From Eledone cirrhosa (lineage: Eukaryota): a DNA stretch of 64,000 nt. The notes under the pieces were generated by a model, which ran no database searches, was not told the origin of the DNA, and saw only the letters and a list, made by a program, of their open reading frames with translations. The DNA lies in assembly GCA_964016885.1 (NCBI GenBank), contig OZ024740.1, positions 173,352,001-173,416,000 on the forward strand. Reading direction: 5' to 3'. Position 1 is the first letter of the stretch. The number at the start of each line of letters is the position of its first letter. Made by a program: the position numbers and the translations under genes. Below, piece after piece: positions 1 to 64,000 of the stretch.

Positions 1-59
1 CTGTCACTACCTCCGTCTCTCCCGTGAGAGTTGAGGATCTCTCACTATTATGAGCAAAT

Positions 60-210
60 GGGGGCCCACGTGCTGGCTTCCCCGTGGCCCCAGTGGACAG
101 AATAGAGAAGGCGTTTCCCCGATATTTGGAGAGTTTACCCTCCTCGGCCCGAAGTGCAGCAGACCCTTGGTTAGTCGCAGACTGCACCAGATTGCCGCAG
201 GAGGTTAGTT
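60..210 (-). mobile_element. CRE-clade non-LTR retrotransposon 3' fragment, internally deleted
   Basis: Minus strand reads ..GSAALRAEEGKLSKYR|GNAFSILS.., the C-terminal restriction-like-endonuclease (RLE) region. It matches the 36.5-kb copy on both sides of a deletion of about 145 bp (aaggcgtttccc | cgatatttggagagttta). Confidence 0.6.
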
Positions 211-327
211 CATAATAAAACAGTGAACACTCCGAATGGAAAATATTCAGTGCGAAGTGTATCAGATAATTGAAAAAATAGTAGTTCGGCACTTAATGCC
301 TCCATTTTATATATAAATAGACATATA

Positions 328-497
328 ACGGCGGTGGATTAGCAGAATTGTTACTACGTCGGATGAAATGCAGTATTTCTTTACGGTCCTCTCTTTTCAG
401 TGCACTAATCCTGCTGGAGTTAACTTTACCTCTCATCCTTCTCGGGTCAATAAAATAAAGTACCAGTCAAGTACTGGAGCGAGTTTAGTGATGTAAT
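328..497 (+). mobile_element. tRNA-derived SINE (Meta-domain-like), degenerate
   Basis: Head ggcggtggattagcagaatt and core ttaactttacctctcatccttctcgggtcaataaaataaagtaccagt, shared with more than 20 copies in the window. Confidence 0.7.
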
Positions 498-561
498 CAT
501 ACGTTGAGTATTATTAAGTTAGACTTGGCCAGGGCCAATATTGGCCGAAGAGCTTATCAAA

Positions 562-636
<75 letters not shown>

Positions 637-639
<3 letters not shown>

Positions 640-1412
640 CGTTTCTGAATTTGTTTAGCAAGATTCTTTATCTGAAATCGTGTGTTGAAACCGATATTGT
701 TATACTTTGGGAGGGTCATGTTGCCAATAAGAAACACACGCACCAGTTGCTTTCACTTCAATTTATTATAATAAATTTATAAATTTAGGAATTTATAAAC
801 CTTCAAGATAGTAAAGAATCATCTATACTCTACCAACATGCTAAAATAGAACATAAGGGTAAATTAGAGAACATAGAAATAAAAATAGAATCTACACACA
901 GAAAAGACGCAATGTTTAGACAAATCACAGAGGCAATTAACATAAAAGAATTACAACCAAAATTAAATAGAAAATATGAGTGGAACAGCAACATCACAAC
1001 TTACAATTAAGGACAAAATGAAAACACACACACACATAGAACAAACAACCAACCGGTAACATGTAAATAAACAAATAAATAAACGAATATAAACACACAC
1101 AGACACCCGGATGTGGCGCATGCACAGACTGAGCACACAACACACACACAGAAACAAAATGGCGTAGGACAGAACAAAGGAGAGGCACAAAAACAAAGAA
1201 AAGAATCCCCAGTCACTGAAGAGGTCACAGAATGTGTGACGAAAGAACTTTGACAATATATAAACAACTATCTGGTTGTGGAACCAACCAACCAACCAGA
1301 AATTTATAAATTTATAAATTCCTAAATTTATAAATATATTATAATAAATTGAAGTGAAAGCAACTGGTGCGTGTGTTTCTTATTGGCAACATGACCCTCC
1401 CAAAGTATAACA

Positions 1413-1416
<4 letters not shown>
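637..1416 (+). mobile_element. Penelope-like element (PLE) remnant: GIY-YIG 3' end plus pseudo-LTR, with an inverted pLTR copy
   Basis: ..TEAINIKELQPKLNRK near 930-975 fits the PLE GIY-YIG C-terminus. Inverted repeat of about 105 bp (694-799 vs 1311-1416). Hammerhead-like motif at 1212-1254. Both ends run into (TA)n. Confidence 0.7.
1212..1254 (+). ncRNA. Minimal type I hammerhead ribozyme, degenerate (PLE pLTR)
   Basis: GTCA-CTGAAGA-G-GTCACA/TGTGAC-GAAA-GAAC-TT-TGAC. Stem I GTCA/TGAC, core boxes intact, one extra G before stem II, non-palindromic stem III. Confidence 0.55.
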
Positions 1417-3097
<1,681 letters not shown>

Positions 3098-3102
<5 letters not shown>

Positions 3103-3209
3103 AACGAGTAGGACCCCGACGGCTGAGCTCAAGCCGTTTCGACGGCTAATTCCGGAATTAGCCGCCGAAACGGCTTGAGCTCAGCCCTCGGAGTCCTACT
3201 CGTTCCTAT
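3098..3209. repeat. 112-bp GC-rich near-perfect palindrome with no loop
   Basis: Centre ttcc|ggaa at 3153/3154. The 56-bp arms have 3 mismatches and the left arm abuts the TA array. Confidence 0.92.
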
Positions 3210-3336
3210 TACCCACTCTACTACCCTAAGTATTGAGTACTTTGGTGCGTTATGGTCCACCTGGTTCCTTACCACATTTCCTTCGTTTTATATATTTATA
3301 TTTATATTTATTTATATATATATATATATATATAAT

Positions 3337-4015
3337 ATATATTTAGAAACACACAGATACTGGTTCAGTCTGGTTCAACCGGATTGGTCTGTCCCAGTCA
3401 TTCATTGAGCAACATCGGTAGGGTTGGCACCATTGACTCACGGTTGGATGTGGATGCATTCATGTATATGTGTGTGTCCGCATGTATCTGTGTGTTTCTA
3501 AATATATTGTTCATAACTCCCTCTGGTCGAGTAATCTTTGAAGTGTAGCGACTGCTGGAAAGCAGCCATTACTCATACTTCTCGCCCCCTTTACCACCTC
3601 TTCTACGGCTTCGATATAAATACCCCCTCCGCCTCCGTGGTATTTTCTTCGAGGTTATAAGAGGCTTAGCTCTGTTTCTCGACCGTGATATCGCGTGACT
3701 ATCTCCCCCTCCGCCTTTTGGGATTCTTTCTCACGTCGTGTAGACGCGTTCTTGAAGCTATAAAATGAGGTATCCTCTTGATAAGTCGACAGACCTCGCA
3801 AGGGCTCTATATCTTTATGATGTACTGTTTTTGTTTATGCCACGAAACTACGTAGTCGATCCTCTTGATAAGTCGGCAGACCTCGCAAGGGCTCTATATC
3901 TTTATGATGTACTGTTTTTGTTTATGCCACGAAACTACGTAGTCGAGGAATCTAGGAGCAGTTTAGGTATGATACATTTTATTACTAATTATATCTAAAT
4001 GTTCCTTCTCTCTTC

Positions 4016-4020
<5 letters not shown>
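3337..4020 (+). mobile_element. Non-autonomous hammerhead-containing retroelement (retrozyme / PLE-dependent candidate), order B-C-A
   Basis: Segments 3356-3508 (B) and 3953-4020 (A) recur joined as A-B on the minus strand at 46240-46474. Contains TATAAATA (about 3616) and tandem hammerheads. 5' end carries a short inverted copy (3337-3360 vs 3484-3507). Flanked by (TA)n. Confidence 0.65.
3773..3949 (+). ncRNA. Tandem pair (87-bp period) of type I hammerhead ribozymes with U3-A8 core variant
   Basis: TCCTC-TTGATAA-GT(C)GGCA...TGCCAC-GAAA-CTACGTAG-TC-GAGGA. Stem I TCCTC/GAGGA, stem II with one bulge, palindromic stem III, GUC cleavage triplets ending at 3857 and 3944. Confidence 0.75.
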
Positions 4021-4061
<41 letters not shown>

Positions 4062-4189
4062 GATAAATCTACCAAAAGTTTACGGTAGTGTCCAATCTAA
4101 CACATATATATCCTAGAAACGATCGTAAAATGATGAACTTTTTTTAATATAAGGAACTGTTTCTTTGTTTATTCATTATTTTATTAATT

Positions 4190-4311
<122 letters not shown>

Positions 4312-7300
4312 GTGCATAAATGTTTAATAAGCTCCCGGAGAATTGTATCAATAACATCTAAAAAGCCATCTTCGCATTCGGTGAGAAGGTGATAGATGTA
4401 CCTGGTTCGATTCTATGTCGTAGCTGTTTTACTTGCTCCGATAATGACTTTAAGAAAGAATGATTGCTACAAGACTAATGCAGCACCCAATGAAATTACT
4501 TAGCCAGGCCGGTCGTTAGGTTTTGTTGCTTTCAGGAGCTTCTGAAAATTTTGGGAGGGTACTCAAACTCACAATAATTCTAAGGCAGAGTTTCAGAATA
4601 AACATATCAGTATCATTTTTAAATCTGAAACGTTGATGAGCACCTTTCTTGGTGACGGGCTCTCACTTTGTGTTGATAACTCGTTGACTGACGCTTCTTT
4701 TCATAAAAAGGACAAGTTATTGAATGACCCCCGCTAATATGTAGGATACATACAAAATAGAAAGAGCAACGTCCCATGGATTAAATCAAAGCTAATTTCG
4801 ATATGTTGGGGGAGTTCGATTCCTGAACTAGATGGCATGTTGTGTCCTTGAGCAAAACATTTCATTTTGTGTTCCTCCAGTCGAAGGAAGAGAGCAATCT
4901 TGTACTCTCAGTCACTTAACGCCAATGAAACTTGGATAAGTACCGACTTGATGAGCCCATGGTTTTGGATTAATTACGATACCCAGTTTAGCCGCATGTG
5001 TCATCCCAGCTGATCAGTTTCTGTGTCACTTCTCGAGTTATGAGTTATGCGTGTTTGTTTACTTCTTCCACCCTTTGTTGTGAGATAAATCCCTCTCATG
5101 TTTTACATGGGTCTGAAACGCTAACACTTTAACATCTTATTGTACATCGAGTGTTCTATGTATATATAAAAGAAGATATATAAAGAATATGGTAGACTGA
5201 AAACATCATGCATCACAAGTTATTGTTCAAACGTGTATTTTATTATACTGTATCTGTTAGTACATGTTATGCTGTAGGAGAAAGAATCAAAAGAGAAATT
5301 TGAGGGGAAGGAAAAGTAGTCACGGTTGAAGGTAAAAGACAGAGTGAGAGAGAAAAGTGTTACACGGAGGGTAGATAGTAACGATGTGAGCCAAAAGGAA
5401 GAGAAGGCCATTTACTTACAGTATGTTACGTGGTTAAAGGAATAGGTAAAAATACAGACAAGAGTGTTTATTGGGGGGAATGTGAGTGGGAACGCTATTT
5501 AGACATATAATCAAACGCACACACGTGATAAACTGAGAGCTGTGTGGTGGCTTAATTGGTAAGAGTATTGGTCAATTGAGGTGATGGTAGTGGTTATAGC
5601 TGTGATAAGGAAGAGAAGGCGAAGACTGTAGTTTTTTAATTTACAAATATTTTTTTAATTAATCGTCAACTATTTAACGCATAATTGACAGAGTCGCTAA
5701 AACGTCAGAATATCAGACACAATATTTTGTTGTATTCGATCTGAGTTATGGAGACCAACTTTGCCTTTAATCTTTGGAGGTCGATACAAAAGTACCCGTC
5801 CGATACTGAGATTGATTCTTCCTCTATATCTCTTTCTCCCTCTCCTTCTCTGGAAGAAATCGGCTGTATTCAGACCTAGAGAGGTTTTATAATGTCTAAG
5901 AAGCGTTGTAAGCCCTTAACAAAGATATACCGACTTATGGAAGCATAATCAAAGATAGCTTATAAAAATGAAACATTTATTTGCTTGGTATTGCAGTGGA
6001 ACCATCTATTATAAGTGTTATAATGTAGGACAGATGAATATTTTCCAGTCTTTGGGCTTTTTAATTAAGGAATTGTATTTAAATTAGTTTATCAAAATAT
6101 GTTATGTTGTTTTTCACTGCAGCGACGAATGTGGGCCGATTCATAGTTGCTACGGTAGGAAGTACCGGATCAAAATATCGAATAATCTTCAAATAGAGGC
6201 TTGATCCAAGGAAGTCCACACAGTTCTAGTCTACTCGATTTTACTGATAAAGCTTTGGTCAACTCGAGGTTATAATACTACCGCGCAGTGGGTACTCTGG
6301 TGTGATTGCGAAGTGAAATCCTCAACAACTTGACCATGCCTGGGCCGCAGTTAGAAACGTGGGGTGAGGGTCAATATAACGAATAGTAATTAAATTAATA
6401 TGCTCATTGTAGTTATTAAAAGATTTCAAATATTTTTTGCTCTAATTTTAATTGCATAAAACAAAGAACTAAAAAGGTGTCTGAAATGTTATGGATTTTT
6501 CGAACGAAATTTTTATGAAAATTTCGAGAATTGTAAAAAAACTTTTACTGACTTTCTCTGGACAAAATCTAAATGTGTGATTTTAGCAAAATAAGTCGCA
6601 GATTATAATATCAATTTAATTACTCTTACCTCTCACTTCTGCAACGACAGAACATTGTTGGTAAAAGTAGAGAAGTATCGGCTTGGATCAGAGATGTTGT
6701 AACCAAAACAAGCTTCACTGAGTTACCTTCTCTTTATTTCACTTTATATTTAACGATGTGTACAAAAATCCTTTGATTTTAATCTAAAAATTTCGGAATG
6801 TGATAAAGGAAATTGTATCAGAACTATGCTCATTCATATCAAGTCCGGCATACGACAGGCATTTTAATTTGAAATTGTAAGAATACAAAATAGAACAGGT
6901 AAGGAAGAACAACAGATTTTGTCACACTAAAATGACTACCAATTTAAAATGGTTTATATTCGTAATTGTTGAGATTTGTTATTTTCTCCATATATATTTT
7001 AAGTTTTAGCTTCTTGATCATCTTTATGACTCAGATATTAATTCCCCTTCGTTTTATTTTTAATGCATGGGAACTGTTCAAAGAATGTTTCGAAGTATTT
7101 TCTGTATTTTCTATGGCTTTTTTTTTTTCTTTTTGTATTTTAGCTTAGTATGTTTGACTTAACGATTAACCCATTTTGGTTCGTAAAAGACATATTTTAC
7201 ATATTTTCAACCAAGAAAAAAAACCCTGTGTTTATGACGTTTATTTCTTGTCTCTTTCATATTCCCCTTTACCTCTTCAATGTACAGAATTATTCAGAAA

Positions 7301-8373
7301 GAATATAAAAATCACATTATTTTGCTTAAGCTATTAGAGGTTACTGTAAAATTATAAATAGTATTTAATATAAAGCGTTCTTTATTTTTATGTTAATGAA
7401 TGGCACGCTCTAAAACCCGAGCGTTTCATTTCATTCGAATTTTCATACGTTTCCTTTATTATTATTTGAAAGAACAATATACAACTTGAATCAAAAGTCT
7501 TGCTCAAAATGGAAATTTTGAATAGACAAAATGTGTTGTTTTTTTTTATATTTCTGGTGTACCTTTTTCCAATTCCCCAACAATAAAGCGAAAGGTCTAG
7601 AATAATTCGTATTGTGTTATATATAATTGTTTATGTACTTTTATTGATTGTAAATATCCTTTTAGCTTAACATCGAGTACAAACTGATCATTTCATCCAT
7701 CCATTTCGCTTCATTGTTATTCTTGTTTAACCCTAAATTTCAATTCAGATTATACTCATAATGGAAGAAAAAACCATTAGCGATAATTTCAATTTTGTCA
7801 AAGACAAAAGAGACAACTCTGAAATTCAAACAAACTAAAATTTCAATGAGAGCGTGCAGTAAGACGTGAATCTAATCTTTGGTAAATATGCAACAACTCT
7901 GGATATATTTTGGTCTCATATGTTGTCATTTCTTTTCGGTTTCTGAAATCAGGGCTGTTTATAGACTGAGTACTGTTGTATATTAATTTTGAATGAAATG
8001 GTGTAAATGTAATGAACAAGACGTGTTTCGTTTGATGATTGATGGCATCAACATTTTGAATTGCAATGTAAAATAACAGGTTCGGTTTATTTACTATACC
8101 TAACCCGCTTCCTATTTTCCATTGTCTATAAATATGAAACGTAATGTAGTTGTGTTGCATTATAGATTCCTCTCTTAACGGGTATAGATTGTTTGATATA
8201 AAGCTGTTGAGGACATATTTATAAAAAGCAGATATTTGAAGCTAATAGAGGAAACAGATTTTCCCCATTGTGTTAAGACTTATATAAAAAGTATTGTGAT
8301 AAAGTGTTGGATAGAAAAGGCAGAACATAAAGAAAAACAAGAAAGGACAATAGAAAGTGGAAAGAAAGAGAGA

Positions 8374-8443
8374 TATGCAGATGATATGCAGGTATGCAAA
8401 TGATATGTAGGTATGCAGATGATATGCAGGTATGCAGATGATG
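8374..8443. repeat. 19-bp tandem repeat, about 3.6 copies (tatgcagatgatatgcagg)
   Basis: Units start at 8374, 8393, 8412 and 8431. Confidence 0.8.
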
Positions 8444-8509
8444 CCAAGCTAGACAGAGAAAGAATTAAAACCGGAATTTATGAAGAGAAATAAAAGGATA
8501 GACCTAAAA

Positions 8510-8945
8510 GCTTAGCGCATTTTGATTGTCGTACTACGCTCGAGCCCAGCAGCCCTACCCTCAACCGCTTTGCTGAAGTCGCCCTGAAATGCTTCTATTT
8601 TTCTGTGAATATCTATCAGCAGGTCACTTAGTGGCCATGAGAACTAAGATGGGTCCCAACTATATCAACGTTTATCGGACATATTGAGGCACAAATGTTT
8701 GCCTAATTTATTGGACCCATCCCAGAGCTATACGAGCGTTACACCGACAACTACATCAGTTTGACCCGTTGTCAGCAACTTATTTGTCGCTTTCGTCAAT
8801 TCCTGCCACCCTACACTAGATTTCAAATTTCCCATTGTCGTCACCTCTGTTTACTTCCTTGATATTTCGGTCTCTATTAACCACCCAAACCCCTCCAACA
8901 TAATCGTTTAGAAGCCCACTGACTACTACAACCTCAGTGTTACCT
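8510..8945 (+). mobile_element. Penelope-like reverse transcriptase fragment, decayed
   Basis: Frameshifted motifs PTLNRFAEVAL, VAMRTKMGPNY (cf. GVAMGTKMGPNYA), RYTDN (cf. RYIDD), YFLDISVSI and KPTD occur in the expected order. Confidence 0.7.
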
Positions 8946-9027
8946 TCTGACCATATCTATCGGCAGATCTCCATTAGTGATATCAATTTGCTTAAAAAAA
9001 AGAAAATTGCCAAACCTATTAAAAAAA

Positions 9028-9147
9028 CGCGTAGGAATGGATGTATGGGGAAAAGGTTTGATTTCCAACCACAAGCCTTCATGTTCGATCCCATTGCGCG
9101 GCATCTGAACAAGTTGTCTTTTACTACTGCTTCAAGTTGACTAATAC

Positions 9148-9192
<45 letters not shown>

Positions 9193-9410
9193 GGGGGGAG
9201 GGGGGATTTTGTTCGTGTTTATGTTTACACCAATCTAAAAACCAGTGTTTATGTTGCGCTCCTTTATGTCCCATGAATTCGACAAATAGCGATTGATAAA
9301 ATAAGTACCAGACTGATATAGATGCTGGAGTTAAATGATCGATTAAAACCTTGAAGCTGTTAATCGAGCATGACGACAGTCCAGTGACGGAAATCATTAA
9401 AAAATAAAAG
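9028..9410 (+). mobile_element. tRNA-derived CORE-type SINE interrupted by (TA)n
   Basis: Head gcgtaggaatggatgtatgg..gttcgatcccattgcgcggcatctgaacaagttgtc, and 3' part gataaaataagtacc..gcatgacgacagtcc. Confidence 0.55.
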
Positions 9411-9649
9411 AATGTGGATGTGAAATTAAAATTTCTGTGTGAAACCTTATAACTCAATCGGGACAATACATCATCATTATCATCACCGTTTTACGTCCAT
9501 TTTCCACACTAACATGGGTTATGTTTTCATATTGGTAGGTCATGAGGTGCAGTCTTTCAGTAGTTGACTTTGTGTTTTCCTTTTCCAATATGATTTCCCC
9601 ATATATGTATGTTTGAAAATATTTTGACATGCATCATTACTGGCCTAGA

Positions 9650-10935
9650 TCTCTGGAGAGGCACCTAAGCAATGGCAATCGGGAGTAATAATCCCAGTTT
9701 TCAAACAGGGAGACAATAGAGATTATTTCAATTACAGAGGAATCTCCTTGTTAAGCCTCCCCGGTAAAGTTTATGCTAAGTGTCTGGCAAAGAGATGCAG
9801 AGAGATTATCGAGTCCAAGCTAGCTGATGAACAGTACGGTTTTCGCCCTGGACGCAGCATAGTCGACGAAATATTCACACCACGGCAGGTCTCCGAGAAA
9901 TCGTGGGAGTATTGCCAAGAGGTATAGTCTTGTTTTGTAGATCTCGAAAAGGCATATAACCGCATTACTCGGGACATGCTGTGGAAAGATGTGCCGGGGG
10001 TGCTAAATCGAAACCATTCAATGTGGGTGTCGGGCTCCTCCAAGGGTGCGTACTGTCACCTCTCCTGTTCATTATTTTCATAAATAGGACTGACATGCGC
10101 AGCCGGCTTGAAAGTGGTATCACGACTGGCGGGTATAAAATCAGTCGGCCAGAATTTGCAGAAAACATTGTGTTACTTAACTCGACAGAAAGGGATCTCC
10201 GATTTGCACTTGATAGGTTTGATGCCGAGTGCTGCATGGATGGAATGAAAATGATTGCTGCGAAAACTGAGACACTCGTCCTCTCAAGGAAACCTGCACA
10301 GTGCATTCTGCGCGTGAATAGAGTTCCACTGAAGCAGGTGGAAAAGTTAATGTATCTTGGGGCCGTGTTCACGAGTGATGGAAGGCAGAAGGCTAAATTA
10401 AGTGCGAAAATTGCAGGAGCTGGTGGAGTAATGCGCCAGCTTCAGCATTCAGTAATCAGAAGGGAAGTAGGTGTGAAAGCCAAACTCGCTATCTTGAATT
10501 CGGTATTCGTGCCAACCCTTACCTATGGTCAAGAGTCTTGGGTAATGACCGAAAGAATACGATTGCGAATAGAAGCGACCGAAATGAAGTACCGTTACTC
10601 AATAGAGTGCGTAGCTCGGAGATCAGAAAGTCACTCTAGGTAGAGCCATTACTTCTCCAAATTGAGAGATCACAACTCTGATACTCTGGGCATGTGGTTA
10701 GTATGTCTCAGGAAAGAATGGCTGGACAGATTTTATGGGCCAAACCAACCGGCAGGAGACCTATGGGTAGACCTCGAGCAAAATGGCTGGATAACATCCA
10801 TGAGCTTGGCTGGTCTCGCTTAGGCATCCAACCGGATCATTTGGAGGCGGCTGCTTCTGACAGGACCCGCTGGAATGAGTGTTTGAGGACTCTGCCCCCA
10901 CAACCCTCTCAGGAATAAGTGGGTGAAGAAAAAGA
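9650..10935 (+). mobile_element. 5'-truncated, decayed RTE-clade LINE (Rex3/Expander-like) RT and 3' end
   Basis: NYRGISLLSLPGKVYAK, EQYGFRPGR, FVDLEKAY, VGLLQGCVLSPLLF, FAEN (broken FADD), YLG, GRRPMGRPRAKW. Contains an internal deletion, stops and frameshifts. The 3' end ctgcccccacaaccc..gaagaaaaagat is followed by a short CAT tail. Confidence 0.85.
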
Positions 10936-12425
10936 TCATCATTACTTCTTTCTTGTAAAGAACTAATTATTGCGTGTATACTATACGGATAAAGCTTTAA
11001 ATACTCACAGCGAGACTATATGTATGTTTATTGTACATAAACAAATTGTATGCGGGTCTATCTGCGCCTTTATTCTGAACCACACTTTATTGTTATCACT
11101 ATTACTACTAGCCAGTCAAGCTTGCACTATATGTAAATAAGCCTTCAGCAAAATAATGTTTTACAAGTATCTCGGAGAAGGTGCCTGCTGATTATGAATA
11201 ATTCTGAAATACATGTATAGAGCGCTCTTACGCCGATACCGATTTAGTTGTGGCATGACCTGAGCAATACTATATTATATACAAACATAGATCCATATAC
11301 GCCATTAATGTGTATGTATGTGTAAGTCTCATCGCGTGAATGTGTGTGTAAATCTAAGACACCCTTCAAGAAGTCGTACTTGACGTTAAACCAGAATTAG
11401 CCAGTCCTATTATACTTTATTCTTTTTGCAATGAATATGTTGTTAACTATAGAATATAGAAGAAAGAATATACGAATAAAAAGTCGTTTTCATTTTATCC
11501 TCTGACTCGTTTCTATTTCAGATACGAGATTAAATAATTGGGAAGTAGGCTAATCTGAAGATCAACAAAAGTGATCTAGTGAACTGCTAACTATAAATGA
11601 TGTTTATTTCACATATAGTCTCTCACACTCTCTCTCTCTCCATCGCCATATATATATATATATATATATATAATCTAACACTGAGGCCATTTTCTCCTGT
11701 AACCTACGTAGAAACCTCATTACGTCTGACGATAAATATAGATATATATATATAACTAGATAGAAAGTAGGATGTCAATTGTTTGCTCAATTCCAGGCTA
11801 TTTAATTCCATTGACTGCAAATAAAATACATTTTTTTAAAGCAGGATTGTTTTATACAACGATCCTCATTGTTACCAAATACAGCTTCAGCACACGCAAG
11901 ATGGCTGTCAAAAATATACACAAAAAAAAAACACTATCGTTCTCTGCTATTTCTAACTTACGCACCCACACAAAGAGTTCATTCTTCTTTGTGAATGCGC
12001 TTATTCATCAAGCCTCTCATTCTGTGTGTAATTCAACATGACCTTCTTTTATATTTTTGTTACATCAGAAGTGCAGAGCAAATTTTGAAAAAATAATTTC
12101 CCTAAGCGGCGATTATACTGACATCGTTCAGTTTCTTTCTTTCTTTCTTTCTTTCTTTCTTTCCGTCTTTTAATAAGGTAGAAATTGATAATTGAGGTTA
12201 AATAAACTTTGAATAACACTAGGTTCTTTGTACCAAGGATTGGGGAAAGTGTTAAATATATATCAGGCACGTGCCATGAGTAAACACTCAGGCTGGGCTG
12301 TATTCTATAATAAAGTAAATTGTCAACAAAAGGCCTCCTCATTATAAGACAATGTGTAAAAATAATTTTACAACAAAAAATATTTACACACACACATACA
12401 CCGCATGTGTATGTGTGTGTGTGTG

Positions 12426-12533
12426 TAGAAATGGCTTCTACAGAACCAGAACTGTTTCATTTGAAAGAAATCATCAGGAAAGCTCTGATTTCCTTCAAAT
12501 AAAACAGTTCTAGTCCTGTAAAAGCCATTTCTA
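12426..12533. repeat. 48-bp-arm inverted repeat with 12-nt spacer
   Basis: Arms 12426-12473 and 12486-12533 differ at 5 positions, all transitions. Confidence 0.88.
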
Positions 12534-13937
12534 TATTAAATTTTGTATATGCTCTACTAATTTATTGAGTACCTTACTTTCTGTGGGTACCGCCGATTGA
12601 ACCCGTGACTCATATATATATATATAGGAACATTAACAAAGAGAAGACAACGAATGAAAACAAGGCAAAACGAAAACCAATTTTGAAGGGGAAACCGTAA
12701 AAAAAACTCTTTAAAAATGAAAATACAAACGAAAGATGCAGAACTCCAAGGTTTTCAGCTGTCAAAATATGCCACTGTTAGTTTCGACCCCGACTAATGG
12801 TACTGCTGATCCACCCGGGGTCACAGCGTCTGACATAAGCCAAAGCGCTGTCCGGTGGAATAAGAGACAAGACAAAACAATAACTTATAACAATTAAGCC
12901 ATAACAGGTACAAATATATATTCGTATATTTTGGTTTACAAAAAGTACTCAAAGCCAAAGTAGTGCGTATTATATATGTTATATTACTGAGATTACTCAT
13001 AATATTTTATATAGAGTAACCCTTACTCATACTACTTAATATACACATGAAATATATGTATTATGTTTAAAAATTAGCTCAACCATTAGCGGTAAACATA
13101 CACACCCTCATCTTCTCACTCTATAATGACACTAAGCAAAGCAAAAATAATTATGTCTTTACGACACTATATTAACACATTCTGGAGCTTCACTCACGAC
13201 TCGAAAACAAAAACAACTAAAAGTGTCATCGCTTCACATATACTTACTATTAAGAAATACCATTGCACCTTCTATTCCCATATTCAGACAGAAAAGTATT
13301 GAAAAGTATTGGAAAAAATTTATCTTCACTCCTAATTTTTGATGTCATTTTTTTTTCTGCATATATTTTCAAAGGTCAGAATTGACGAAATATAGATGGT
13401 TTATTTATTATTGTTGTTAGGCGTAGAATGGGCATTAGGGTCGAAATTCTTTGAGACAGTATGTCTGTCTAACTGCAAATTATTGCTCCTTTACTGAATT
13501 ATACATTGAATTCCAACCATTAAATCAATATTGTTATAACGATTTAGAAATCATTCACTTATTATATTTAGTATTTGATATAGTCTGTCTAAGTAAACAT
13601 TGCCCTCTCCCTATAAAAAGGATTAAGATCCCCTTCTGTCACGAACGACCGCGGATTTTGACATGTATGTCCCACTTGAGCAGCCCATGGACAATTGCTT
13701 GCTATTTTTAATAGGTTGGGCAACTGCGTAGTAGTTCTTTCATTGATTGTGTCAAATTGACACCTTTTCGGTGTTGGTGTTAATTTATTTAGTCCGATAC
13801 TTGTAGTTCTGAGTTCTAAACACGAAAGGTTGTTTTGTTTTGTTTTTAAATTCCATTGATTCAAACTTTTCTTTAAACATTTCGTCCAAATTCGTTATTG
13901 TTTGAATAATAGATACTATTAAAACTAATTAAAGTGA

Positions 13938-13980
13938 TCACGAAATGTTAAGGTGAAGCTGGTACCTTAACATTTCGTGA
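13938..13980. repeat. Perfect 17-bp hairpin
   Basis: tcacgaaatgttaaggt / accttaacatttcgtga with a 9-nt loop. Confidence 0.85.
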
Positions 13981-14874
13981 CTGCTTAATTATTTTCAGTA
14001 AAGATACCTTCCATACCTACCCATATTTTGTTATATCTGACCTTTGAGAATATAGCCAAAAACTGTTGCATGAACTTATGATAGCAAGCGAGCATTTTTT
14101 CAATATAATGAAAATAGTTAAATATTTTTTATCACGAAAATTCTAAGAATGTATTTAATATATTTTGATCGCTGTATATTTGATTTATTTATGTTTGAAC
14201 ATCTGAATAGAGGGTGCGATCATTTTTTTTATGTTGTTGCTTTTGTTTTTTGAAGAACAATTAGGAAAGGTTAATAGCCTGCCGTGAGAGACTCTCATCA
14301 CAACTAGAAAGTTGGGGGCGATTAATTTGAAATACAAGCCCTTACTTTTCAAAATATTCACTATTTAGCACAATTAGCTCCTCAGAGACATCGTAAATTT
14401 GCTGGGCTACAGATTATTAGATAATTGTTGCAATTTAAAAGCCTTTATTCAAAGATAGTAACAGGATGGTCACTGACAAACCTCTTAATGATATGACAAA
14501 TGGGATTCTACTTTTTCTATATGAGTTACAATTGCATTGTCTAAGAAAGAATCACGATCATCAAATAATGTATCGACTACGTTAGGCTGTGGTTCGGATT
14601 ACTCATTTCTCAGTGAAACACGATCTGTATTTGTTTTAGAGAAACACAATCCAGTTAAAATGAGGCAGTCACTGAAATTAACTCCCAAACTTGGAATGCA
14701 ATGAGAATGGCTAAAAGATTCATATTAGTAATAAGTAGCATTAAGATACGTACCACACGCTTCTAAATAATATTTAAATACGTTTCTATTTGCAATACAT
14801 ATTGCAAAATTACAGGTAAAACTTAACGCTGTTTTAATAGTTTCATTTTTCTACTTTCAGAAACATAAATTACA

Positions 14875-15135
14875 ATGATAATGGATGCAAAGGAAGCAGC
14901 AATGTCCGCTAAGGATTACTATGCAGCGCTTAAAAGTGCATTAAAACCATATAAATTCGATTGGCAACCACCAACACCCCAACTTTTGAAAAAGGCTCAA
15001 ATGACAGCAAATGATCTTCGTACAGTATTGCCCAGAGATTGGAACGGCAAAGCCCTACCTTATCCAAGATATCGACCAAAAGAAGAAATCTACAAGAAAA
15101 TTGATTTCGAGACATGCGATGCACATGCTCAAAAT
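14875..15135 (+). CDS. Hillarin/KY-like transglutaminase-domain protein, coding exon 1 (model: 14875-15135, 17071-17300, 22976-23955, 25377-25793, 27560-27900, 30500-31414, 32859-32895, 33935-34068, 35455-35481; about 1113 aa)
   Basis: Acceptor tttcag at 14860, in-frame TAA at 14866 before the ATG. Ends ..FETCDAHAQN|gtaacg (phase 0), typical of the region preceding the KY/hillarin TGc domain. Confidence 0.8.
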
Positions 15136-15449
15136 GTAACGTTTCAAAAATATTGTTTCATTTGTTAATAAATCTATCGTTTTCTCCTCTCTTTTTAATC
15201 GATTCCTTTCCTTCTTGAACTCCCTACAACTTTCATTTTGCCCTGTTCCCTATTTATCTCCGCCATTTTTACTTTACTTTATTCTATTCTGTCTCTCACT
15301 CCTTAACATTTCTAATTTACCCTACTCTATCTCCCCTACCAATTTTATTTAACCCTACCCGCCTCTCTATCTATCTATCGATCCATCAATCTCTCTCTCT
15401 CTCTCTCCCCCATTTCTACTTCACTATGAAGTATCTGAGTGGACGTTTT

Positions 15450-15488
<39 letters not shown>
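15450..15488. repeat. (TAG)n microsatellite
   Basis: Directly visible. Confidence 0.9.
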
Positions 15489-15580
15489 CAGTAAAAATAT
15501 GACTAACAAAGAAGTCCAGAAATCCAAATTCGTAAGTAGTCTGGTTACTTCATTGTGATGAATTCAGTTCCTGATAAAGA

Positions 15581-16877
15581 CATCGTTTACTACACACATT
15601 TCCCCATAGGACATGGTTTACTATATACATTCTTCCATAGGACATGGTTTACTATACACATTTCCCCATAGGACATGGTTTACTACACACATTCTTCCAT
15701 AGGACATTGTTTACTATATACATTCTTCCATAGGACATGGTTTACTATACACATTTCCCCATAGCACATGGTTTACTACACACATTCTTCCATAGGACAT
15801 GGTTTACTATATACATTCTTCCATAGGACATGGTTTACTATATACATTCTTCCATAGGACATGGTTTACTACACACATTCTTCCATAGGACATGGTTTAC
15901 TATATACATTCTTCCATAGGACATGGTTTACTATATACATTCTTCGATAGGACATGGTTTACTACACACATTCTTCCATAGGACATGGTTTACTATATAC
16001 ATTCTTCCATAGGACATGGTTTACTATACACATTTCCCCATAGGACATGGTTTACTACACACATTCTTCCATAGGACATGGTTTACTATATACATTCTTC
16101 CATAGGACATGGTTTACTATACACATTTCCCCATAGGACATGGTTTACTACACACATTTCCCCATAGGACATGGTTTACTATATACATTCTTCCATAGGA
16201 CATGGTTTACTATATACATTCTTCCATAGGACATGGTTTACTATATACATTCTTCCATAGGACATGGTTTACTATATACATTCTTCCATAGGACATGGTT
16301 TACTACACACATTCTTCCATAGGACATGGTTTACTATATACATTCTTCCATAGGACATGGTTTACTATATACATTCTTCGATAGGACATGGTTTACTACA
16401 CACATTCTTCCATAGGACATGGTTTACTACACACATTCTTCCATAGGACATGGTTTACTATATACATTCTTCCATAGGACATGGTTTACTATATACATTC
16501 TTCCATAGGACATGGTTTACTATATACATTCTTCCATAGGACATGGTTTACTATATACATTCTTCCATAGGACATGGTTTACTATATACATTCTTCCATA
16601 GGACATAGTTTACTACACACATTCTTCCATAGGACATAGTTTACTACACACATTCTTCCATAGGACATGGTTTACTATATACATTCTTCCATAGGACATG
16701 GTTTACTACACACATTCTTCCATAGGACATGGTTTACTATACACATTCTTCCATAGGACATGGTTTACTACACACATTCTTCCATAGGACATGGTTTACT
16801 ATATACATTCTTCCATAGGACATGGTTTACTATATACATTCTTCCATAGGACATTGTTTACTATATACATTCTTCCA
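15581..16877. repeat. Intronic 31-bp minisatellite, about 42 copies (catggtttactatatacattcttccatagga)
   Basis: Contiguous units with tatata/tacaca/tataca and tcttcc/ttcccc variants and no spacers. Confidence 0.96.
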
Positions 16878-17070
16878 GGTAACCGAAGACAGTCGATTGG
16901 AAGGATCTTTAGAACATTTGAGGACAAATCTTCTGAACTTAAATCCCGCCGAGGTTCAACTTTGCCTTCCAACTTTCTGTAATCCATTCTCTCTCTCTCT
17001 CTCATATATTCTGTTTTGTTTTTATTTATTCATTATTTTTATCATTTGTTTTTTTATTTGTCTTTGCAAG

Positions 17071-17300
17071 GCACCGAAACATGTGTTGACAGCTGAGCTT
17101 TCAGAACTTGTCGGATATTTAATTGCACCATATGAAGATGAAGTAGCAAAAGTTCGAGTTATTTTCCGATGGATAACCGAACAGGACTTGGAAAGGTACG
17201 AGGTTCAAACCAATGCACCTTCTAACAGTCCTGCCCGTTACTTAAACGAATTGAAAGAGAGCAAAGGTCGCTACGATTTATTCTTCAACAATATGTGCCA
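17071..17300 (+). CDS. Hillarin/KY-like protein, coding exon 2
   Basis: tttgcaag|GCA acceptor. APKHVLTAELSELVGYL..KVRVIFRWIT..GRYDLFFNNMC. Donor gtgagt (phase 2). Confidence 0.88.
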
Positions 17301-18834
17301 GTGAGTAATTTTTGTTAAATTCTTACTTTATTTAGTTTAGGTTTCTTGTGTTGATGTTTAACACCGCCTTAGCAATTCTGATCAATTCTAACCTATGGTC
17401 AAAGATATTCCAGCCATAAAAATTTCATCTATTTTTTTAGACTCTCCAGTTTTTTGGCGGTGTTTTTGCTTTGTTTTTTTTTTAACAGTAAGGTCTGATA
17501 TAAGAGTGATTTTGCTACTATTTATAGCAGGTTCAGTGACTACGTATGCGATCCCTCGTAGCCGTCATGTTATTGTTTAGTCTTAGCTGATGAAGCAAAC
17601 TTCTGGTCAAAATAATTACTGTCAAGAACACCACATCCTGGTTATTTCAGGCTGTAAACTACATTATTCAATGTATCATAGGTGTGTTTTAATGGAGATT
17701 ATTTTTTTTCTATTTCTAAAAGGTCGAGTGATCATGTAAAGGGTTTCTCGTTGATTCATTTGTCTACTGTTAAAGGAAATACAAACATCTACAGATGCAA
17801 AAACAAGAATATGTTTGATAATATGTATGCAGGAAAACTTCTTCATTTGGCTATGTGCCTATAATAGAAACCAATAACAATTAGATCTTAATATGGAATA
17901 GCATAACGGATAGGCTTAATTTAGTGAGAATGACATTGTGACACACTTGTCAACAGTGACATGCAATAGGTTTTTTATGTGGCACACTATGAACTTTTAA
18001 AACATTCTCCCCGCTATATCATGTAAGTGATACTCCAATAACGGGATTATTAAAGAAATTAAAATTTCGACAAACCGAGCTAAAACCATCGCTTAATTAG
18101 TGAGCAAGACTTCTTTCCCATTTTTTTTATTTTAAAATAATCGAATATGCAAGGTATATTTGTCTTGAAAGAGAAATTACAATGCTTTGTTACTACGTAA
18201 TTGTTTAGATAAGAGTTGGTGAAGTATTTTCCTTCATTTCTTATTCCCATTCTCTCTATATCTATCTATCTATCTCCTTCCTTACTCACCCTTATTCTCT
18301 CCCCTCCTTCCCTATCTCTCCCTTATTCTCTCACCTCCTCCTCTATCTCTCCCTCTCCCTGTAACTGTTTGTCTCTTCTCATCTCACTTTATTACATGCT
18401 TTCAGATTCTCTCTCACTCAGACACACATTCCCACACTCACACACGTGACGGTGACATGAGATTTATGACTAATGTTTTGCTTATTTCCTCCTTTATAAT
18501 GCAAAAAGCTAAATATGCAATTTTAGTTTCTAGTCTGAGTATTAGAAAAGAAAACGAAATAGTAATTTATTTCGTGTAGTTTGACAATATACGATACTTC
18601 TGACTATAAATGAATTTAAAAGACAAAGAGAATCCGTGTGCATGTGGAACGCACTTTATAGTGAGAAAAGATTATTGGCATAGGAGATACCTCTCAAAAG
18701 TAAGAGCTTGTTGTATGCAAAATACTTGTCAAGCAGAAGAGGAACTCAAATAACTCCGTATTATGAAGATTAAAGATAAGTGTGAAATCTGCGTTGGTGA
18801 AATCTACAGTTGGTGGATTAAGACTGTTATTGAC

Positions 18835-19222
18835 GGCCACATTGGCAGTATCTGTAGAGTGTCTGACGCCATGTTTTGCAGTAAAGAGTTACGGCCCTTT
18901 ATGGCCTGAGTTCAAATCCCGCCGAGGTTAACTTTGCCTTTCATCCTTACGAGGTCGATAAAATAAAGTACCAGTAATATCCTGGGGTAATTGCTGGCCT
19001 TGTGCTAAATGTAGAAACAATAATATTTTAGAGCGTTTAGGCGGTGGATTGGCAGTATCGGTAGAGCGTCAGACACCATGCTGTGTAGCATAGAGTTATG
19101 GCCCTTTGCGTTCCGAGTTCAAATCCCGCCGAGGTTAACTTTGCCTTTCATCCTTACGAGGTCGATAAAATAAAGCACCAGCACTGAGATAATTGCTGGC
19201 CTTGTGCCAAAAGTAGGAAGAA
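18835..19222 (+). mobile_element. Two head-to-tail Meta-type SINE copies
   Basis: A-box tggcagtatcggtagagcg, B-box gagttcaaatccc, core gccgaggttaactttgcctttcatccttacgaggtcgataaaataaag. Confidence 0.85.
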
Positions 19223-19469
19223 TTATATTTTAGACCGTTCCGTGCTCCGCTGCACACACGGCCATCCCTGGGCAATTTCAGCAACTTATCAGTTTTTCTA
19301 TGAGAAGAAACTGCTAGCCCCACAACTTTTCTCCGTTTCTGGAGAAAGTGACTGTGAGTAGTCTCCCACAACCCTTCTCGTGCCATATCACAGCCTATTT
19401 AGAGAGAGAGAAAGGTACTTTATTTATAGCCCCCAATATACATGTTTCTATCATTGACACAAAGACAGT

Positions 19470-19720
19470 ATTTTGGGAAAAGGGGGAAAGTCGGTTACAT
19501 TGACCCCAGTACTTAACTGGTACTTTATTTTATCAACTCGGAATGTAGAAAGCTGTAACCAAATCCCGCAAAGAATTATGCCTGACGCTCTACCGATACT
19601 GCCAATCCGTTCCCTTATAGCCGCCAAAGTAATGAAAGGCAAAGTTGACTTTTGCAGGAATTGAACTAGGAGTCAGGGAATACTGCAAGGAATTCTCTCT
19701 GACACTTTAACGATTCTGCC
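19470..19720 (-). mobile_element. Rearranged Meta-type SINE pieces
   Basis: Reverse complements of the SINE tail, head and core in mixed order. Confidence 0.6.
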
Positions 19721-21893
19721 GTAATGGTCATTATGAGAGGACTAAAACTATATAGATAAAATAATTACTTAAATAGATACTCATATTCATGTTCTCTAGA
19801 TAGTATTATCAAATGCAAAAGATGCAAACATTGAGAATTTGTGGAAAATATATGGATAAGAAGATTACAAACTCTACCTCAGTTTCAGGCATGAACATAA
19901 ATAATTGGTGAGTCTATGCAAAGCAGACACTCGGAAGATTAACAGTTTTGGTTCGATATTGCTAAATATTGCCCCTCAAATGATTATCAGTTAAATATTC
20001 CATTCCTTATATCAAAGTTTGTAGAATTAGAGATACATAGAACTTATAATTGGTATGTATTTAATTTGCATCGCAACTCATTTTCCAATTCTGTGTATAT
20101 TTCACTATATTGCCATAATAAGAGGATTAGCAAAATCGTTCAAGCGTCGGAAAAAATACTTTGTGACATTTGTTCCTGCTCTTTACAACCTGAGTTCAAA
20201 TCCCGCCAATCTCATCTTTGCCTTTCATCCTTCTAAGGTTGATAAAATGTTAGGATCGATATAATCGATTTTCCCTTCTCCACAAATTGCTGACCTTGTG
20301 CCAAAATTAGAAAGCATTATATTGCCATAATAGATTATATACCAAGTGTTAAATATGCACAACTTTCTTTAGAAGAAAATTGTGGAGAGAAAACGTAATT
20401 GGTGACGCTATTTTAAGAAAGATTCCCAAAAGATTAATATATTATGTCATTTTTATTTTCACTTAAGGAGTTATTTTTAATTCTATTAGCTCTGACTATC
20501 AAATCTACATTAGATCTCCACCCAACTATCTGATGATAACGAAAACTCCCACATACAACTAACTATATATGAAGGGCAGTGGAAATGCCGAAGACACTTG
20601 AATGTCGTATTAGATTCTTTACAGTATCTAGATCGGTAACCAATGATAGAGTTCAAATAGCTTGAGGTCAACTGTTGTAAAGATAAGTTCCTGGTATGCA
20701 GTATGCGACCTGGTTTCATTACGTGGTGAAAGTCATTTCACAGCATTTATATTTCTAATGCACGCCAGAAAGATTTTCCATTTCGGTAAAACTTCACTAT
20801 ATTAATTAACATGATAACATTTTGGACAATGTCTTTCGTCAGAAAATCTTTCAATTAAGGGTCCTACTCAATATGTTAGATATTTCTTCTCACTGCACTT
20901 GTTATTTTTCTGAAACGATTCTCGGGAATGAGACACCTAAAACAACGAGTCTCTTCAAATATTTGTGATTATTTATTTATATATTACCATTATAACCTTA
21001 TTTGTACTCTAAGAGTTTTATCGCAGGAAATAACAGGATTCGCCAATGCTTATCATGTAATTGACAGAATTATTGTATTAATACAATTTACTTGCTGGCA
21101 ACATTTATCTGGTGCTTCTACTCAGGACTGCTGAAGATGACTCACGTGTAGAACAGGATGATGGGTGTTGGTGTTTTTTTTTTGTTTTTTTAAGAAAATG
21201 ACTTTAAAAATTCCGTCAGAGATTACAAATATATCACTCGATTCCTCATACATAACAAATAATCTTCAGTTAGGTTGGTTAGAAGATAGGGCCAAAGATA
21301 TATAGTTGAAAAAAGATGCTTCTTGATAATAATTTTTTCTACTTTTGGCACAAGGCCAGCAATTTCAAATGAAGGGGAATGTCGATTAAATCGGCTCCAG
21401 TGCGTTATTGGTAATTTATTTTATCGGCCCCACAAGGATGAAAGGCAACGCTAACCTCGTTGGGATTGTAAATATGTATTACATAATATATGAAACCAAA
21501 GTTTTTGTTTCTTCTTTTTCTATTTATAGACTCTTTAATTAACCTCACAGGGGGAGTAACTAGTGACCCTGTACTTTCAGAATCTAGGATGATATACTGA
21601 AAGGTTTTATTGTTATCTACAATCCATATAAGTTGAATTGTGTTTTTAAATTGAGACGTTTCTTGATTATACAGACATCACAATTTTTAAAGCAATGAAC
21701 TCTCTCAATGCTGGTGCCCTACTCACACCTAAGTGTACGGAGTAAGTGTTTGTCAAGAATCTTGGTCTGGGATATAGAACAGCTCCAGTGATAAATCAGT
21801 AAGCGTTAATTCTTCGTTAGCTGCAATTCTCATGAAAATCCTGATCGTAGATAAATGACCACTTGTCACTGCTGTAGGTGGCCGAATGCTATT

Positions 21894-22547
21894 AATTGTT
21901 TCTACTATTGGCACAAGGCCAGCAATTACCCAGTACATTACTGGTACTTTATTTTATCGACCCTGTAAGGATGAAAGGCAAAGTTAACCAGAAAAAAATG
22001 GTTAATCTAAATTGACATTGTACAGTAACATATTACATGACTTATCATAACAGCTGATTCCCCAATCAAATCAGGGAAACAAACTCCTGCTAGATGTCTT
22101 ACACCACAATCACTGTTTGTATTTCTGATAGTCATTAGTCCAGGTGTCTTTTTGAAGTATATCAATAATTGCTTCTATTTTTGGCACAAGGCCAGCAATT
22201 ACCCAGTACATTACTGGTACTTTATTTTATCGACCCCGTAAGGATGAAAGGCAAAGTTAACCTCGGCGGGATTTGAACTCAGAATGGCAAGGGCCGTAAC
22301 TCTATGCGTCAAAGCATGGCGTCCAACCCTCTACCGATACTGCCAATTCACCACGTAATAAATAATTGTTTCTACTTTAGGCACAAGGCCAGCAATTACC
22401 CAGTGTATTACTGGTACTTTATTTTCTCGACCCCGTAAGGATGAAAGGCAAAGTAAACCTCGGCGGGATTTGAACTCAGACCGTAAAGGGACGTAACTAT
22501 GCTGGAAAGCATGGTGTCCGACTCTCTACCGATACTGCCAATCCACT
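21894..22547 (-). mobile_element. Cluster of three Meta-type SINE copies
   Basis: ggcacaaggccagcaattacccagt..gatgaaaggcaaagttaacctcggcgggatttgaactc recurs near 21900, 22170 and 22370. Confidence 0.85.
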
Positions 22548-22975
22548 AATAAATAATGTACGTAAAGTTTCATTGATCAAGTTGACGTAACCGATTCACA
22601 AACTTAGTTCACCTGGAGATTGGAGAATACTCTCGATTGTGTGGAAAATAATACTAGATTTAGGGTGAGACAAATGTTTTTTAAGTTCACATCTGTTATA
22701 ATTGTTTCGGTGTATTTCTGGGAATAACTCGTTAGTCTACATTGCCTCAGTTTCCCTAACTGACAAGATTAGGCACATAAGAGTTGCAGGTTTAATGTAG
22801 ATGAGAGATTAATTGATAATAGAATTCAATTTTTTTGTATGTGATATCTTATTTCTTACACTTTGTTTGAAAGCATTAGTATTAACTAATACAAATATTT
22901 GCATATTATTTTATGTGTATCTTTCATTTTGTTGTATGAGGTAAATTCTAATTCAATTTTGACGTATAATTTCAG

Positions 22976-23955
22976 GCTTGCCGATATATCGTCAGTATCA
23001 ATACACGGACATTCGAAAGGAGTAGGATTTAATGTTGGTGACCCTATAACACTGAACACAAGAAACATATGGAATGCAGTTCTCATAAAAGATACTTGGT
23101 ACTTGATAGATGTTCACTGGGCATCACGTAAGATATCTGGAGTGGAATCTGAAGAATGGCAGCTGGTTGAATGTCAACAAACAAATGGCAGTGATGTAGA
23201 CGATTCTATCGTTCAGAACATTTATGAGTTTGATGAGTTCTATTTCTTGACTGACCCAGAGAAATTTATATACAGTCACTTTCCCGATGAAGAGATTTGG
23301 CAACTGTTAGCACGACCTTTATCAAAAAATGAATTTCAAAAAGCTCTTTATTTAAAGCCACATTTCTTCGAGTTTGGACTGACTGTGAAAAGCCACGTTT
23401 GGTGCAGTCTTCAGTCGGTGGATGGTTTTGTCAACATTGAACTTGGTGTGACACGTACTGATTTGTCATTCTCTTTTGAACTCTACAGATCCAATAAAAT
23501 CGGCAATCCAGACGACAAAAAAGAACTTGCAAAGTACATGTTACTGGAAAGAGACACCGAACATAACAAATTATGTATCGAAGTAAGATTTCCTGTTATA
23601 GGAAAGTTCAAAGCTGAAATCTTTGGTCGTGATTCTAAGAGTAAATTGGAATGGTTATGTTCATATGTGCTCTACTGCAGCTCTCCTCTGTCGAATTGTG
23701 CCCCACTTCCACCGAACCCTAAAGGTGAATGGGGCCCTGGGGTTGATTTATTCAATTGTGGCATTACGCCCATAACTCATTTGAGAGGTAAAGTTGAGGT
23801 ATACGATGGAGAAGTCGAGTTGAAGTTTGCTTTGGAGAAAAACGTGGATCTATTACATAGACTAGTGTTTGAAGATGGACAACAGATCAGTGATTATATC
23901 ATCTGTGAAATAATTAATGGAGTTGCCACAGTTATCGTAAGACTTCCCAAGGAAG
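22976..23955 (+). CDS. Hillarin/KY-like protein, coding exon 3 (TGc core plus Ig-like repeats)
   Basis: ttcag|G acceptor completes the CAG codon. IHGHSKG, NIWNAVLIKDTWYLIDVHW, FDEFYFLTDPEKFIYSHFPD..WQLL, RFPVIGKFKAEIFG. Donor G|gtaaat (phase 1). Confidence 0.93.
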
Positions 23956-25376
23956 GTAAATAATTTTATCTCATATTTGTTTATGTCTTGCTAGTTATAT
24001 TGTTTGTGGCTTCACAATGACTTAAGAATTAGTTAATTATTGAATTAATAAACTTATGAAAAGGACAGTCTAATCTTTGTTTGGAGGTGAGGAGCAGCTA
24101 TGAACACATGCGTGGAGTCCACTAACATATATAGGAGAAATTGCCATTATAAAACTATTTGGCAATACACTTCATTTCCCGTACCGTAAAATTTAGAGTT
24201 AAGTAACGTCTCACAAACGCGCATCAAGCTTAAGAGATACTTATCTAGTTTTTTGTTTTTATTTGATATGCACCATATAGCCAGAGCCGGCGTTTGGTTA
24301 TTTAGCGCCCTCTTCTAGCTTTACAATGTGCACCCCAATCCCGCAAATAAAATAATTTCAATTTACAGTTTGGCAAGCTGACAAACCTAACTATTACTCT
24401 GATCCCACTAAGAAAATTACTAAGCTTGCATTTTCTACTATATATCCATACTCACCCATGTAAAAATATATTACAGGTCATAACACAATACGACCTACTC
24501 CACTGCTTTATCTATTTCACAATGCTTCTACGAGTAATTTATTATATATTTAATTTAGATAAACAAATATGTATAAAACTGGGAAACTTTAAGGTGTTGC
24601 CTAGCGAGCCAAATAGTTGCGCCGACCGTCTAAAGCATAATTACATTTGATGACTGTTCTTTCCATATCCTAATCCATTTTCTATATTGGCTTTCTGAAT
24701 TGTTGAACATTGCCAGGCTACTGTTTCAGTGTTATTAATTTTGCTAGTTTAACACACTGCTGAAATCATTTATCCAGAAGGAAGGATTGCTATTTTAAAT
24801 TCCTTAGTCCTACCTAGGATCAAGTTGTTACGTTATTATTGTTTGGCCCCTTATCAAGCAAACTTATTATCAAAGTCCAGTTAAACACCATCATCTAGTT
24901 CACTTTAGCTGCCTTTGGTGGAGTTCATTTTTTTTCTTTTCTTTTCCTTTTTTCTTTTTCCTTTTATTTTTTTTTACAAACACTCCGACCAGGGATCAAG
25001 CTTGAAAGTACTTTCGACATTTCTTCCTCTCCCTCCGATTAGTCTCTGATGCCTTGAAAAGGGTCATAAACACTGCCGCCTTCCCCTTCCTAATGAAGCA
25101 GCCATAAAAAACCGTAGTCATCTTTTTAGAGTTACGTTGGATTATCTAATGTGTCCTTTTCTTATTTGAGACAATATAGGGGCACGTTTGGTTGCTAGTT
25201 CAATCAGGTCGAGCGACACCCACAAATGATCCTTTGTTGGACTGTTGCTGACGTTATTGTTGTTGTTGCTACAGAAGATGTGTTGTTGTTGTTACCGATG
25301 TATTGTTGTTGCTTCTGTACTATGCTGTTGTTGTGTTGTTATTTCTGATGTTATTCATTATCCTATGTATTCACAG

Positions 25377-25793
25377 GTCAATATGCACTGCAAATGTATG
25401 CCAAGAACGATCCAAGTGACAATGAGTACTCCAATATATGTAACTATTTGCTAAGATGCAATGAAGATTTGGGTGTTGTATCCCCATACCCATCAGTGAC
25501 AAACGATAAAGTCGGATCACTGGGAAGGTTTCACACACTCGGCCTTCGCACTGTTGAAAATGCACCTGGATATCAAAGAATGTCAACTACAGGACAGTGT
25601 TATTTTCAAATAAAAATCCCAACCGATATTGATTACTTCACAAAGTTTGTTCACCAGTCTGAGACCTCTTTAACTGATGTTTCTGATTATACATATTGTT
25701 ACCGAGAGGAAGATATCGTTAAATTCTCCATAAGATGTCCATCGCCTGGTTATTACCGATTTGATCTGTTCGCCAAACCCAGAACAGAGGAGG
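25377..25793 (+). CDS. Hillarin/KY-like protein, coding exon 4
   Basis: tcacag|GT joins to give LPKEGQYALQMYAK. Also RCPSPGYYRFDLFAK. Donor G|gtatgc (phase 1). Confidence 0.88.
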
Positions 25794-25894
25794 GTATGCA
25801 GTAATCCTTGTTAATTATCATCATTTTCTTTAACTTTTGTTTGCTTTTGTTTTTGTATTATTATAACTATTTATTTTGATTATTACCATTGTTA

Positions 25895-26355
25895 TAGTGT
25901 CGGACAAAATGCTTTGCAGCATAGTCACAGCCCTTTACGTTCTGAGTTCTAATCTCGCCGATGTTAGCTTTGCCTTTTATTCTTACTGGGTCGATAAAAT
26001 AAAGCTCCAGTAATGCACTTGGGTGGATTTAATCAACGTTTCCCCTCCCCTTCAAATCGCTGGCCTTGTGTCAGAAGTAGAAACAACTATTATTTTCGTT
26101 ATATGCTTCCTTTTATTGATTTCACCTCTCTCTTTATTCGGTACAAACACCATTGTTTATCATCCTTGTACTGTCCCCAACGTCTTCGGCTTGTGTGGTT
26201 AATAAGAAATCATTATTGGGTTTTTTTTTTGTATTTTTATTCATGATTCTTTCTGATTTGAGTTCAATACCTGCCAAGATCAGATTTGCCTTGAGATCGA
26301 TATAGTCGACTTCGCTTCCTCCCAAAATGAATAGCCTTGTTCTTAAATTAGAAAC
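25895..26355 (+). mobile_element. Two degenerate Meta-type SINE copies
   Basis: ctgagttctaatctcgccgatgttagctttgcc..gtcgataaaataaag, plus a second B-box/core near 26260. Confidence 0.6.
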
Positions 26356-27559
26356 CTTTATTATTATTTTGTTATTAGTAGTAATAGTAGAAAAAGATTT
26401 TATTGATATTTCTTCAAACTGCATTGTTGTAGCCTCTTAATACACCACGCACGAGATGTGTGTGTGTTCTGCAATGCTCCAAGTGAACAACAAAACTCTT
26501 CTAGTGTATAAATATATAAAATATATTTATAACATCATGCCATAAATCACATTGTTTTAGGTTTAGTGTGATGGACGCAGCATTACTACAATACGTTCTG
26601 TGTGAACCAAATCCACGGTTCACCGTTGACACAATTTGAAACATGAGAAGTGTTTCGGTTCTCATTAGAACCAATTTAATTTTTAAAAAATTTTAATTTT
26701 AAAAAAATCGTGTCACAACTTTCCATACAAGGTAGACAGGTTAAAGCATAGAAAAAAAGCACCTTGCAGCATTTGTTCTAGCTCTTTTCCTTCTGAGTTC
26801 TTGGGTGGTAGACTTAATCCATCAATCGGTTTAACACTACCACTTGGTCCTTGGGTGCAATAAACAGTTCTCTGTTGTAAGCATTTGGGGCCAGATCTCA
26901 TCTTCCCTTTCTATCTACCTCTCACCGACACCATAATAAACTAAGGGGTCCCTGATCGTTTGAAGGTCGGGTAAATTAGTATTTCCACAACCAGTATCAG
27001 GCCCAAGCTCTTTTGCTCAACAGCCTGAAAATCGCAAACTGTCAAAGCATGTCGCTCTCCGACACAAAATTCTGTAATTCAAAGCAGTGCAAACAACGTT
27101 CTTGGTCCCTGAACCAACTCCAAGCTGCTGCGATCAGGACAGAGATGACCATCCGCAAGAACGAGTCCAGCTAGTTGGTCTGGTTCTTTCAGCACATCTC
27201 CCTCGCTATTAACAATTCTGTCTGTTGGTGTTTTACAAAGGACGTGAGATGGTAGTGTTATGAATTAATGGGGTTTTCTTTATATTGTTTTGTTTTGATA
27301 TTAGTCAACAATATACTCTTTCTATGCATATTTCAATACTTGGCTACCATTTTCTGTTAAATCTCATGATATCGTTAGTTTAACAATCCACCATCTGCCT
27401 TCAATGATATATACAATACCTGTAAGTTCAATGATCACCTCTGCTAAAAATTAAACTGGTCCTCTATTTATACAGCATAACTTATGTTTTTTCTTAGACT
27501 GCTTGGAAAGATGTTCTGCACAACTAATCTTGTTTTTGTTTCTGTTTTGCGCTCTACAG

Positions 27560-27900
27560 GTGGCTACCCTAAAGTGTTCTGTTCCGTTCTAGAAACATTT
27601 TGGCCAATGGTTGATTGCTTACCATTCCCACAGAAGTATTCAGCTTGTAAGGATATATACAATATCATTTCACCAGCTGTAAATCAAGTAGCTGAAGGTC
27701 AGCAAATAAAAATGGCCGTCATTGTTCCAGATGCTGAAGCTGTAGCTACGATAGAAGATCAAAATTGGAATTACCTAGAAAAGGGTGAAAACAACAACTG
27801 GTCTGGAAAGATTACTCCCCAAAATACCGATAGTGTTATTTCCATAGCTGCTCGGCACTCCAATTCTGAACGCTCCTTCGAGGCATTATTCTCCTTCAAG
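27560..27900 (+). CDS. Hillarin/KY-like protein, coding exon 5
   Basis: ctacag|GT acceptor (phase 1). CLPFPQKY..VIVPDAEAVA..WNYLEK..WSGKI..ALFSFK. Donor gtaacc (phase 0). Confidence 0.85.
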
Positions 27901-28357
27901 GTAACCTTTTCCTCTAATTATTTCTTTGGTGTAGATAAGAGTCAGTTAAAATAACGATTTAGATACTTTATTTATGTATTATACATTGTATTATCTTGCT
28001 GGTTATAGGTTTTCAATGAGCCACTTATTGGATCCCAGTATTTTTTATGGCAAAAGTAACAAAGAAGTGTCTGTGCTAAGGTATTTTTTATTCGGCACAC
28101 CTATTTATCATGTTTCTTGTAGATTGGCACATATTTCTCCACCCTGGCTATAGATTAACTAAATGTCTTGCGAGTAAAATTTAATATATGTTTATATATG
28201 AGTCTGTTTATATTTACTGGTATCCAGTTGCGTCCTTTTATTTAAAAACTGTAACTTGGTGTTTCGATATGTAGACATTGATAAAATAAGTACTGGATTA
28301 AAATAAATATTGGGGTCTATATGATTAAAGGTGGTTCTCCGGCATAGCCATGGTCGC

Positions 28358-28561
28358 TAGACCATGTCAAACTGAGGGTCTTCTGAGGGCCACATGAGTC
28401 ACATGGGTTGTCTGAGGGCCAAACACGGCAACTAATTGCGCACATTACAACTAATTTTATGAAGATAAAACATACTCACGCTGTAAAAACCTTTGTGCGG
28501 GCTGCAGGCGTACTTGTAAAGGGCTACATGCGGCCTGCGGGTCGCATGTTTGCCATGCCTG
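28358..28561. mobile_element. Degenerate hAT-like MITE
   Basis: Imperfect TIRs (catgtcaaac / gtttgccatgcctg) and subterminal gagggcc / cggcctgcgggtcgca motifs. No clean target-site duplication (TSD) seen. Confidence 0.4.
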
Positions 28562-29050
28562 ATGTACAGGCTCCTTCATTGGTTCATAATCGGACGTGCA
28601 TGTGTTTATAAGGCGACTGACTAAGTGTGACCTCCTGTTGGGTGATCACATTGTTGGAAATAAATGTCTCTAAGGATTTACAATAAAATACGTTGGTCAA
28701 CATCTTCTAAATATAGAGTTAAACCAATTTAGTCTGTAACTATGAGCTTTTATTGCTATCACACGTGTAGTTGACAATTAGACTCAGGTCAGCTATGATC
28801 AAACTAAACTATGGTGAAAGGCTTACTATTTTATTTTGATATCTTGAACTAAATCATACAAATATGTCCGAATTTTTAAAGCCGGTAGAGCGTAATTTAA
28901 GTAGGATTTGGCAGTTTTTTCTTGTAGGTCAAACGACCGCAAGGAAGCACTTTAGTTGACGAGAAATCTTCAACGAGATACCTTCTCAAGCAAGCTTAAT
29001 TATGTGGCTACGGTCTTCCGAATCTTTTATGACTGCTTTCCTACATATAC

Positions 29051-29325
29051 AGATATATATGAAAGATGAGGACTTTCGTGAATTTTCTAAGGCTAGTAAC
29101 AGATGTATATGAAATATGAGGACTTTCGTAAATTTTCTAAGGCTAGTAACGACGTAAACAAAGCACAATGTCTTCAATTCTCGCAAAGTTCACTTTACGA
29201 CCATCTATATACTTTAACAGTATCGGTAGAGAGTTCAACTTTACGACCATCTATATACTTTAACAGTATCGGTAGAGAGTTCAACTTTACGACCATCTAT
29301 ATACTTTTACAGTATCGGTAGAGAG
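29051..29325. repeat. Adjacent 2x50-bp and 3x46-bp tandem duplications
   Basis: 50-bp units at 29051 and 29101. 46-bp units at 29192, 29238 and 29284, each containing the SINE A-box cagtatcggtagagagt. Confidence 0.88.
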
Positions 29326-29862
29326 TGGACAAAATGCTTTACAGTATTTATATGTTCTGAGTTCAAATCCCACTTAAGTCAACTTTGTCTTTCATCCTTC
29401 CGGGTTCGATAAAATAAAGTACCAATTAAGTACTAGGGTCGATATAATCAACTTTTCCCCTTCTCCAAATTGGTGCTTTGTGCCAATGTTACAAAGGAGT
29501 ATTAGGTGTTGTTAGGGCGGTGGATTGGCAGTATCGTTAGTGCGTCAGATGAAATGCATTGCAGTTTTTCGTTACGGCTCTCTGCGTTCTAGTTTCAAAT
29601 CCCGCTGAGGTTGGTATTGCCTTTCTTCTTTCCAAGGTCGATAAAATAAAGTACCAGTCAAATACTGGGGTAAATAAAATCGAGTTTTCCCTTCCCAAAT
29701 TGTCGGTCTTGTGCCTAAGTAAGAAAACAAAAGATGTTATGACAGTGGATTGACAGAATCGTTAGAACATTATTTGCCTTTCATCCTTATGGGGTCGATA
29801 AAATAAAGTACCAGTAATACACTGGGTATTTGCTGGCCTTGTGCCAAAAGTAGAAACAATTA
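29310..29862 (+). mobile_element. Cluster of three Meta-type SINE copies
   Basis: Repeated head, B-box and core (ctttcatcc..gtcgataaaataaagtacc). Confidence 0.8.
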
Positions 29863-30499
29863 TTTGCACTATTAGTTCCAGTTCTTTATGTTCTGCTTAT
29901 AAGACAAAATAACATTTAAATACTGGGGATGATGTAATCGACTGTTCCCTTTCCCTAAACTTGAAGCCATATGTCTATGTAAGAAATCCTTATTAGGTGT
30001 TGATCTTCGTTTCAAATGTTATATTTTTCTACTCTTCACTCTATTAATAATTCGCTAGGAATTGTTAAATACAGATAATTGTTTGAATTAGTTTAATGTA
30101 TTCGTAAGTATTTCATTTATTCTAATGAAGAAAAGTGTGAAAGTCACATTTGTATCTCACTAAAAGATGTGATTATTGTATCTAGTAAAAGAAAATCCGT
30201 CCTCTCCAAACTGTTTTACTTCATTTAAACTACATCTGTCTTTTGGAAATGGAAGACCATCACACCTCCCATTTATCTTCATAAATAAGATATCCTAGTC
30301 TATTATGATTCAATAAATTTATTGATAATTTATTTCATTTAATCTGTGAAGTTGAATAAACGTTTAATAACTAATCTAAGTTGAGCGAAAAATACATTTT
30401 TATATTAATTGTGGAGATATAAGTTACATGGAAGCAGATATTTCCTTTTTTGTATTTATTTAGTAATTTCCTCTTTTTTTTTTTTTCTTTTCTATATAG

Positions 30500-31414
30500 G
30501 TCATTCCTTCACATGTATTGAAACAGCTGTTCCGCACGCAAAGAGAGTCTCGCGAATCTGCTGAACAGGAGTATTTAGAGCATCTCTCTCGCAAAAGATA
30601 TCTGCAAAATATGCACAAAGATCGGGCAATGATTCATATGATTCAACGAATGGCGAAGATGAAATTGCAAAATTTAAATGAGGACCACTTGAAGATGATG
30701 GATCAGCAGTTGGATAACAATGATATTCAGCCAGTAGAACACTGGTTGCCCGAAGTACCAAAACATCTTACTCAAAATGTGGCTGAAAACAGCATCAATG
30801 ATGAAACAGATGAGACGTATAGAAACTTGCTAGAAAATATGAATGGTGATCAACAGTTGCGTTTGACAAACATTAACAAAGAACTCATTAACCAAAATGA
30901 AAACAATAGTTATAGTCAAGGCAAGAAACCGGTAATCAAAAAGAGAACGCTTTTCAACATTGACATGAATTTAAATAAACTTGATGACAATAATATGAGT
31001 GACAAGGACAAGGATGACGACCTTGAGGAAGATGATAGTGATGATTCAGAATATGATGGTAATTTTGATAATGAAACTGGTGTAAGACTTGCACCCATTT
31101 CAGAGAAAGATGAAGAAATTGATGATTTTTGTAAAACGCTCATGACACAAAACCTGCTTATGATGAATGGCCCTAGTTCATATGAATCTAACGAAACTGT
31201 AAACGGTGTGATAGAAGTAGAACAACAGGAAATAGTAGCTGAAACTGTCGAGCTAGCCAATACCTGTCCATCTTTATCAGAACAACCACGGAACGTGGAA
31301 AAACAAAACGAGGAGGAGATTGTTGCAGAAGGGGGGTCAAAGAAAGAGGAGGACCTTACAGAGAAACTGCTAGAACAAGTGGCTTCTATTGAAAGAACAA
31401 TTGAACAAGATGAG
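30500..31414 (+). CDS. Hillarin/KY-like protein, coding exon 6 (helical then acidic low-complexity region)
   Basis: Long polypyrimidine tract + tatag|GTC (phase 0). 305 open codons. Donor GAG|gtactt. Confidence 0.82.
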
Positions 31415-32858
31415 GTACTTTACTTAATCATTCTGCTCGAACCTCTCTTACTCTTCCCTAGCCTATGTGTGTGTGGGGGTATGTAGATTCTTATAATACA
31501 AGTTTTTGTATAGTGTACCATGAGCAAACCAGTCAGGTGGAGCTCGTCCGTTTCTAACTTCTGCCCATGGTAGGTTTTTTAATACAGTAGTGTAAACTAA
31601 TAAAACACTCATTGATTATATGATGTTACCACATTTGCATCTATTGCTTGCATCTAATAGACACTTTAGAGGGAGTTAGGTCTTGACAATAGACACAGTG
31701 TAAATCTAATGATTGGATACAAATCCTAAATTTTTCTCTTGGTGATTCAAATATCTTCAACTAAAATATTTATTTAAAATGGTATGATTCAAATTCACAT
31801 GGTATTAGATTAATATTAGAAGGAAAACAAGAGAGAGTAAGCTTCGCATCGTTCCCTTGAGACATAAGAAAAGTCGAGTGGAATGGCTACAGCAAGTAAT
31901 AAAACTGGATCACTACTTTGATTCGTTGAGACCTTAGCTTCATTCTACGCCAGTTGAAACTTTCGTCAATAACTGTTTTTTTAACCTGCAGTCGCCCGCT
32001 TCTATAGATATTGGTTTTCAAAGGCAATCTTGTGTTTCTTCAGTTCCTTCCCATTTTCAATTGTCATCTAGTAATTTTTCACCCAAATGCCCTATTAACA
32101 TGAGAAAGATTTACAAATCTCAACAATCCTATAGTTCCAAACAAGATTAAGTCTGAAGCAGCTGCTTTTTGTAAACTGTTAATTTATTATCATTCTTATA
32201 GTTAGATATATTGGAATCTCATTTGGTATATATATACAATTTACACCGTTTGAATTCATCCCTAATTTCCCCCCCTGGAAAACAAGTGCCTTGTTTAAGA
32301 ACCAATGATTTTGAAGCAGGTTTTCTGATGCATAATATAGCATAGTGGCACTTCTTTATTAGCTCGCAGTAGTTCGAATAATACTGTATTTCACAGTATA
32401 CAATGCGCATGCTCGTTTAATGTGCACTCTTAATTTGAAGAGAGAATTTCTTGCAAAAAGTAAAAAAATATTAAAAGCTAGACAACATTTTTAGCCACTC
32501 TTAATTTTATTGTATGAAAAATAGGCAAATATAATAATAAAGTGGTTTTTAAATTTTTATGAAAAGATGGTCATAAGCCTCACAGATTTTTTTAAAAATA
32601 GAAGAAATGCAATGTAAAAAAACACTTAAAATTCTGTAATATTATCTTTGGTTTTTGGCAAGTTTTTACGTGGCAGAGAATGATGGGAAAGTGCGTTAGA
32701 CTCGAGAGGTATTATTTCGAAGAGGAAAACTTGTAGTTTGGATTTAAAATACTTTTTTTGCGACACCAGCCCTGCTTTTTTTTCTGACACGCCTCATAAA
32801 TGTGTGTGTGTTGAATTCAATTAAATAACAAAAACTAAATTTTAATTTTTCTCCACAG

Positions 32859-32895
32859 AAGGCGATTCAAAATTTCCATCTTTCAACCCAACCAG
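32859..32895 (+). CDS. Hillarin/KY-like protein, 37-nt coding exon 7
   Basis: ttttctccacag|AAG..CCAG|gtaagt (strong sites). It converts phase 0 to phase 1, exactly as needed to join exon 6 to exon 8. Confidence 0.7.
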
Positions 32896-33934
32896 GTAAG
32901 TTTAGATGCAATTATCATTTCTCTTGATAGTATGTTTTTACAAAGGGGCACTAGAATAGATTGGTTCGACCTTTGTATATTATTATAACCAGAAGCATTC
33001 CTCTTGGGATGCAGATGTCGAAAATTCAAATCTGTTTTTCTCAATGACTGTGAAATCACCGCTGAGATGATAGGGTGTGTCAAAATCCCGAGCTGACAAA
33101 ATAAGTACCAGTTACAAACTGGTTTTGATTTAAATCAACGATACCCCTTTCCCTACAATATGAGGCAGTGTTTCAGGTGAGAATTATTGTTTAAGGTGTG
33201 GTTTCTCTTCCATAAATAAAAGGAAAACATATCAGTTTTGTCAGTATCCGCAGAACCATGGGACAACTGAGGCTGAAATTGCGTGTTAATATTAATATAG
33301 TTCACCTGAAGACGATCGACGACTAGACCGATTTTAAAAAGTGTAAATAGAAATATCTAAACTATAATAAAGGAAGGTCTGCGGGACTGCGTACGGTTTA
33401 TTTTTTTTATCCCGTTTGTAAAATAAGTTGGATTACTTTGAATGAATATTACATAATTTATCTACTCAATTTCGTAAACAAAAATAATTTCCTAAAAATA
33501 AATAATTTAAAATTGACTTCTTTTCAAAGTTGCACTTCTGGTATATCGTCGCCACCACCACTTCAACTACCATATATATAGAAAGAGAGTGTGTGATGTC
33601 AACACTTCCGGTGGCGATCGCTTAAATAAACGTACTAATTTTCTAATGCAGTTTATATATAATATCGTCTTTTTTAATGTATCATGGATTACGTTACTGA
33701 TTACATAGGACAGTGTAACGCAGTCTTCGTTCAATTTTTATGTATTATATATTGTCAATTACGATTTTATTTGATGTATCATATCTACATGTATATATAC
33801 TTGCGTATAATATCAATATACACACTACACATGCTACCAGAAAACCACCCGAAGGGTGGTTTTTCTGCTAGTAAAGGTAACGCTGATAGACCTCAAAATT
33901 CATACAACTCAATTTTGTTTTTGTTTACTTCCAG

Positions 33935-34068
33935 GTGAAGAAGATGAGCAACCCTTCCTACGACATCGAACAACGGAATTGTCAAAATCTCCCACACGAG
34001 AAGTACCAATCAAAAAGATCTCTAACTTATCACCAGTATCCGTACAAACTCAGACAGACAAAGAAGAG
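33935..34068 (+). CDS. Hillarin/KY-like protein, coding exon 8
   Basis: ttacttccag|GT (phase 1), GEEDEQPFLR..QTDKEE. The donor gttccc is weak; read-through to the stop at 34173 is the alternative. Confidence 0.62.
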
Positions 34069-35454
34069 GTTCCCCTCACGGTGTTTTTGAAGAATTCTAT
34101 GTACATTTTGGCGATTTTCAGCATTTTGTGGAAGCTTTTTGAACTATTCAATTTCGAAAACGAAAACAGATAAGAATATAAATTTGTATTTTAAATATGC
34201 ATATGAAGACCTCTAGATAGTACGTATTCAGAATATTGTTTAAGTGGCCTCTTGGTAGATGTCTGTGTGAGATAAGACAACACAAGGAAATAAAAACAAG
34301 ATGGCTGACTAAAATGAGATTCAGATGATTTTTCTAAATACAGTTAATAATTATATATTGACATCTTCCATTTTTATTTTCCTCTTGCTCCCTTCCAACA
34401 TTTTTTGTTTTTATTTTGCACTGTTAATTTAGTATTTCGTTTTAATTTTCATTTATAAAAATTTCACATGAAATCAATATGGTTTAAGCTTTTTGCAAAT
34501 CGTTTTGAGACGTGGTTTCCGGTTTTATATCACTTCACTTTTATTCGTGATGCCCTTGAGCAATGTACGAATATTACACATTTTCATTTGCCTTCGTCTC
34601 GAAAAACCGAAGAATTTATTTTTGTAATAAGTTAAATAATAAATATAAAAAGTGAAGATTGTTTGAGAAATCAGTTGTGGTTATACAGTAATTTCGTTGT
34701 TTTGTTGGTTGTAAAATAATAATAAGGTGGAAAAAATGTTGATCCTCAAATCAATGTTTTAGTAATAAAACACTTTCCACATTAACACATCAGACCGAGC
34801 AAGGCTTGTATTTACATTTGATTTTACGATAAAAGAGTAAAGATACTGTTTTAAAAATCGTGAAAAATGTGCCTATTCTAATTACACATAATATTTTTAC
34901 TGATACAGGCAAACCACCACTAAAGCAATAGAATTTGTTTTTATTCGTTTGTTCGTTTTTGGAGGGGGTGGTAATAAAGTATTTGTTTTCCTTTATTAGG
35001 CAACATCAAATTTAATTTTAAAAAATGTTTAATCTAATTTCGATCATGTGCCAAGGAATAAAATTTCGTTTATAATAATTTAAAAAGTTATGACGACTTT
35101 ATTTTTTCTGCCAATAACCGTGCTTGTATGTTATACTATACTTATTGCTGTGCCCCGACAAGTTAATTTTCTTTCAGAATTATTTTACCAGCGTTGTAAA
35201 CTTTTTTATTGATCGGTGGCATTTGTTAGACGCATGATGTTACAAATAGTGAAAGAGAGTTATTGTGGTACTGTTTTTGAGAACTCTAGTTTTTAATTTG
35301 GATACACGTTTGTTTAAGTTTCCTGACAAAACCGATCGCCACATTAAAAGTTATAAACATAATTCCATAAACTGTATGTAATAAATTCAGTAAATAACAT
35401 TATAAATCTAATCACAACCGTCTTTTGTAAATACTGAAATGTCTTTGTTTTCAG

Positions 35455-35481
35455 CTGTCAAAATACACCGAAATGGATTAA
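35455..35481 (+). CDS. Hillarin/KY-like protein, putative last exon (LSKYTEMD*)
   Basis: tctttgttttcag|CTG acceptor in phase 0. AATAAA signals near 35699 and 35708. Confidence 0.45.
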   Translation: MSKYTEMD

Positions 35482-36469
35482 TCAGAAAGGTCTTAACGGA
35501 TGATACATTGTTATTTGTTATTATAGAATTAGTTATCCATTATAAAGATTGTTGTGGATAAATTACCGTCGTTAATTTGTGACTAGGAATTATCCGTCAG
35601 TTTTGACGATCAGTATCTTTACTTGTGGACAAATTGTTGGGAACATTTGCTGTATTAGAGTAAATATTTTGATTGTTTATACAGGACGTTAAGATTTAAA
35701 TAAACAAAATAAACCGAATTACAGAAAACACAGAGCCAGTTAGAGATGACATTTACTGGATTCGAAAAATCAGTTGTTTTAGTAACCACTTAAATGTCTT
35801 TTCATGTTGCTGTTGTTTGTGGTCTTAACATTGACTAGATCTAGAGTTAACAGATTTTCTGGCATAATATATCTGTAACATTATTAAAGTTGTCTTTTCT
35901 TTTGTAAGGCAGTTTGATTTAAAGTATATTTGGCTGCTATTACTACAGTCAAATGACCTCGTAGAGATTTCCTCTATGGCTTTCGTTGAGATTTGATGTT
36001 GTCGAGAAAGTTTATTTTATGCTTCAACAATTGCTTCTAATAGTTCAAATGTTAAAAAATGTGCGCGTGTGTGATTAGTCACGGTATGTACCATGGCATA
36101 AGAGTATTTTAAGCTATATCAGAAAGCATAGCTTAAATCCAGTGATGCAGAAAAGTGTGTAAAGTGATAGTCTAGTGTGGAACATCTTATATAAAACATA
36201 TTGTGAACTGTTTTACTTTTACATAATCACTATTTTTCTCGAATATTAACGCAATTTATAGAAAGATTATGATTTACAAAGACAGACAAATCAATAGAAA
36301 TTCATCAGAGAAAAATGAGGTGGGTGACAGAGGCGGTGGAAGGATTTCTGAAATTTGGGAGTAATTAAGTTGTAGTGATTAGTTTAGCTGTTATCAAATA
36401 TCAATCAAGCTATAAAAAAAACTTCGATATACGATAAATATAAAATGTACATAAATTGTAGTGCATATA

Positions 36470-36700
36470 CAAATAGATGTGTTTGATAAGCAAATGGAGG
36501 ACCACGCGGACAGAATAGAGAAGGCGTTTCCCTGGAAGATGGTGAGGGAGACGCGCTGGGAGAGACATTCCAGCTCGCGAGGCTCACACCTGCAGGTAGC
36601 CAACTCTGTGCCAATGGTGGTGGCCCTAGGGCCAAGATCACCAGAAGTCTCCACTGCCACGAACTCGAGAGCAACCGATATTTAGAGAGTTTACTCTTCT
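36470..36700 (-). mobile_element. CRE-clade retrotransposon 3' fragment
   Basis: KLSKYR..VAVETSGDLGPRA..LSQRVSLTIFQGNAFSILS, the RLE C-terminus. Confidence 0.7.
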
Positions 36701-37483
36701 TGTTGATATCTGAAATTCTGAGCATATATGCCATGGATGTGTGTGAAGAAAAAGAAGACAATGAAATGAAGATCTACGAAAGACAGGTAGTAAGTATTAG
36801 TAGTAGGACTGATAATGATGGTGATGATGACAGTAAAGGTGGTTACAGTCTAACAGCCAAGACTCTGTAAGAGAACAAGATAGTAGTAAGGTATGAATAT
36901 AATCTGACCTAACTTGATCTTTTACAGCTTTTATTAACGGTAGATGATGAGGTCTAAAAATTATCTGATACGGGTGGGATGGTGATAGTGCTACTGGAAA
37001 TGACGGTGGCAGTGGTGGGGGCGGCAGATTAAAAATAACGATAGTCAAGAAAAATCTAGGGATTCAAATGTCTTCAGATAGAATCTAGTAATCAAGGAAT
37101 TAAATTAATTTTTTTTTTTTTTTTTTGCAGGTATTATGCTAGTCTTAATGTATGTAAATAAATATTCAGTAAGGTAAGCAAGTAGGTGTTTTATTTAAAT
37201 CCTGCTGGCGTTATCGCGAGAAGCAACACGAATCTGAGGACAATCTTATCTGTCAATCGTCTCATACTGGAAGACGTCATTCATTTTCTATTTTACTGGT
37301 CTTCGTCATTCAGTTGTGGCTAAGCTGGAATATCTTTGTCATAATTGATTGCATAGACCCCAATGTTTATCTTATCAACTTGAACTTATTTCATCGACCT
37401 CGGGAAGATGAATGGACGTGTGAAATTGGGTGCGTAATCTGTAACAGAGGCATAGAGAATCATCTTTTATCACTTTCGGATAC

Positions 37484-37522
<39 letters not shown>

Positions 37523-39164
37523 CTTTGATATAATGGGGGAAAGTATATCGAACCTAGCGCTCGACTGGTACTATATTTTATCGATCTCGGAAGGTTGAAA
37601 AGCAAAGTGGCCTAAGTAAAAAGCCGGAGCAAATACTGCTAAGCATCTGTCCGACGCTCTAATGACTCTTGTTAATCCATAGTACGAGTGTTTCATACAA
37701 GTAATAAAACCAATTTACATATTTCTTTTATAATTGTCAGTAACTGCACCTTTTCTGTTTTAAAACCCACAAAAAATTATTTGGGGGAGGGGGGGGGGGA
37801 TTATTTATATTTTAATTAATTTCAATGGGGAAAATTGATTTGTAAAACGAGTAAATCGTAAAATGAGCTCGGTAATGAAACTCGTACTGCGAGGTATCTC
37901 TGTAATATAATGGTTCTCATTTCAGCGAGTGAACCCCATCAATAATAAAAATCTACCATATCATAATGAAAAATTGGTATGCCGCATGGAGTAATGTATA
38001 AGCTCTAGACTAATGAATGAAACCAGTTTTCTATTTCTGGGTGTATCAATTTCCCTTAGCACCTGTTGCCATAGGAGATGATGTGAGCACATCTTAGCTG
38101 TGCGCGTGAGATGACCTGAACATCTGTACATTACACTGTGATCTACTTGCTTAGAGTGTACATGTGGGACCTAAGTAGACCCTATGTACGGTTAGTTGTC
38201 TTGTCAGCAAAATAGTTCAACACCGGTAGGGACAAACATCTAACTTTTCAAATCAAGCCATCTGTTAGTTAAACAAGCCTACAATGTCCCTCAAGGAATT
38301 AGGAATTGACAAGATGTAATCCTAGTTTCATAAACACTTGTTCGAAAGGCCTCTTTATCGCTCTATTCCTTATTATACTGTGTTGAAACTGGTAACACTG
38401 GATACAATCTGTTTTTATTCATAAGTTACTACATATTGCTCTTGTCATTCTAAGATCCGGCATTACGGTCAAAATAAGCATCGCTGATAAAGTCTAAAAA
38501 CACCGAAATATGTCAGCAGTTGTTACTGTACTTTGGATGTTGTTTCACCTTCGCTACTTGATCAGAATTAGTCATTAAGATAGTGTTTTTTCCTCATTGA
38601 GTTTATAATTTTGATTTTTTTTTTTTTTTTTTTTTTCTTTTTTTTGTATCAATACATTGTTATCGCCCATTTTACTATTTACAATATCGCGTTACTCACT
38701 CAGATATTGTCAAAATGTAAAGAAGAAAAAAGACTCATCAAGAGAAACAACTCTCTAGAAACAATGTATTTGTAGATTGTATATAATCAGTTGGATTTTC
38801 TCCCGGAAAACGTAATACTACACCCTACATTTATCAACCAAATAACTTTATAAAGAAATTTTTAAGATTACGCATTTATGCGCTATCCATAGAAATTATA
38901 ACACATTTGTATTCCCTTCTCTTTACTATGAAATGTTCTACACAATTCAAAAGATTTTATTAATATAGTTTCAGAATATATTTATTGAAGATCATTTTAT
39001 GGTCAAAGATTTTTTTTGTTTTTAACTTTACACAAGCCCGTATTATTTACAGAAGAAGTAATGTAAACTTGTGAAATTTTAAATGCTTTTATTGGGTAAG
39101 TAGAAAAATTGCTTATAAAAAGCGTTGAAGTTAGTTCTGAGTTTATCATTTCACTGGAAACTGG

Positions 39165-39490
39165 AATGGACTTCCTTCCGTTCGACGATGTATATTCCAG
39201 TTGTTCGATCAACGGAACAGCCAGCTAAAGAAACTAACGTGTAAATGACGGAGCATTCCACAGGCCCGAGTACCCTTAACATAATCACCAGGGAAATTTA
39301 GCGTGACAGCTATAGGCTGGCTTTTTGGAATTACTGTGACAGTTCGTCTGAAGGGGCTTCCAAACAGTACCCGTCCGCCCGATATTACTCATAAAGCATG
39401 GGTCGGCCCGGGGCTATGGAAAGTGACACTTGCTCAAAATTCCACGTGGGATCGAGCCCGGGACCTAATGATGGTGAAACAAACATCTTA
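39165..39490 (-). mobile_element. Degenerate CORE-type SINE
   Basis: Reverse complement of a tRNA-like head/CORE (acttgctcaa..gtgggatcgagcccgggacc) at the right end. Confidence 0.45.
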
Positions 39491-40255
39491 ATGTTCGACC
39501 AACTGTAAAATTACTTGCCAGTGTTTAAAGTCAAAATTAATGTTCACTTCACCATATAAGATTCTTAAAATCACTATCAGATTTTTTACTGTTAGGTCAA
39601 CAGAAGGGGTTTCGTCCCCAGTATTGCATTATGTTGTCAACAAAGACATTTAGAACAGACGCAGTATACTCAGTGGTTAATAAATATCATGTAAATATAT
39701 AGTTTATTATTGTGTATGATGTATAAATGGCGCGAGATTCATTAGTTTGTAGTGTTGAGCAGACATTCACATATGAAGTGAAATTGACTGTTATTTGCAT
39801 TATCGCAACTCATTTGCATTGTTGTACTAACAACACATGTCATTAGTAGTAACATTAAGTCTACCGGTAGGTTTATTTGAGGTAGTCTTATGGAAGGTCT
39901 TATTACACTTCACATACTCCAATGAGAATTATATTCATTCTGTTTCCAACATATACCAATCACGTTTCGTCCAGCATTTGACTTTTTACCTTTCCAGTTG
40001 GCGGCTGTTATATTTCTCATTGTTCATCTACGTTCACTTGATCGGCACTGAGTTCTGCAGCTCCGAGAGACAATTTCATTTTGCGCATATTAATATTTTA
40101 GACATTTTTCTTCATCTCAAATGTGATCACTCATTCGTTCATTTTCTCATCTTACTACATTTTAGCTAGTCTGTCATATTCTGTGCATTAACTAGTGTAG
40201 TTGAATCGAACAAATAGTTGCCTCCCTTGGAAAGGGAGGTAACTATCAAGTATAA

Positions 40256-40470
40256 TCTATATATATAAAACTTGTTGTCTGTGTGTGTTTGTGTGTCCTC
40301 ATTTTTGCAAAGTCTATACAAATCCACATTTCTAATCCGATTGACTTCAAACTTGCATTTATATATTCCTTACGGTCTAAAGATATTAACTGTTTTTCAA
40401 TTTTCTGTTGTTAAAGGGGTGTTAGGCGCCGGTTATCGATCTCCGTCGAGCCCTTATAATATCTGTCTAT
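40256..40470 (+). mobile_element. Helitron-like 5' terminus (non-autonomous)
   Basis: A|TCTATATATATAAAA start followed by gtctgtgtgt and ccgattgacttcaaactt, typical of animal non-autonomous Helitron 5' ends. Confidence 0.45.
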
Positions 40471-40797
40471 ATGTCTGCATAGCCACAACCTGACGAACAC
40501 GTCTTCGCTACATTCATACACATACAATCACATATATACTTACATATATATATACACATACACACATATATAAAAATGTATATATACACACACACATATA
40601 TATAAAAATATGTATATATACACACACACATATATATATATATATATACATACACACACACACACATATATATATATACATACACACACACACATATATA
40701 TATATATACATACATATATATATATATATACATACATACACACACATATATATATATATACATTATAAGAATCAAAGAACTGTTCAAAACATGTTTA

Positions 40798-40844
40798 TGC
40801 TTACAACTGTTTCCTCCAAACCGAGGTTTGGATTCTTCGGAGCA
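40798..40844 (-). ncRNA. Minimal type I hammerhead ribozyme, degenerate (PLE-type)
   Basis: Minus strand TGCT-CCGAAGA-A-TCCAAACC/GGTTTGGA-G-GAAA-CAGTTG-TA-AGCA. One core substitution (U4C) and a near-palindromic stem III. Confidence 0.5.
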
Positions 40845-40920
40845 ATTTATTATTGAATGAACACTTATATGACCTCCTTTTCACCCAAGAGACATACAGA
40901 TACATATGCAAATATTGTGG

Positions 40921-42225
40921 GCCACCACTGATCCTTCATCTGAGAAAGACTCCGCCTAACACGTGATTTTACATACCTGAGTTCCTCATGCAGCGTATTC
41001 CTCTCCTGTGGTTTTGCCGTCAAGTAGCGTGACAGAGCACGCCTCTTATCAGCCAACAAGTCTTCTATATGTACATCATTCTCATCAAACCAGTCCTGAT
41101 GTTTCCTCTACGCCAATCCCAGAACACGCCTGCCTACATCATAAACCGACTTTTTAAGGGTCGGCCAATCCTCACCAAGATCTGCAGCCTGCATCTCTTC
41201 TTCCAATGTCCTCTTCACATTTTTATCCTTAAGACGAGCAGCATTCAATCTTTTGGGCAGGGCAACACCAGGAGGCCGGATTTTACGTTTAGTGATTAGT
41301 TTCACTTTTGCGCGTACTAGGCAGTGGTCCGTCCAGCACTCAGCTCCACGAAGAACACGAACACATTGCACATCCTGTCTGTCACGCATCCTGACTAGGA
41401 CGTAGTCCAAAAGATGCCATTCCTTAGATGCAGGATGCATCCATGTGGTCTTGAATTTGTTCTTTTGTTGGAACATGGTGTTGGTAACACACAGATCCAG
41501 CTCCTCACACATCTGCAGCAGGAGCATACCATTGCTGTTACACTTTCCCACCCCATGCCTTCCGATTACATTCCATGTGTTAAAATCCCTACCCACTCTA
41601 GCATTAAAGTCACCAAGCACGATGACTTTGTCTGCCTGAGGGATATTTCTTAAAACACCTTTCAAGGCATGGTAAAAGGACACCTTTTCCTCATCGACAG
41701 AACTCATAGTTGGAGCATACACACTCACCAGGGTAGCATATCTGCCCTTGTCCAGCGGAACTCTCATGGACATAAGACGCTCACTAACCCCTACTGGGAA
41801 TTCCTCTAATTTGTTCACAAGCACAGTCTTAACAGCAAATCCTACCCCAGCCTCTCTTCTGGTTCCTTCATCTCTTCCTTTCCAGAAGAATGTATATTCT
41901 CCACAAAATTCCGTAAGATGACCATCTCCAGCTAGCCTCGTCTCAGATAAAGCCACGATGTCAAGATCGTAACGTCGAAGCTCCTTTGCAACAAGAGCGG
42001 TCCTTCGTTCAGGACGCCCCAAGGAATCCCTGTCAAACAGCGTCCGTACGTTCCAGCAGCCAAGACTAAATGCCTTGTTTGGCTCTATTACAATGGCACG
42101 ATGACGAGCGGGCCCAGGCTGTGATAACCTGGGGCCCCTGCCCTTATTGCCAATGATCTTTTTTGTTCCAGAACCTAAATTGCCAATTATCTCTTTTATA
42201 TTGTTCTGGAACATCATTGAATTGG

Positions 42226-42256
<31 letters not shown>

Positions 42257-42590
42257 TAATAATAGTAATAATAATAATAATAATAGTACACTATTAATAA
42301 TTATTAATGCACTCGTGCAATGCCTGTGCGTGACGAATATTTTTAAAGTGAGGAAAGACTGTGCACTGAGCCAATCCCACTCTCTGAGCGACAGTAGCTA
42401 TAACCCGAAAAGAAGAAAAGATCAACATCATCAGTAACTACTGAGCCGCAGGTTTTATGTCGGAGTTAACCCAGTTTCCTGAGATGCCTTCTCCTAGAAG
42501 AATGCCCTGACAAGGGCTAGGGGTTCTTCACTCCCAGTGGTTTAACTGCGCGATCGGGCATCCAGCCCGATTATTTCTATGTCCCCGCGC
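40921..42590 (-). mobile_element. RTE-clade (BovB-like) LINE: 5' UTR plus AP-endonuclease, 3'-truncated
   Basis: ORF 41108-42217: CWNVRTL, RPERRTALVA, VALSETR, VYAPT, LGDFNARVG, TWMHP, LDYVLV, TDH. A single in-frame TAG at 41108 is followed by RKHQDWFDEN..KDQWW and an abrupt end. Confidence 0.9.
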
Positions 42591-42685
42591 AAAAAAAAAA
42601 AAAAAAAAAAAAAAAAATCACTTATTGACACTTATACGTACGACATACACACACGCGCATACATATGCGCGCACACAGCAACACA

Positions 42686-42952
42686 CATACATACATACAT
42701 ACATACATACATACATACATACATACATACATACATACATACATACATACATACATACATACATACATACATACATACATAGCTGGCACCTTCAAAATAT
42801 GCAAAACATTCTTGCGATTCAAGGGATGACAATTTCTTTTCTTTTACAACCTTGCCACCAGGAAGGTGGCCGGTCAAAAAAATATACTCGAAATTAAGAG
42901 AAAGAGAAAACATACATACATACATACATACATACATACATACATACATACA
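42686..42952. repeat. (CATA)n microsatellite split by a 130-bp insert
   Basis: Arrays at 42686-42781 and 42911-42952. Confidence 0.93.
42782..42910 (+). mobile_element. Extremely 5'-truncated R4/Dong-like LINE (last codons plus 3' UTR)
   Basis: Reads AGTFKICKTFLRFKG* (42782-42829), similar to the GT..I.K.FL C-terminus of R4-clade ORFs. Followed by a short UTR and (CATA)n. Confidence 0.55.
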
Positions 42953-45900
42953 TGTCCTTTGTAGAATTAAAAACTAACTGAAAAGAAATATTACCCAAGC
43001 TGTGAATAACTTTAAATTTGATTCTGACAGAACTTTGTCGAAACTTTTAAAGAAGATCATCGACTATTTTCAAAAATAAATACGAAATATTAGTGAATAG
43101 ACGAACTCATCATGGCAAAAAGTACAAATCTCCTTCGACCAAATCGCAACTTCAACCGTTGTATACAGTGGAGCTGCGAGCTTAACAAAGTATTATATGA
43201 AGCATACAAACAATCTGAACCCCAAAAGTTCGGTTTTATGCAAAGGCTAAAAACTTTATGGAACTACAAACACCCAGAATTAGACTTTTCTCCAAAGCAT
43301 TTAAATGAACAGGCAAAACGTATCATTGGATGTAAATTGATACATCTAACGGAATTGAGTGATACTACAAATACAGCCCTTGTAGACAACCACCCCACCT
43401 CCACTGACAGACAAAGAGAATGGTCAGCTAAATCTAACAGTGAACAGCTCACCAACAATTTTGCTGAAATCCATCCCACTTCGACAGAAGAACAGCGAGA
43501 AAGGTCAGCTAACTCTAGTAGTAATTGTCACCACATCAACAACGAGGCTGAAATTCATGACTCTACTGAACAAACAGAACACCAAAAACTTGTGGAAACC
43601 CTACAAGTGATATGGAACGATATGTTTCAAGAGATACACAGCCTTAATGTGAGTGACAGACCATACAACACCAGAATCAGTAAAGAACCCACTAAATTGG
43701 AATTGGAAACGGTGAACGAAATAGCTGGCAATTATCTGAAGGCTATGCGATCTAAAGGTGTAGAAACGACATTTGAAACGCTTAATATTTTGTTATATGT
43801 TTCAGCTGTCACATTGCTATCATATAACATACATCTAAAACCACGCAATCAAGATACAAACAGAAAGCCTGAACCGGCGTGGATGCGAAATTTAAAAAGC
43901 AAAATTTTGTCCCTGAGACGAAGTATCTCACACATAGCAGTCGTTATGAAATGCAACATAGAGAGCAACTTCACACGACACCAGGAAGACCTAAAAAAAA
44001 AGTTAGAGAGACGATTTGGAGATACAAAATTTAAAACTTTGAACTCCAAATTACACCAGTTGAAACAACAACTCACAGCTACAACAGGAAGACTAAAATA
44101 TAAGTCAACAGCACATAAACGACAAGTGCTAAATAGATTGTTTACCAGAGATCCTAAATCAGTTTATCGCAGCTTCGGTGGCAAAAGCTCAATCCCTGTA
44201 AATGACACCCTTTCAAAAGAACAGGTTGAGAGCTACTGGAGATCTGTATGGGAAACGGATGACGGATTCAACAGACAAACTAATTGGCTAAAAGAACTGG
44301 AACAGGACTACTGCCAACATGTCCAGACAAATCAATATGACATAGATGGATCAATACTGGAAACAGCTCTACAGAAAATGTCGAATAGGAAAGCGCCAGG
44401 CCCAGACCTCATTACAGGATACTGGTTGAAGAATTTCACTTTCTATCGGCAAGATCTCATACGGCTGTTTACAGAAACCATTAAAAGCACACAAGAACTG
44501 TCCAGATGGTTATCAACTGCCACTACTCTCCTCATTCCCCAAAATAGCCAAACCACCCTTGCTAAAAATTACCGTCCAATAGCCTGCCAAAACATCATGT
44601 ATAAATTATATACTGGGTGCCTTAACCTGTTCTTACAGGATCACTGTGCTACCAACAACATCATAACACCTGAGCAAGCTGGTGGAAACAGGGAGGTGTG
44701 GGGTTGCATAGATCACCTACTAACTAACAAAATGATTCAGGAAAAAACAACAAAGAATCGCAGAAACATGGCTGTGGTGTGGCTGGACTATCAAAAAGCA
44801 TTTGATAGTGTACCTCATGAGTGGATTATTAAGGCTTTACAGTTAGCTAAAGTCCCACAACCATTGGTAGTTGCTGTTGAACGCCTGACCAAGAACTGGT
44901 ACACCAATTTGATCCTTAGAGGTGAGAAGGAGCAAGTTAAGACTGATAAGATACATTACCAGAAGGGCATCTTTCAGGGTGATAGCTTGTCAGTGCTACT
45001 CTTCGTTCTCTCACTGAATCCACTATCTTACCTACTCAGGAAACAAGGTGGACAAAGAAGTGGGCCCAGAAGTATCTCCCATCTTTTCTTTGTTGACGAC
45101 CTGAAGTTGTATAGGCCAAATATCAATGACATCAAGAAACAATTGGACCTCATTACACAATTTTCAACCGACATCAAAATGAAATTTGGTGAGTCCAAGT
45201 GTGCATATTTGGCAGTAAAACGTGGAAGAGCTGTGCCCTCCTCTAGAAATCTAGAGATGAACGGCCTGACAATACAACCTCTACAGTCAGGTGACAACTA
45301 CAGATATCTTGGACAGGATGAGAATGTCAGATATGATGGACCCATAAATAAGGAGAGAACCAGAACTGAATACCTCAGAAGAGTAGAGAAAATATGGTCA
45401 TCAGAATTGTCAGCGTACAACAAATACATTGCCTACAATACTTATGCTGTGCCAATTCTAACGCCAACATTTGGCCTGCTGAACTGGTCATTGCAAGAAC
45501 TAAGTGAGATGGATGTTAGAACTCGAAAACTTCTCAGTGTTACTGGGAACTTTAACATCAATGGTGATGTGGATAGGCTATACTTCTCACGCAAGGAAGG
45601 TGGCCGGGGTCTAAAATCAATATTAACAACATATGAGACCCGGATAGTAACACTGAAGTAACACCTTCAACAGAGGAAAAAGGTTGGCAACCATCTTGCC
45701 CAGGTTTATGAGCATGAAAAAAAAAATATCATTAGAATAGCGACTGATCTGGAGGAGAGATATGGAATAAAGCCTGATATAAATCTCTCACCCAGAGAAA
45801 TCGGAAGATCCTATTCAATGTTCAAAAAAGATTTAAAAAATTGACCAATTTACAGAAAAAGTTGTGCATGGATACTTGAGGCGTAAAACACAGACCATAG

Positions 45901-46121
45901 ATGGGATAAACCACTCAAAAAGCCTGGCATGGAGTTCCGACAAGTTTATGACATCACACCTTGAGGGATATTTCTATGCAATACAGGAACAAGAATTCCC
46001 TACCAAATATCTGCTGCACAAAAGAGGAGGGCCAGCAGCTGACAATAAATGTAGGCTATGTAAAACAAAGATCGAGGATGTAAGCCACATTGTTGCCAGC
46101 TGCGAAAGAATGTCATCTCGC
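42953..46121 (+). mobile_element. R4/Dong-clade non-LTR retrotransposon, 5'-complete and 3'-truncated before the RLE
   Basis: ORF 43112-45661 with an R4-type N-terminus (W..ELN..LYEAY..SEP..GFMQRL..LW), KAPGPD, NYRPIAC, WLDYQKAFDSVPH, GIFQGDSLS, FFVDDLKLY, YRYLG. Nonsense at 45659, +1 frameshift near 45835, then HGY..AIQEQ..CRLC..HIVASC zinc knuckle. Confidence 0.9.
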
Positions 46122-46208
46122 AGATGAATGGCGCACAAAGGGTTAATGTTTATTGGCAAGAAGTTTTTTGAATAATAAAAGACGGGTTAAAGCGACCTAC
46201 AATGTATC

Positions 46209-46244
<36 letters not shown>

Positions 46245-46492
46245 ATTTAGAAACACACAGATACATGCGGACACACACATATACATGAATGCATCCGCAC
46301 CCAACCGTGAGTTAAGATTGCCAACTTCACCGATGTTGCTCAATGAATGACTGGGACAGACCAATCCGGTTGAACTAGACTGAACCAGTATCAGAGTTAA
46401 AAATACATTATGAAGAGAGAAGAAACATTTAGATATAATTAGTAATAAAATGTATCATACCTAAACTGCTCCTAATATATATATATATATAT

Positions 46493-46524
<32 letters not shown>

Positions 46525-46664
46525 ACACAGATACATATATATATTATATATATATACACAGATACATATATATATATATATGTATCTGTGTATATATATA
46601 TAATATATATATATATAATATAATATATATAATATAATATATATATATAATATAATATATATAT

Positions 46665-46711
<47 letters not shown>

Positions 46712-46722
46712 TATATAATATA

Positions 46723-46755
<33 letters not shown>

Positions 46756-46842
46756 GATACATTGTAGGTCGCTTTAACCCGTCTTTTATTATTCAAAAAA
46801 CTTCTTGCCAATAAACATTAACCCTTTGTGCGCCATTCATCT
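46122..46842. repeat. About 110-bp inverted repeat pair (46122-46230 / 46735-46842) enclosing TA arrays
   Basis: agatgaatggcgcacaaagggttaatg..cctacaatgtatctgtgtg and its exact reverse complement. The two identical N-termini MARSFLNNKRR in the ORF track reflect this. Confidence 0.92.
46240..46474 (-). mobile_element. Second, permuted partial copy (A-B) of the 3.3-4.0-kb hammerhead element
   Basis: 46407-46474 is the reverse complement of 3953-4020 (1 mismatch). 46240-46392 is the reverse complement of 3356-3508. They are joined by a 14-nt linker, with (TA)n on both sides. Confidence 0.8.
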
Positions 46843-47437
46843 AACTTTAGACCAACAAATACCAAGTAAACGGAGCGTTGACAAGAATGATGGAGAATGA
46901 ATCTTCAAGGTAAGCAGTTTCCTCCCGAGCTGTTAGTTCACGCGGGATTCTCTGCTACACCTTTTCGTAATAATACCGAACAACGTACTGCTGGTCACTC
47001 CTTCCTCCAAAAGCCGTACAAAGCGGACATGTGCATCGGGTAGATGGATCGGGTGAAAATCTACACGAGACCTATGGGAGAAATTCGCAAGGGACTGCAC
47101 CGTGAGGGATAGAGAGAAAGAGTAACTTAGTGGAAAGAGTGCGAATGAACTTTTGAGGTAAGTAGCCTACGCCTTACTGCTATGACACTGGAACCTTCTG
47201 CCAACTTAACCTGTGACTTTCTCTTTCACATTTACTCTAAAAGGCTAAAACAGAGGAGTATGAAAAGAAGAAGCTCAACAATATTTATATAAACAATGCA
47301 CGTAGACAGCAAAACTGTACTTTCAACTTCTTAATTTTCTCCAAATAAAACAAGCCTCCTGTCGGTATATTTTCGTGAGTTTATAACAGGCACTCACAAA
47401 TAAACGTTTCTCATTTGAGGTGCTATTACCATTGTTC

Positions 47438-47468
47438 TTACCCGTACAACGCCGGGATACACTGCTAG
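47438..47468 (+). mobile_element. Helitron-like 3' terminus
   Basis: Hairpin cccgtacaacgccggg, 8-nt spacer, then CTAG|T. Confidence 0.55.
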
Positions 47469-47814
47469 TATCTTTATATAACTAACAAATACAATTAGTT
47501 TAGTTATACAATCAATTAAGAAAATTAAAACATTATTAGTCATAGACTAATATTGCCTTTCTCGCTGTGTAATTATTTCTAATTAGCTTTTTAATGCAGG
47601 TAACATTTAAAAAGTTAACACTAACTTAACTTAGCACCAAGTGTCAACCTCACTTGTTAGAAATAGCAACAAAATTTCCTTTAAAAAACTGCCGTTTTGA
47701 AAAAAGAAAGAAAACATTGAATAAAATAGTCAATGATACATGATGACTGAAAAAACCTTGGACAGTCATAATTAGGTCTGATGAATGCAAATTTATGTCT
47801 AGAGACGGCTGGAT

Positions 47815-47890
47815 AGTTCAGAGTTGATAGGGGGAGACCAGATGGTCTTACCCTTTGTCCCTGGGTAGGAGGTAGATACCCCATTTGAGA
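47815..47890 (+). mobile_element. Small CRE RLE fragment
   Basis: Encodes DRGRPDGLTLCPWVGGRY, matching the minus-strand copies at 56-62 kb. Confidence 0.55.
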
Positions 47891-47899
47891 TTGACTAGT

Positions 47900-50875
47900 A
47901 ATCGTTTTATGACAATCATTTCTGCATACGAACCGACATTAACTACTAGTCAAGAATTGATTTTAGGTTTCTACCAGGATATTAGAGTTGTACTTTCCTC
48001 TGTACCTAGGGAAGAAAAGATCCTTTTATTTTGTGATTTAATGCTCGTGTAGGTCGTGACCATGATATTTGGGATGCAATAGGCCCATATGGTCTAGGAA
48101 TAATTAACGATAACGGATTACATCTTCAACTTTGTACAGAATTTGGATTGGTGATTTGCAACACATTTTTCCAATAAAAAGAAATTCATAAAGTCAGATG
48201 GACACATCCTAGATCAATACATGGCCACATATTAGATTACATCATTACTAGAAATCAAGATTTGCAAGATATTTGTTCAATAAAAGCAATGCGAGAGGAA
48301 CAGAGTGTGAGACAGATCATTCACTTTTAAGAGGTAAATTAAAGCTACGAATAAGGCGAAAATTAAGATTGGGTGGGATTAAGCTTCCTAAATGTATTGA
48401 CATTTCAAAATTAGACGGTGCTGAGATTCATGAAAACTTAGTTCGGACCTATAAAAGTGCTGAAATGGAGTTTGATGGACCGTGGGAAAAGTTTAAGGGT
48501 GTACACTCAGTTGGGTCTAACACGTTACGATTCAAGAAAAAGAAACACAGGAACAGTTTCCATGAAAACCGCCAAGAAATTGGCATCTTTCTGCAACAAA
48601 AGCAAGAACTATATCTCAAAATCCTTAAAGCGAGCCAGGCAGAATTACCAGCTTCTAAAACCTCATTCAAGTAATTGAAAGCAGCACTACAACAGGAACT
48701 GAGAAGAATGAACAATAAAAGGTGGGCTACTGTTGCTTCAGAAGCTCAAAGTGCATATGATAGAAAAGACAAGGGCACTCTACAATCCCATTAATCAAGT
48801 ACCATCAATGCTGATGGTATTATGAAGCGATGGCAGGAATATTTCGCTAATTTATTTCATAATCTATCAGAAATTGATTTAAAGGTAATCAACAGTGTCG
48901 ACCAGGCAGAAATAATTGCAGAGATGATGGATTTGCCTACATTGGCTAAAGTAGAGTCGGTAATTATGGGAATAAATACCAGGAAGGCTCCTGGTCTGGA
49001 TGGGATTCCAATTGAACTTTTGAAATGTGGAGTAGACATTATTACTTCTCATGTTTACTCGTTTATTCTTTGATATTGCGAATTTGGGAGGGTGGTTATA
49101 TGCACCAATATTGGATAGATGCAATCATAATATCCTCGTACAAGGGCAAAGCATCTATAGTAATATGCAACGACTATCGTGGTATCAGTGTGTTTGAAGC
49201 CACTGGTAAGGTTCTTGCCAAGTTGTTGCTTAACAGATTATCGACCTGGATCTGTCCTTTAGTTCTACCAGAGTCAGAGTGTGCTCAGACCAGATCGCGG
49301 CACCATATACACGATATTCACAGCACATCAATTACAGAAGTGCTTTTGACATAGATTTGATACAGTGGACGTCTTTGTAGATCTTACCAAGGCTCTTGAT
49401 AGTGTGAATCGAAATGCTGTGTGGATAATTCTCGGGAAACTTGGTTGCTCCCTAATGTTCGTGGATTTCTTTAGGAGGTTTCACAAGGACATTAAAAGAA
49501 GGGTTCATCTTAATCGTAAACTCACTGAGATGATCAAATTGAAAATGGTGTGAAACAAGGAGACATACCAGCACCAACCCAATTCTCCATCTATTTTGCA
49601 GCCTGTCTGAGCTATGCACTTAAGGATTGAAATGCGGGAGTTTACTTGTAATATCGGACATCTGGCAAACTTTTTAACATGCGCCACTTTCACGCTAAAT
49701 CGAAAACTTTTCAGGACATCATCCGTGAGCTGTTGTATGCTGATGATGCGGATCATGTTGGATCAATGGAGAAGGCATGCAGGTCATAATGGATCATTTT
49801 GCTAGGGCTTATTATTTTTTGGACTGACCATCAGCCTCACAAATAGTAAAGTAATATCCACTCTTCCCCCAAGCAAGGCTCGTGTTGAGCCAAACATAAT
49901 AGTTAACAATACACGACTGGGTATAGTAGATATGTTCACATATCGTGGAAGCCTTATCAGTAAGGATGGATTACTTGATGCGGAAATCAGAGAATTCAAA
50001 ATGCCATTTCAGCATGTGGAAAACTAAACAAAAGAGTAAGGACAGATTGGAGCCTTAATCTAGTAACTAAAATAAGTGTGTACAGAGCATGCGTGCTAAC
50101 TGTATTACTGTAAAGATCTAAGATGGACAACTTATAGACGGCACATAAAATGGCTAGAAAAGTTTTATCAAAACTGTCAGACAGATTTTCGAAATTAAGT
50201 GGACATCCTTGACACCAGATACAGAAGTACTGAGGAGAGCTGCTTGTGAATATATTGAAAAGTTCATTGTTTACAGCCAGATGCGTTGGACTGGCCATGT
50301 TGTTAGGATGGACGATACCAGGTTACCCAAGAGGTTGTTATAGAGAGAGCTTTTAAATAAAAAGATGTCAAATCATAAACCAAAGGAATGATTCAAAGAT
50401 GTGATTAGGCGTAATCTGAGGATTCTTGAAATTGGGAATCCTTAGCAGAGAACAGAATAGGTTGGTGTAGTATGATTAAAGATGAATGAGAGAAATTTGA
50501 GGCAAAATGTATCAAACATGCAGAGCTCACAAGATCCTACGAAAGAGAGTAAACAAAGAGATTCCAGAAGATTTCAATCCAAACTTTAGATGGAATATGT
50601 GTGAAAGAGTACTGCTTTCTAGAGCTGGTCACGTTAATCAACAAAATGTGCATGTAGTTGGCGAGACACAGGCTGACTATGATGAATTTTTGCTGCGGAG
50701 GCCAGAAAATTATATTTTTCATGCCTGTGGAAAAATCTGTTCTCAAAGTGATCTATCCAGACACTATAATCGACATGGTGAGGGCCACAATATTCGTTTT
50801 AAGTCTAGTATTTGTGAGAATACATGCGGCTCTGGGACTGGTCGTAAGAGACACTTACGTGCACACAATCGGGTA
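47900..50875 (+). mobile_element. Old, heavily mutated RTE-clade LINE (APE-RT-C-terminal C2H2 fingers)
   Basis: IISAYEPT, DFNARVG, TDHSLLR, KAPGLDGIP, DYRGIS, FVDLTKALDSVNR, GVKQG, LYADD, RWTGHVVRM, then C2H2-like motifs at 50.6-50.87 kb. Many stops and frameshifts. Confidence 0.87.
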
Positions 50876-51191
50876 ATTGTTAATATTTTATACGTATACA
50901 TTATTGGAATTATATATTCTGTCTACATAATATTACAAATAAAGGGAAAGGAAAAAAGAAAGAAAAAACACACAAGCAGGTAATACATACATCTAGGACC
51001 ACATACAACAAAAGGCAGGCGAAAGGGGTGGACAAACGAACAGCTGTCAGAGCAAAAGATAATCTCGGATAATTATCAACGACTTTTGAAGAGATGGCAA
51101 TATTCTTTAAAAGAATCAGCAATCATGCATGCATGAACTAGGCGAAAGGAAATAAAAAGCACTTCATAACAACGGTACAAAAATTAGAATG

Positions 51192-51197
51192 TTTATT
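51192..51197 (-). promoter_or_regulatory. Candidate polyadenylation signal of the zinc-finger gene
   Basis: AATAAA on the minus strand about 570 bp after the stop codon. Confidence 0.35.
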
Positions 51198-51445
51198 GTT
51201 TTATAAACAAATACTTCAAACTAAATTTTTCATGAAACAAAATAAAATGTGTCTTCTGATTATTTCCAAATAATATCATCTCCAATACTTTTGACGTAAA
51301 CGCAAAGAATAAAAAAAAAAAAACCAATGCCTTATATTTTGTAGGCTGAAAAACTGTCATGTATTTGAAACAAATATATATATATATATATATATATAGT
51401 TTTTTTTTTATTACTCTATTATATACATATATTGTATATAATAGA

Positions 51446-51491
<46 letters not shown>

Positions 51492-51764
51492 ATGTAATAA
51501 AAAAAAAACTACATGATCATCTATTACAAAACTGTAAAATCACTTATCTTATTCCATTCTCCAGTTTGCCCTAAATTTCTTTCCACGGTCGTAAGATGTC
51601 GTTAACGTAATACAGCGTTAATCTATCAGATTGTTATATAGTTGTTGTTATTGCGATCATTAAATTGGCTTTCATTCAGCAGCAAATGACTGTCAGCGTT
51701 AGTCGAATTTTCCGGAGTTTCGGACATTTTCTTAGTATCCAGTTCTCCGTTTGTTTTATTCCCA

Positions 51765-54677
51765 TTACTGTTCCAGTTTGGATGTACTTCGGAAGTTTTT
51801 AAGTATTTCTTTGTCTTGAGCACCATTGTTGGGTTCAGAAGAAACATAAACTCGTTCATGTTTCGGTGAAACTGAATAGTTTGGAACTTTATACTCGCTG
51901 TAGTTGTTCTTTGTTTTAGACATCAGCAAATAGTCAATCTCTTCATATATCACGCTGGGTCTGGTAAAGCAGAGATTAACTGGTTGGCTTTCCTTACTCT
52001 CAGGTTCCTTCGCTGGGGAATTGGGCACTACTAACTTGCTGCGTTCATTCGGTTCAAATTGATTAAAATCTTTTCCTTTCTGCTTAGTTTCCCGAGTTTC
52101 AGGAACATTTTGCTCTGGTCTAGAAACTGTTATACAATTTGTATCAACAACTGAAGAGCTATTTTCATTAAATGCAGACACTCCATTCAAGTCATCACAC
52201 TTATCAAAAAAGGATGCATTGGTGTTGTGTTTATTTTGGATTAAAATTGCGTTACTCTCATTTTCTTTCTGATTATTAAATTGGTTTCTATAATCTTTGA
52301 TGTCTAAAGTACTGGAATGTTTATCAAGTGGAATGTCTGAAACTGAATGCCATTCTTGTCTGTTATTTAAAATATTTGATGATTCAAAGTTATTTCTACA
52401 AAAAGGTGGTGTTTTCATACAAAGGTTCTTTGAATCTGTATATGAATTATTACAGTTATAATAATCTAAGTACCTAACGTTTGATGATTCAGTTGTGATG
52501 GATTCTAATGCAGCAGAAGTACTGGCACTATCTTTAAAGGCATTAAAGTTATCCATGCCTAACTTTTCTGTTACTGGGCTATTGACAATTTTGTATGGTA
52601 GACATATTTTTTCGTTATTAGAAACATTCACGTAAGTTGATTTAGAGCTATATATTTCGTTACCATTACCAATACGTGGAAAACCATTGCAGCCGGCCAT
52701 AGAAAAAGTAATATCATTCTTGTCTTTTTGTGGCAACAATGGGTTATAATATCCTATATTATTCCTGACCTGTAGAAGTGGTCTCTCGCAGAAACTGGGA
52801 ACTTTATGTGGTTCGAATTGATGTGGAGGGAATGAAACTAAACTGGTTCTGTTTTCGTAAAAGGGAGTAGAAAATAAACGAGTTTCACTGCCTTGGGTTG
52901 GCATTGAAAAAGTGTTTTTATTATCTTGAACCGTATATACTGCGTCGGCTTTCTGGAACATGTTGTTCCTGAAATTTTCTGACGTTAAGTCGCTATGTCT
53001 TGCTTCAGGTCTAGAGTATTGAACATCTGTATTTTCAGTCAGAAGTGCAGAGGGTTTTGAGGCAACATTATCTACTGCTATTGGTACTAAATGTTGTTTC
53101 GTGTGGTCATGAAGTGATTTACTCGGAGAAAAGTACGCCGAACAATAAATACACTTCATTTTGTGTGATTTTAGATGTTCTTTGAAAATATTTAGATTTT
53201 GGAAAACCTCTCCACAAACTTCACACAAACGGGTCGTACTGGAGGAAATACTATGGGAGTCGTTTTTATTTTGTAATGTTAAATGTTTTTTCTCGTGATC
53301 AAAATAACTATCAGAATTAGTGAAAACTTTCCAGCAGATTTTACAAATAAATGGCAGATTACTAAAGTGACATTTTATATGAGAATTAAGGCTGTAAGCA
53401 CTTATGAATACTCTTCCACAATACTTGCATTGATGAAGCAATGTTGAGTGCTGTTGAAGTTGGTATTCATTCGAGGAAAATTCAGAATAAAAAATAGAAC
53501 TTTTATTATGGCTCTTCTCGTGAATAATCCGTTCCGATTCGTTCTGAAAATTAGCAAAGCAACAACATCGATTTACAGTAGTAGGTTTTAAACTCTTTTC
53601 TGATTTGTTGGTATCCATGCCAACATTTATGCAACTGGAAGTTTGGAAATGTTTGGGGTTGGTTCCCAAATCTGTTTCTCTAGCAGTTTCGTCTGGTTCC
53701 TCTTCGATTGATTCTAAGGTCGATTTAACAGTGTAGTTTTCTGCATGAATCGGCAAGTGCATTTTCAAATGTGTGATTGATAGGAACGTTTGGGAGCAAA
53801 AAGGACATTTTCTAGAGATTCCCTCTTTTATCGTAACCGATTTGAAAGACATTCCGTCAGATTCAATTGTCACATCTTGTTTCTCACAAGCTACTTCGGG
53901 TCTCTTTAATTGAGAACGGCTTCTGAACATTACATCACAATACCTACAGTGAAGTTGTTCCACTGAATGATGGATTAAATGTAATGCAAGCAGATTTCTC
54001 TTAAACCATACACCACAGCGTTCGCATTCTATCATGGAATTGTCAGATCGCATAGTCTTCTTTAAGAAACAAGCAGATCTTTGTAAAAGGACTTTTGATT
54101 TCAACTTTTGCATTATCTTTCGGAAACGGATTATTCTGAAGTTACATGTACTACAAGTTGAGTGTTCTGGAAAATGAATTCTTATATGTGCAACAATGAA
54201 ATTTTTATCAGCTTTAATATTTTTGCAACAGAAAGGACATCGGCAACAATCTGAATTATTATCGATGTTAAGTGATTTCATCAGTTTATCAATATCATTT
54301 GAACAACTTTCGCATTTGGGCGGATGTTGAACATCTTCTATATGACTCTCTAGATGTCTTCCGAGATTCAAACTAATAATAAACGTTTTAGAACAATAGT
54401 CACACACGTAGACGGCTTGTTTTTTATGAGTTCGTGAATGATCAAAAATGCAAGAAATTTCAGAGAATCGTTTCTGACATGTCTTGCACTGGATTGATTT
54501 GAATTTTCGATTGTGTTTCAAAAAGTCAACCATACTGGCCGAGAAACAAATCTTTTGCAAAATATCCCCACATTTTCGGCCATTGTACTTGGATGGAACG
54601 TTTCTATGTTTCATTAAAGATATAAAAGTTGGGAAGTTTCCATCACATCGATTGCACTTGAAATTCAACGAAGTCAT
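51765..54677 (-). CDS. Multi-C2H2 zinc-finger protein (about 970 aa; about 10 intact plus 2 degenerate fingers, long N/S-rich C-terminal region)
   Basis: Uninterrupted ORF with fingers such as CKTC..HSRTH, CDYC..HLESH, CPFC..HLPIH, CKYC..HIKCH, CKIC..HEKKH, CEVC..HLKSH, CIYC..HTKQH. Splice acceptor gttttccag| at 54684 with an ATG 6 nt later, so the TTG start in the ORF track is intronic. An upstream coding exon cannot be excluded. Confidence 0.88.
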   Translation of the reverse strand: MTSLNFKCNRCDGNFPTFISLMKHRNVPSKYNGRKCGDILQKICFSASMVDFLKHNRKFKSIQCKTCQKRFSEISCIFDHSRTHKKQAVYVCDYCSKTFIISLNLGRHLESHIEDVQHPPKCESCSNDIDKLMKSLNIDNNSDCCRCPFCCKNIKADKNFIVAHIRIHFPEHSTCSTCNFRIIRFRKIMQKLKSKVLLQRSACFLKKTMRSDNSMIECERCGVWFKRNLLALHLIHHSVEQLHCRYCDVMFRSRSQLKRPEVACEKQDVTIESDGMSFKSVTIKEGISRKCPFCSQTFLSITHLKMHLPIHAENYTVKSTLESIEEEPDETARETDLGTNPKHFQTSSCINVGMDTNKSEKSLKPTTVNRCCCFANFQNESERIIHEKSHNKSSIFYSEFSSNEYQLQQHSTLLHQCKYCGRVFISAYSLNSHIKCHFSNLPFICKICWKVFTNSDSYFDHEKKHLTLQNKNDSHSISSSTTRLCEVCGEVFQNLNIFKEHLKSHKMKCIYCSAYFSPSKSLHDHTKQHLVPIAVDNVASKPSALLTENTDVQYSRPEARHSDLTSENFRNNMFQKADAVYTVQDNKNTFSMPTQGSETRLFSTPFYENRTSLVSFPPHQFEPHKVPSFCERPLLQVRNNIGYYNPLLPQKDKNDITFSMAGCNGFPRIGNGNEIYSSKSTYVNVSNNEKICLPYKIVNSPVTEKLGMDNFNAFKDSASTSAALESITTESSNVRYLDYYNCNNSYTDSKNLCMKTPPFCRNNFESSNILNNRQEWHSVSDIPLDKHSSTLDIKDYRNQFNNQKENESNAILIQNKHNTNASFFDKCDDLNGVSAFNENSSSVVDTNCITVSRPEQNVPETRETKQKGKDFNQFEPNERSKLVVPNSPAKEPESKESQPVNLCFTRPSVIYEEIDYLLMSKTKNNYSEYKVPNYSVSPKHERVYVSSEPNNGAQDKEILKNFRSTSKLEQ

Positions 54678-55784
54678 TCCAATCTGGAAAACAATTACAT
54701 CGTTAAGAAAATTCAAAATAATCCTAATTCCTTCTTAGCAATAACTGGAAATTATAATTGTAAAAATAAAAATATCTATAAACATTATATCAGATTAAAT
54801 AGAAACTGTAAGTTTAGGTCAAACCTCCATAGTGAATGATTAATCGGTGCTAAACCCCATCACAAACAAATTCTAGAATTATTCATGTTGTCTCACTGTG
54901 CACTCATGCGTTACCATTTTAGTGAACGGAAATAAAGTTACAGGAAAACACAGTACATTTCATTTAGATATTATAAATAATATTTAAAATAATTAAAAAT
55001 ACTTTTTAAAACTTTATAACTGACAATACATAAGTTGTATACAATGACAACACAATCTTATATGATATTAATGCGTCGACGTGTGTGTGTATATATATAA
55101 AACAGAAGAAAAAAATCTTTTCTATCAGCTTCTCTATTCTCTAAATAAGTCGAAATTCGCATCTCGATGAAGTAATGTTCAAGTTTATACCTTCTCTTGT
55201 CTGTTAGTTCAGTCAGTCAAGAAATAAAATATGTAAGGCAAACTGAGGGGAAAAAATATATTTATTTAATAGAAAAATTATATTTATTTGAAAACACCGC
55301 AGAATAAAATATGCCAGTGAGGGTTTATATCGTTCTATCAAGAAAGTATTTCACCTATTTGCTGTTTTTAACATAAGCGATTCGCTACACAGCCCTCTCC
55401 TAAAGTTACGACTACATGCTATCCGAGAGTCAATAGAAAATCTTTTCTTTTAATTGAAAGTCGATACTACTGTACTTCGAATGGGGGGGGGGGGGCAATT
55501 ATGTCACTGTTTATCAAGTCAGTCGTCGTTTCAGAAGCTGGTTCGTATCCACTCTGTTTAATCACGTCGGGGGTCACTACCACTTTAGAGAATAAATGAT
55601 GTATTAAATCAAATAAATCGCAAAACCGAATAAGGCAGTGCGAGTTCGTATCACTCGCACTTCAAACATGTATTTTTCTCTGTTCCTTTTCGTTCATTTG
55701 TTTGGTTTTGGGGGTTTTTTTTAATTTTTTAGTAATTATAGTGAAATTTTATTCAAATAAAATGAAATAGAAATATAATAATAA

Positions 55785-56737
55785 TAATACAATGCTTACA
55801 GAACGACTGCACAAACGAATATAATATAAGGGAAGGTGGAGACAACCGAGCCACTACCAGAGCAAAAGATAGCATTATCACTAGAAGCACTCGGAAACCT
55901 CTGTGATGATTTTGAGGCAAGCCAGCACGCTCGCAGCGTTACCTCGGGTGATGGCCAGGCTGATGCGTTGGAACAACCAAGCGCCCTCGCGAGATTCACC
56001 AGTTACCTCTGTTAGGTGAGCCGCCAGTGAAGATAGGAATCTCGCAGTCAGCAACCCGACTCCCCCGAACGTCTCGAACGCCACAGGCTGGAAAATGTAG
56101 TTGGCCAACAAATACAGTATTTTAGGATTTTGCTCCGTTCGGCTGCTGAAGCTGTGGCTCTCGCCCTAACCGCAGCATCCAGGATGTGGGAAGAAGCAAA
56201 AGAGTCATTAACTGCGACGTCCCAGACAAGGCTTCTCGACCAGGGGCACAGGGTAAGGTCGTCAGGTCTTTTCCCATCACAACTGACAGCCCTGATGGTT
56301 CCAAGATTGAGGGGATGTTCGCCCGTGCCAAAGCTCTCTTGAAAATAAGGTTTAGCTCCGTGTGACGCGCGAAGCGACCGGCATTCGGGCGGCAAGAAAG
56401 ACCGTGGAGGCCTGTGGAGTCGAGAAGTCTTCCACATTGGCAACTCAAACCCGTACAGACGTCAGCTCCCACTCTGAGGGCAATGGAGACACGAAGTTCG
56501 TCCAAAATGAGTAGGCAACCAACGTTAGCCATGGGTAGGGCATCAACCCAGTCACCTGAGTATTTGGCACTGGCAGATAGTAAGCGGCACCTTGAAAACT
56601 GATCCGACTGCATGGTGACCTTCGAATTTATGCTGTCCCAAGCTCTCTGACTTCGACTGTCCTCCACCTTCTCAGGAACAGACAAGCCCAACTCACTCCA
56701 TTATTGGAGAGCTTCATCCAACTTCGGCTGGCTCTTT
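55785..56737 (-). mobile_element. CRE-clade retrotransposon, 5'-truncated (zinc knuckle plus RLE)
   Basis: CQCGRLLDSTGLHGLSC, ARHTELN, DGKRPDDLTLCPW, LVWDVAV, FQPVAFETFG, LFQRISLAITRGNAASVL. Frameshifted. Confidence 0.82.
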
Positions 56738-56849
56738 GAATTACAGATACATTTCATTTGGAGCAACGTGAAATAAAGTCTTGCACAAGGACACAACACG
56801 CCACGCGGTCTGATCAATTTTTTTATAATCATTGAAAGTTAAATATAAT

Positions 56850-57430
56850 ATTTGTTTCTGATTTAGGCACTAGGCCAGCAATTTGAACCCGTACGAATGA
56901 AAGGCAAAGCTAACCTCGACGGGACTTTAATTCAGAGTGTAAAAGGACGTAACTATATGCTGCAAAGCATGATGTCTGACGCTCTACCGATACTGCCAAT
57001 CTACTGCCCTAAAGTTAAATATAATAATTGTTTTTACTTTTGGCACAAGGCCAGCAATCATTCCAGTGCATTACTGGTACTTTATTTTGTCGACCCCGTG
57101 AGGATGAAAGGCAAAATTAATCTCGGCCGGATTTGAACTCAGACCGTAAAAGGGCGTAACTCTGTGTTGCAAAGCATGGCGTCCGACCCTCTACCGATAC
57201 TGCCAATTCACGGCCATTGTTAAATATAATAATAGAAATTGATTTGATATATAATAATTGTTTCTACTTTTGGCACAAGGCCAGTAATTATCCCAGTGCA
57301 TTACTGGTACTTTATTTTATCGACCTTGTAAGGATGAAAGGCAAAGTTAACCTCGGCGGGATTTGAACTCAGACCATAAAGGGCCGTAACTCTTTGCTGC
57401 AAAGCATGGCGTCCGACCCTCTATCGATAC
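56850..57430 (-). mobile_element. Three tandem Meta-type SINE copies
   Basis: Three consecutive tail-core-head reverse complements separated by AAT-rich linkers. Confidence 0.85.
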
Positions 57431-58179
57431 AATAATAGAAAATAATTTGATGTCCCAATCTCTCGCGTATCATCTTACTAGGTACCTTTGTTGTAGCTTT
57501 CGTGAATTTATTGTAGGACTTTATATTAATACGAACAATATTAAACCCTGGAATTCCTTTTATAAAAGTACATTTTGTGTGACCTGAATATTGGAGTTTC
57601 CATCTTCTATCCAAATCTACAATACTAGAGTCACGAAACAGTAGTATCTGGCCTTCTCCACTAGTTCCTGCTCCTTACCTATAAACGTTGTAACGTTACA
57701 GCTGAGAATTAAGGTTTGCTCCCTCTTGTAATCTCGGGATATGCAACCTTATTGCGTCGATCACACGCCTCCCAGAACAGGTTGCAGGCACATCGCCAGT
57801 TTTTGCAGCGTTGGATGGAGACTAATATATTTTTCGAAGAAGCCCTTCTACCGAAGGCCTGAACACGTCTGTTGTTACCCCTGTGCGAAGAACAATGCAG
57901 AATAAATTCTTTTATTGCATCTAATCATATTGCAGTGTTTTTGGTGGTCTTATTCGCACTTGTCACCAATTTGGTATTTTTCTCGGGCCCGTGAAGACAA
58001 GGCTTTTTTTTAGAAGCGGCCTTTACTCGCTTCGTTGTAACTACATCACTGGATTGTGAAAGTTTTCATAGAAGCTAAGTGTCACCCATTACCTCCATCC
58101 TCCTTAGTAGTTTACCGCTTTTGTTCCGGAGTTGCTTGTTCATCCGGCAGGAGCCTGCTTATATTGCAACTAACCATCA

Positions 58180-58300
58180 TATCTAGTGGCGATATCGCTA
58201 TCAGCCATGCTGCGAGCGTGTTGGCTTGCCTTTAAAATTTCCGATGACCCTTGTGGTGTGTCACCGATTGACGCACTTAGTGCTGAATTGATGGGGGATG
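58180..58300 (+). mobile_element. CRE 3'-end scrap
   Basis: ctgcgagcgtgttggcttgcc (AASVLAC) followed by a 3' UTR-like sequence resembling the neighbouring copies. Confidence 0.45.
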
Positions 58301-58749
58301 GGGGTGGGGGTGCTCTCGCGTTGATGTGTTTTTGTGTATTATATTTATAAGGTTCCTAGCAATAATTAATTGACTTTGTGTATGTACTGCTATTTAATCT
58401 TATATATTTGTAATATTTATACAATTGTGAATAAAATAAAGCCTGAAATGTCTACAAAATAAGTATTAGTCAAGAACTAACGTTGATTTTCATCTACTCT
58501 TCCCTACATCAATTTTCTGGCTTCTTATAAAAAAAATTTTATACACATATTAGATAAATCTGAACCTACAAAGAATGGAGTAATATATAGCACCAATGTA
58601 TGTGAATGGAGGTAAACGCCACACAGAGACGATTTCACTTGAATATTCGTACTTTTCCAGCGGTATTATCGATTAAAGAATGATAATTACAAAGTTAACA
58701 AACGAGAATTGAAAGTTATAGGAAAATATATTTTCAAGATAGCTATAAT

Positions 58750-59725
58750 AAAAAATATAATAATATAATGCTTACAGAACGAAAACACAAAGACATAATA
58801 TATACAAATATAAATGCAAAAAGAGAGATAAAAAAACATTAAAAAAGAAGGGGGGGGGGGGGCAATTCACCATTAAGTGTGACAATCGACCGCACATCAC
58901 ATAAGAGTTAACTAAACACTGAGGCAAACCAACACGCTCGCAGCATTACCACGGGTGATGGCGAGGCGAAGGCGCTGAAATAACCAGGCACCCTCGCGGG
59001 CATCACCTGACGCCTCGGTATGACGGGCCGTTAGCGATGACAAGAACTTCGTTGTGAGCGGCCCAACTTCACCAAACGTCACGAACGCCACAGGCTGGAA
59101 ATAATAATTACCGGAATAATCCGGGTATTTCCGAATTTTATTTCATTCCGCAACGGAAGCAGTGACTCCCATGTTTACTGCGGCATCAATGGTGTGGGAG
59201 GAAGCAAACGAGTCACTCACTGTGGCGTCCGAAATGAGATACCTACCTCTTTCCCAGGGACAAAGAGTAAGACCGTCTGGACTCTTCCCATCACTTCTGG
59301 ATAATTTAGCCAGCTCCAGAACTGAGGGGATATTTTCCCGAGCTAGGGTCTGCTTAATGATCAGGTTTAACTCGCTGTGGCGGGCAAAACGACCAGCATT
59401 CAGGCGGCAGGACAAACCATGTAGACCCGTGGATTCGAGGGACCTACCACAGTGGCATCTCAGATCCCCACAGATGTTGGCTCCGACTCGAAGTACAATG
59501 GAAATGCAAAAGAGAGAGTTGAAAGTTTCCCTTGAACTCAAATTGTCCTATACTCTCTGCTTCCGCCTATCCTCATCAGTAACGAGAACTGTCAAACCCA
59601 GCTCTCCTCACTGTAGTAAAGCTTCATCCAACTCTCTGGTGGAACTAGTCCAAATTGGGAAGGAGAGGATGTCACCAACTAAAGGGGAGCAAGCGTGGGT
59701 GGAGGAAAGAAAGCAGGGTTAGAGA
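58750..59725 (-). mobile_element. CRE-clade retrotransposon, 5'-truncated
   Basis: PAF.SSTHACSPLVGDIL, CHCGRSLESTGLHGLSC, SDGKSPDGLTLCPWERGRYLISDATV, QRLRLAITRGNAASVL. Confidence 0.82.
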
Positions 59726-60698
59726 CAACGATGTACATTTACGCAGAACGAGACCTTCAAACCGTTTGGTCGCGGGATTCTGGAAAGAGTCGGACATTGA
59801 CCAAACCCTCGAGCTCACTGAATATGAGGTCTTCGGAGCGTTGGATAGACAGTAGACGTCATTCTATTATAACTAAAAATACAGTTTTTTGTTTGTTTGT
59901 TTTTTAATTTGGTATTGGTTTCAGAATGACTTTATGCATATTCCTTATATGGTCCCAATGTTACTATATCTACGACGCAACGCAATTTTAATTCTTAATC
60001 GAAGACATTTCTTAATATATTTTCAATATGGAAGTCTTAACAACCGTATTCTTCCGAAACACAATTTTTTGAAAATGATGTAATAACGTTCAAAATGGAC
60101 AAGTAACAAAATTGCAATTTTACACGATAGTTCAAATTTCATTATACTAAATGATATACTCGTTTTTAGTATCTTATACCAAAAACATATTTATTTTCCA
60201 ATGACGTTTTCATTCATTGGTACCTTTTAAAAAAATGGAAGTATAATTTTATCACGTTTACCTTTTCTTTATCTGACGCTTTCGTGATGTTTAAGTCACA
60301 ACGACCGCGAATGAAATTAGCGTCTCTTGTTTGAATTCCTTTTATTCCTTAACAACAACAAAAAGTTTCGCTTTTTCATTTCCTTTTTCAATGTGAAAGC
60401 ATAACGGGTAAAATTATGGTGAGTTGTTATAAGAAGCAAAACAAAACACTTACTGGTACTGAGAAACGTTTATCCATATTCGGAAGTGGGCGTTAGGCAG
60501 AGAAAACTAGGGCGTTCCCGTGGAAGCACGATTGTCAGGGTCGTTACAATATTGGGCAAAAATTTTTGTGGCAATTGGTTACGGTCCTCTACATTTTGAG
60601 TTCAAATCCCCATCACAGTCAAGTTTCCCTTTCATTATTCTGGGTTCGATATTAAAAACATCAGTCAAATATTGTGTCGATTTTATATTCTTCTAAAA

Positions 60699-62194
60699 CA
60701 GAGGTCCTCAAACTTTTGGGGGCACTTCCCCACTCCCTCACGGCCTCGTAATACCCTCAGCGCCCCCAACCCTATTTTCAGAGAGACCTGCCTACACGCA
60801 AATTGTAAATAACATATAATAAATAAAACCATTAAAATAATATAAGAAGGGTCGTTCTACTTGGGATTATTTATTTACATTACAGAATGATTTTAAAATT
60901 GTATAAATTTACAGTAAAATAATATTGCAAATATGTTTTAAATATATACATAAACAACATTACAAATGCGTAAATAATATTATAAATTGCTCGCAATTCG
61001 TTCAGAAGGACATTACAAATATAATGTCTAAACCGAGTATAAAAATATAATAATATAATTCATTGAACAATAATGATAAAGGAAAGAAAAAAAAAAGGGG
61101 GGGGGGGGGGGGGGAATTCACCATCAAGCGTGACAATCTGCAACACCTCATTTGAGGGTTAACTGCACACTTTCAGGCAAGCCAACATGCTCGCAGCATT
61201 ACCACGGGTGATGGCGAGGCTAAGGCGCTGAAATAACCGGGCACCCTCACGGGTAGCACCTGACACCTCAGTAAGGTGAGCCGCCAGTGATAACGAGAAC
61301 TTCGCTGTCAGAGGCCGAACGTCTTGAACGCCACAGGCTGAAAAAAATATTTGATAGGTCCTGGTATTTCCAAATTTTATTCCATTCGGCAGCAGCAGTG
61401 ATCACCATCCATGATGTGGGGGGGAGCAAAAGAGTCACTGACTGTGACATCCCAGATGAGACACCTACCTTCACCAAGGGACAAAGGGTAAGACCATCTG
61501 ATCTCTTCCCATCACTTCTGGATAAACCAGCCAGTTCCAGATCTGTGGGGATATTTGATGATCAGGTTTAGCTCGGTGTGATGAGCAAAACAACCAGCAT
61601 TCAGGCGGCAGGACAAACCATGTAAACCTGTGGAGTCGAGGGACCTACCACAGTGGCATCTCAGACCTCCACAGATATCAGCTCCCTCACAAAGTGCAAT
61701 GGAGATGCAGAGTTCGTCCTGACTGAGAAGGCCACAAATGTTGGCCATAGGCAGAGCTTCAATCCAGTCCCCCGAGAACTTTGCGCTAGCAGAAAGTAAG
61801 CGGCACCTAGAAAATTGATCGGAAAGATCAAAGAGAGAGTTGAAAGTTTCCCTTGAACACAGATTTTCCCATACTCTCTGCTTTTGTCTATCCTCATCAG
61901 TAACTGGGACTCTCCACTGTAGTAAAGCTCATCCCACACCCTGGTGGAACTAGTCCAAGTTGGAAAAGAGAGGATGTCACCCACCAAAGGGGAGCAAGCG
62001 TGGATGAATATATACTATGTATAAATAAATAAATATATATTTTTATTTTACTATATTTATATATAATATGTATCATTTGATATTTAATATACTATTATAT
62101 CATCTCTACTGCACCCCCACCCCTGCCCTCGTAGGTTCCAGCAGATCCTCTTAATGCCCCCTGGGGACGGTAGCGCCCACTTTGAGAACCTCTA
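60699..62194. mobile_element. hAT-superfamily non-autonomous element containing a CRE copy
   Basis: TIRs CAGAGGTCCTCAAAC / CTTTGAGAACCTCTA and a perfect 8-bp TSD TTCTAAAA at 60691-60698 and 62195-62202. Confidence 0.82.
61000..62004 (-). mobile_element. CRE-clade retrotransposon, 5'-truncated, nested in the hAT element
   Basis: Same motifs as the 59-kb copy (CHCGRSLDSTGLHGLSC..AITRGNAASML), including the G/A homopolymer 3' UTR. Confidence 0.82.
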
Positions 62195-63217
62195 TTCTAA
62201 AACATCATAGATGTGAATAGAAAGTAGGAATCTGACAAAGAGAATGTAGTGTCCATGTAGGAAAGAAGTAAGCTCTCTTCAAACCAGATATATGACCCGA
62301 ATACATCCAACAAAGTAAAACAACTGAAGACACCCAAGAACAAAGTGGTGATATTAATCCGTGTCATGGATTAAGTCTACCCAGAATGCAAATGGCTGGA
62401 ACAAATAAAGCAAGTCATCTCGTCCTAGACTCTAATAATTCTGCTAATCCGTTGCTCTAGACTAGTACTTTATTTTATCAACAACAAAACGATGAAAAAC
62501 ATAGTTGACCACAGTAAGTTTTGAACTCAGAGCACACATAATCTGGGCAAGTCCTGCAGTAACGATTCTGCTAATTTGCCACCTCAGAAACGACTTTGGA
62601 AATGTAGCTTTTTAATTACATTTTTAAAAATCAATAAAATTTCTGAATATTAATTCTGAGTTTGTTTCCCTCTTTTAATCACTGAAATTTTTGAAAACAT
62701 AAAAGTTTTTGTAGGACGCCATAATCTCCACAACTCATGATTTACATAATTAAACATTGGGGAATACATTAAATACTGAGATTATTGATTAATTGTTTGA
62801 AACATTTAAAAATAATTTCTGAATATCTTGGAATCAGTTTCAATGTTAATCTTCCCTCTGAAAAGGTAAGAAACCTCATCAAAACCTTTAAGAATTACAT
62901 TTTCTGGTTAATATGATTTCAATGTCAACATAATCAGGACTCTCTCTCTCTTCAATGTTTTGTGTATGAGTATGAATTGGTTGTTTAATAGTAAAGTTTG
63001 TTTTAAATGAAGTTTAATGAGGCTGGTTAAATAAACAGAAAAAGAAAGAATGAATGCAGCGTGTAGAATGAGATGGTTAATTTACAACTACATCATAATA
63101 AAAAGTCATTCTCCATCTGCAATGATTGTAAGAAAGGTATGTAGGAACGTCATACTGTCGTATTTTTTCAGTATATAGATATGAGATATTCTGTATATGA
63201 TTACGAAGGATCATGCC

Positions 63218-63340
63218 ATTCTGAGTTCAAATCCCGCCGAGGTTAACTTTGCCTTTCATCCTTACGGGGTCGATAAAATAAAGTACCAGTAATGTACTGG
63301 GTAATTTTCTGGCCTTGTGCCAATAGTAGAAACAATTATT
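63218..63340 (+). mobile_element. 5'-truncated Meta-type SINE
   Basis: B-box, core and tail are close to the consensus of the other copies. Confidence 0.85.
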
Positions 63341-63398
63341 TTAAACTAGAGTAACTACATAACAGATTACTCCTCTATTATATATATATATAATCATA

Positions 63399-63748
63399 TG
63401 GAGGCACATGGCTTAGTGGTTAGAGCATTGGCCTTGCAATCGAAAGGTTGTGAGTTCAATTCTCAGACTGGGTGATGTGTTGTTTCCTTGAGCAAGACAC
63501 TTTATTTCACATTGCTCCAGTTTACTCAGCTGTAGAAATGAGATGATAGGGACTGAGGTCCTTATCATTCCACTGTAAAGTGGTCGTGGAGGTGCCACGG
63601 CAATAAAGCACCCAGCACTCACTGTAAATGAGGTTGGTGTTAGGAAGGGCATCCAGCTGTAGAAATCAAGCCAGAATCAGTTCCCGTCCCACCCTTGCAA
63701 GCAGGGAAAAGCGGACGTAAAATGAAATGAAGATGATGATGATGATGA
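63399..63748 (+). mobile_element. Full-length tRNA-derived CORE-type SINE with (GAT)n tail
   Basis: A-box tggcttagtggttagagc, B-box gagttcaattc, CORE-like tccttgagcaagacactt, and 3' aggaagggcatccagctgtagaaa..gatgatgat. Confidence 0.8.
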
Positions 63749-63751
63749 TAT

Positions 63752-64000
<249 letters not shown>

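Follow-up and report, generated by a model that had tools for sequence, protein, structure and literature searches.

Animal non-LTR retrozymes are non-coding elements with a GC content below 50%, a type-I hammerhead ribozyme and ends joined head to tail; their RNA is predicted to be highly self-paired, and their hosts carry Penelope-like elements (PMC7229834; bioRxiv 10.64898/2026.07.22.740005). Tested retrozyme circles measure 170–400 nt (Cervera and de la Pena 2020, PMC7229834), and consensus sequences span 51–972 bp (Li, Clavereau and Pollet 2026, bioRxiv 10.64898/2026.07.22.740005). An origin of retrozymes from Penelope terminal repeats has already been published (bioRxiv 10.64898/2026.07.22.740005), and the case that Penelope-like elements move animal retrozymes has been built on co-occurrence and terminal-repeat homology (PMC7229834; bioRxiv 10.64898/2026.07.22.740005). 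The terminal repeats (pLTRs) of Penelope/Poseidon, Neptune and Cercyon themselves carry hammerhead features, with an ATG inside the hammerhead (PMC4209133, PMC11167929), and show short-overlap inverted 5' pieces, two 3' ends and AT-rich targets (PMC8557442, PMC3846280, PMC11167929). Non-autonomous, head-to-tail derivatives also exist: MRC1 of Chlamydomonas, a non-autonomous Chlamys element, is non-coding, inserts into microsatellites and is mobilised in trans (PMC8557442).

Here we describe a non-coding, hammerhead-bearing unit of 592 nt from the octopod Eledone cirrhosa that is likely a member of the non-LTR retrozyme class or of the non-autonomous Penelope derivatives. With animal retrozymes it shares non-coding sequence, low GC content, a type-I hammerhead motif, ends that join and a highly self-paired predicted RNA; with the pLTRs, hammerhead features, an ATG inside the hammerhead, an inverted 5' piece with a short overlap, an AT-rich target and apparently two 3' ends; and with MRC1, non-coding sequence, a microsatellite target and probably head-to-tail copies mobilised in trans. 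The unit is longer than the tested circles and was initially thought to be longer than usual for the class, a view we withdraw given that 592 nt lies inside the published consensus range. Unlike Penelope-like pLTRs, it has no reverse transcriptase or endonuclease and its segment B joins segment C rather than an ORF; unlike Chlamys derivatives, which are described as being without canonical hammerheads and as sharing 3' sequence with a known autonomous family (PMC8557442), it has a hammerhead. Class, core variant and size are all previously known. No cephalopod retrozyme was found among the literature listings obtained outside subscription journals.

The unit was assembled from two copies in the window, by which we mean the whole 64-kb stretch of DNA analysed. 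The first copy (3337–4020, plus strand) has the order B (3356–3508), C (3509–3952) and A (3953–4020), whereas the second (46240–46474, minus strand, 235 nt) has the order A (46474–46407), a 14-nt linker (46393–46406) and B (46392–46240). Self-BLAST and slice comparison bore out this arrangement, with 143/153 bases of B identical to 46240–46392 and 67/68 bases of A identical to 46407–46474. All three joins (A–B, B–C and C–A) close into a ring A–B–C, the length of which was recomputed as 592 nt after removal of an 87-bp duplication and obtained again from a contig joint (663 + 16 − 87). Segment C is non-coding, with the hammerhead region at its end. As proposed in the preliminary description, the unit has no coding capacity: ATG ORFs on the doubled unit reach 48 aa at most, and GC content is 43%. 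Self-BLAST of the window revealed no terminal direct repeats.

Both copies end in AT-rich sequence merging into (TA)n, as had been noted before, and both are shorter than one 592-nt unit. The first adjoins a (TA)20 target tract (4019–4058) at its 3' end, and the second is flanked by (TA)n on both sides. Segment B contains a long hairpin (3435–3496; z −3.0 and −4.6 in the two copies) just upstream of 3507, the commonest 3' end of the family, at which B ends. Segment A contains a hairpin at 3954–4006, followed by the short stretch 4011–4015 and a second 3' end at 4020. At its 5' side, the first copy begins with a 24-nt piece (3337–3360, minus strand) that is an exact inverted copy of 3484–3507, the common 3' end of the unit. 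This piece stands head to head with segment B, sharing the five bases GATAC, as the preliminary description had stated, and its own 3' end merges with a TA-rich tract at 3289–3336.

We examined the ring in public sequencing data, using all contigs from four of 22 listed runs (X1, X4, X5 and X6); X2, X3, three RAD runs and the 13 small-share runs X7–X19, which have other organism labels, lay outside this comparison, and no RNA data set appeared among the listed runs. Contigs on the 676 bases numbered 1,275 in X1, 39 in X4, five in X5 and four in X6; they show neither circles nor strand, and uncovered stretches in X4, X5 and X6 were not counted as absence. The A–B join (end of A, linker, start of B) was present in all four runs: X1, X5 and X6 show it as a joint, X4 as a loose end. 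Among the contig pieces listed, the C–A join was spanned in three of the four runs (X4, X5 and X6), as was the B–C join (X4, X6 and X1). The latter was bridged by pieces 3479–3646 (depth 118) and 3482–3646 (depth 13) in X4, by 3387–3586 in X6 and by 3489–3591 in X1, which includes just ~20 letters of B. Depth of the main X4 contigs was similar all round the ring (106–114 in B, 118 across B–C, 163 in C and ~114 in A), and therefore, as far as depth is a guide, B usually continues into C. A second X4 variant (depth 37; joint 3499–3594) has a different, longer B–C spacer while keeping the B-to-C order.

These joins bear on whether the copies might simply be terminal repeats, truncated at the 5' end, of an autonomous Penelope-like element, with the B–C join a local or rare deletion. 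The Penelope-type hammerhead and junctions would fit such an origin, as would three X4 contigs that continue from 3495 into other sequence (median 203 nt). Against this, the B–C join in X4 is as deep as B itself and is also found in X6 and X1, the second X4 variant likewise runs from B into C, and no ORF reads among the loose ends listed. The preliminary description had allowed that the B–C join might be unique to this locus, or that A–B might continue into the ORF of a Penelope-like element (PLE); instead, the join recurs in the listed contigs of X4, X6 and X1, and B runs into C or (TA)n in the contigs listed. The contig joins thus largely refute a local B–C deletion, and we consider this origin very improbable.

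The family appears to be multi-copy and a few percent diverged. Per-site depth in X1 was mostly in the tens of thousands or more, compared with 6–14 for the long X1 contigs listed, which, with depth a rough guide rather than a copy number, suggests a family with very many copies. X1 is not simply the same locus again, because no listed run contains more than 0.34 of the window's words and because the 3337–4020 copy has letters at several sites that almost none of the X1 depth shares. The runs also differ in make-up, the variant at 3985 accounting for 26/140 of the depth in X4 and 150/395,540 in X1, with far fewer letters in X4. In X5 and X6, which have other organism labels, ring pieces were 92–99% identical (five and four contigs, mostly at depth 2–6); trace DNA or related species would give the same depth, and we do not claim horizontal transfer. 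Exact unit patterns gave no matches in metagenome contigs and none in viral contigs, and a single match in a prokaryote genome (a Rhodococcus contig) was taken as a chance 19-mer.

The unit carries a type-I hammerhead motif at 3860–3949 (plus strand), identified by a descriptor search that returned two hammerheads in the window (the other lies in a nearby Penelope-like remnant), whereas 100 simulated windows averaged 0.07. None of the 38 Rfam matches at E ≤ 1 was a hammerhead. The motif consists of a 5-bp stem I (3860–3864/3945–3949), the core UUGAUAA (3865–3871, U3:A8), a bulged stem II lengthened by a ~50-nt hairpin, GAAA at 3931–3934 and a palindromic stem III (3934–3943), with GUC ahead of the cleavage site, which is predicted to lie after C3944. 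The U3:A8 core is known from Schistosoma Cercyon elements, and in the Drosophila virilis Penelope hammerhead helix II is bulged and helix III palindromic (PMC4209133). Judged by these three features, the putative ribozyme is of Penelope type and not of the canonical type of animal retrozymes; the very long stem II is a further difference. None of the family variants listed falls in the core or in stem III.

The preliminary description had placed several hammerheads in segment C, which holds in part. The 87-bp duplication (3772–3858/3859–3945, one difference between copies) extends from the start of stem I to 1–2 nt beyond the predicted cut. Its second copy lies in a motif with both arms of stem I, whereas the first (3772–3858, plus strand) starts with the 5' arm of stem I, stops at the cut site and has no 3' arm, although it offers a partner for the 10-bp stem III. 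X4 and X6 have no cover at 3826–3894 and apparently a single hammerhead, which makes it probable that the duplication belongs to this locus or to one subfamily; both runs seemingly carry the weaker stem-II allele of the first duplication copy (no change listed at 3789).

Folding models indicated that the hammerhead would be poorly accessible in its native context. In isolation, the hammerhead fold of 3860–3949 lay 1.1 kcal/mol above the best fold, rising to 4.5–11.3 kcal/mol in growing transcripts with native upstream sequence and to 7.3–11.9 kcal/mol in the circle, where stem-I probability was near 0 and the 3' arm of stem I was captured by 4011–4015 (pair probabilities 0.92–1.0). Transient folding within a short window during transcription was considered and rejected, with stem-I probability near 0 at all ten lengths for both alleles. 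The best fold of a tandem transcript pairs the two palindromic stems III with each other, and the double hammerhead gains 10.7 kcal/mol over two monomers yet stays 7.1 kcal/mol above that best fold; weak, dimer-dependent cleavage is therefore predicted, and silence is possible. Overall, the models predict a ribozyme that is blocked as a monomer and cuts only as a dimer. Most animal retrozyme circles are reported to leave the ribozyme free, whereas plant retrozymes and viroids block it (PMC7229834); a self-pairing block of the kind predicted here is described among animals for some mussel circles only (PMC7229834).

The ring as a whole is predicted to be a highly structured RNA. Its fold on the hammerhead strand has an energy of −169.6 kcal/mol (z −4.6, with 0/60 shuffles as good, and z −4.1, with 0/40), compared to z −0.56 on the opposite strand, where 12/40 shuffles were as good. 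Such one-sidedness would not be expected of a decaying DNA palindrome. A predicted long-range helix (3417–3428/3584–3595, plus strand) encloses the B–C join and shows a two-sided change, with 3420 and 3592 forming A-U in the 3337–4020 copy and G-C in most of the X1 and X4 depth. When 39 family variants were judged singly, 13 fell on pairs with probability >0.9, of which 11 keep the pair, a test biased by the prediction of the helices from the 3337–4020 copy itself. Among transitions, 11/11 keep the pair (128/218 expected), and the pair-breaking variants lie at 3651 and 3652 (probability >0.9) and at 3687 (0.81).

We next consider how the cut site relates to the ends of the copies. The 46-kb copy begins at the equivalent of 3953, 8 nt past C3944, in agreement with the earlier claim, although its first two letters (TA) may equally derive from the target. 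Ending at the common 3' end, it reads like a near-complete cDNA extending from the common start to the cut 5' end. Of the four non-3' breakpoints in the window (3356, 3772, 3945/6 and 3953), two lie within 9 nt past the cut; if breakpoints were uniform this clustering would have P ~0.001, although the comparison was picked post hoc. The 3337–4020 copy passes straight through the predicted cut site; its template must then have been an uncut multimer or a re-ligated circle, unless reverse transcription jumped between templates.

This read-through raises the possibility that the hammerhead is an inherited, mostly silent passenger, the unit being a gutted non-autonomous Penelope-like element whose terminal repeat closed on itself when the ORF was lost and which spreads from uncut linear templates with no circle. 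The blocked hammerhead in every native-context model is consistent with such a passenger, and ribozyme mutants of Anolis Poseidon do not impair insertion in vitro (PMC11167929). An ATG at 3924, within stem II and 21 nt ahead of the predicted cut, recalls Poseidon, in which the ORF starts 26 nt ahead of the cut (PMC11167929), and head-to-tail derivatives such as MRC1 show that non-autonomous forms of this kind arise (PMC8557442). Conversely, the core, changed on both sides at U3:A8, is intact, no listed variant touches the core or stem III, the ring fold is strand-specific with a two-sided change across the B–C join, and two breakpoints adjoin the cut. Taking both sides together, we regard a silent passenger as possible but somewhat doubtful.

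The insertion junctions also link the unit to Penelope-like elements. Insertions of these elements can be recognised by inverted 5' pieces placed head to head, by a 3' extension that is present in some copies and by their position in microsatellites (PMC8557442, PMC3846280), and the Anolis Poseidon protein nicks AT-rich DNA and begins reverse transcription at two internal sites (PMC11167929). The unit likewise has an inverted, 5'-truncated piece beside a direct copy and a (TA)n target. The earlier proposal of a closed, non-coding, hammerhead-bearing mobile unit in (TA)n with Penelope-type junctions is supported. The accompanying proposal of reverse transcription from variable start points is overstated, because the end at 3507 recurs at both window loci and in loose ends running into (TA)n in seven X1 and three X4 contigs. 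The two 3' ends, at 3507 and 4020, lie 166 nt apart on the ring, unlike the 30–40 nt described for a Penelope-like 'tail'; the end at 4020 occurs at the 3337–4020 locus only. In contrast to the arrays reported for animal retrozymes, the insertions here are sub-unit pieces with Penelope junctions.

A Penelope-like stump at 566–1416 (plus strand), which is not part of the unit and lies ~2 kb from it, bears the same marks. It has an inverted 5' piece whose 3' end extends 56 nt further, hence two 3' ends, and (TA)n on both sides, and contains the C-terminus of an endonuclease (792–989) and a minimal hammerhead (1212–1254). A full HMMER search with its 66-aa endonuclease frame gave 57 protein matches; the frame itself had no Pfam match, and 0/21 candidates were recovered by a word-indexed search. 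Three of seven scanned homologues showed a GIY-YIG match, one of them above the Pfam cut-off, and one homologue is a full ORF in which a reverse-transcriptase motif, a cysteine linker and a GIY-YIG motif were recognized by eye. The putative Neptune label of the stump rests on the cysteine linker in homologue P0093 and on the published description of these elements (PMC8557442). Comparison of the unit with 790–1415 of the stump revealed no real homology (best E 0.5), so the stump shows mechanism, not parent. For Octopus vulgaris, 31 recently active Penelope-like families are reported, with ribozymes not mentioned in the accessible part of that account (PMC13282606).

The same TA array as the 3337–4020 copy holds a 112-bp near-perfect palindrome with an 80-bp extension (3098–3290), in which no hammerhead was found and which resembles a further small insertion made of an inverted and a direct part, again with two 3' ends. 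At the 46-kb locus, a 126-bp inverted repeat (98%; 46122–46247/46717–46842) faces the TA array. Its left arm truncates a LINE ORF region at 46122, its end shares a 13-nt motif with the 3' end of B, and short copies of this motif also occur within the TA array (46534–46590). A flank element at 46762–47400 lacks a hammerhead and does not really resemble the unit in sequence (best E 0.5). The LINE region itself includes an 854-aa reverse-transcriptase ORF (43097–45661, RVT_1), broken further on, which we take to be Dong/R4-like.

This neighbourhood invites a different account, in which a LINE that targets microsatellites, for example the ORF at 43097–45661, or amplification at the DNA level has spread the unit as a SINE-like or satellite repeat, with an incidental hammerhead. 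The 46-kb copy does lie just past a LINE ORF, the 13-nt motif of B's 3' end recurs in its flank, and Dong-R4 LINEs are reported as recently active in Octopus vulgaris (PMC13282606). Yet the copies have two internal 3' ends and no poly(A) or fixed LINE-like tail, and a head-to-head inverted piece and a strand-specific RNA fold would be hard to reconcile with such spread. The 13-nt motif is of low complexity, and it belongs to the 126-bp inverted repeat of the flank rather than to the end of an intact LINE. We consider this account very improbable.

Our preferred reading, to which we give slightly better than an even chance, is that of a non-LTR retrozyme unit whose multimeric transcripts are cut in the dimer state, whose RNA may be circular and which a Penelope-type protein inserts into (TA)n. 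The element copies are sections of one ring A–B–C. Copies in full or partial tandem would give rise to longer-than-unit transcripts of the hammerhead strand, which alone folds better than chance; the multi-unit arrays are something we infer, since no listed contig piece spans one whole unit, or two, and the window copies are sub-unit. In a lone unit the hammerhead is predicted to be blocked, whereas neighbouring units would pair their stems III and cut after C3944. This would release a unit-length RNA that a host ligase may circularise, with the ribozyme again blocked in the circle. A Penelope-type protein, probably Neptune-like, would then nick (TA)n and prime internally where the RNA is AT-rich, usually at 3507, immediately beyond the B hairpin, and occasionally at 4020. 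Copying would halt at the cut 5' end, as in the 46-kb copy, or cross an uncut or re-ligated site, as in the 3337–4020 copy, and a second, inverted priming event would create the other junction. As a caution on predicted activity, eight of nine predicted Xenopus retrozymes are reported not to have cleaved (bioRxiv 10.64898/2026.07.22.740005).

In this unit, the insertion junctions themselves bear Penelope marks, beside a probable Neptune-type stump with the same marks. End-mapping in an octopus assembly could test the involvement of the ribozyme cut and of a circular template in transposition, and should be informative because the family appears multi-copy and a few percent diverged.

We also inspected the unit for transcription and splicing signals. 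A TATA-like box (3758–3765) was rejected, being broken by an insertion behind 3760 in X4, X6 and most of the X1 depth there. A candidate 81-nt intron across A–B (donor 3967, acceptor 3368, with a 58-nt AG-free stretch) is retained as no more than a lead: no spliced joint occurs among those listed, the donor is buried in a hairpin and the signals are within chance by a rough estimate. One X4 contig departs from the unit at the splice-donor-like position 3966/3967 into at least 255 letters of other sequence, like a spliced transcript, and the motif of this loose end occurs nowhere else in the 64-kb window. The most far-reaching reading would posit an abundant, viroid-like 590-nt octopod RNA circle, its hammerhead switched off by self-pairing and on in a tandem dimer, pasted into (TA)n by Neptune-type machinery from two fixed internal starts, with the 3966/3967 donor joining hammerhead leaders to exons. 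If true, it would give cephalopods their first retrozyme and would directly record, in a genome, that retrozymes integrate by Penelope-type priming; as a whole we hold this reading to be unlikely.

Other repeats and one gene were observed elsewhere in the window. A dispersed family of ~200 bp, often in tandem pairs (18841–19239, 21890–22557, 29310–29868, 56885–57430 and 63214–63343), presumably resembles octopus tRNA-derived SINEs. The decayed 3' ends of three LINEs (55911–56700, 58797–59700 and 61042–62006), which are related and show a cysteine-histidine motif, are, we assume, CRE-like. Finally, a 31-bp minisatellite of 42 copies (15579–16877) lies within or just before a KY-like gene. A neighbouring exon of this gene marks the host as an octopod, with 89% identity to an Octopus sinensis protein, the best of 27 matches.

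Follow-up and report, generated by a model that had tools for sequence, protein, structure and literature searches.

Eledone cirrhosa carries, near the start of the stretch of genomic DNA analysed here (64,000 nt, hereafter the window), two adjoining 87-bp units that each resemble a hammerhead ribozyme, which raises the question of whether the doubling is a working device or an accident within something larger. A first-pass annotation had taken the doubling for the feature of interest and missed the mobile element that surrounds it. We think it probable that the motif is a predicted type I hammerhead with a U3-A8 core, borne once per unit by a non-coding repeat family of high copy number, whose ~592-nt units stand head to tail and which likely represents a non-autonomous derivative of a Penelope-like retroelement (PLE), and that the doubling is local and later. 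In content the window as a whole is animal-like: it holds microsatellites, fragments of LINEs and a KY-like gene split into exons.

The two units form a tandem of period 87 with 2.0 copies (TRF) and differ from each other solely at A3789/G3876 (self-BLAST). Both hold the U3-A8 core TTGATAA, GAAA, U16.1, C17 and the self-complementary 10-mer ACTACGTAGT, while the stem I 3' strand GAGGA follows unit 2 only, all of which the first-pass annotation had read correctly, as it had the mismatch in stem II of unit 1 (A-C; unit 2 has 6 bp plus a bulged C). Unit 2 forms stems I/II/III of 5/6/3 bp, with stem III reaching 10 bp as a dimer; unit 1 does not form the full set, given its stem II mismatch and a stem I of 2 bp. 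G10.1-C11.1 and the palindromic positions 15.2-16.2 are present in the motif, G10.1 stands directly after A9 with no extra nucleotide between them, and the bulge comes after 2 bp. The insert in loop II (46 nt), in which a GCAA-capped hairpin had been proposed, is folded by ViennaRNA into one long hairpin of 8+6 bp instead; this stretch is also altered by the allele that the family has at 3804/3891, described below. As had been proposed on sequence grounds, the motif is hammerhead-like, of type I, with a covariation at U3-A8 and a palindromic stem III of the dimer type. The novelty attached to that covariation does not hold: natural U3-A8 hammerheads have been reported as active in vitro (PMC3088659), and the same core occurs in ~1,300 Schistosoma PLE-type motifs, in S. 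mansoni (PMC4209133, Cervera & de la Pena 2014). The only unusual trait of the motif is its 46-nt structured loop II, for which a narrow literature search found no description; published supplementary alignments, among them those of PMC4209133, may hold such variants. Feature coordinates are collected in the table.

Table. Coordinates of the repeat, the predicted hammerhead units and their flanks (position 1 is the first letter of the window).
Feature	Position	Strand	Evidence or remark
(TA)n microsatellite, left flank, likely insertion target	3303-3342	.	TRF
Inverted copy of the family 3' end (reverse complement of 3483-3507)	3336-3360	-	self-BLAST; 5-nt microhomology joint GATAC at 3356-3360
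3'-terminal segment of the unit	3356-3507	+	copies in X1, X4 and X20 and window copy 2 end there
Non-coding part upstream of the hammerhead	3508-3772	+	no frame >80 aa in 3356-4018; X4 contigs
Unit 1	3773-3859	+	self-BLAST, descriptor; G at 3789 in the family
Unit 1 stem I 5' strand	3773-3777	+	
Unit 1 U3-A8 core, TTGATAA	3778-3784	+	
Unit 1 stem II	3785-3791/3838-3843	+	private A3789 mismatch
Unit 1 loop II	3792-3837	+	46 nt
Unit 1 GAAA	3844-3847	+	
Unit 1 palindrome	3847-3856	+	10 nt
Unit 1 C17	3857	+	stem I 3' strand of 2 nt only
Unit 2, complete predicted type I hammerhead	3860-3949	+	ViennaRNA fold, descriptor; 87-bp unit 3860-3946
Unit 2 core, TTGATAA	3865-3871	+	
Unit 2 stem II	3872-3878/3925-3930	+	
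Unit 2 GAAA	3931-3934	+	
Unit 2 palindrome	3934-3943	+	10 nt
Unit 2 C17	3944	+	
Unit 2 stem I 3' strand, GAGGA	3945-3949	+	
Remaining unit sequence, 3' of the predicted cut	3950-4019	+	other copies: 16-nt linker, then 3356 again
(AT)n microsatellite, right flank	4019-4058	.	TRF
Copy 2, 5'-truncated, between TA runs	46240-46474	-	self-BLAST; 3953 equivalent, linker, 3507 equivalent; without hammerhead

The sequence around the motif (3356-4018) is a high-copy, non-coding family. We aligned 3345-4018 to 4 (X1, X4, X5 and X20) of 22 listed sequencing runs, which may not be of the window's species or individual, and found matching pieces in all of them (1,275 contigs in X1, 39 contigs in X4, 5 contigs in X5 and 3,357 reads in X20), where summed depth is not copy number and no single piece covers the whole stretch. 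Fifteen other organism labels appear in the run listing with small shares, X5 being one of these, and its long family-like pieces, at a depth of ~2, look like trace DNA. We found that other copies join head to tail, from 4018 to 3356 via a 16-nt linker (803 reads with 67 starts in X20, and a single contig in each of X1 and X5), and that the same linker lies in copy 2 of the window, which carries the majority alleles of the sequencing runs and has the flanks of the window copy in permuted order (self-comparison). The repeat unit comes to 576+16 = 592 nt, with one hammerhead and a GC content of 0.44. Its 3' end at 3507 runs into (TA)n in 7 contigs of X1, 3 contigs of X4 and 292 reads of X20, and the predicted hammerhead lies ~240 nt upstream of this TA-anchored end. 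Past 3507 the summed depth falls from 391k to 115k in X1, from 513 to 155 in X4 and from 865 to 88 in X20, and since ~30% of it persists in X1 and X4 and 10% in X20, some copies continue into a next unit. No aligned piece in the four runs spans two consecutive hammerheads 592 nt apart, and we infer natural two-ribozyme arrays of the unit. We considered whether the cut sets the 5' ends of copies, since copy 2 starts 8 nt past it, but neither X1 nor X4 has a depth step at the predicted cut.

The same copies bear the marks of PLE insertion. Partial tandems, an inverted 5'-truncated copy and (TA)n targets belong to PLE anatomy as described in PMC8557442, and set against that description the traits of a PLE-mobilised insertion are all present here: 5' truncation, a partial tandem, an inverted 3' piece and a microsatellite target. 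Opposite-strand joints occur in other copies as well (83 and 132 reads in X20, one start each). This anatomy would also suit a different reading, namely that the stretch is the pseudo-LTR or 3' end of an autonomous PLE, that the copy in the window inserted short or has suffered a deletion, and that the 592-nt unit does not propagate itself. PLEs insert as partial tandems accompanied by inverted pieces, and minimal hammerheads occur in their pseudo-LTRs (PMC4209133, PMC8557442); the ribozyme is of the PLE type and not of the canonical retrozyme type; and at 3590, 3673 and 3966 some contigs leave the unit for unknown sequence. However, X4 contigs span 3479-3646 and 3648-3816, and the dominant X4 contigs (depth 118 and 163) cross 3508-3816 from the 3' end into the hammerhead with no ORF between; depth in X1 is likewise continuous. 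The absence of any frame >80 aa from 3356-4018 means that the RT plus GIY-YIG ORF of an autonomous PLE is not found there, and the two short frames scanned gave no Pfam match. We therefore regard the pseudo-LTR reading as unlikely. A TATA-like word (TATAAATA, 3615-3622) lies within the non-coding part, and by analogy we assume for it a putative promoter role. A sigma-70 promoter scan was set aside as irrelevant to a eukaryote, and a 77-aa ORF across the tandem was rejected as coding, having no Pfam match.

By its anatomy, then, the element is likely a PLE-derived, retrozyme-like one, and it can be placed between two described groups. PLE hammerheads have a palindromic helix III, a need for dimers and low in vitro activity, and typically an extra nucleotide between A9 and G10.1 (PMC4209133). 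The motif shares with the metazoan PLE hammerheads of that report the type I topology, the 5-bp helix I, G10.1-C11.1, the palindromic helix III and U3-A8, and with D. virilis Penelope a bulge within helix II (PMC4209133); unlike the metazoan forms described there, it has a 46-nt structured loop II, where PLE-type minimal hammerheads have a short one, no extra nucleotide at 9/10.1, a 10-nt palindrome and no adjacent PLE ORF (PMC4209133). The non-LTR retrozymes of animals consist of non-coding units in tandem, bear type I hammerheads and are expressed as circles (Cervera & de la Pena 2020, PMC7229834; PMC7761336), and a preprint derives them from PLE termini, with units of 51-972 bp (Li, Clavereau & Pollet 2026, bioRxiv 10.64898/2026.07.22.740005); its sequence-homology test of that origin covered Xenopus only, and cleavage was seen in 1/9 of its tested predicted dimers (bioRxiv 10.64898/2026.07.22.740005). 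Here too we find a non-coding head-to-tail unit, one type I hammerhead, GC below 50% and dispersed monomers with truncated copies (PMC7229834, bioRxiv 10.64898/2026.07.22.740005), and 592 nt falls within the range of the preprint (bioRxiv 10.64898/2026.07.22.740005). On the other hand, 592 nt exceeds the classical 150-450 bp and the ribozyme is PLE-type, not canonical (compare PMC7229834), while the (TA)n targeting and inverted ends are PLE-like; the likeness to retrozymes rests on DNA anatomy, with full-unit arrays deduced. Repeat-type dimeric hammerheads (newt satellite 2, axolotl retrozymes, Aedes) resemble the motif in their palindromic stem/loop III and 10-bp dimer stem (PMC7229834, PMC3088659 Fig. 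S8 legend), but there the partner is the next repeat unit, whereas here a private 87-bp duplication sets a damaged partner adjacent.

That the duplication appears private to the window copy, and that the family has one hammerhead per ~592-nt unit, speaks against the reading of the doubling as a feature in its own right. We compared the window with the family alleles and found A at 3804 (X1, 5501.5/5501.5; X20, 209/211), where unit 1 has G; A at 3891 (X1, 190,340/190,865; X20, 129/133), where unit 2 has G; T at 3912 (X1, 103,317/103,350; X20, 152/168), where the window units have C; and G at 3789 (X20, 365/366), where the window has A. Of 151 variants 40 were listed; the unit 1 position that corresponds to 3912 is not one of these, but the units are identical there, and none of the 40 lies within the core or within stems I and III. 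Because both units share private changes, the duplication postdates the private changes of this lineage, and A3789 is later still. In X4 the depth over 3828-3896, which includes the junction, is zero, against 85-557 in the six surrounding bins. The junction bin is covered in X1 and X20; ambiguous mapping to two places can explain this coverage, though rare duplicated copies may exist. A further 136 reads of X20 come from a diverged relative and pass from one unit straight into GAGGA before they diverge; they are perhaps a single locus, and they fit a single-unit norm with stem I kept. The breakpoints of the duplication lie at the two stem I strands, with 1 nt of microhomology, and this position suggests a structure-guided slip. 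Taken together, the sequences make it most likely that the 87-bp doubling is a local, later accident in the window copy and not a designed double ribozyme.

We then considered what the tandem could do as RNA, using secondary-structure energies, which leave out tertiary contacts and Mg2+. The MFE of 3760-3960 is -52.5 kcal/mol, with a 10-bp palindrome duplex and a 5+4-bp stem I, and in it a small hairpin replaces stem II of unit 1 and the 3944 site is served by the unit 1 core, not the unit 2 core. Forcing the outer site (3944) costs +4.4 kcal/mol (P ~7e-5); the inner site (3857) keeps stem II intact with a stem I of 2 bp and reaches P ~0.006 (-51.2 vs. -52.5, or 1.3 kcal/mol from the MFE); and both sites form together at P ~1e-6, because stem II of unit 1 is broken and the inner stem I has 2 bp. 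Unit 2 alone adopts the monomer hammerhead fold, with a 3-bp stem III, at P ~0.01, 1.4 kcal/mol above its MFE. A3789 costs a closed stem II 6.6 kcal/mol (-10.3 vs. -16.9), and by arithmetic, with no new folding, the best fold prior to that change would have been the one with the outer site. As modelled, neither site of the tandem is complete, one being damaged and the other incomplete. The intramolecular double fold of the first-pass annotation thus stands in part: the MFE does pair both palindromes over 10 bp and closes stem I between the 5' strand of unit 1 and the 3' strand of unit 2, but a working pair of sites is not what it gives. The same holds for the fuller claim of a functional, retained double hammerhead cutting in cis at 3857 and 3944, in whose favour are that pairing with its 5+4-bp stem I, the coincidence of the breakpoints with the two stem I strands and the closeness of the inner site to the MFE. 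However, the one change that followed the duplication disrupts a stem II on which the outer site depends, no X4 contig covers the junction, both units bear private alleles, and the low fold probabilities and 2-bp inner stem I point the same way; we consider the claim highly improbable.

Whether the motif is a hammerhead at all was approached with a descriptor, written post hoc, that accepts either core and asks for stem II of at least 4 bp, a palindromic stem III and stem I of at least 4 bp. It matched unit 2 only in the 64-kb window and gave 1 match in 200 dinucleotide shuffles on both strands (0 with a palindrome of at least 8 nt). Rfam returned no hammerhead match in 1-12000, 3740-3990 or 1150-1320, and this blank says little, since a classic PLE-type hammerhead at 1216 was likewise missed. 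That the stretch is no ribozyme, but a satellite or MITE-like repeat matching by chance or a fully dead relic, could draw on the Rfam blank, the 46-nt loop II and the post hoc descriptor, yet it has against it the single match among the shuffled windows, the equal silence of Rfam at 1216, a unit 2 hammerhead fold at most 1.4 kcal/mol from its MFE and the PLE-like placement upstream of the TA-anchored 3' end, and we give it scarcely any credence. The predicted hammerhead is probably genuine and of an already known, PLE-linked kind, and the repeat family that bears it is new at the species level. A weak U3-A8 hammerhead-like match also occurs at 38306-38352 (+); its palindrome has 6 nt and its stem I 3 bp, and it is probably due to chance. 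Beyond the window, two scans of viral contigs for the hammerhead pattern gave 0 matches, as did a metagenome scan whose permitted gap of 25-55 was too short for the 57-nt spacing of the window itself; a second metagenome scan gave 18 loci, none of which aligned beyond an 18-23-nt seed or had a core upstream. Most of the 18 are a palindromic repeat in GC-rich contigs, and in L002-L008, L010, L011, L013, L014 and L016 it is a REP-like palindromic repeat of ~130 nt, sometimes in tandem, that shares an 18-nt word by chance and has no hammerhead core that we could see.

Several neighbouring features deserve mention. A second PLE-type minimal hammerhead lies at 1206-1256 (+), 2.5 kb from the tandem, with a C3-G8 core, an extra G, a 6-bp stem II and a 4-bp stem I; it stands ~165 nt upstream of a TA-anchored end, in a host element at ~640-1416 whose TA and inverted anatomy is like that of the repeat and which has a 106-nt inverted repeat (694-799/1311-1416). 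A 68-aa frame in it (801-1004) has a weak likeness to a GIY-YIG tail (atlas 0.90, with 147 shared features and the family on 15% of members) and gave no Pfam or homologue match. This element is likely a truncated PLE of another family. A near-perfect palindrome of ~110 nt (3098-3209; 95% in self-BLAST), possibly a fold-back product, adjoins a 1.7-kb TA-rich array. Around copy 2, a perfect 95-nt inverted repeat (46122-46216/46748-46842) flanks the TA run that contains it and truncates an upstream RT element; the inner ends of this inverted repeat resemble the 3' end of the repeat family, and its TTAA-CCCT word is one we take to be piggyBac-like. The RT element has an 854-aa ORF (43097-46120, +) that matches Pfam RVT_1 and continues, broken, into a cysteine-rich tail; by its motifs it is presumably a restriction-like-endonuclease LINE. 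As mobiliser of the repeat this ORF was rejected, its RVT_1 match being its one credential and no evidence linking the two. Exons of a KY/hillarin-like gene (16819-27954, +) were recognised, one of them with atlas look-alikes of PF23265. A 1.3-kb minisatellite (15579-16877) with a period of ~31 bp runs beside an exon of this gene, and the hammerhead repeat may lie upstream of the gene or in an intron of it.

On the reading that we prefer, of a single predicted hammerhead per unit of a PLE-derived repeat, the following course of events can be proposed. In multimeric transcripts, two hammerheads 592 nt apart would pair over the 10 bp of their palindromic stem III and cleave 3' of C17. Multimeric or circular RNA of more than unit length would be copied into (TA)n targets by the reverse transcriptase/GIY-YIG protein of a PLE, supplied in trans, which would leave 5'-truncated, tandem and inverted insertions. 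No autonomous PLE partner came to light in the DNA examined, and the nearby 68-aa frame, with its weak likeness to a GIY-YIG tail, is no more than a lead. The window copy would be one of these insertions with a second, internal priming event; it spans an uncut hammerhead, which implies a template longer than one unit. Slippage or a template switch at the base of stem I then probably duplicated the ribozyme domain, which would have created one favourable cis site, 3944, cut by the unit 1 core, a site that A3789, arising later, is predicted to have put out of action. Retrozyme RNAs occur as linear and circular monomers with much internal pairing, and the fold of 3356-3859 (z = -2.9) is compatible with this but no test of it.

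A bolder idea, in which we place very little confidence, is that the doubling marks the birth of a ribozyme-only retrozyme, in which the structure-guided slip would have doubled precisely the hammerhead domain and made of a dimer-dependent ribozyme a cis-acting pair, releasing by two cuts an 87-nt RNA (3858-3944) able to circularise, and the 46-nt loop II would mark a PLE-type class missed by short-loop descriptors. If this were true, the 87-nt circle would be among the smallest natural ribozyme circles and a minimal ribozyme circle would have arisen in one step.

The locus adds one more PLE-linked hammerhead repeat family, and in that its value is modest. A private, ribozyme-only duplication would satisfy the rule of a tandem repeat with two hammerheads, and pipelines that apply the rule may count such accidents as families. 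The window copy and its relatives also put a natural test pair on offer, a single versus a doubled ribozyme, the change in stem II being present or absent. Finally, an invertebrate-like, non-coding unit that is arranged head to tail and inserted with PLE-like anatomy agrees with the proposed descent of animal retrozymes from PLEs.
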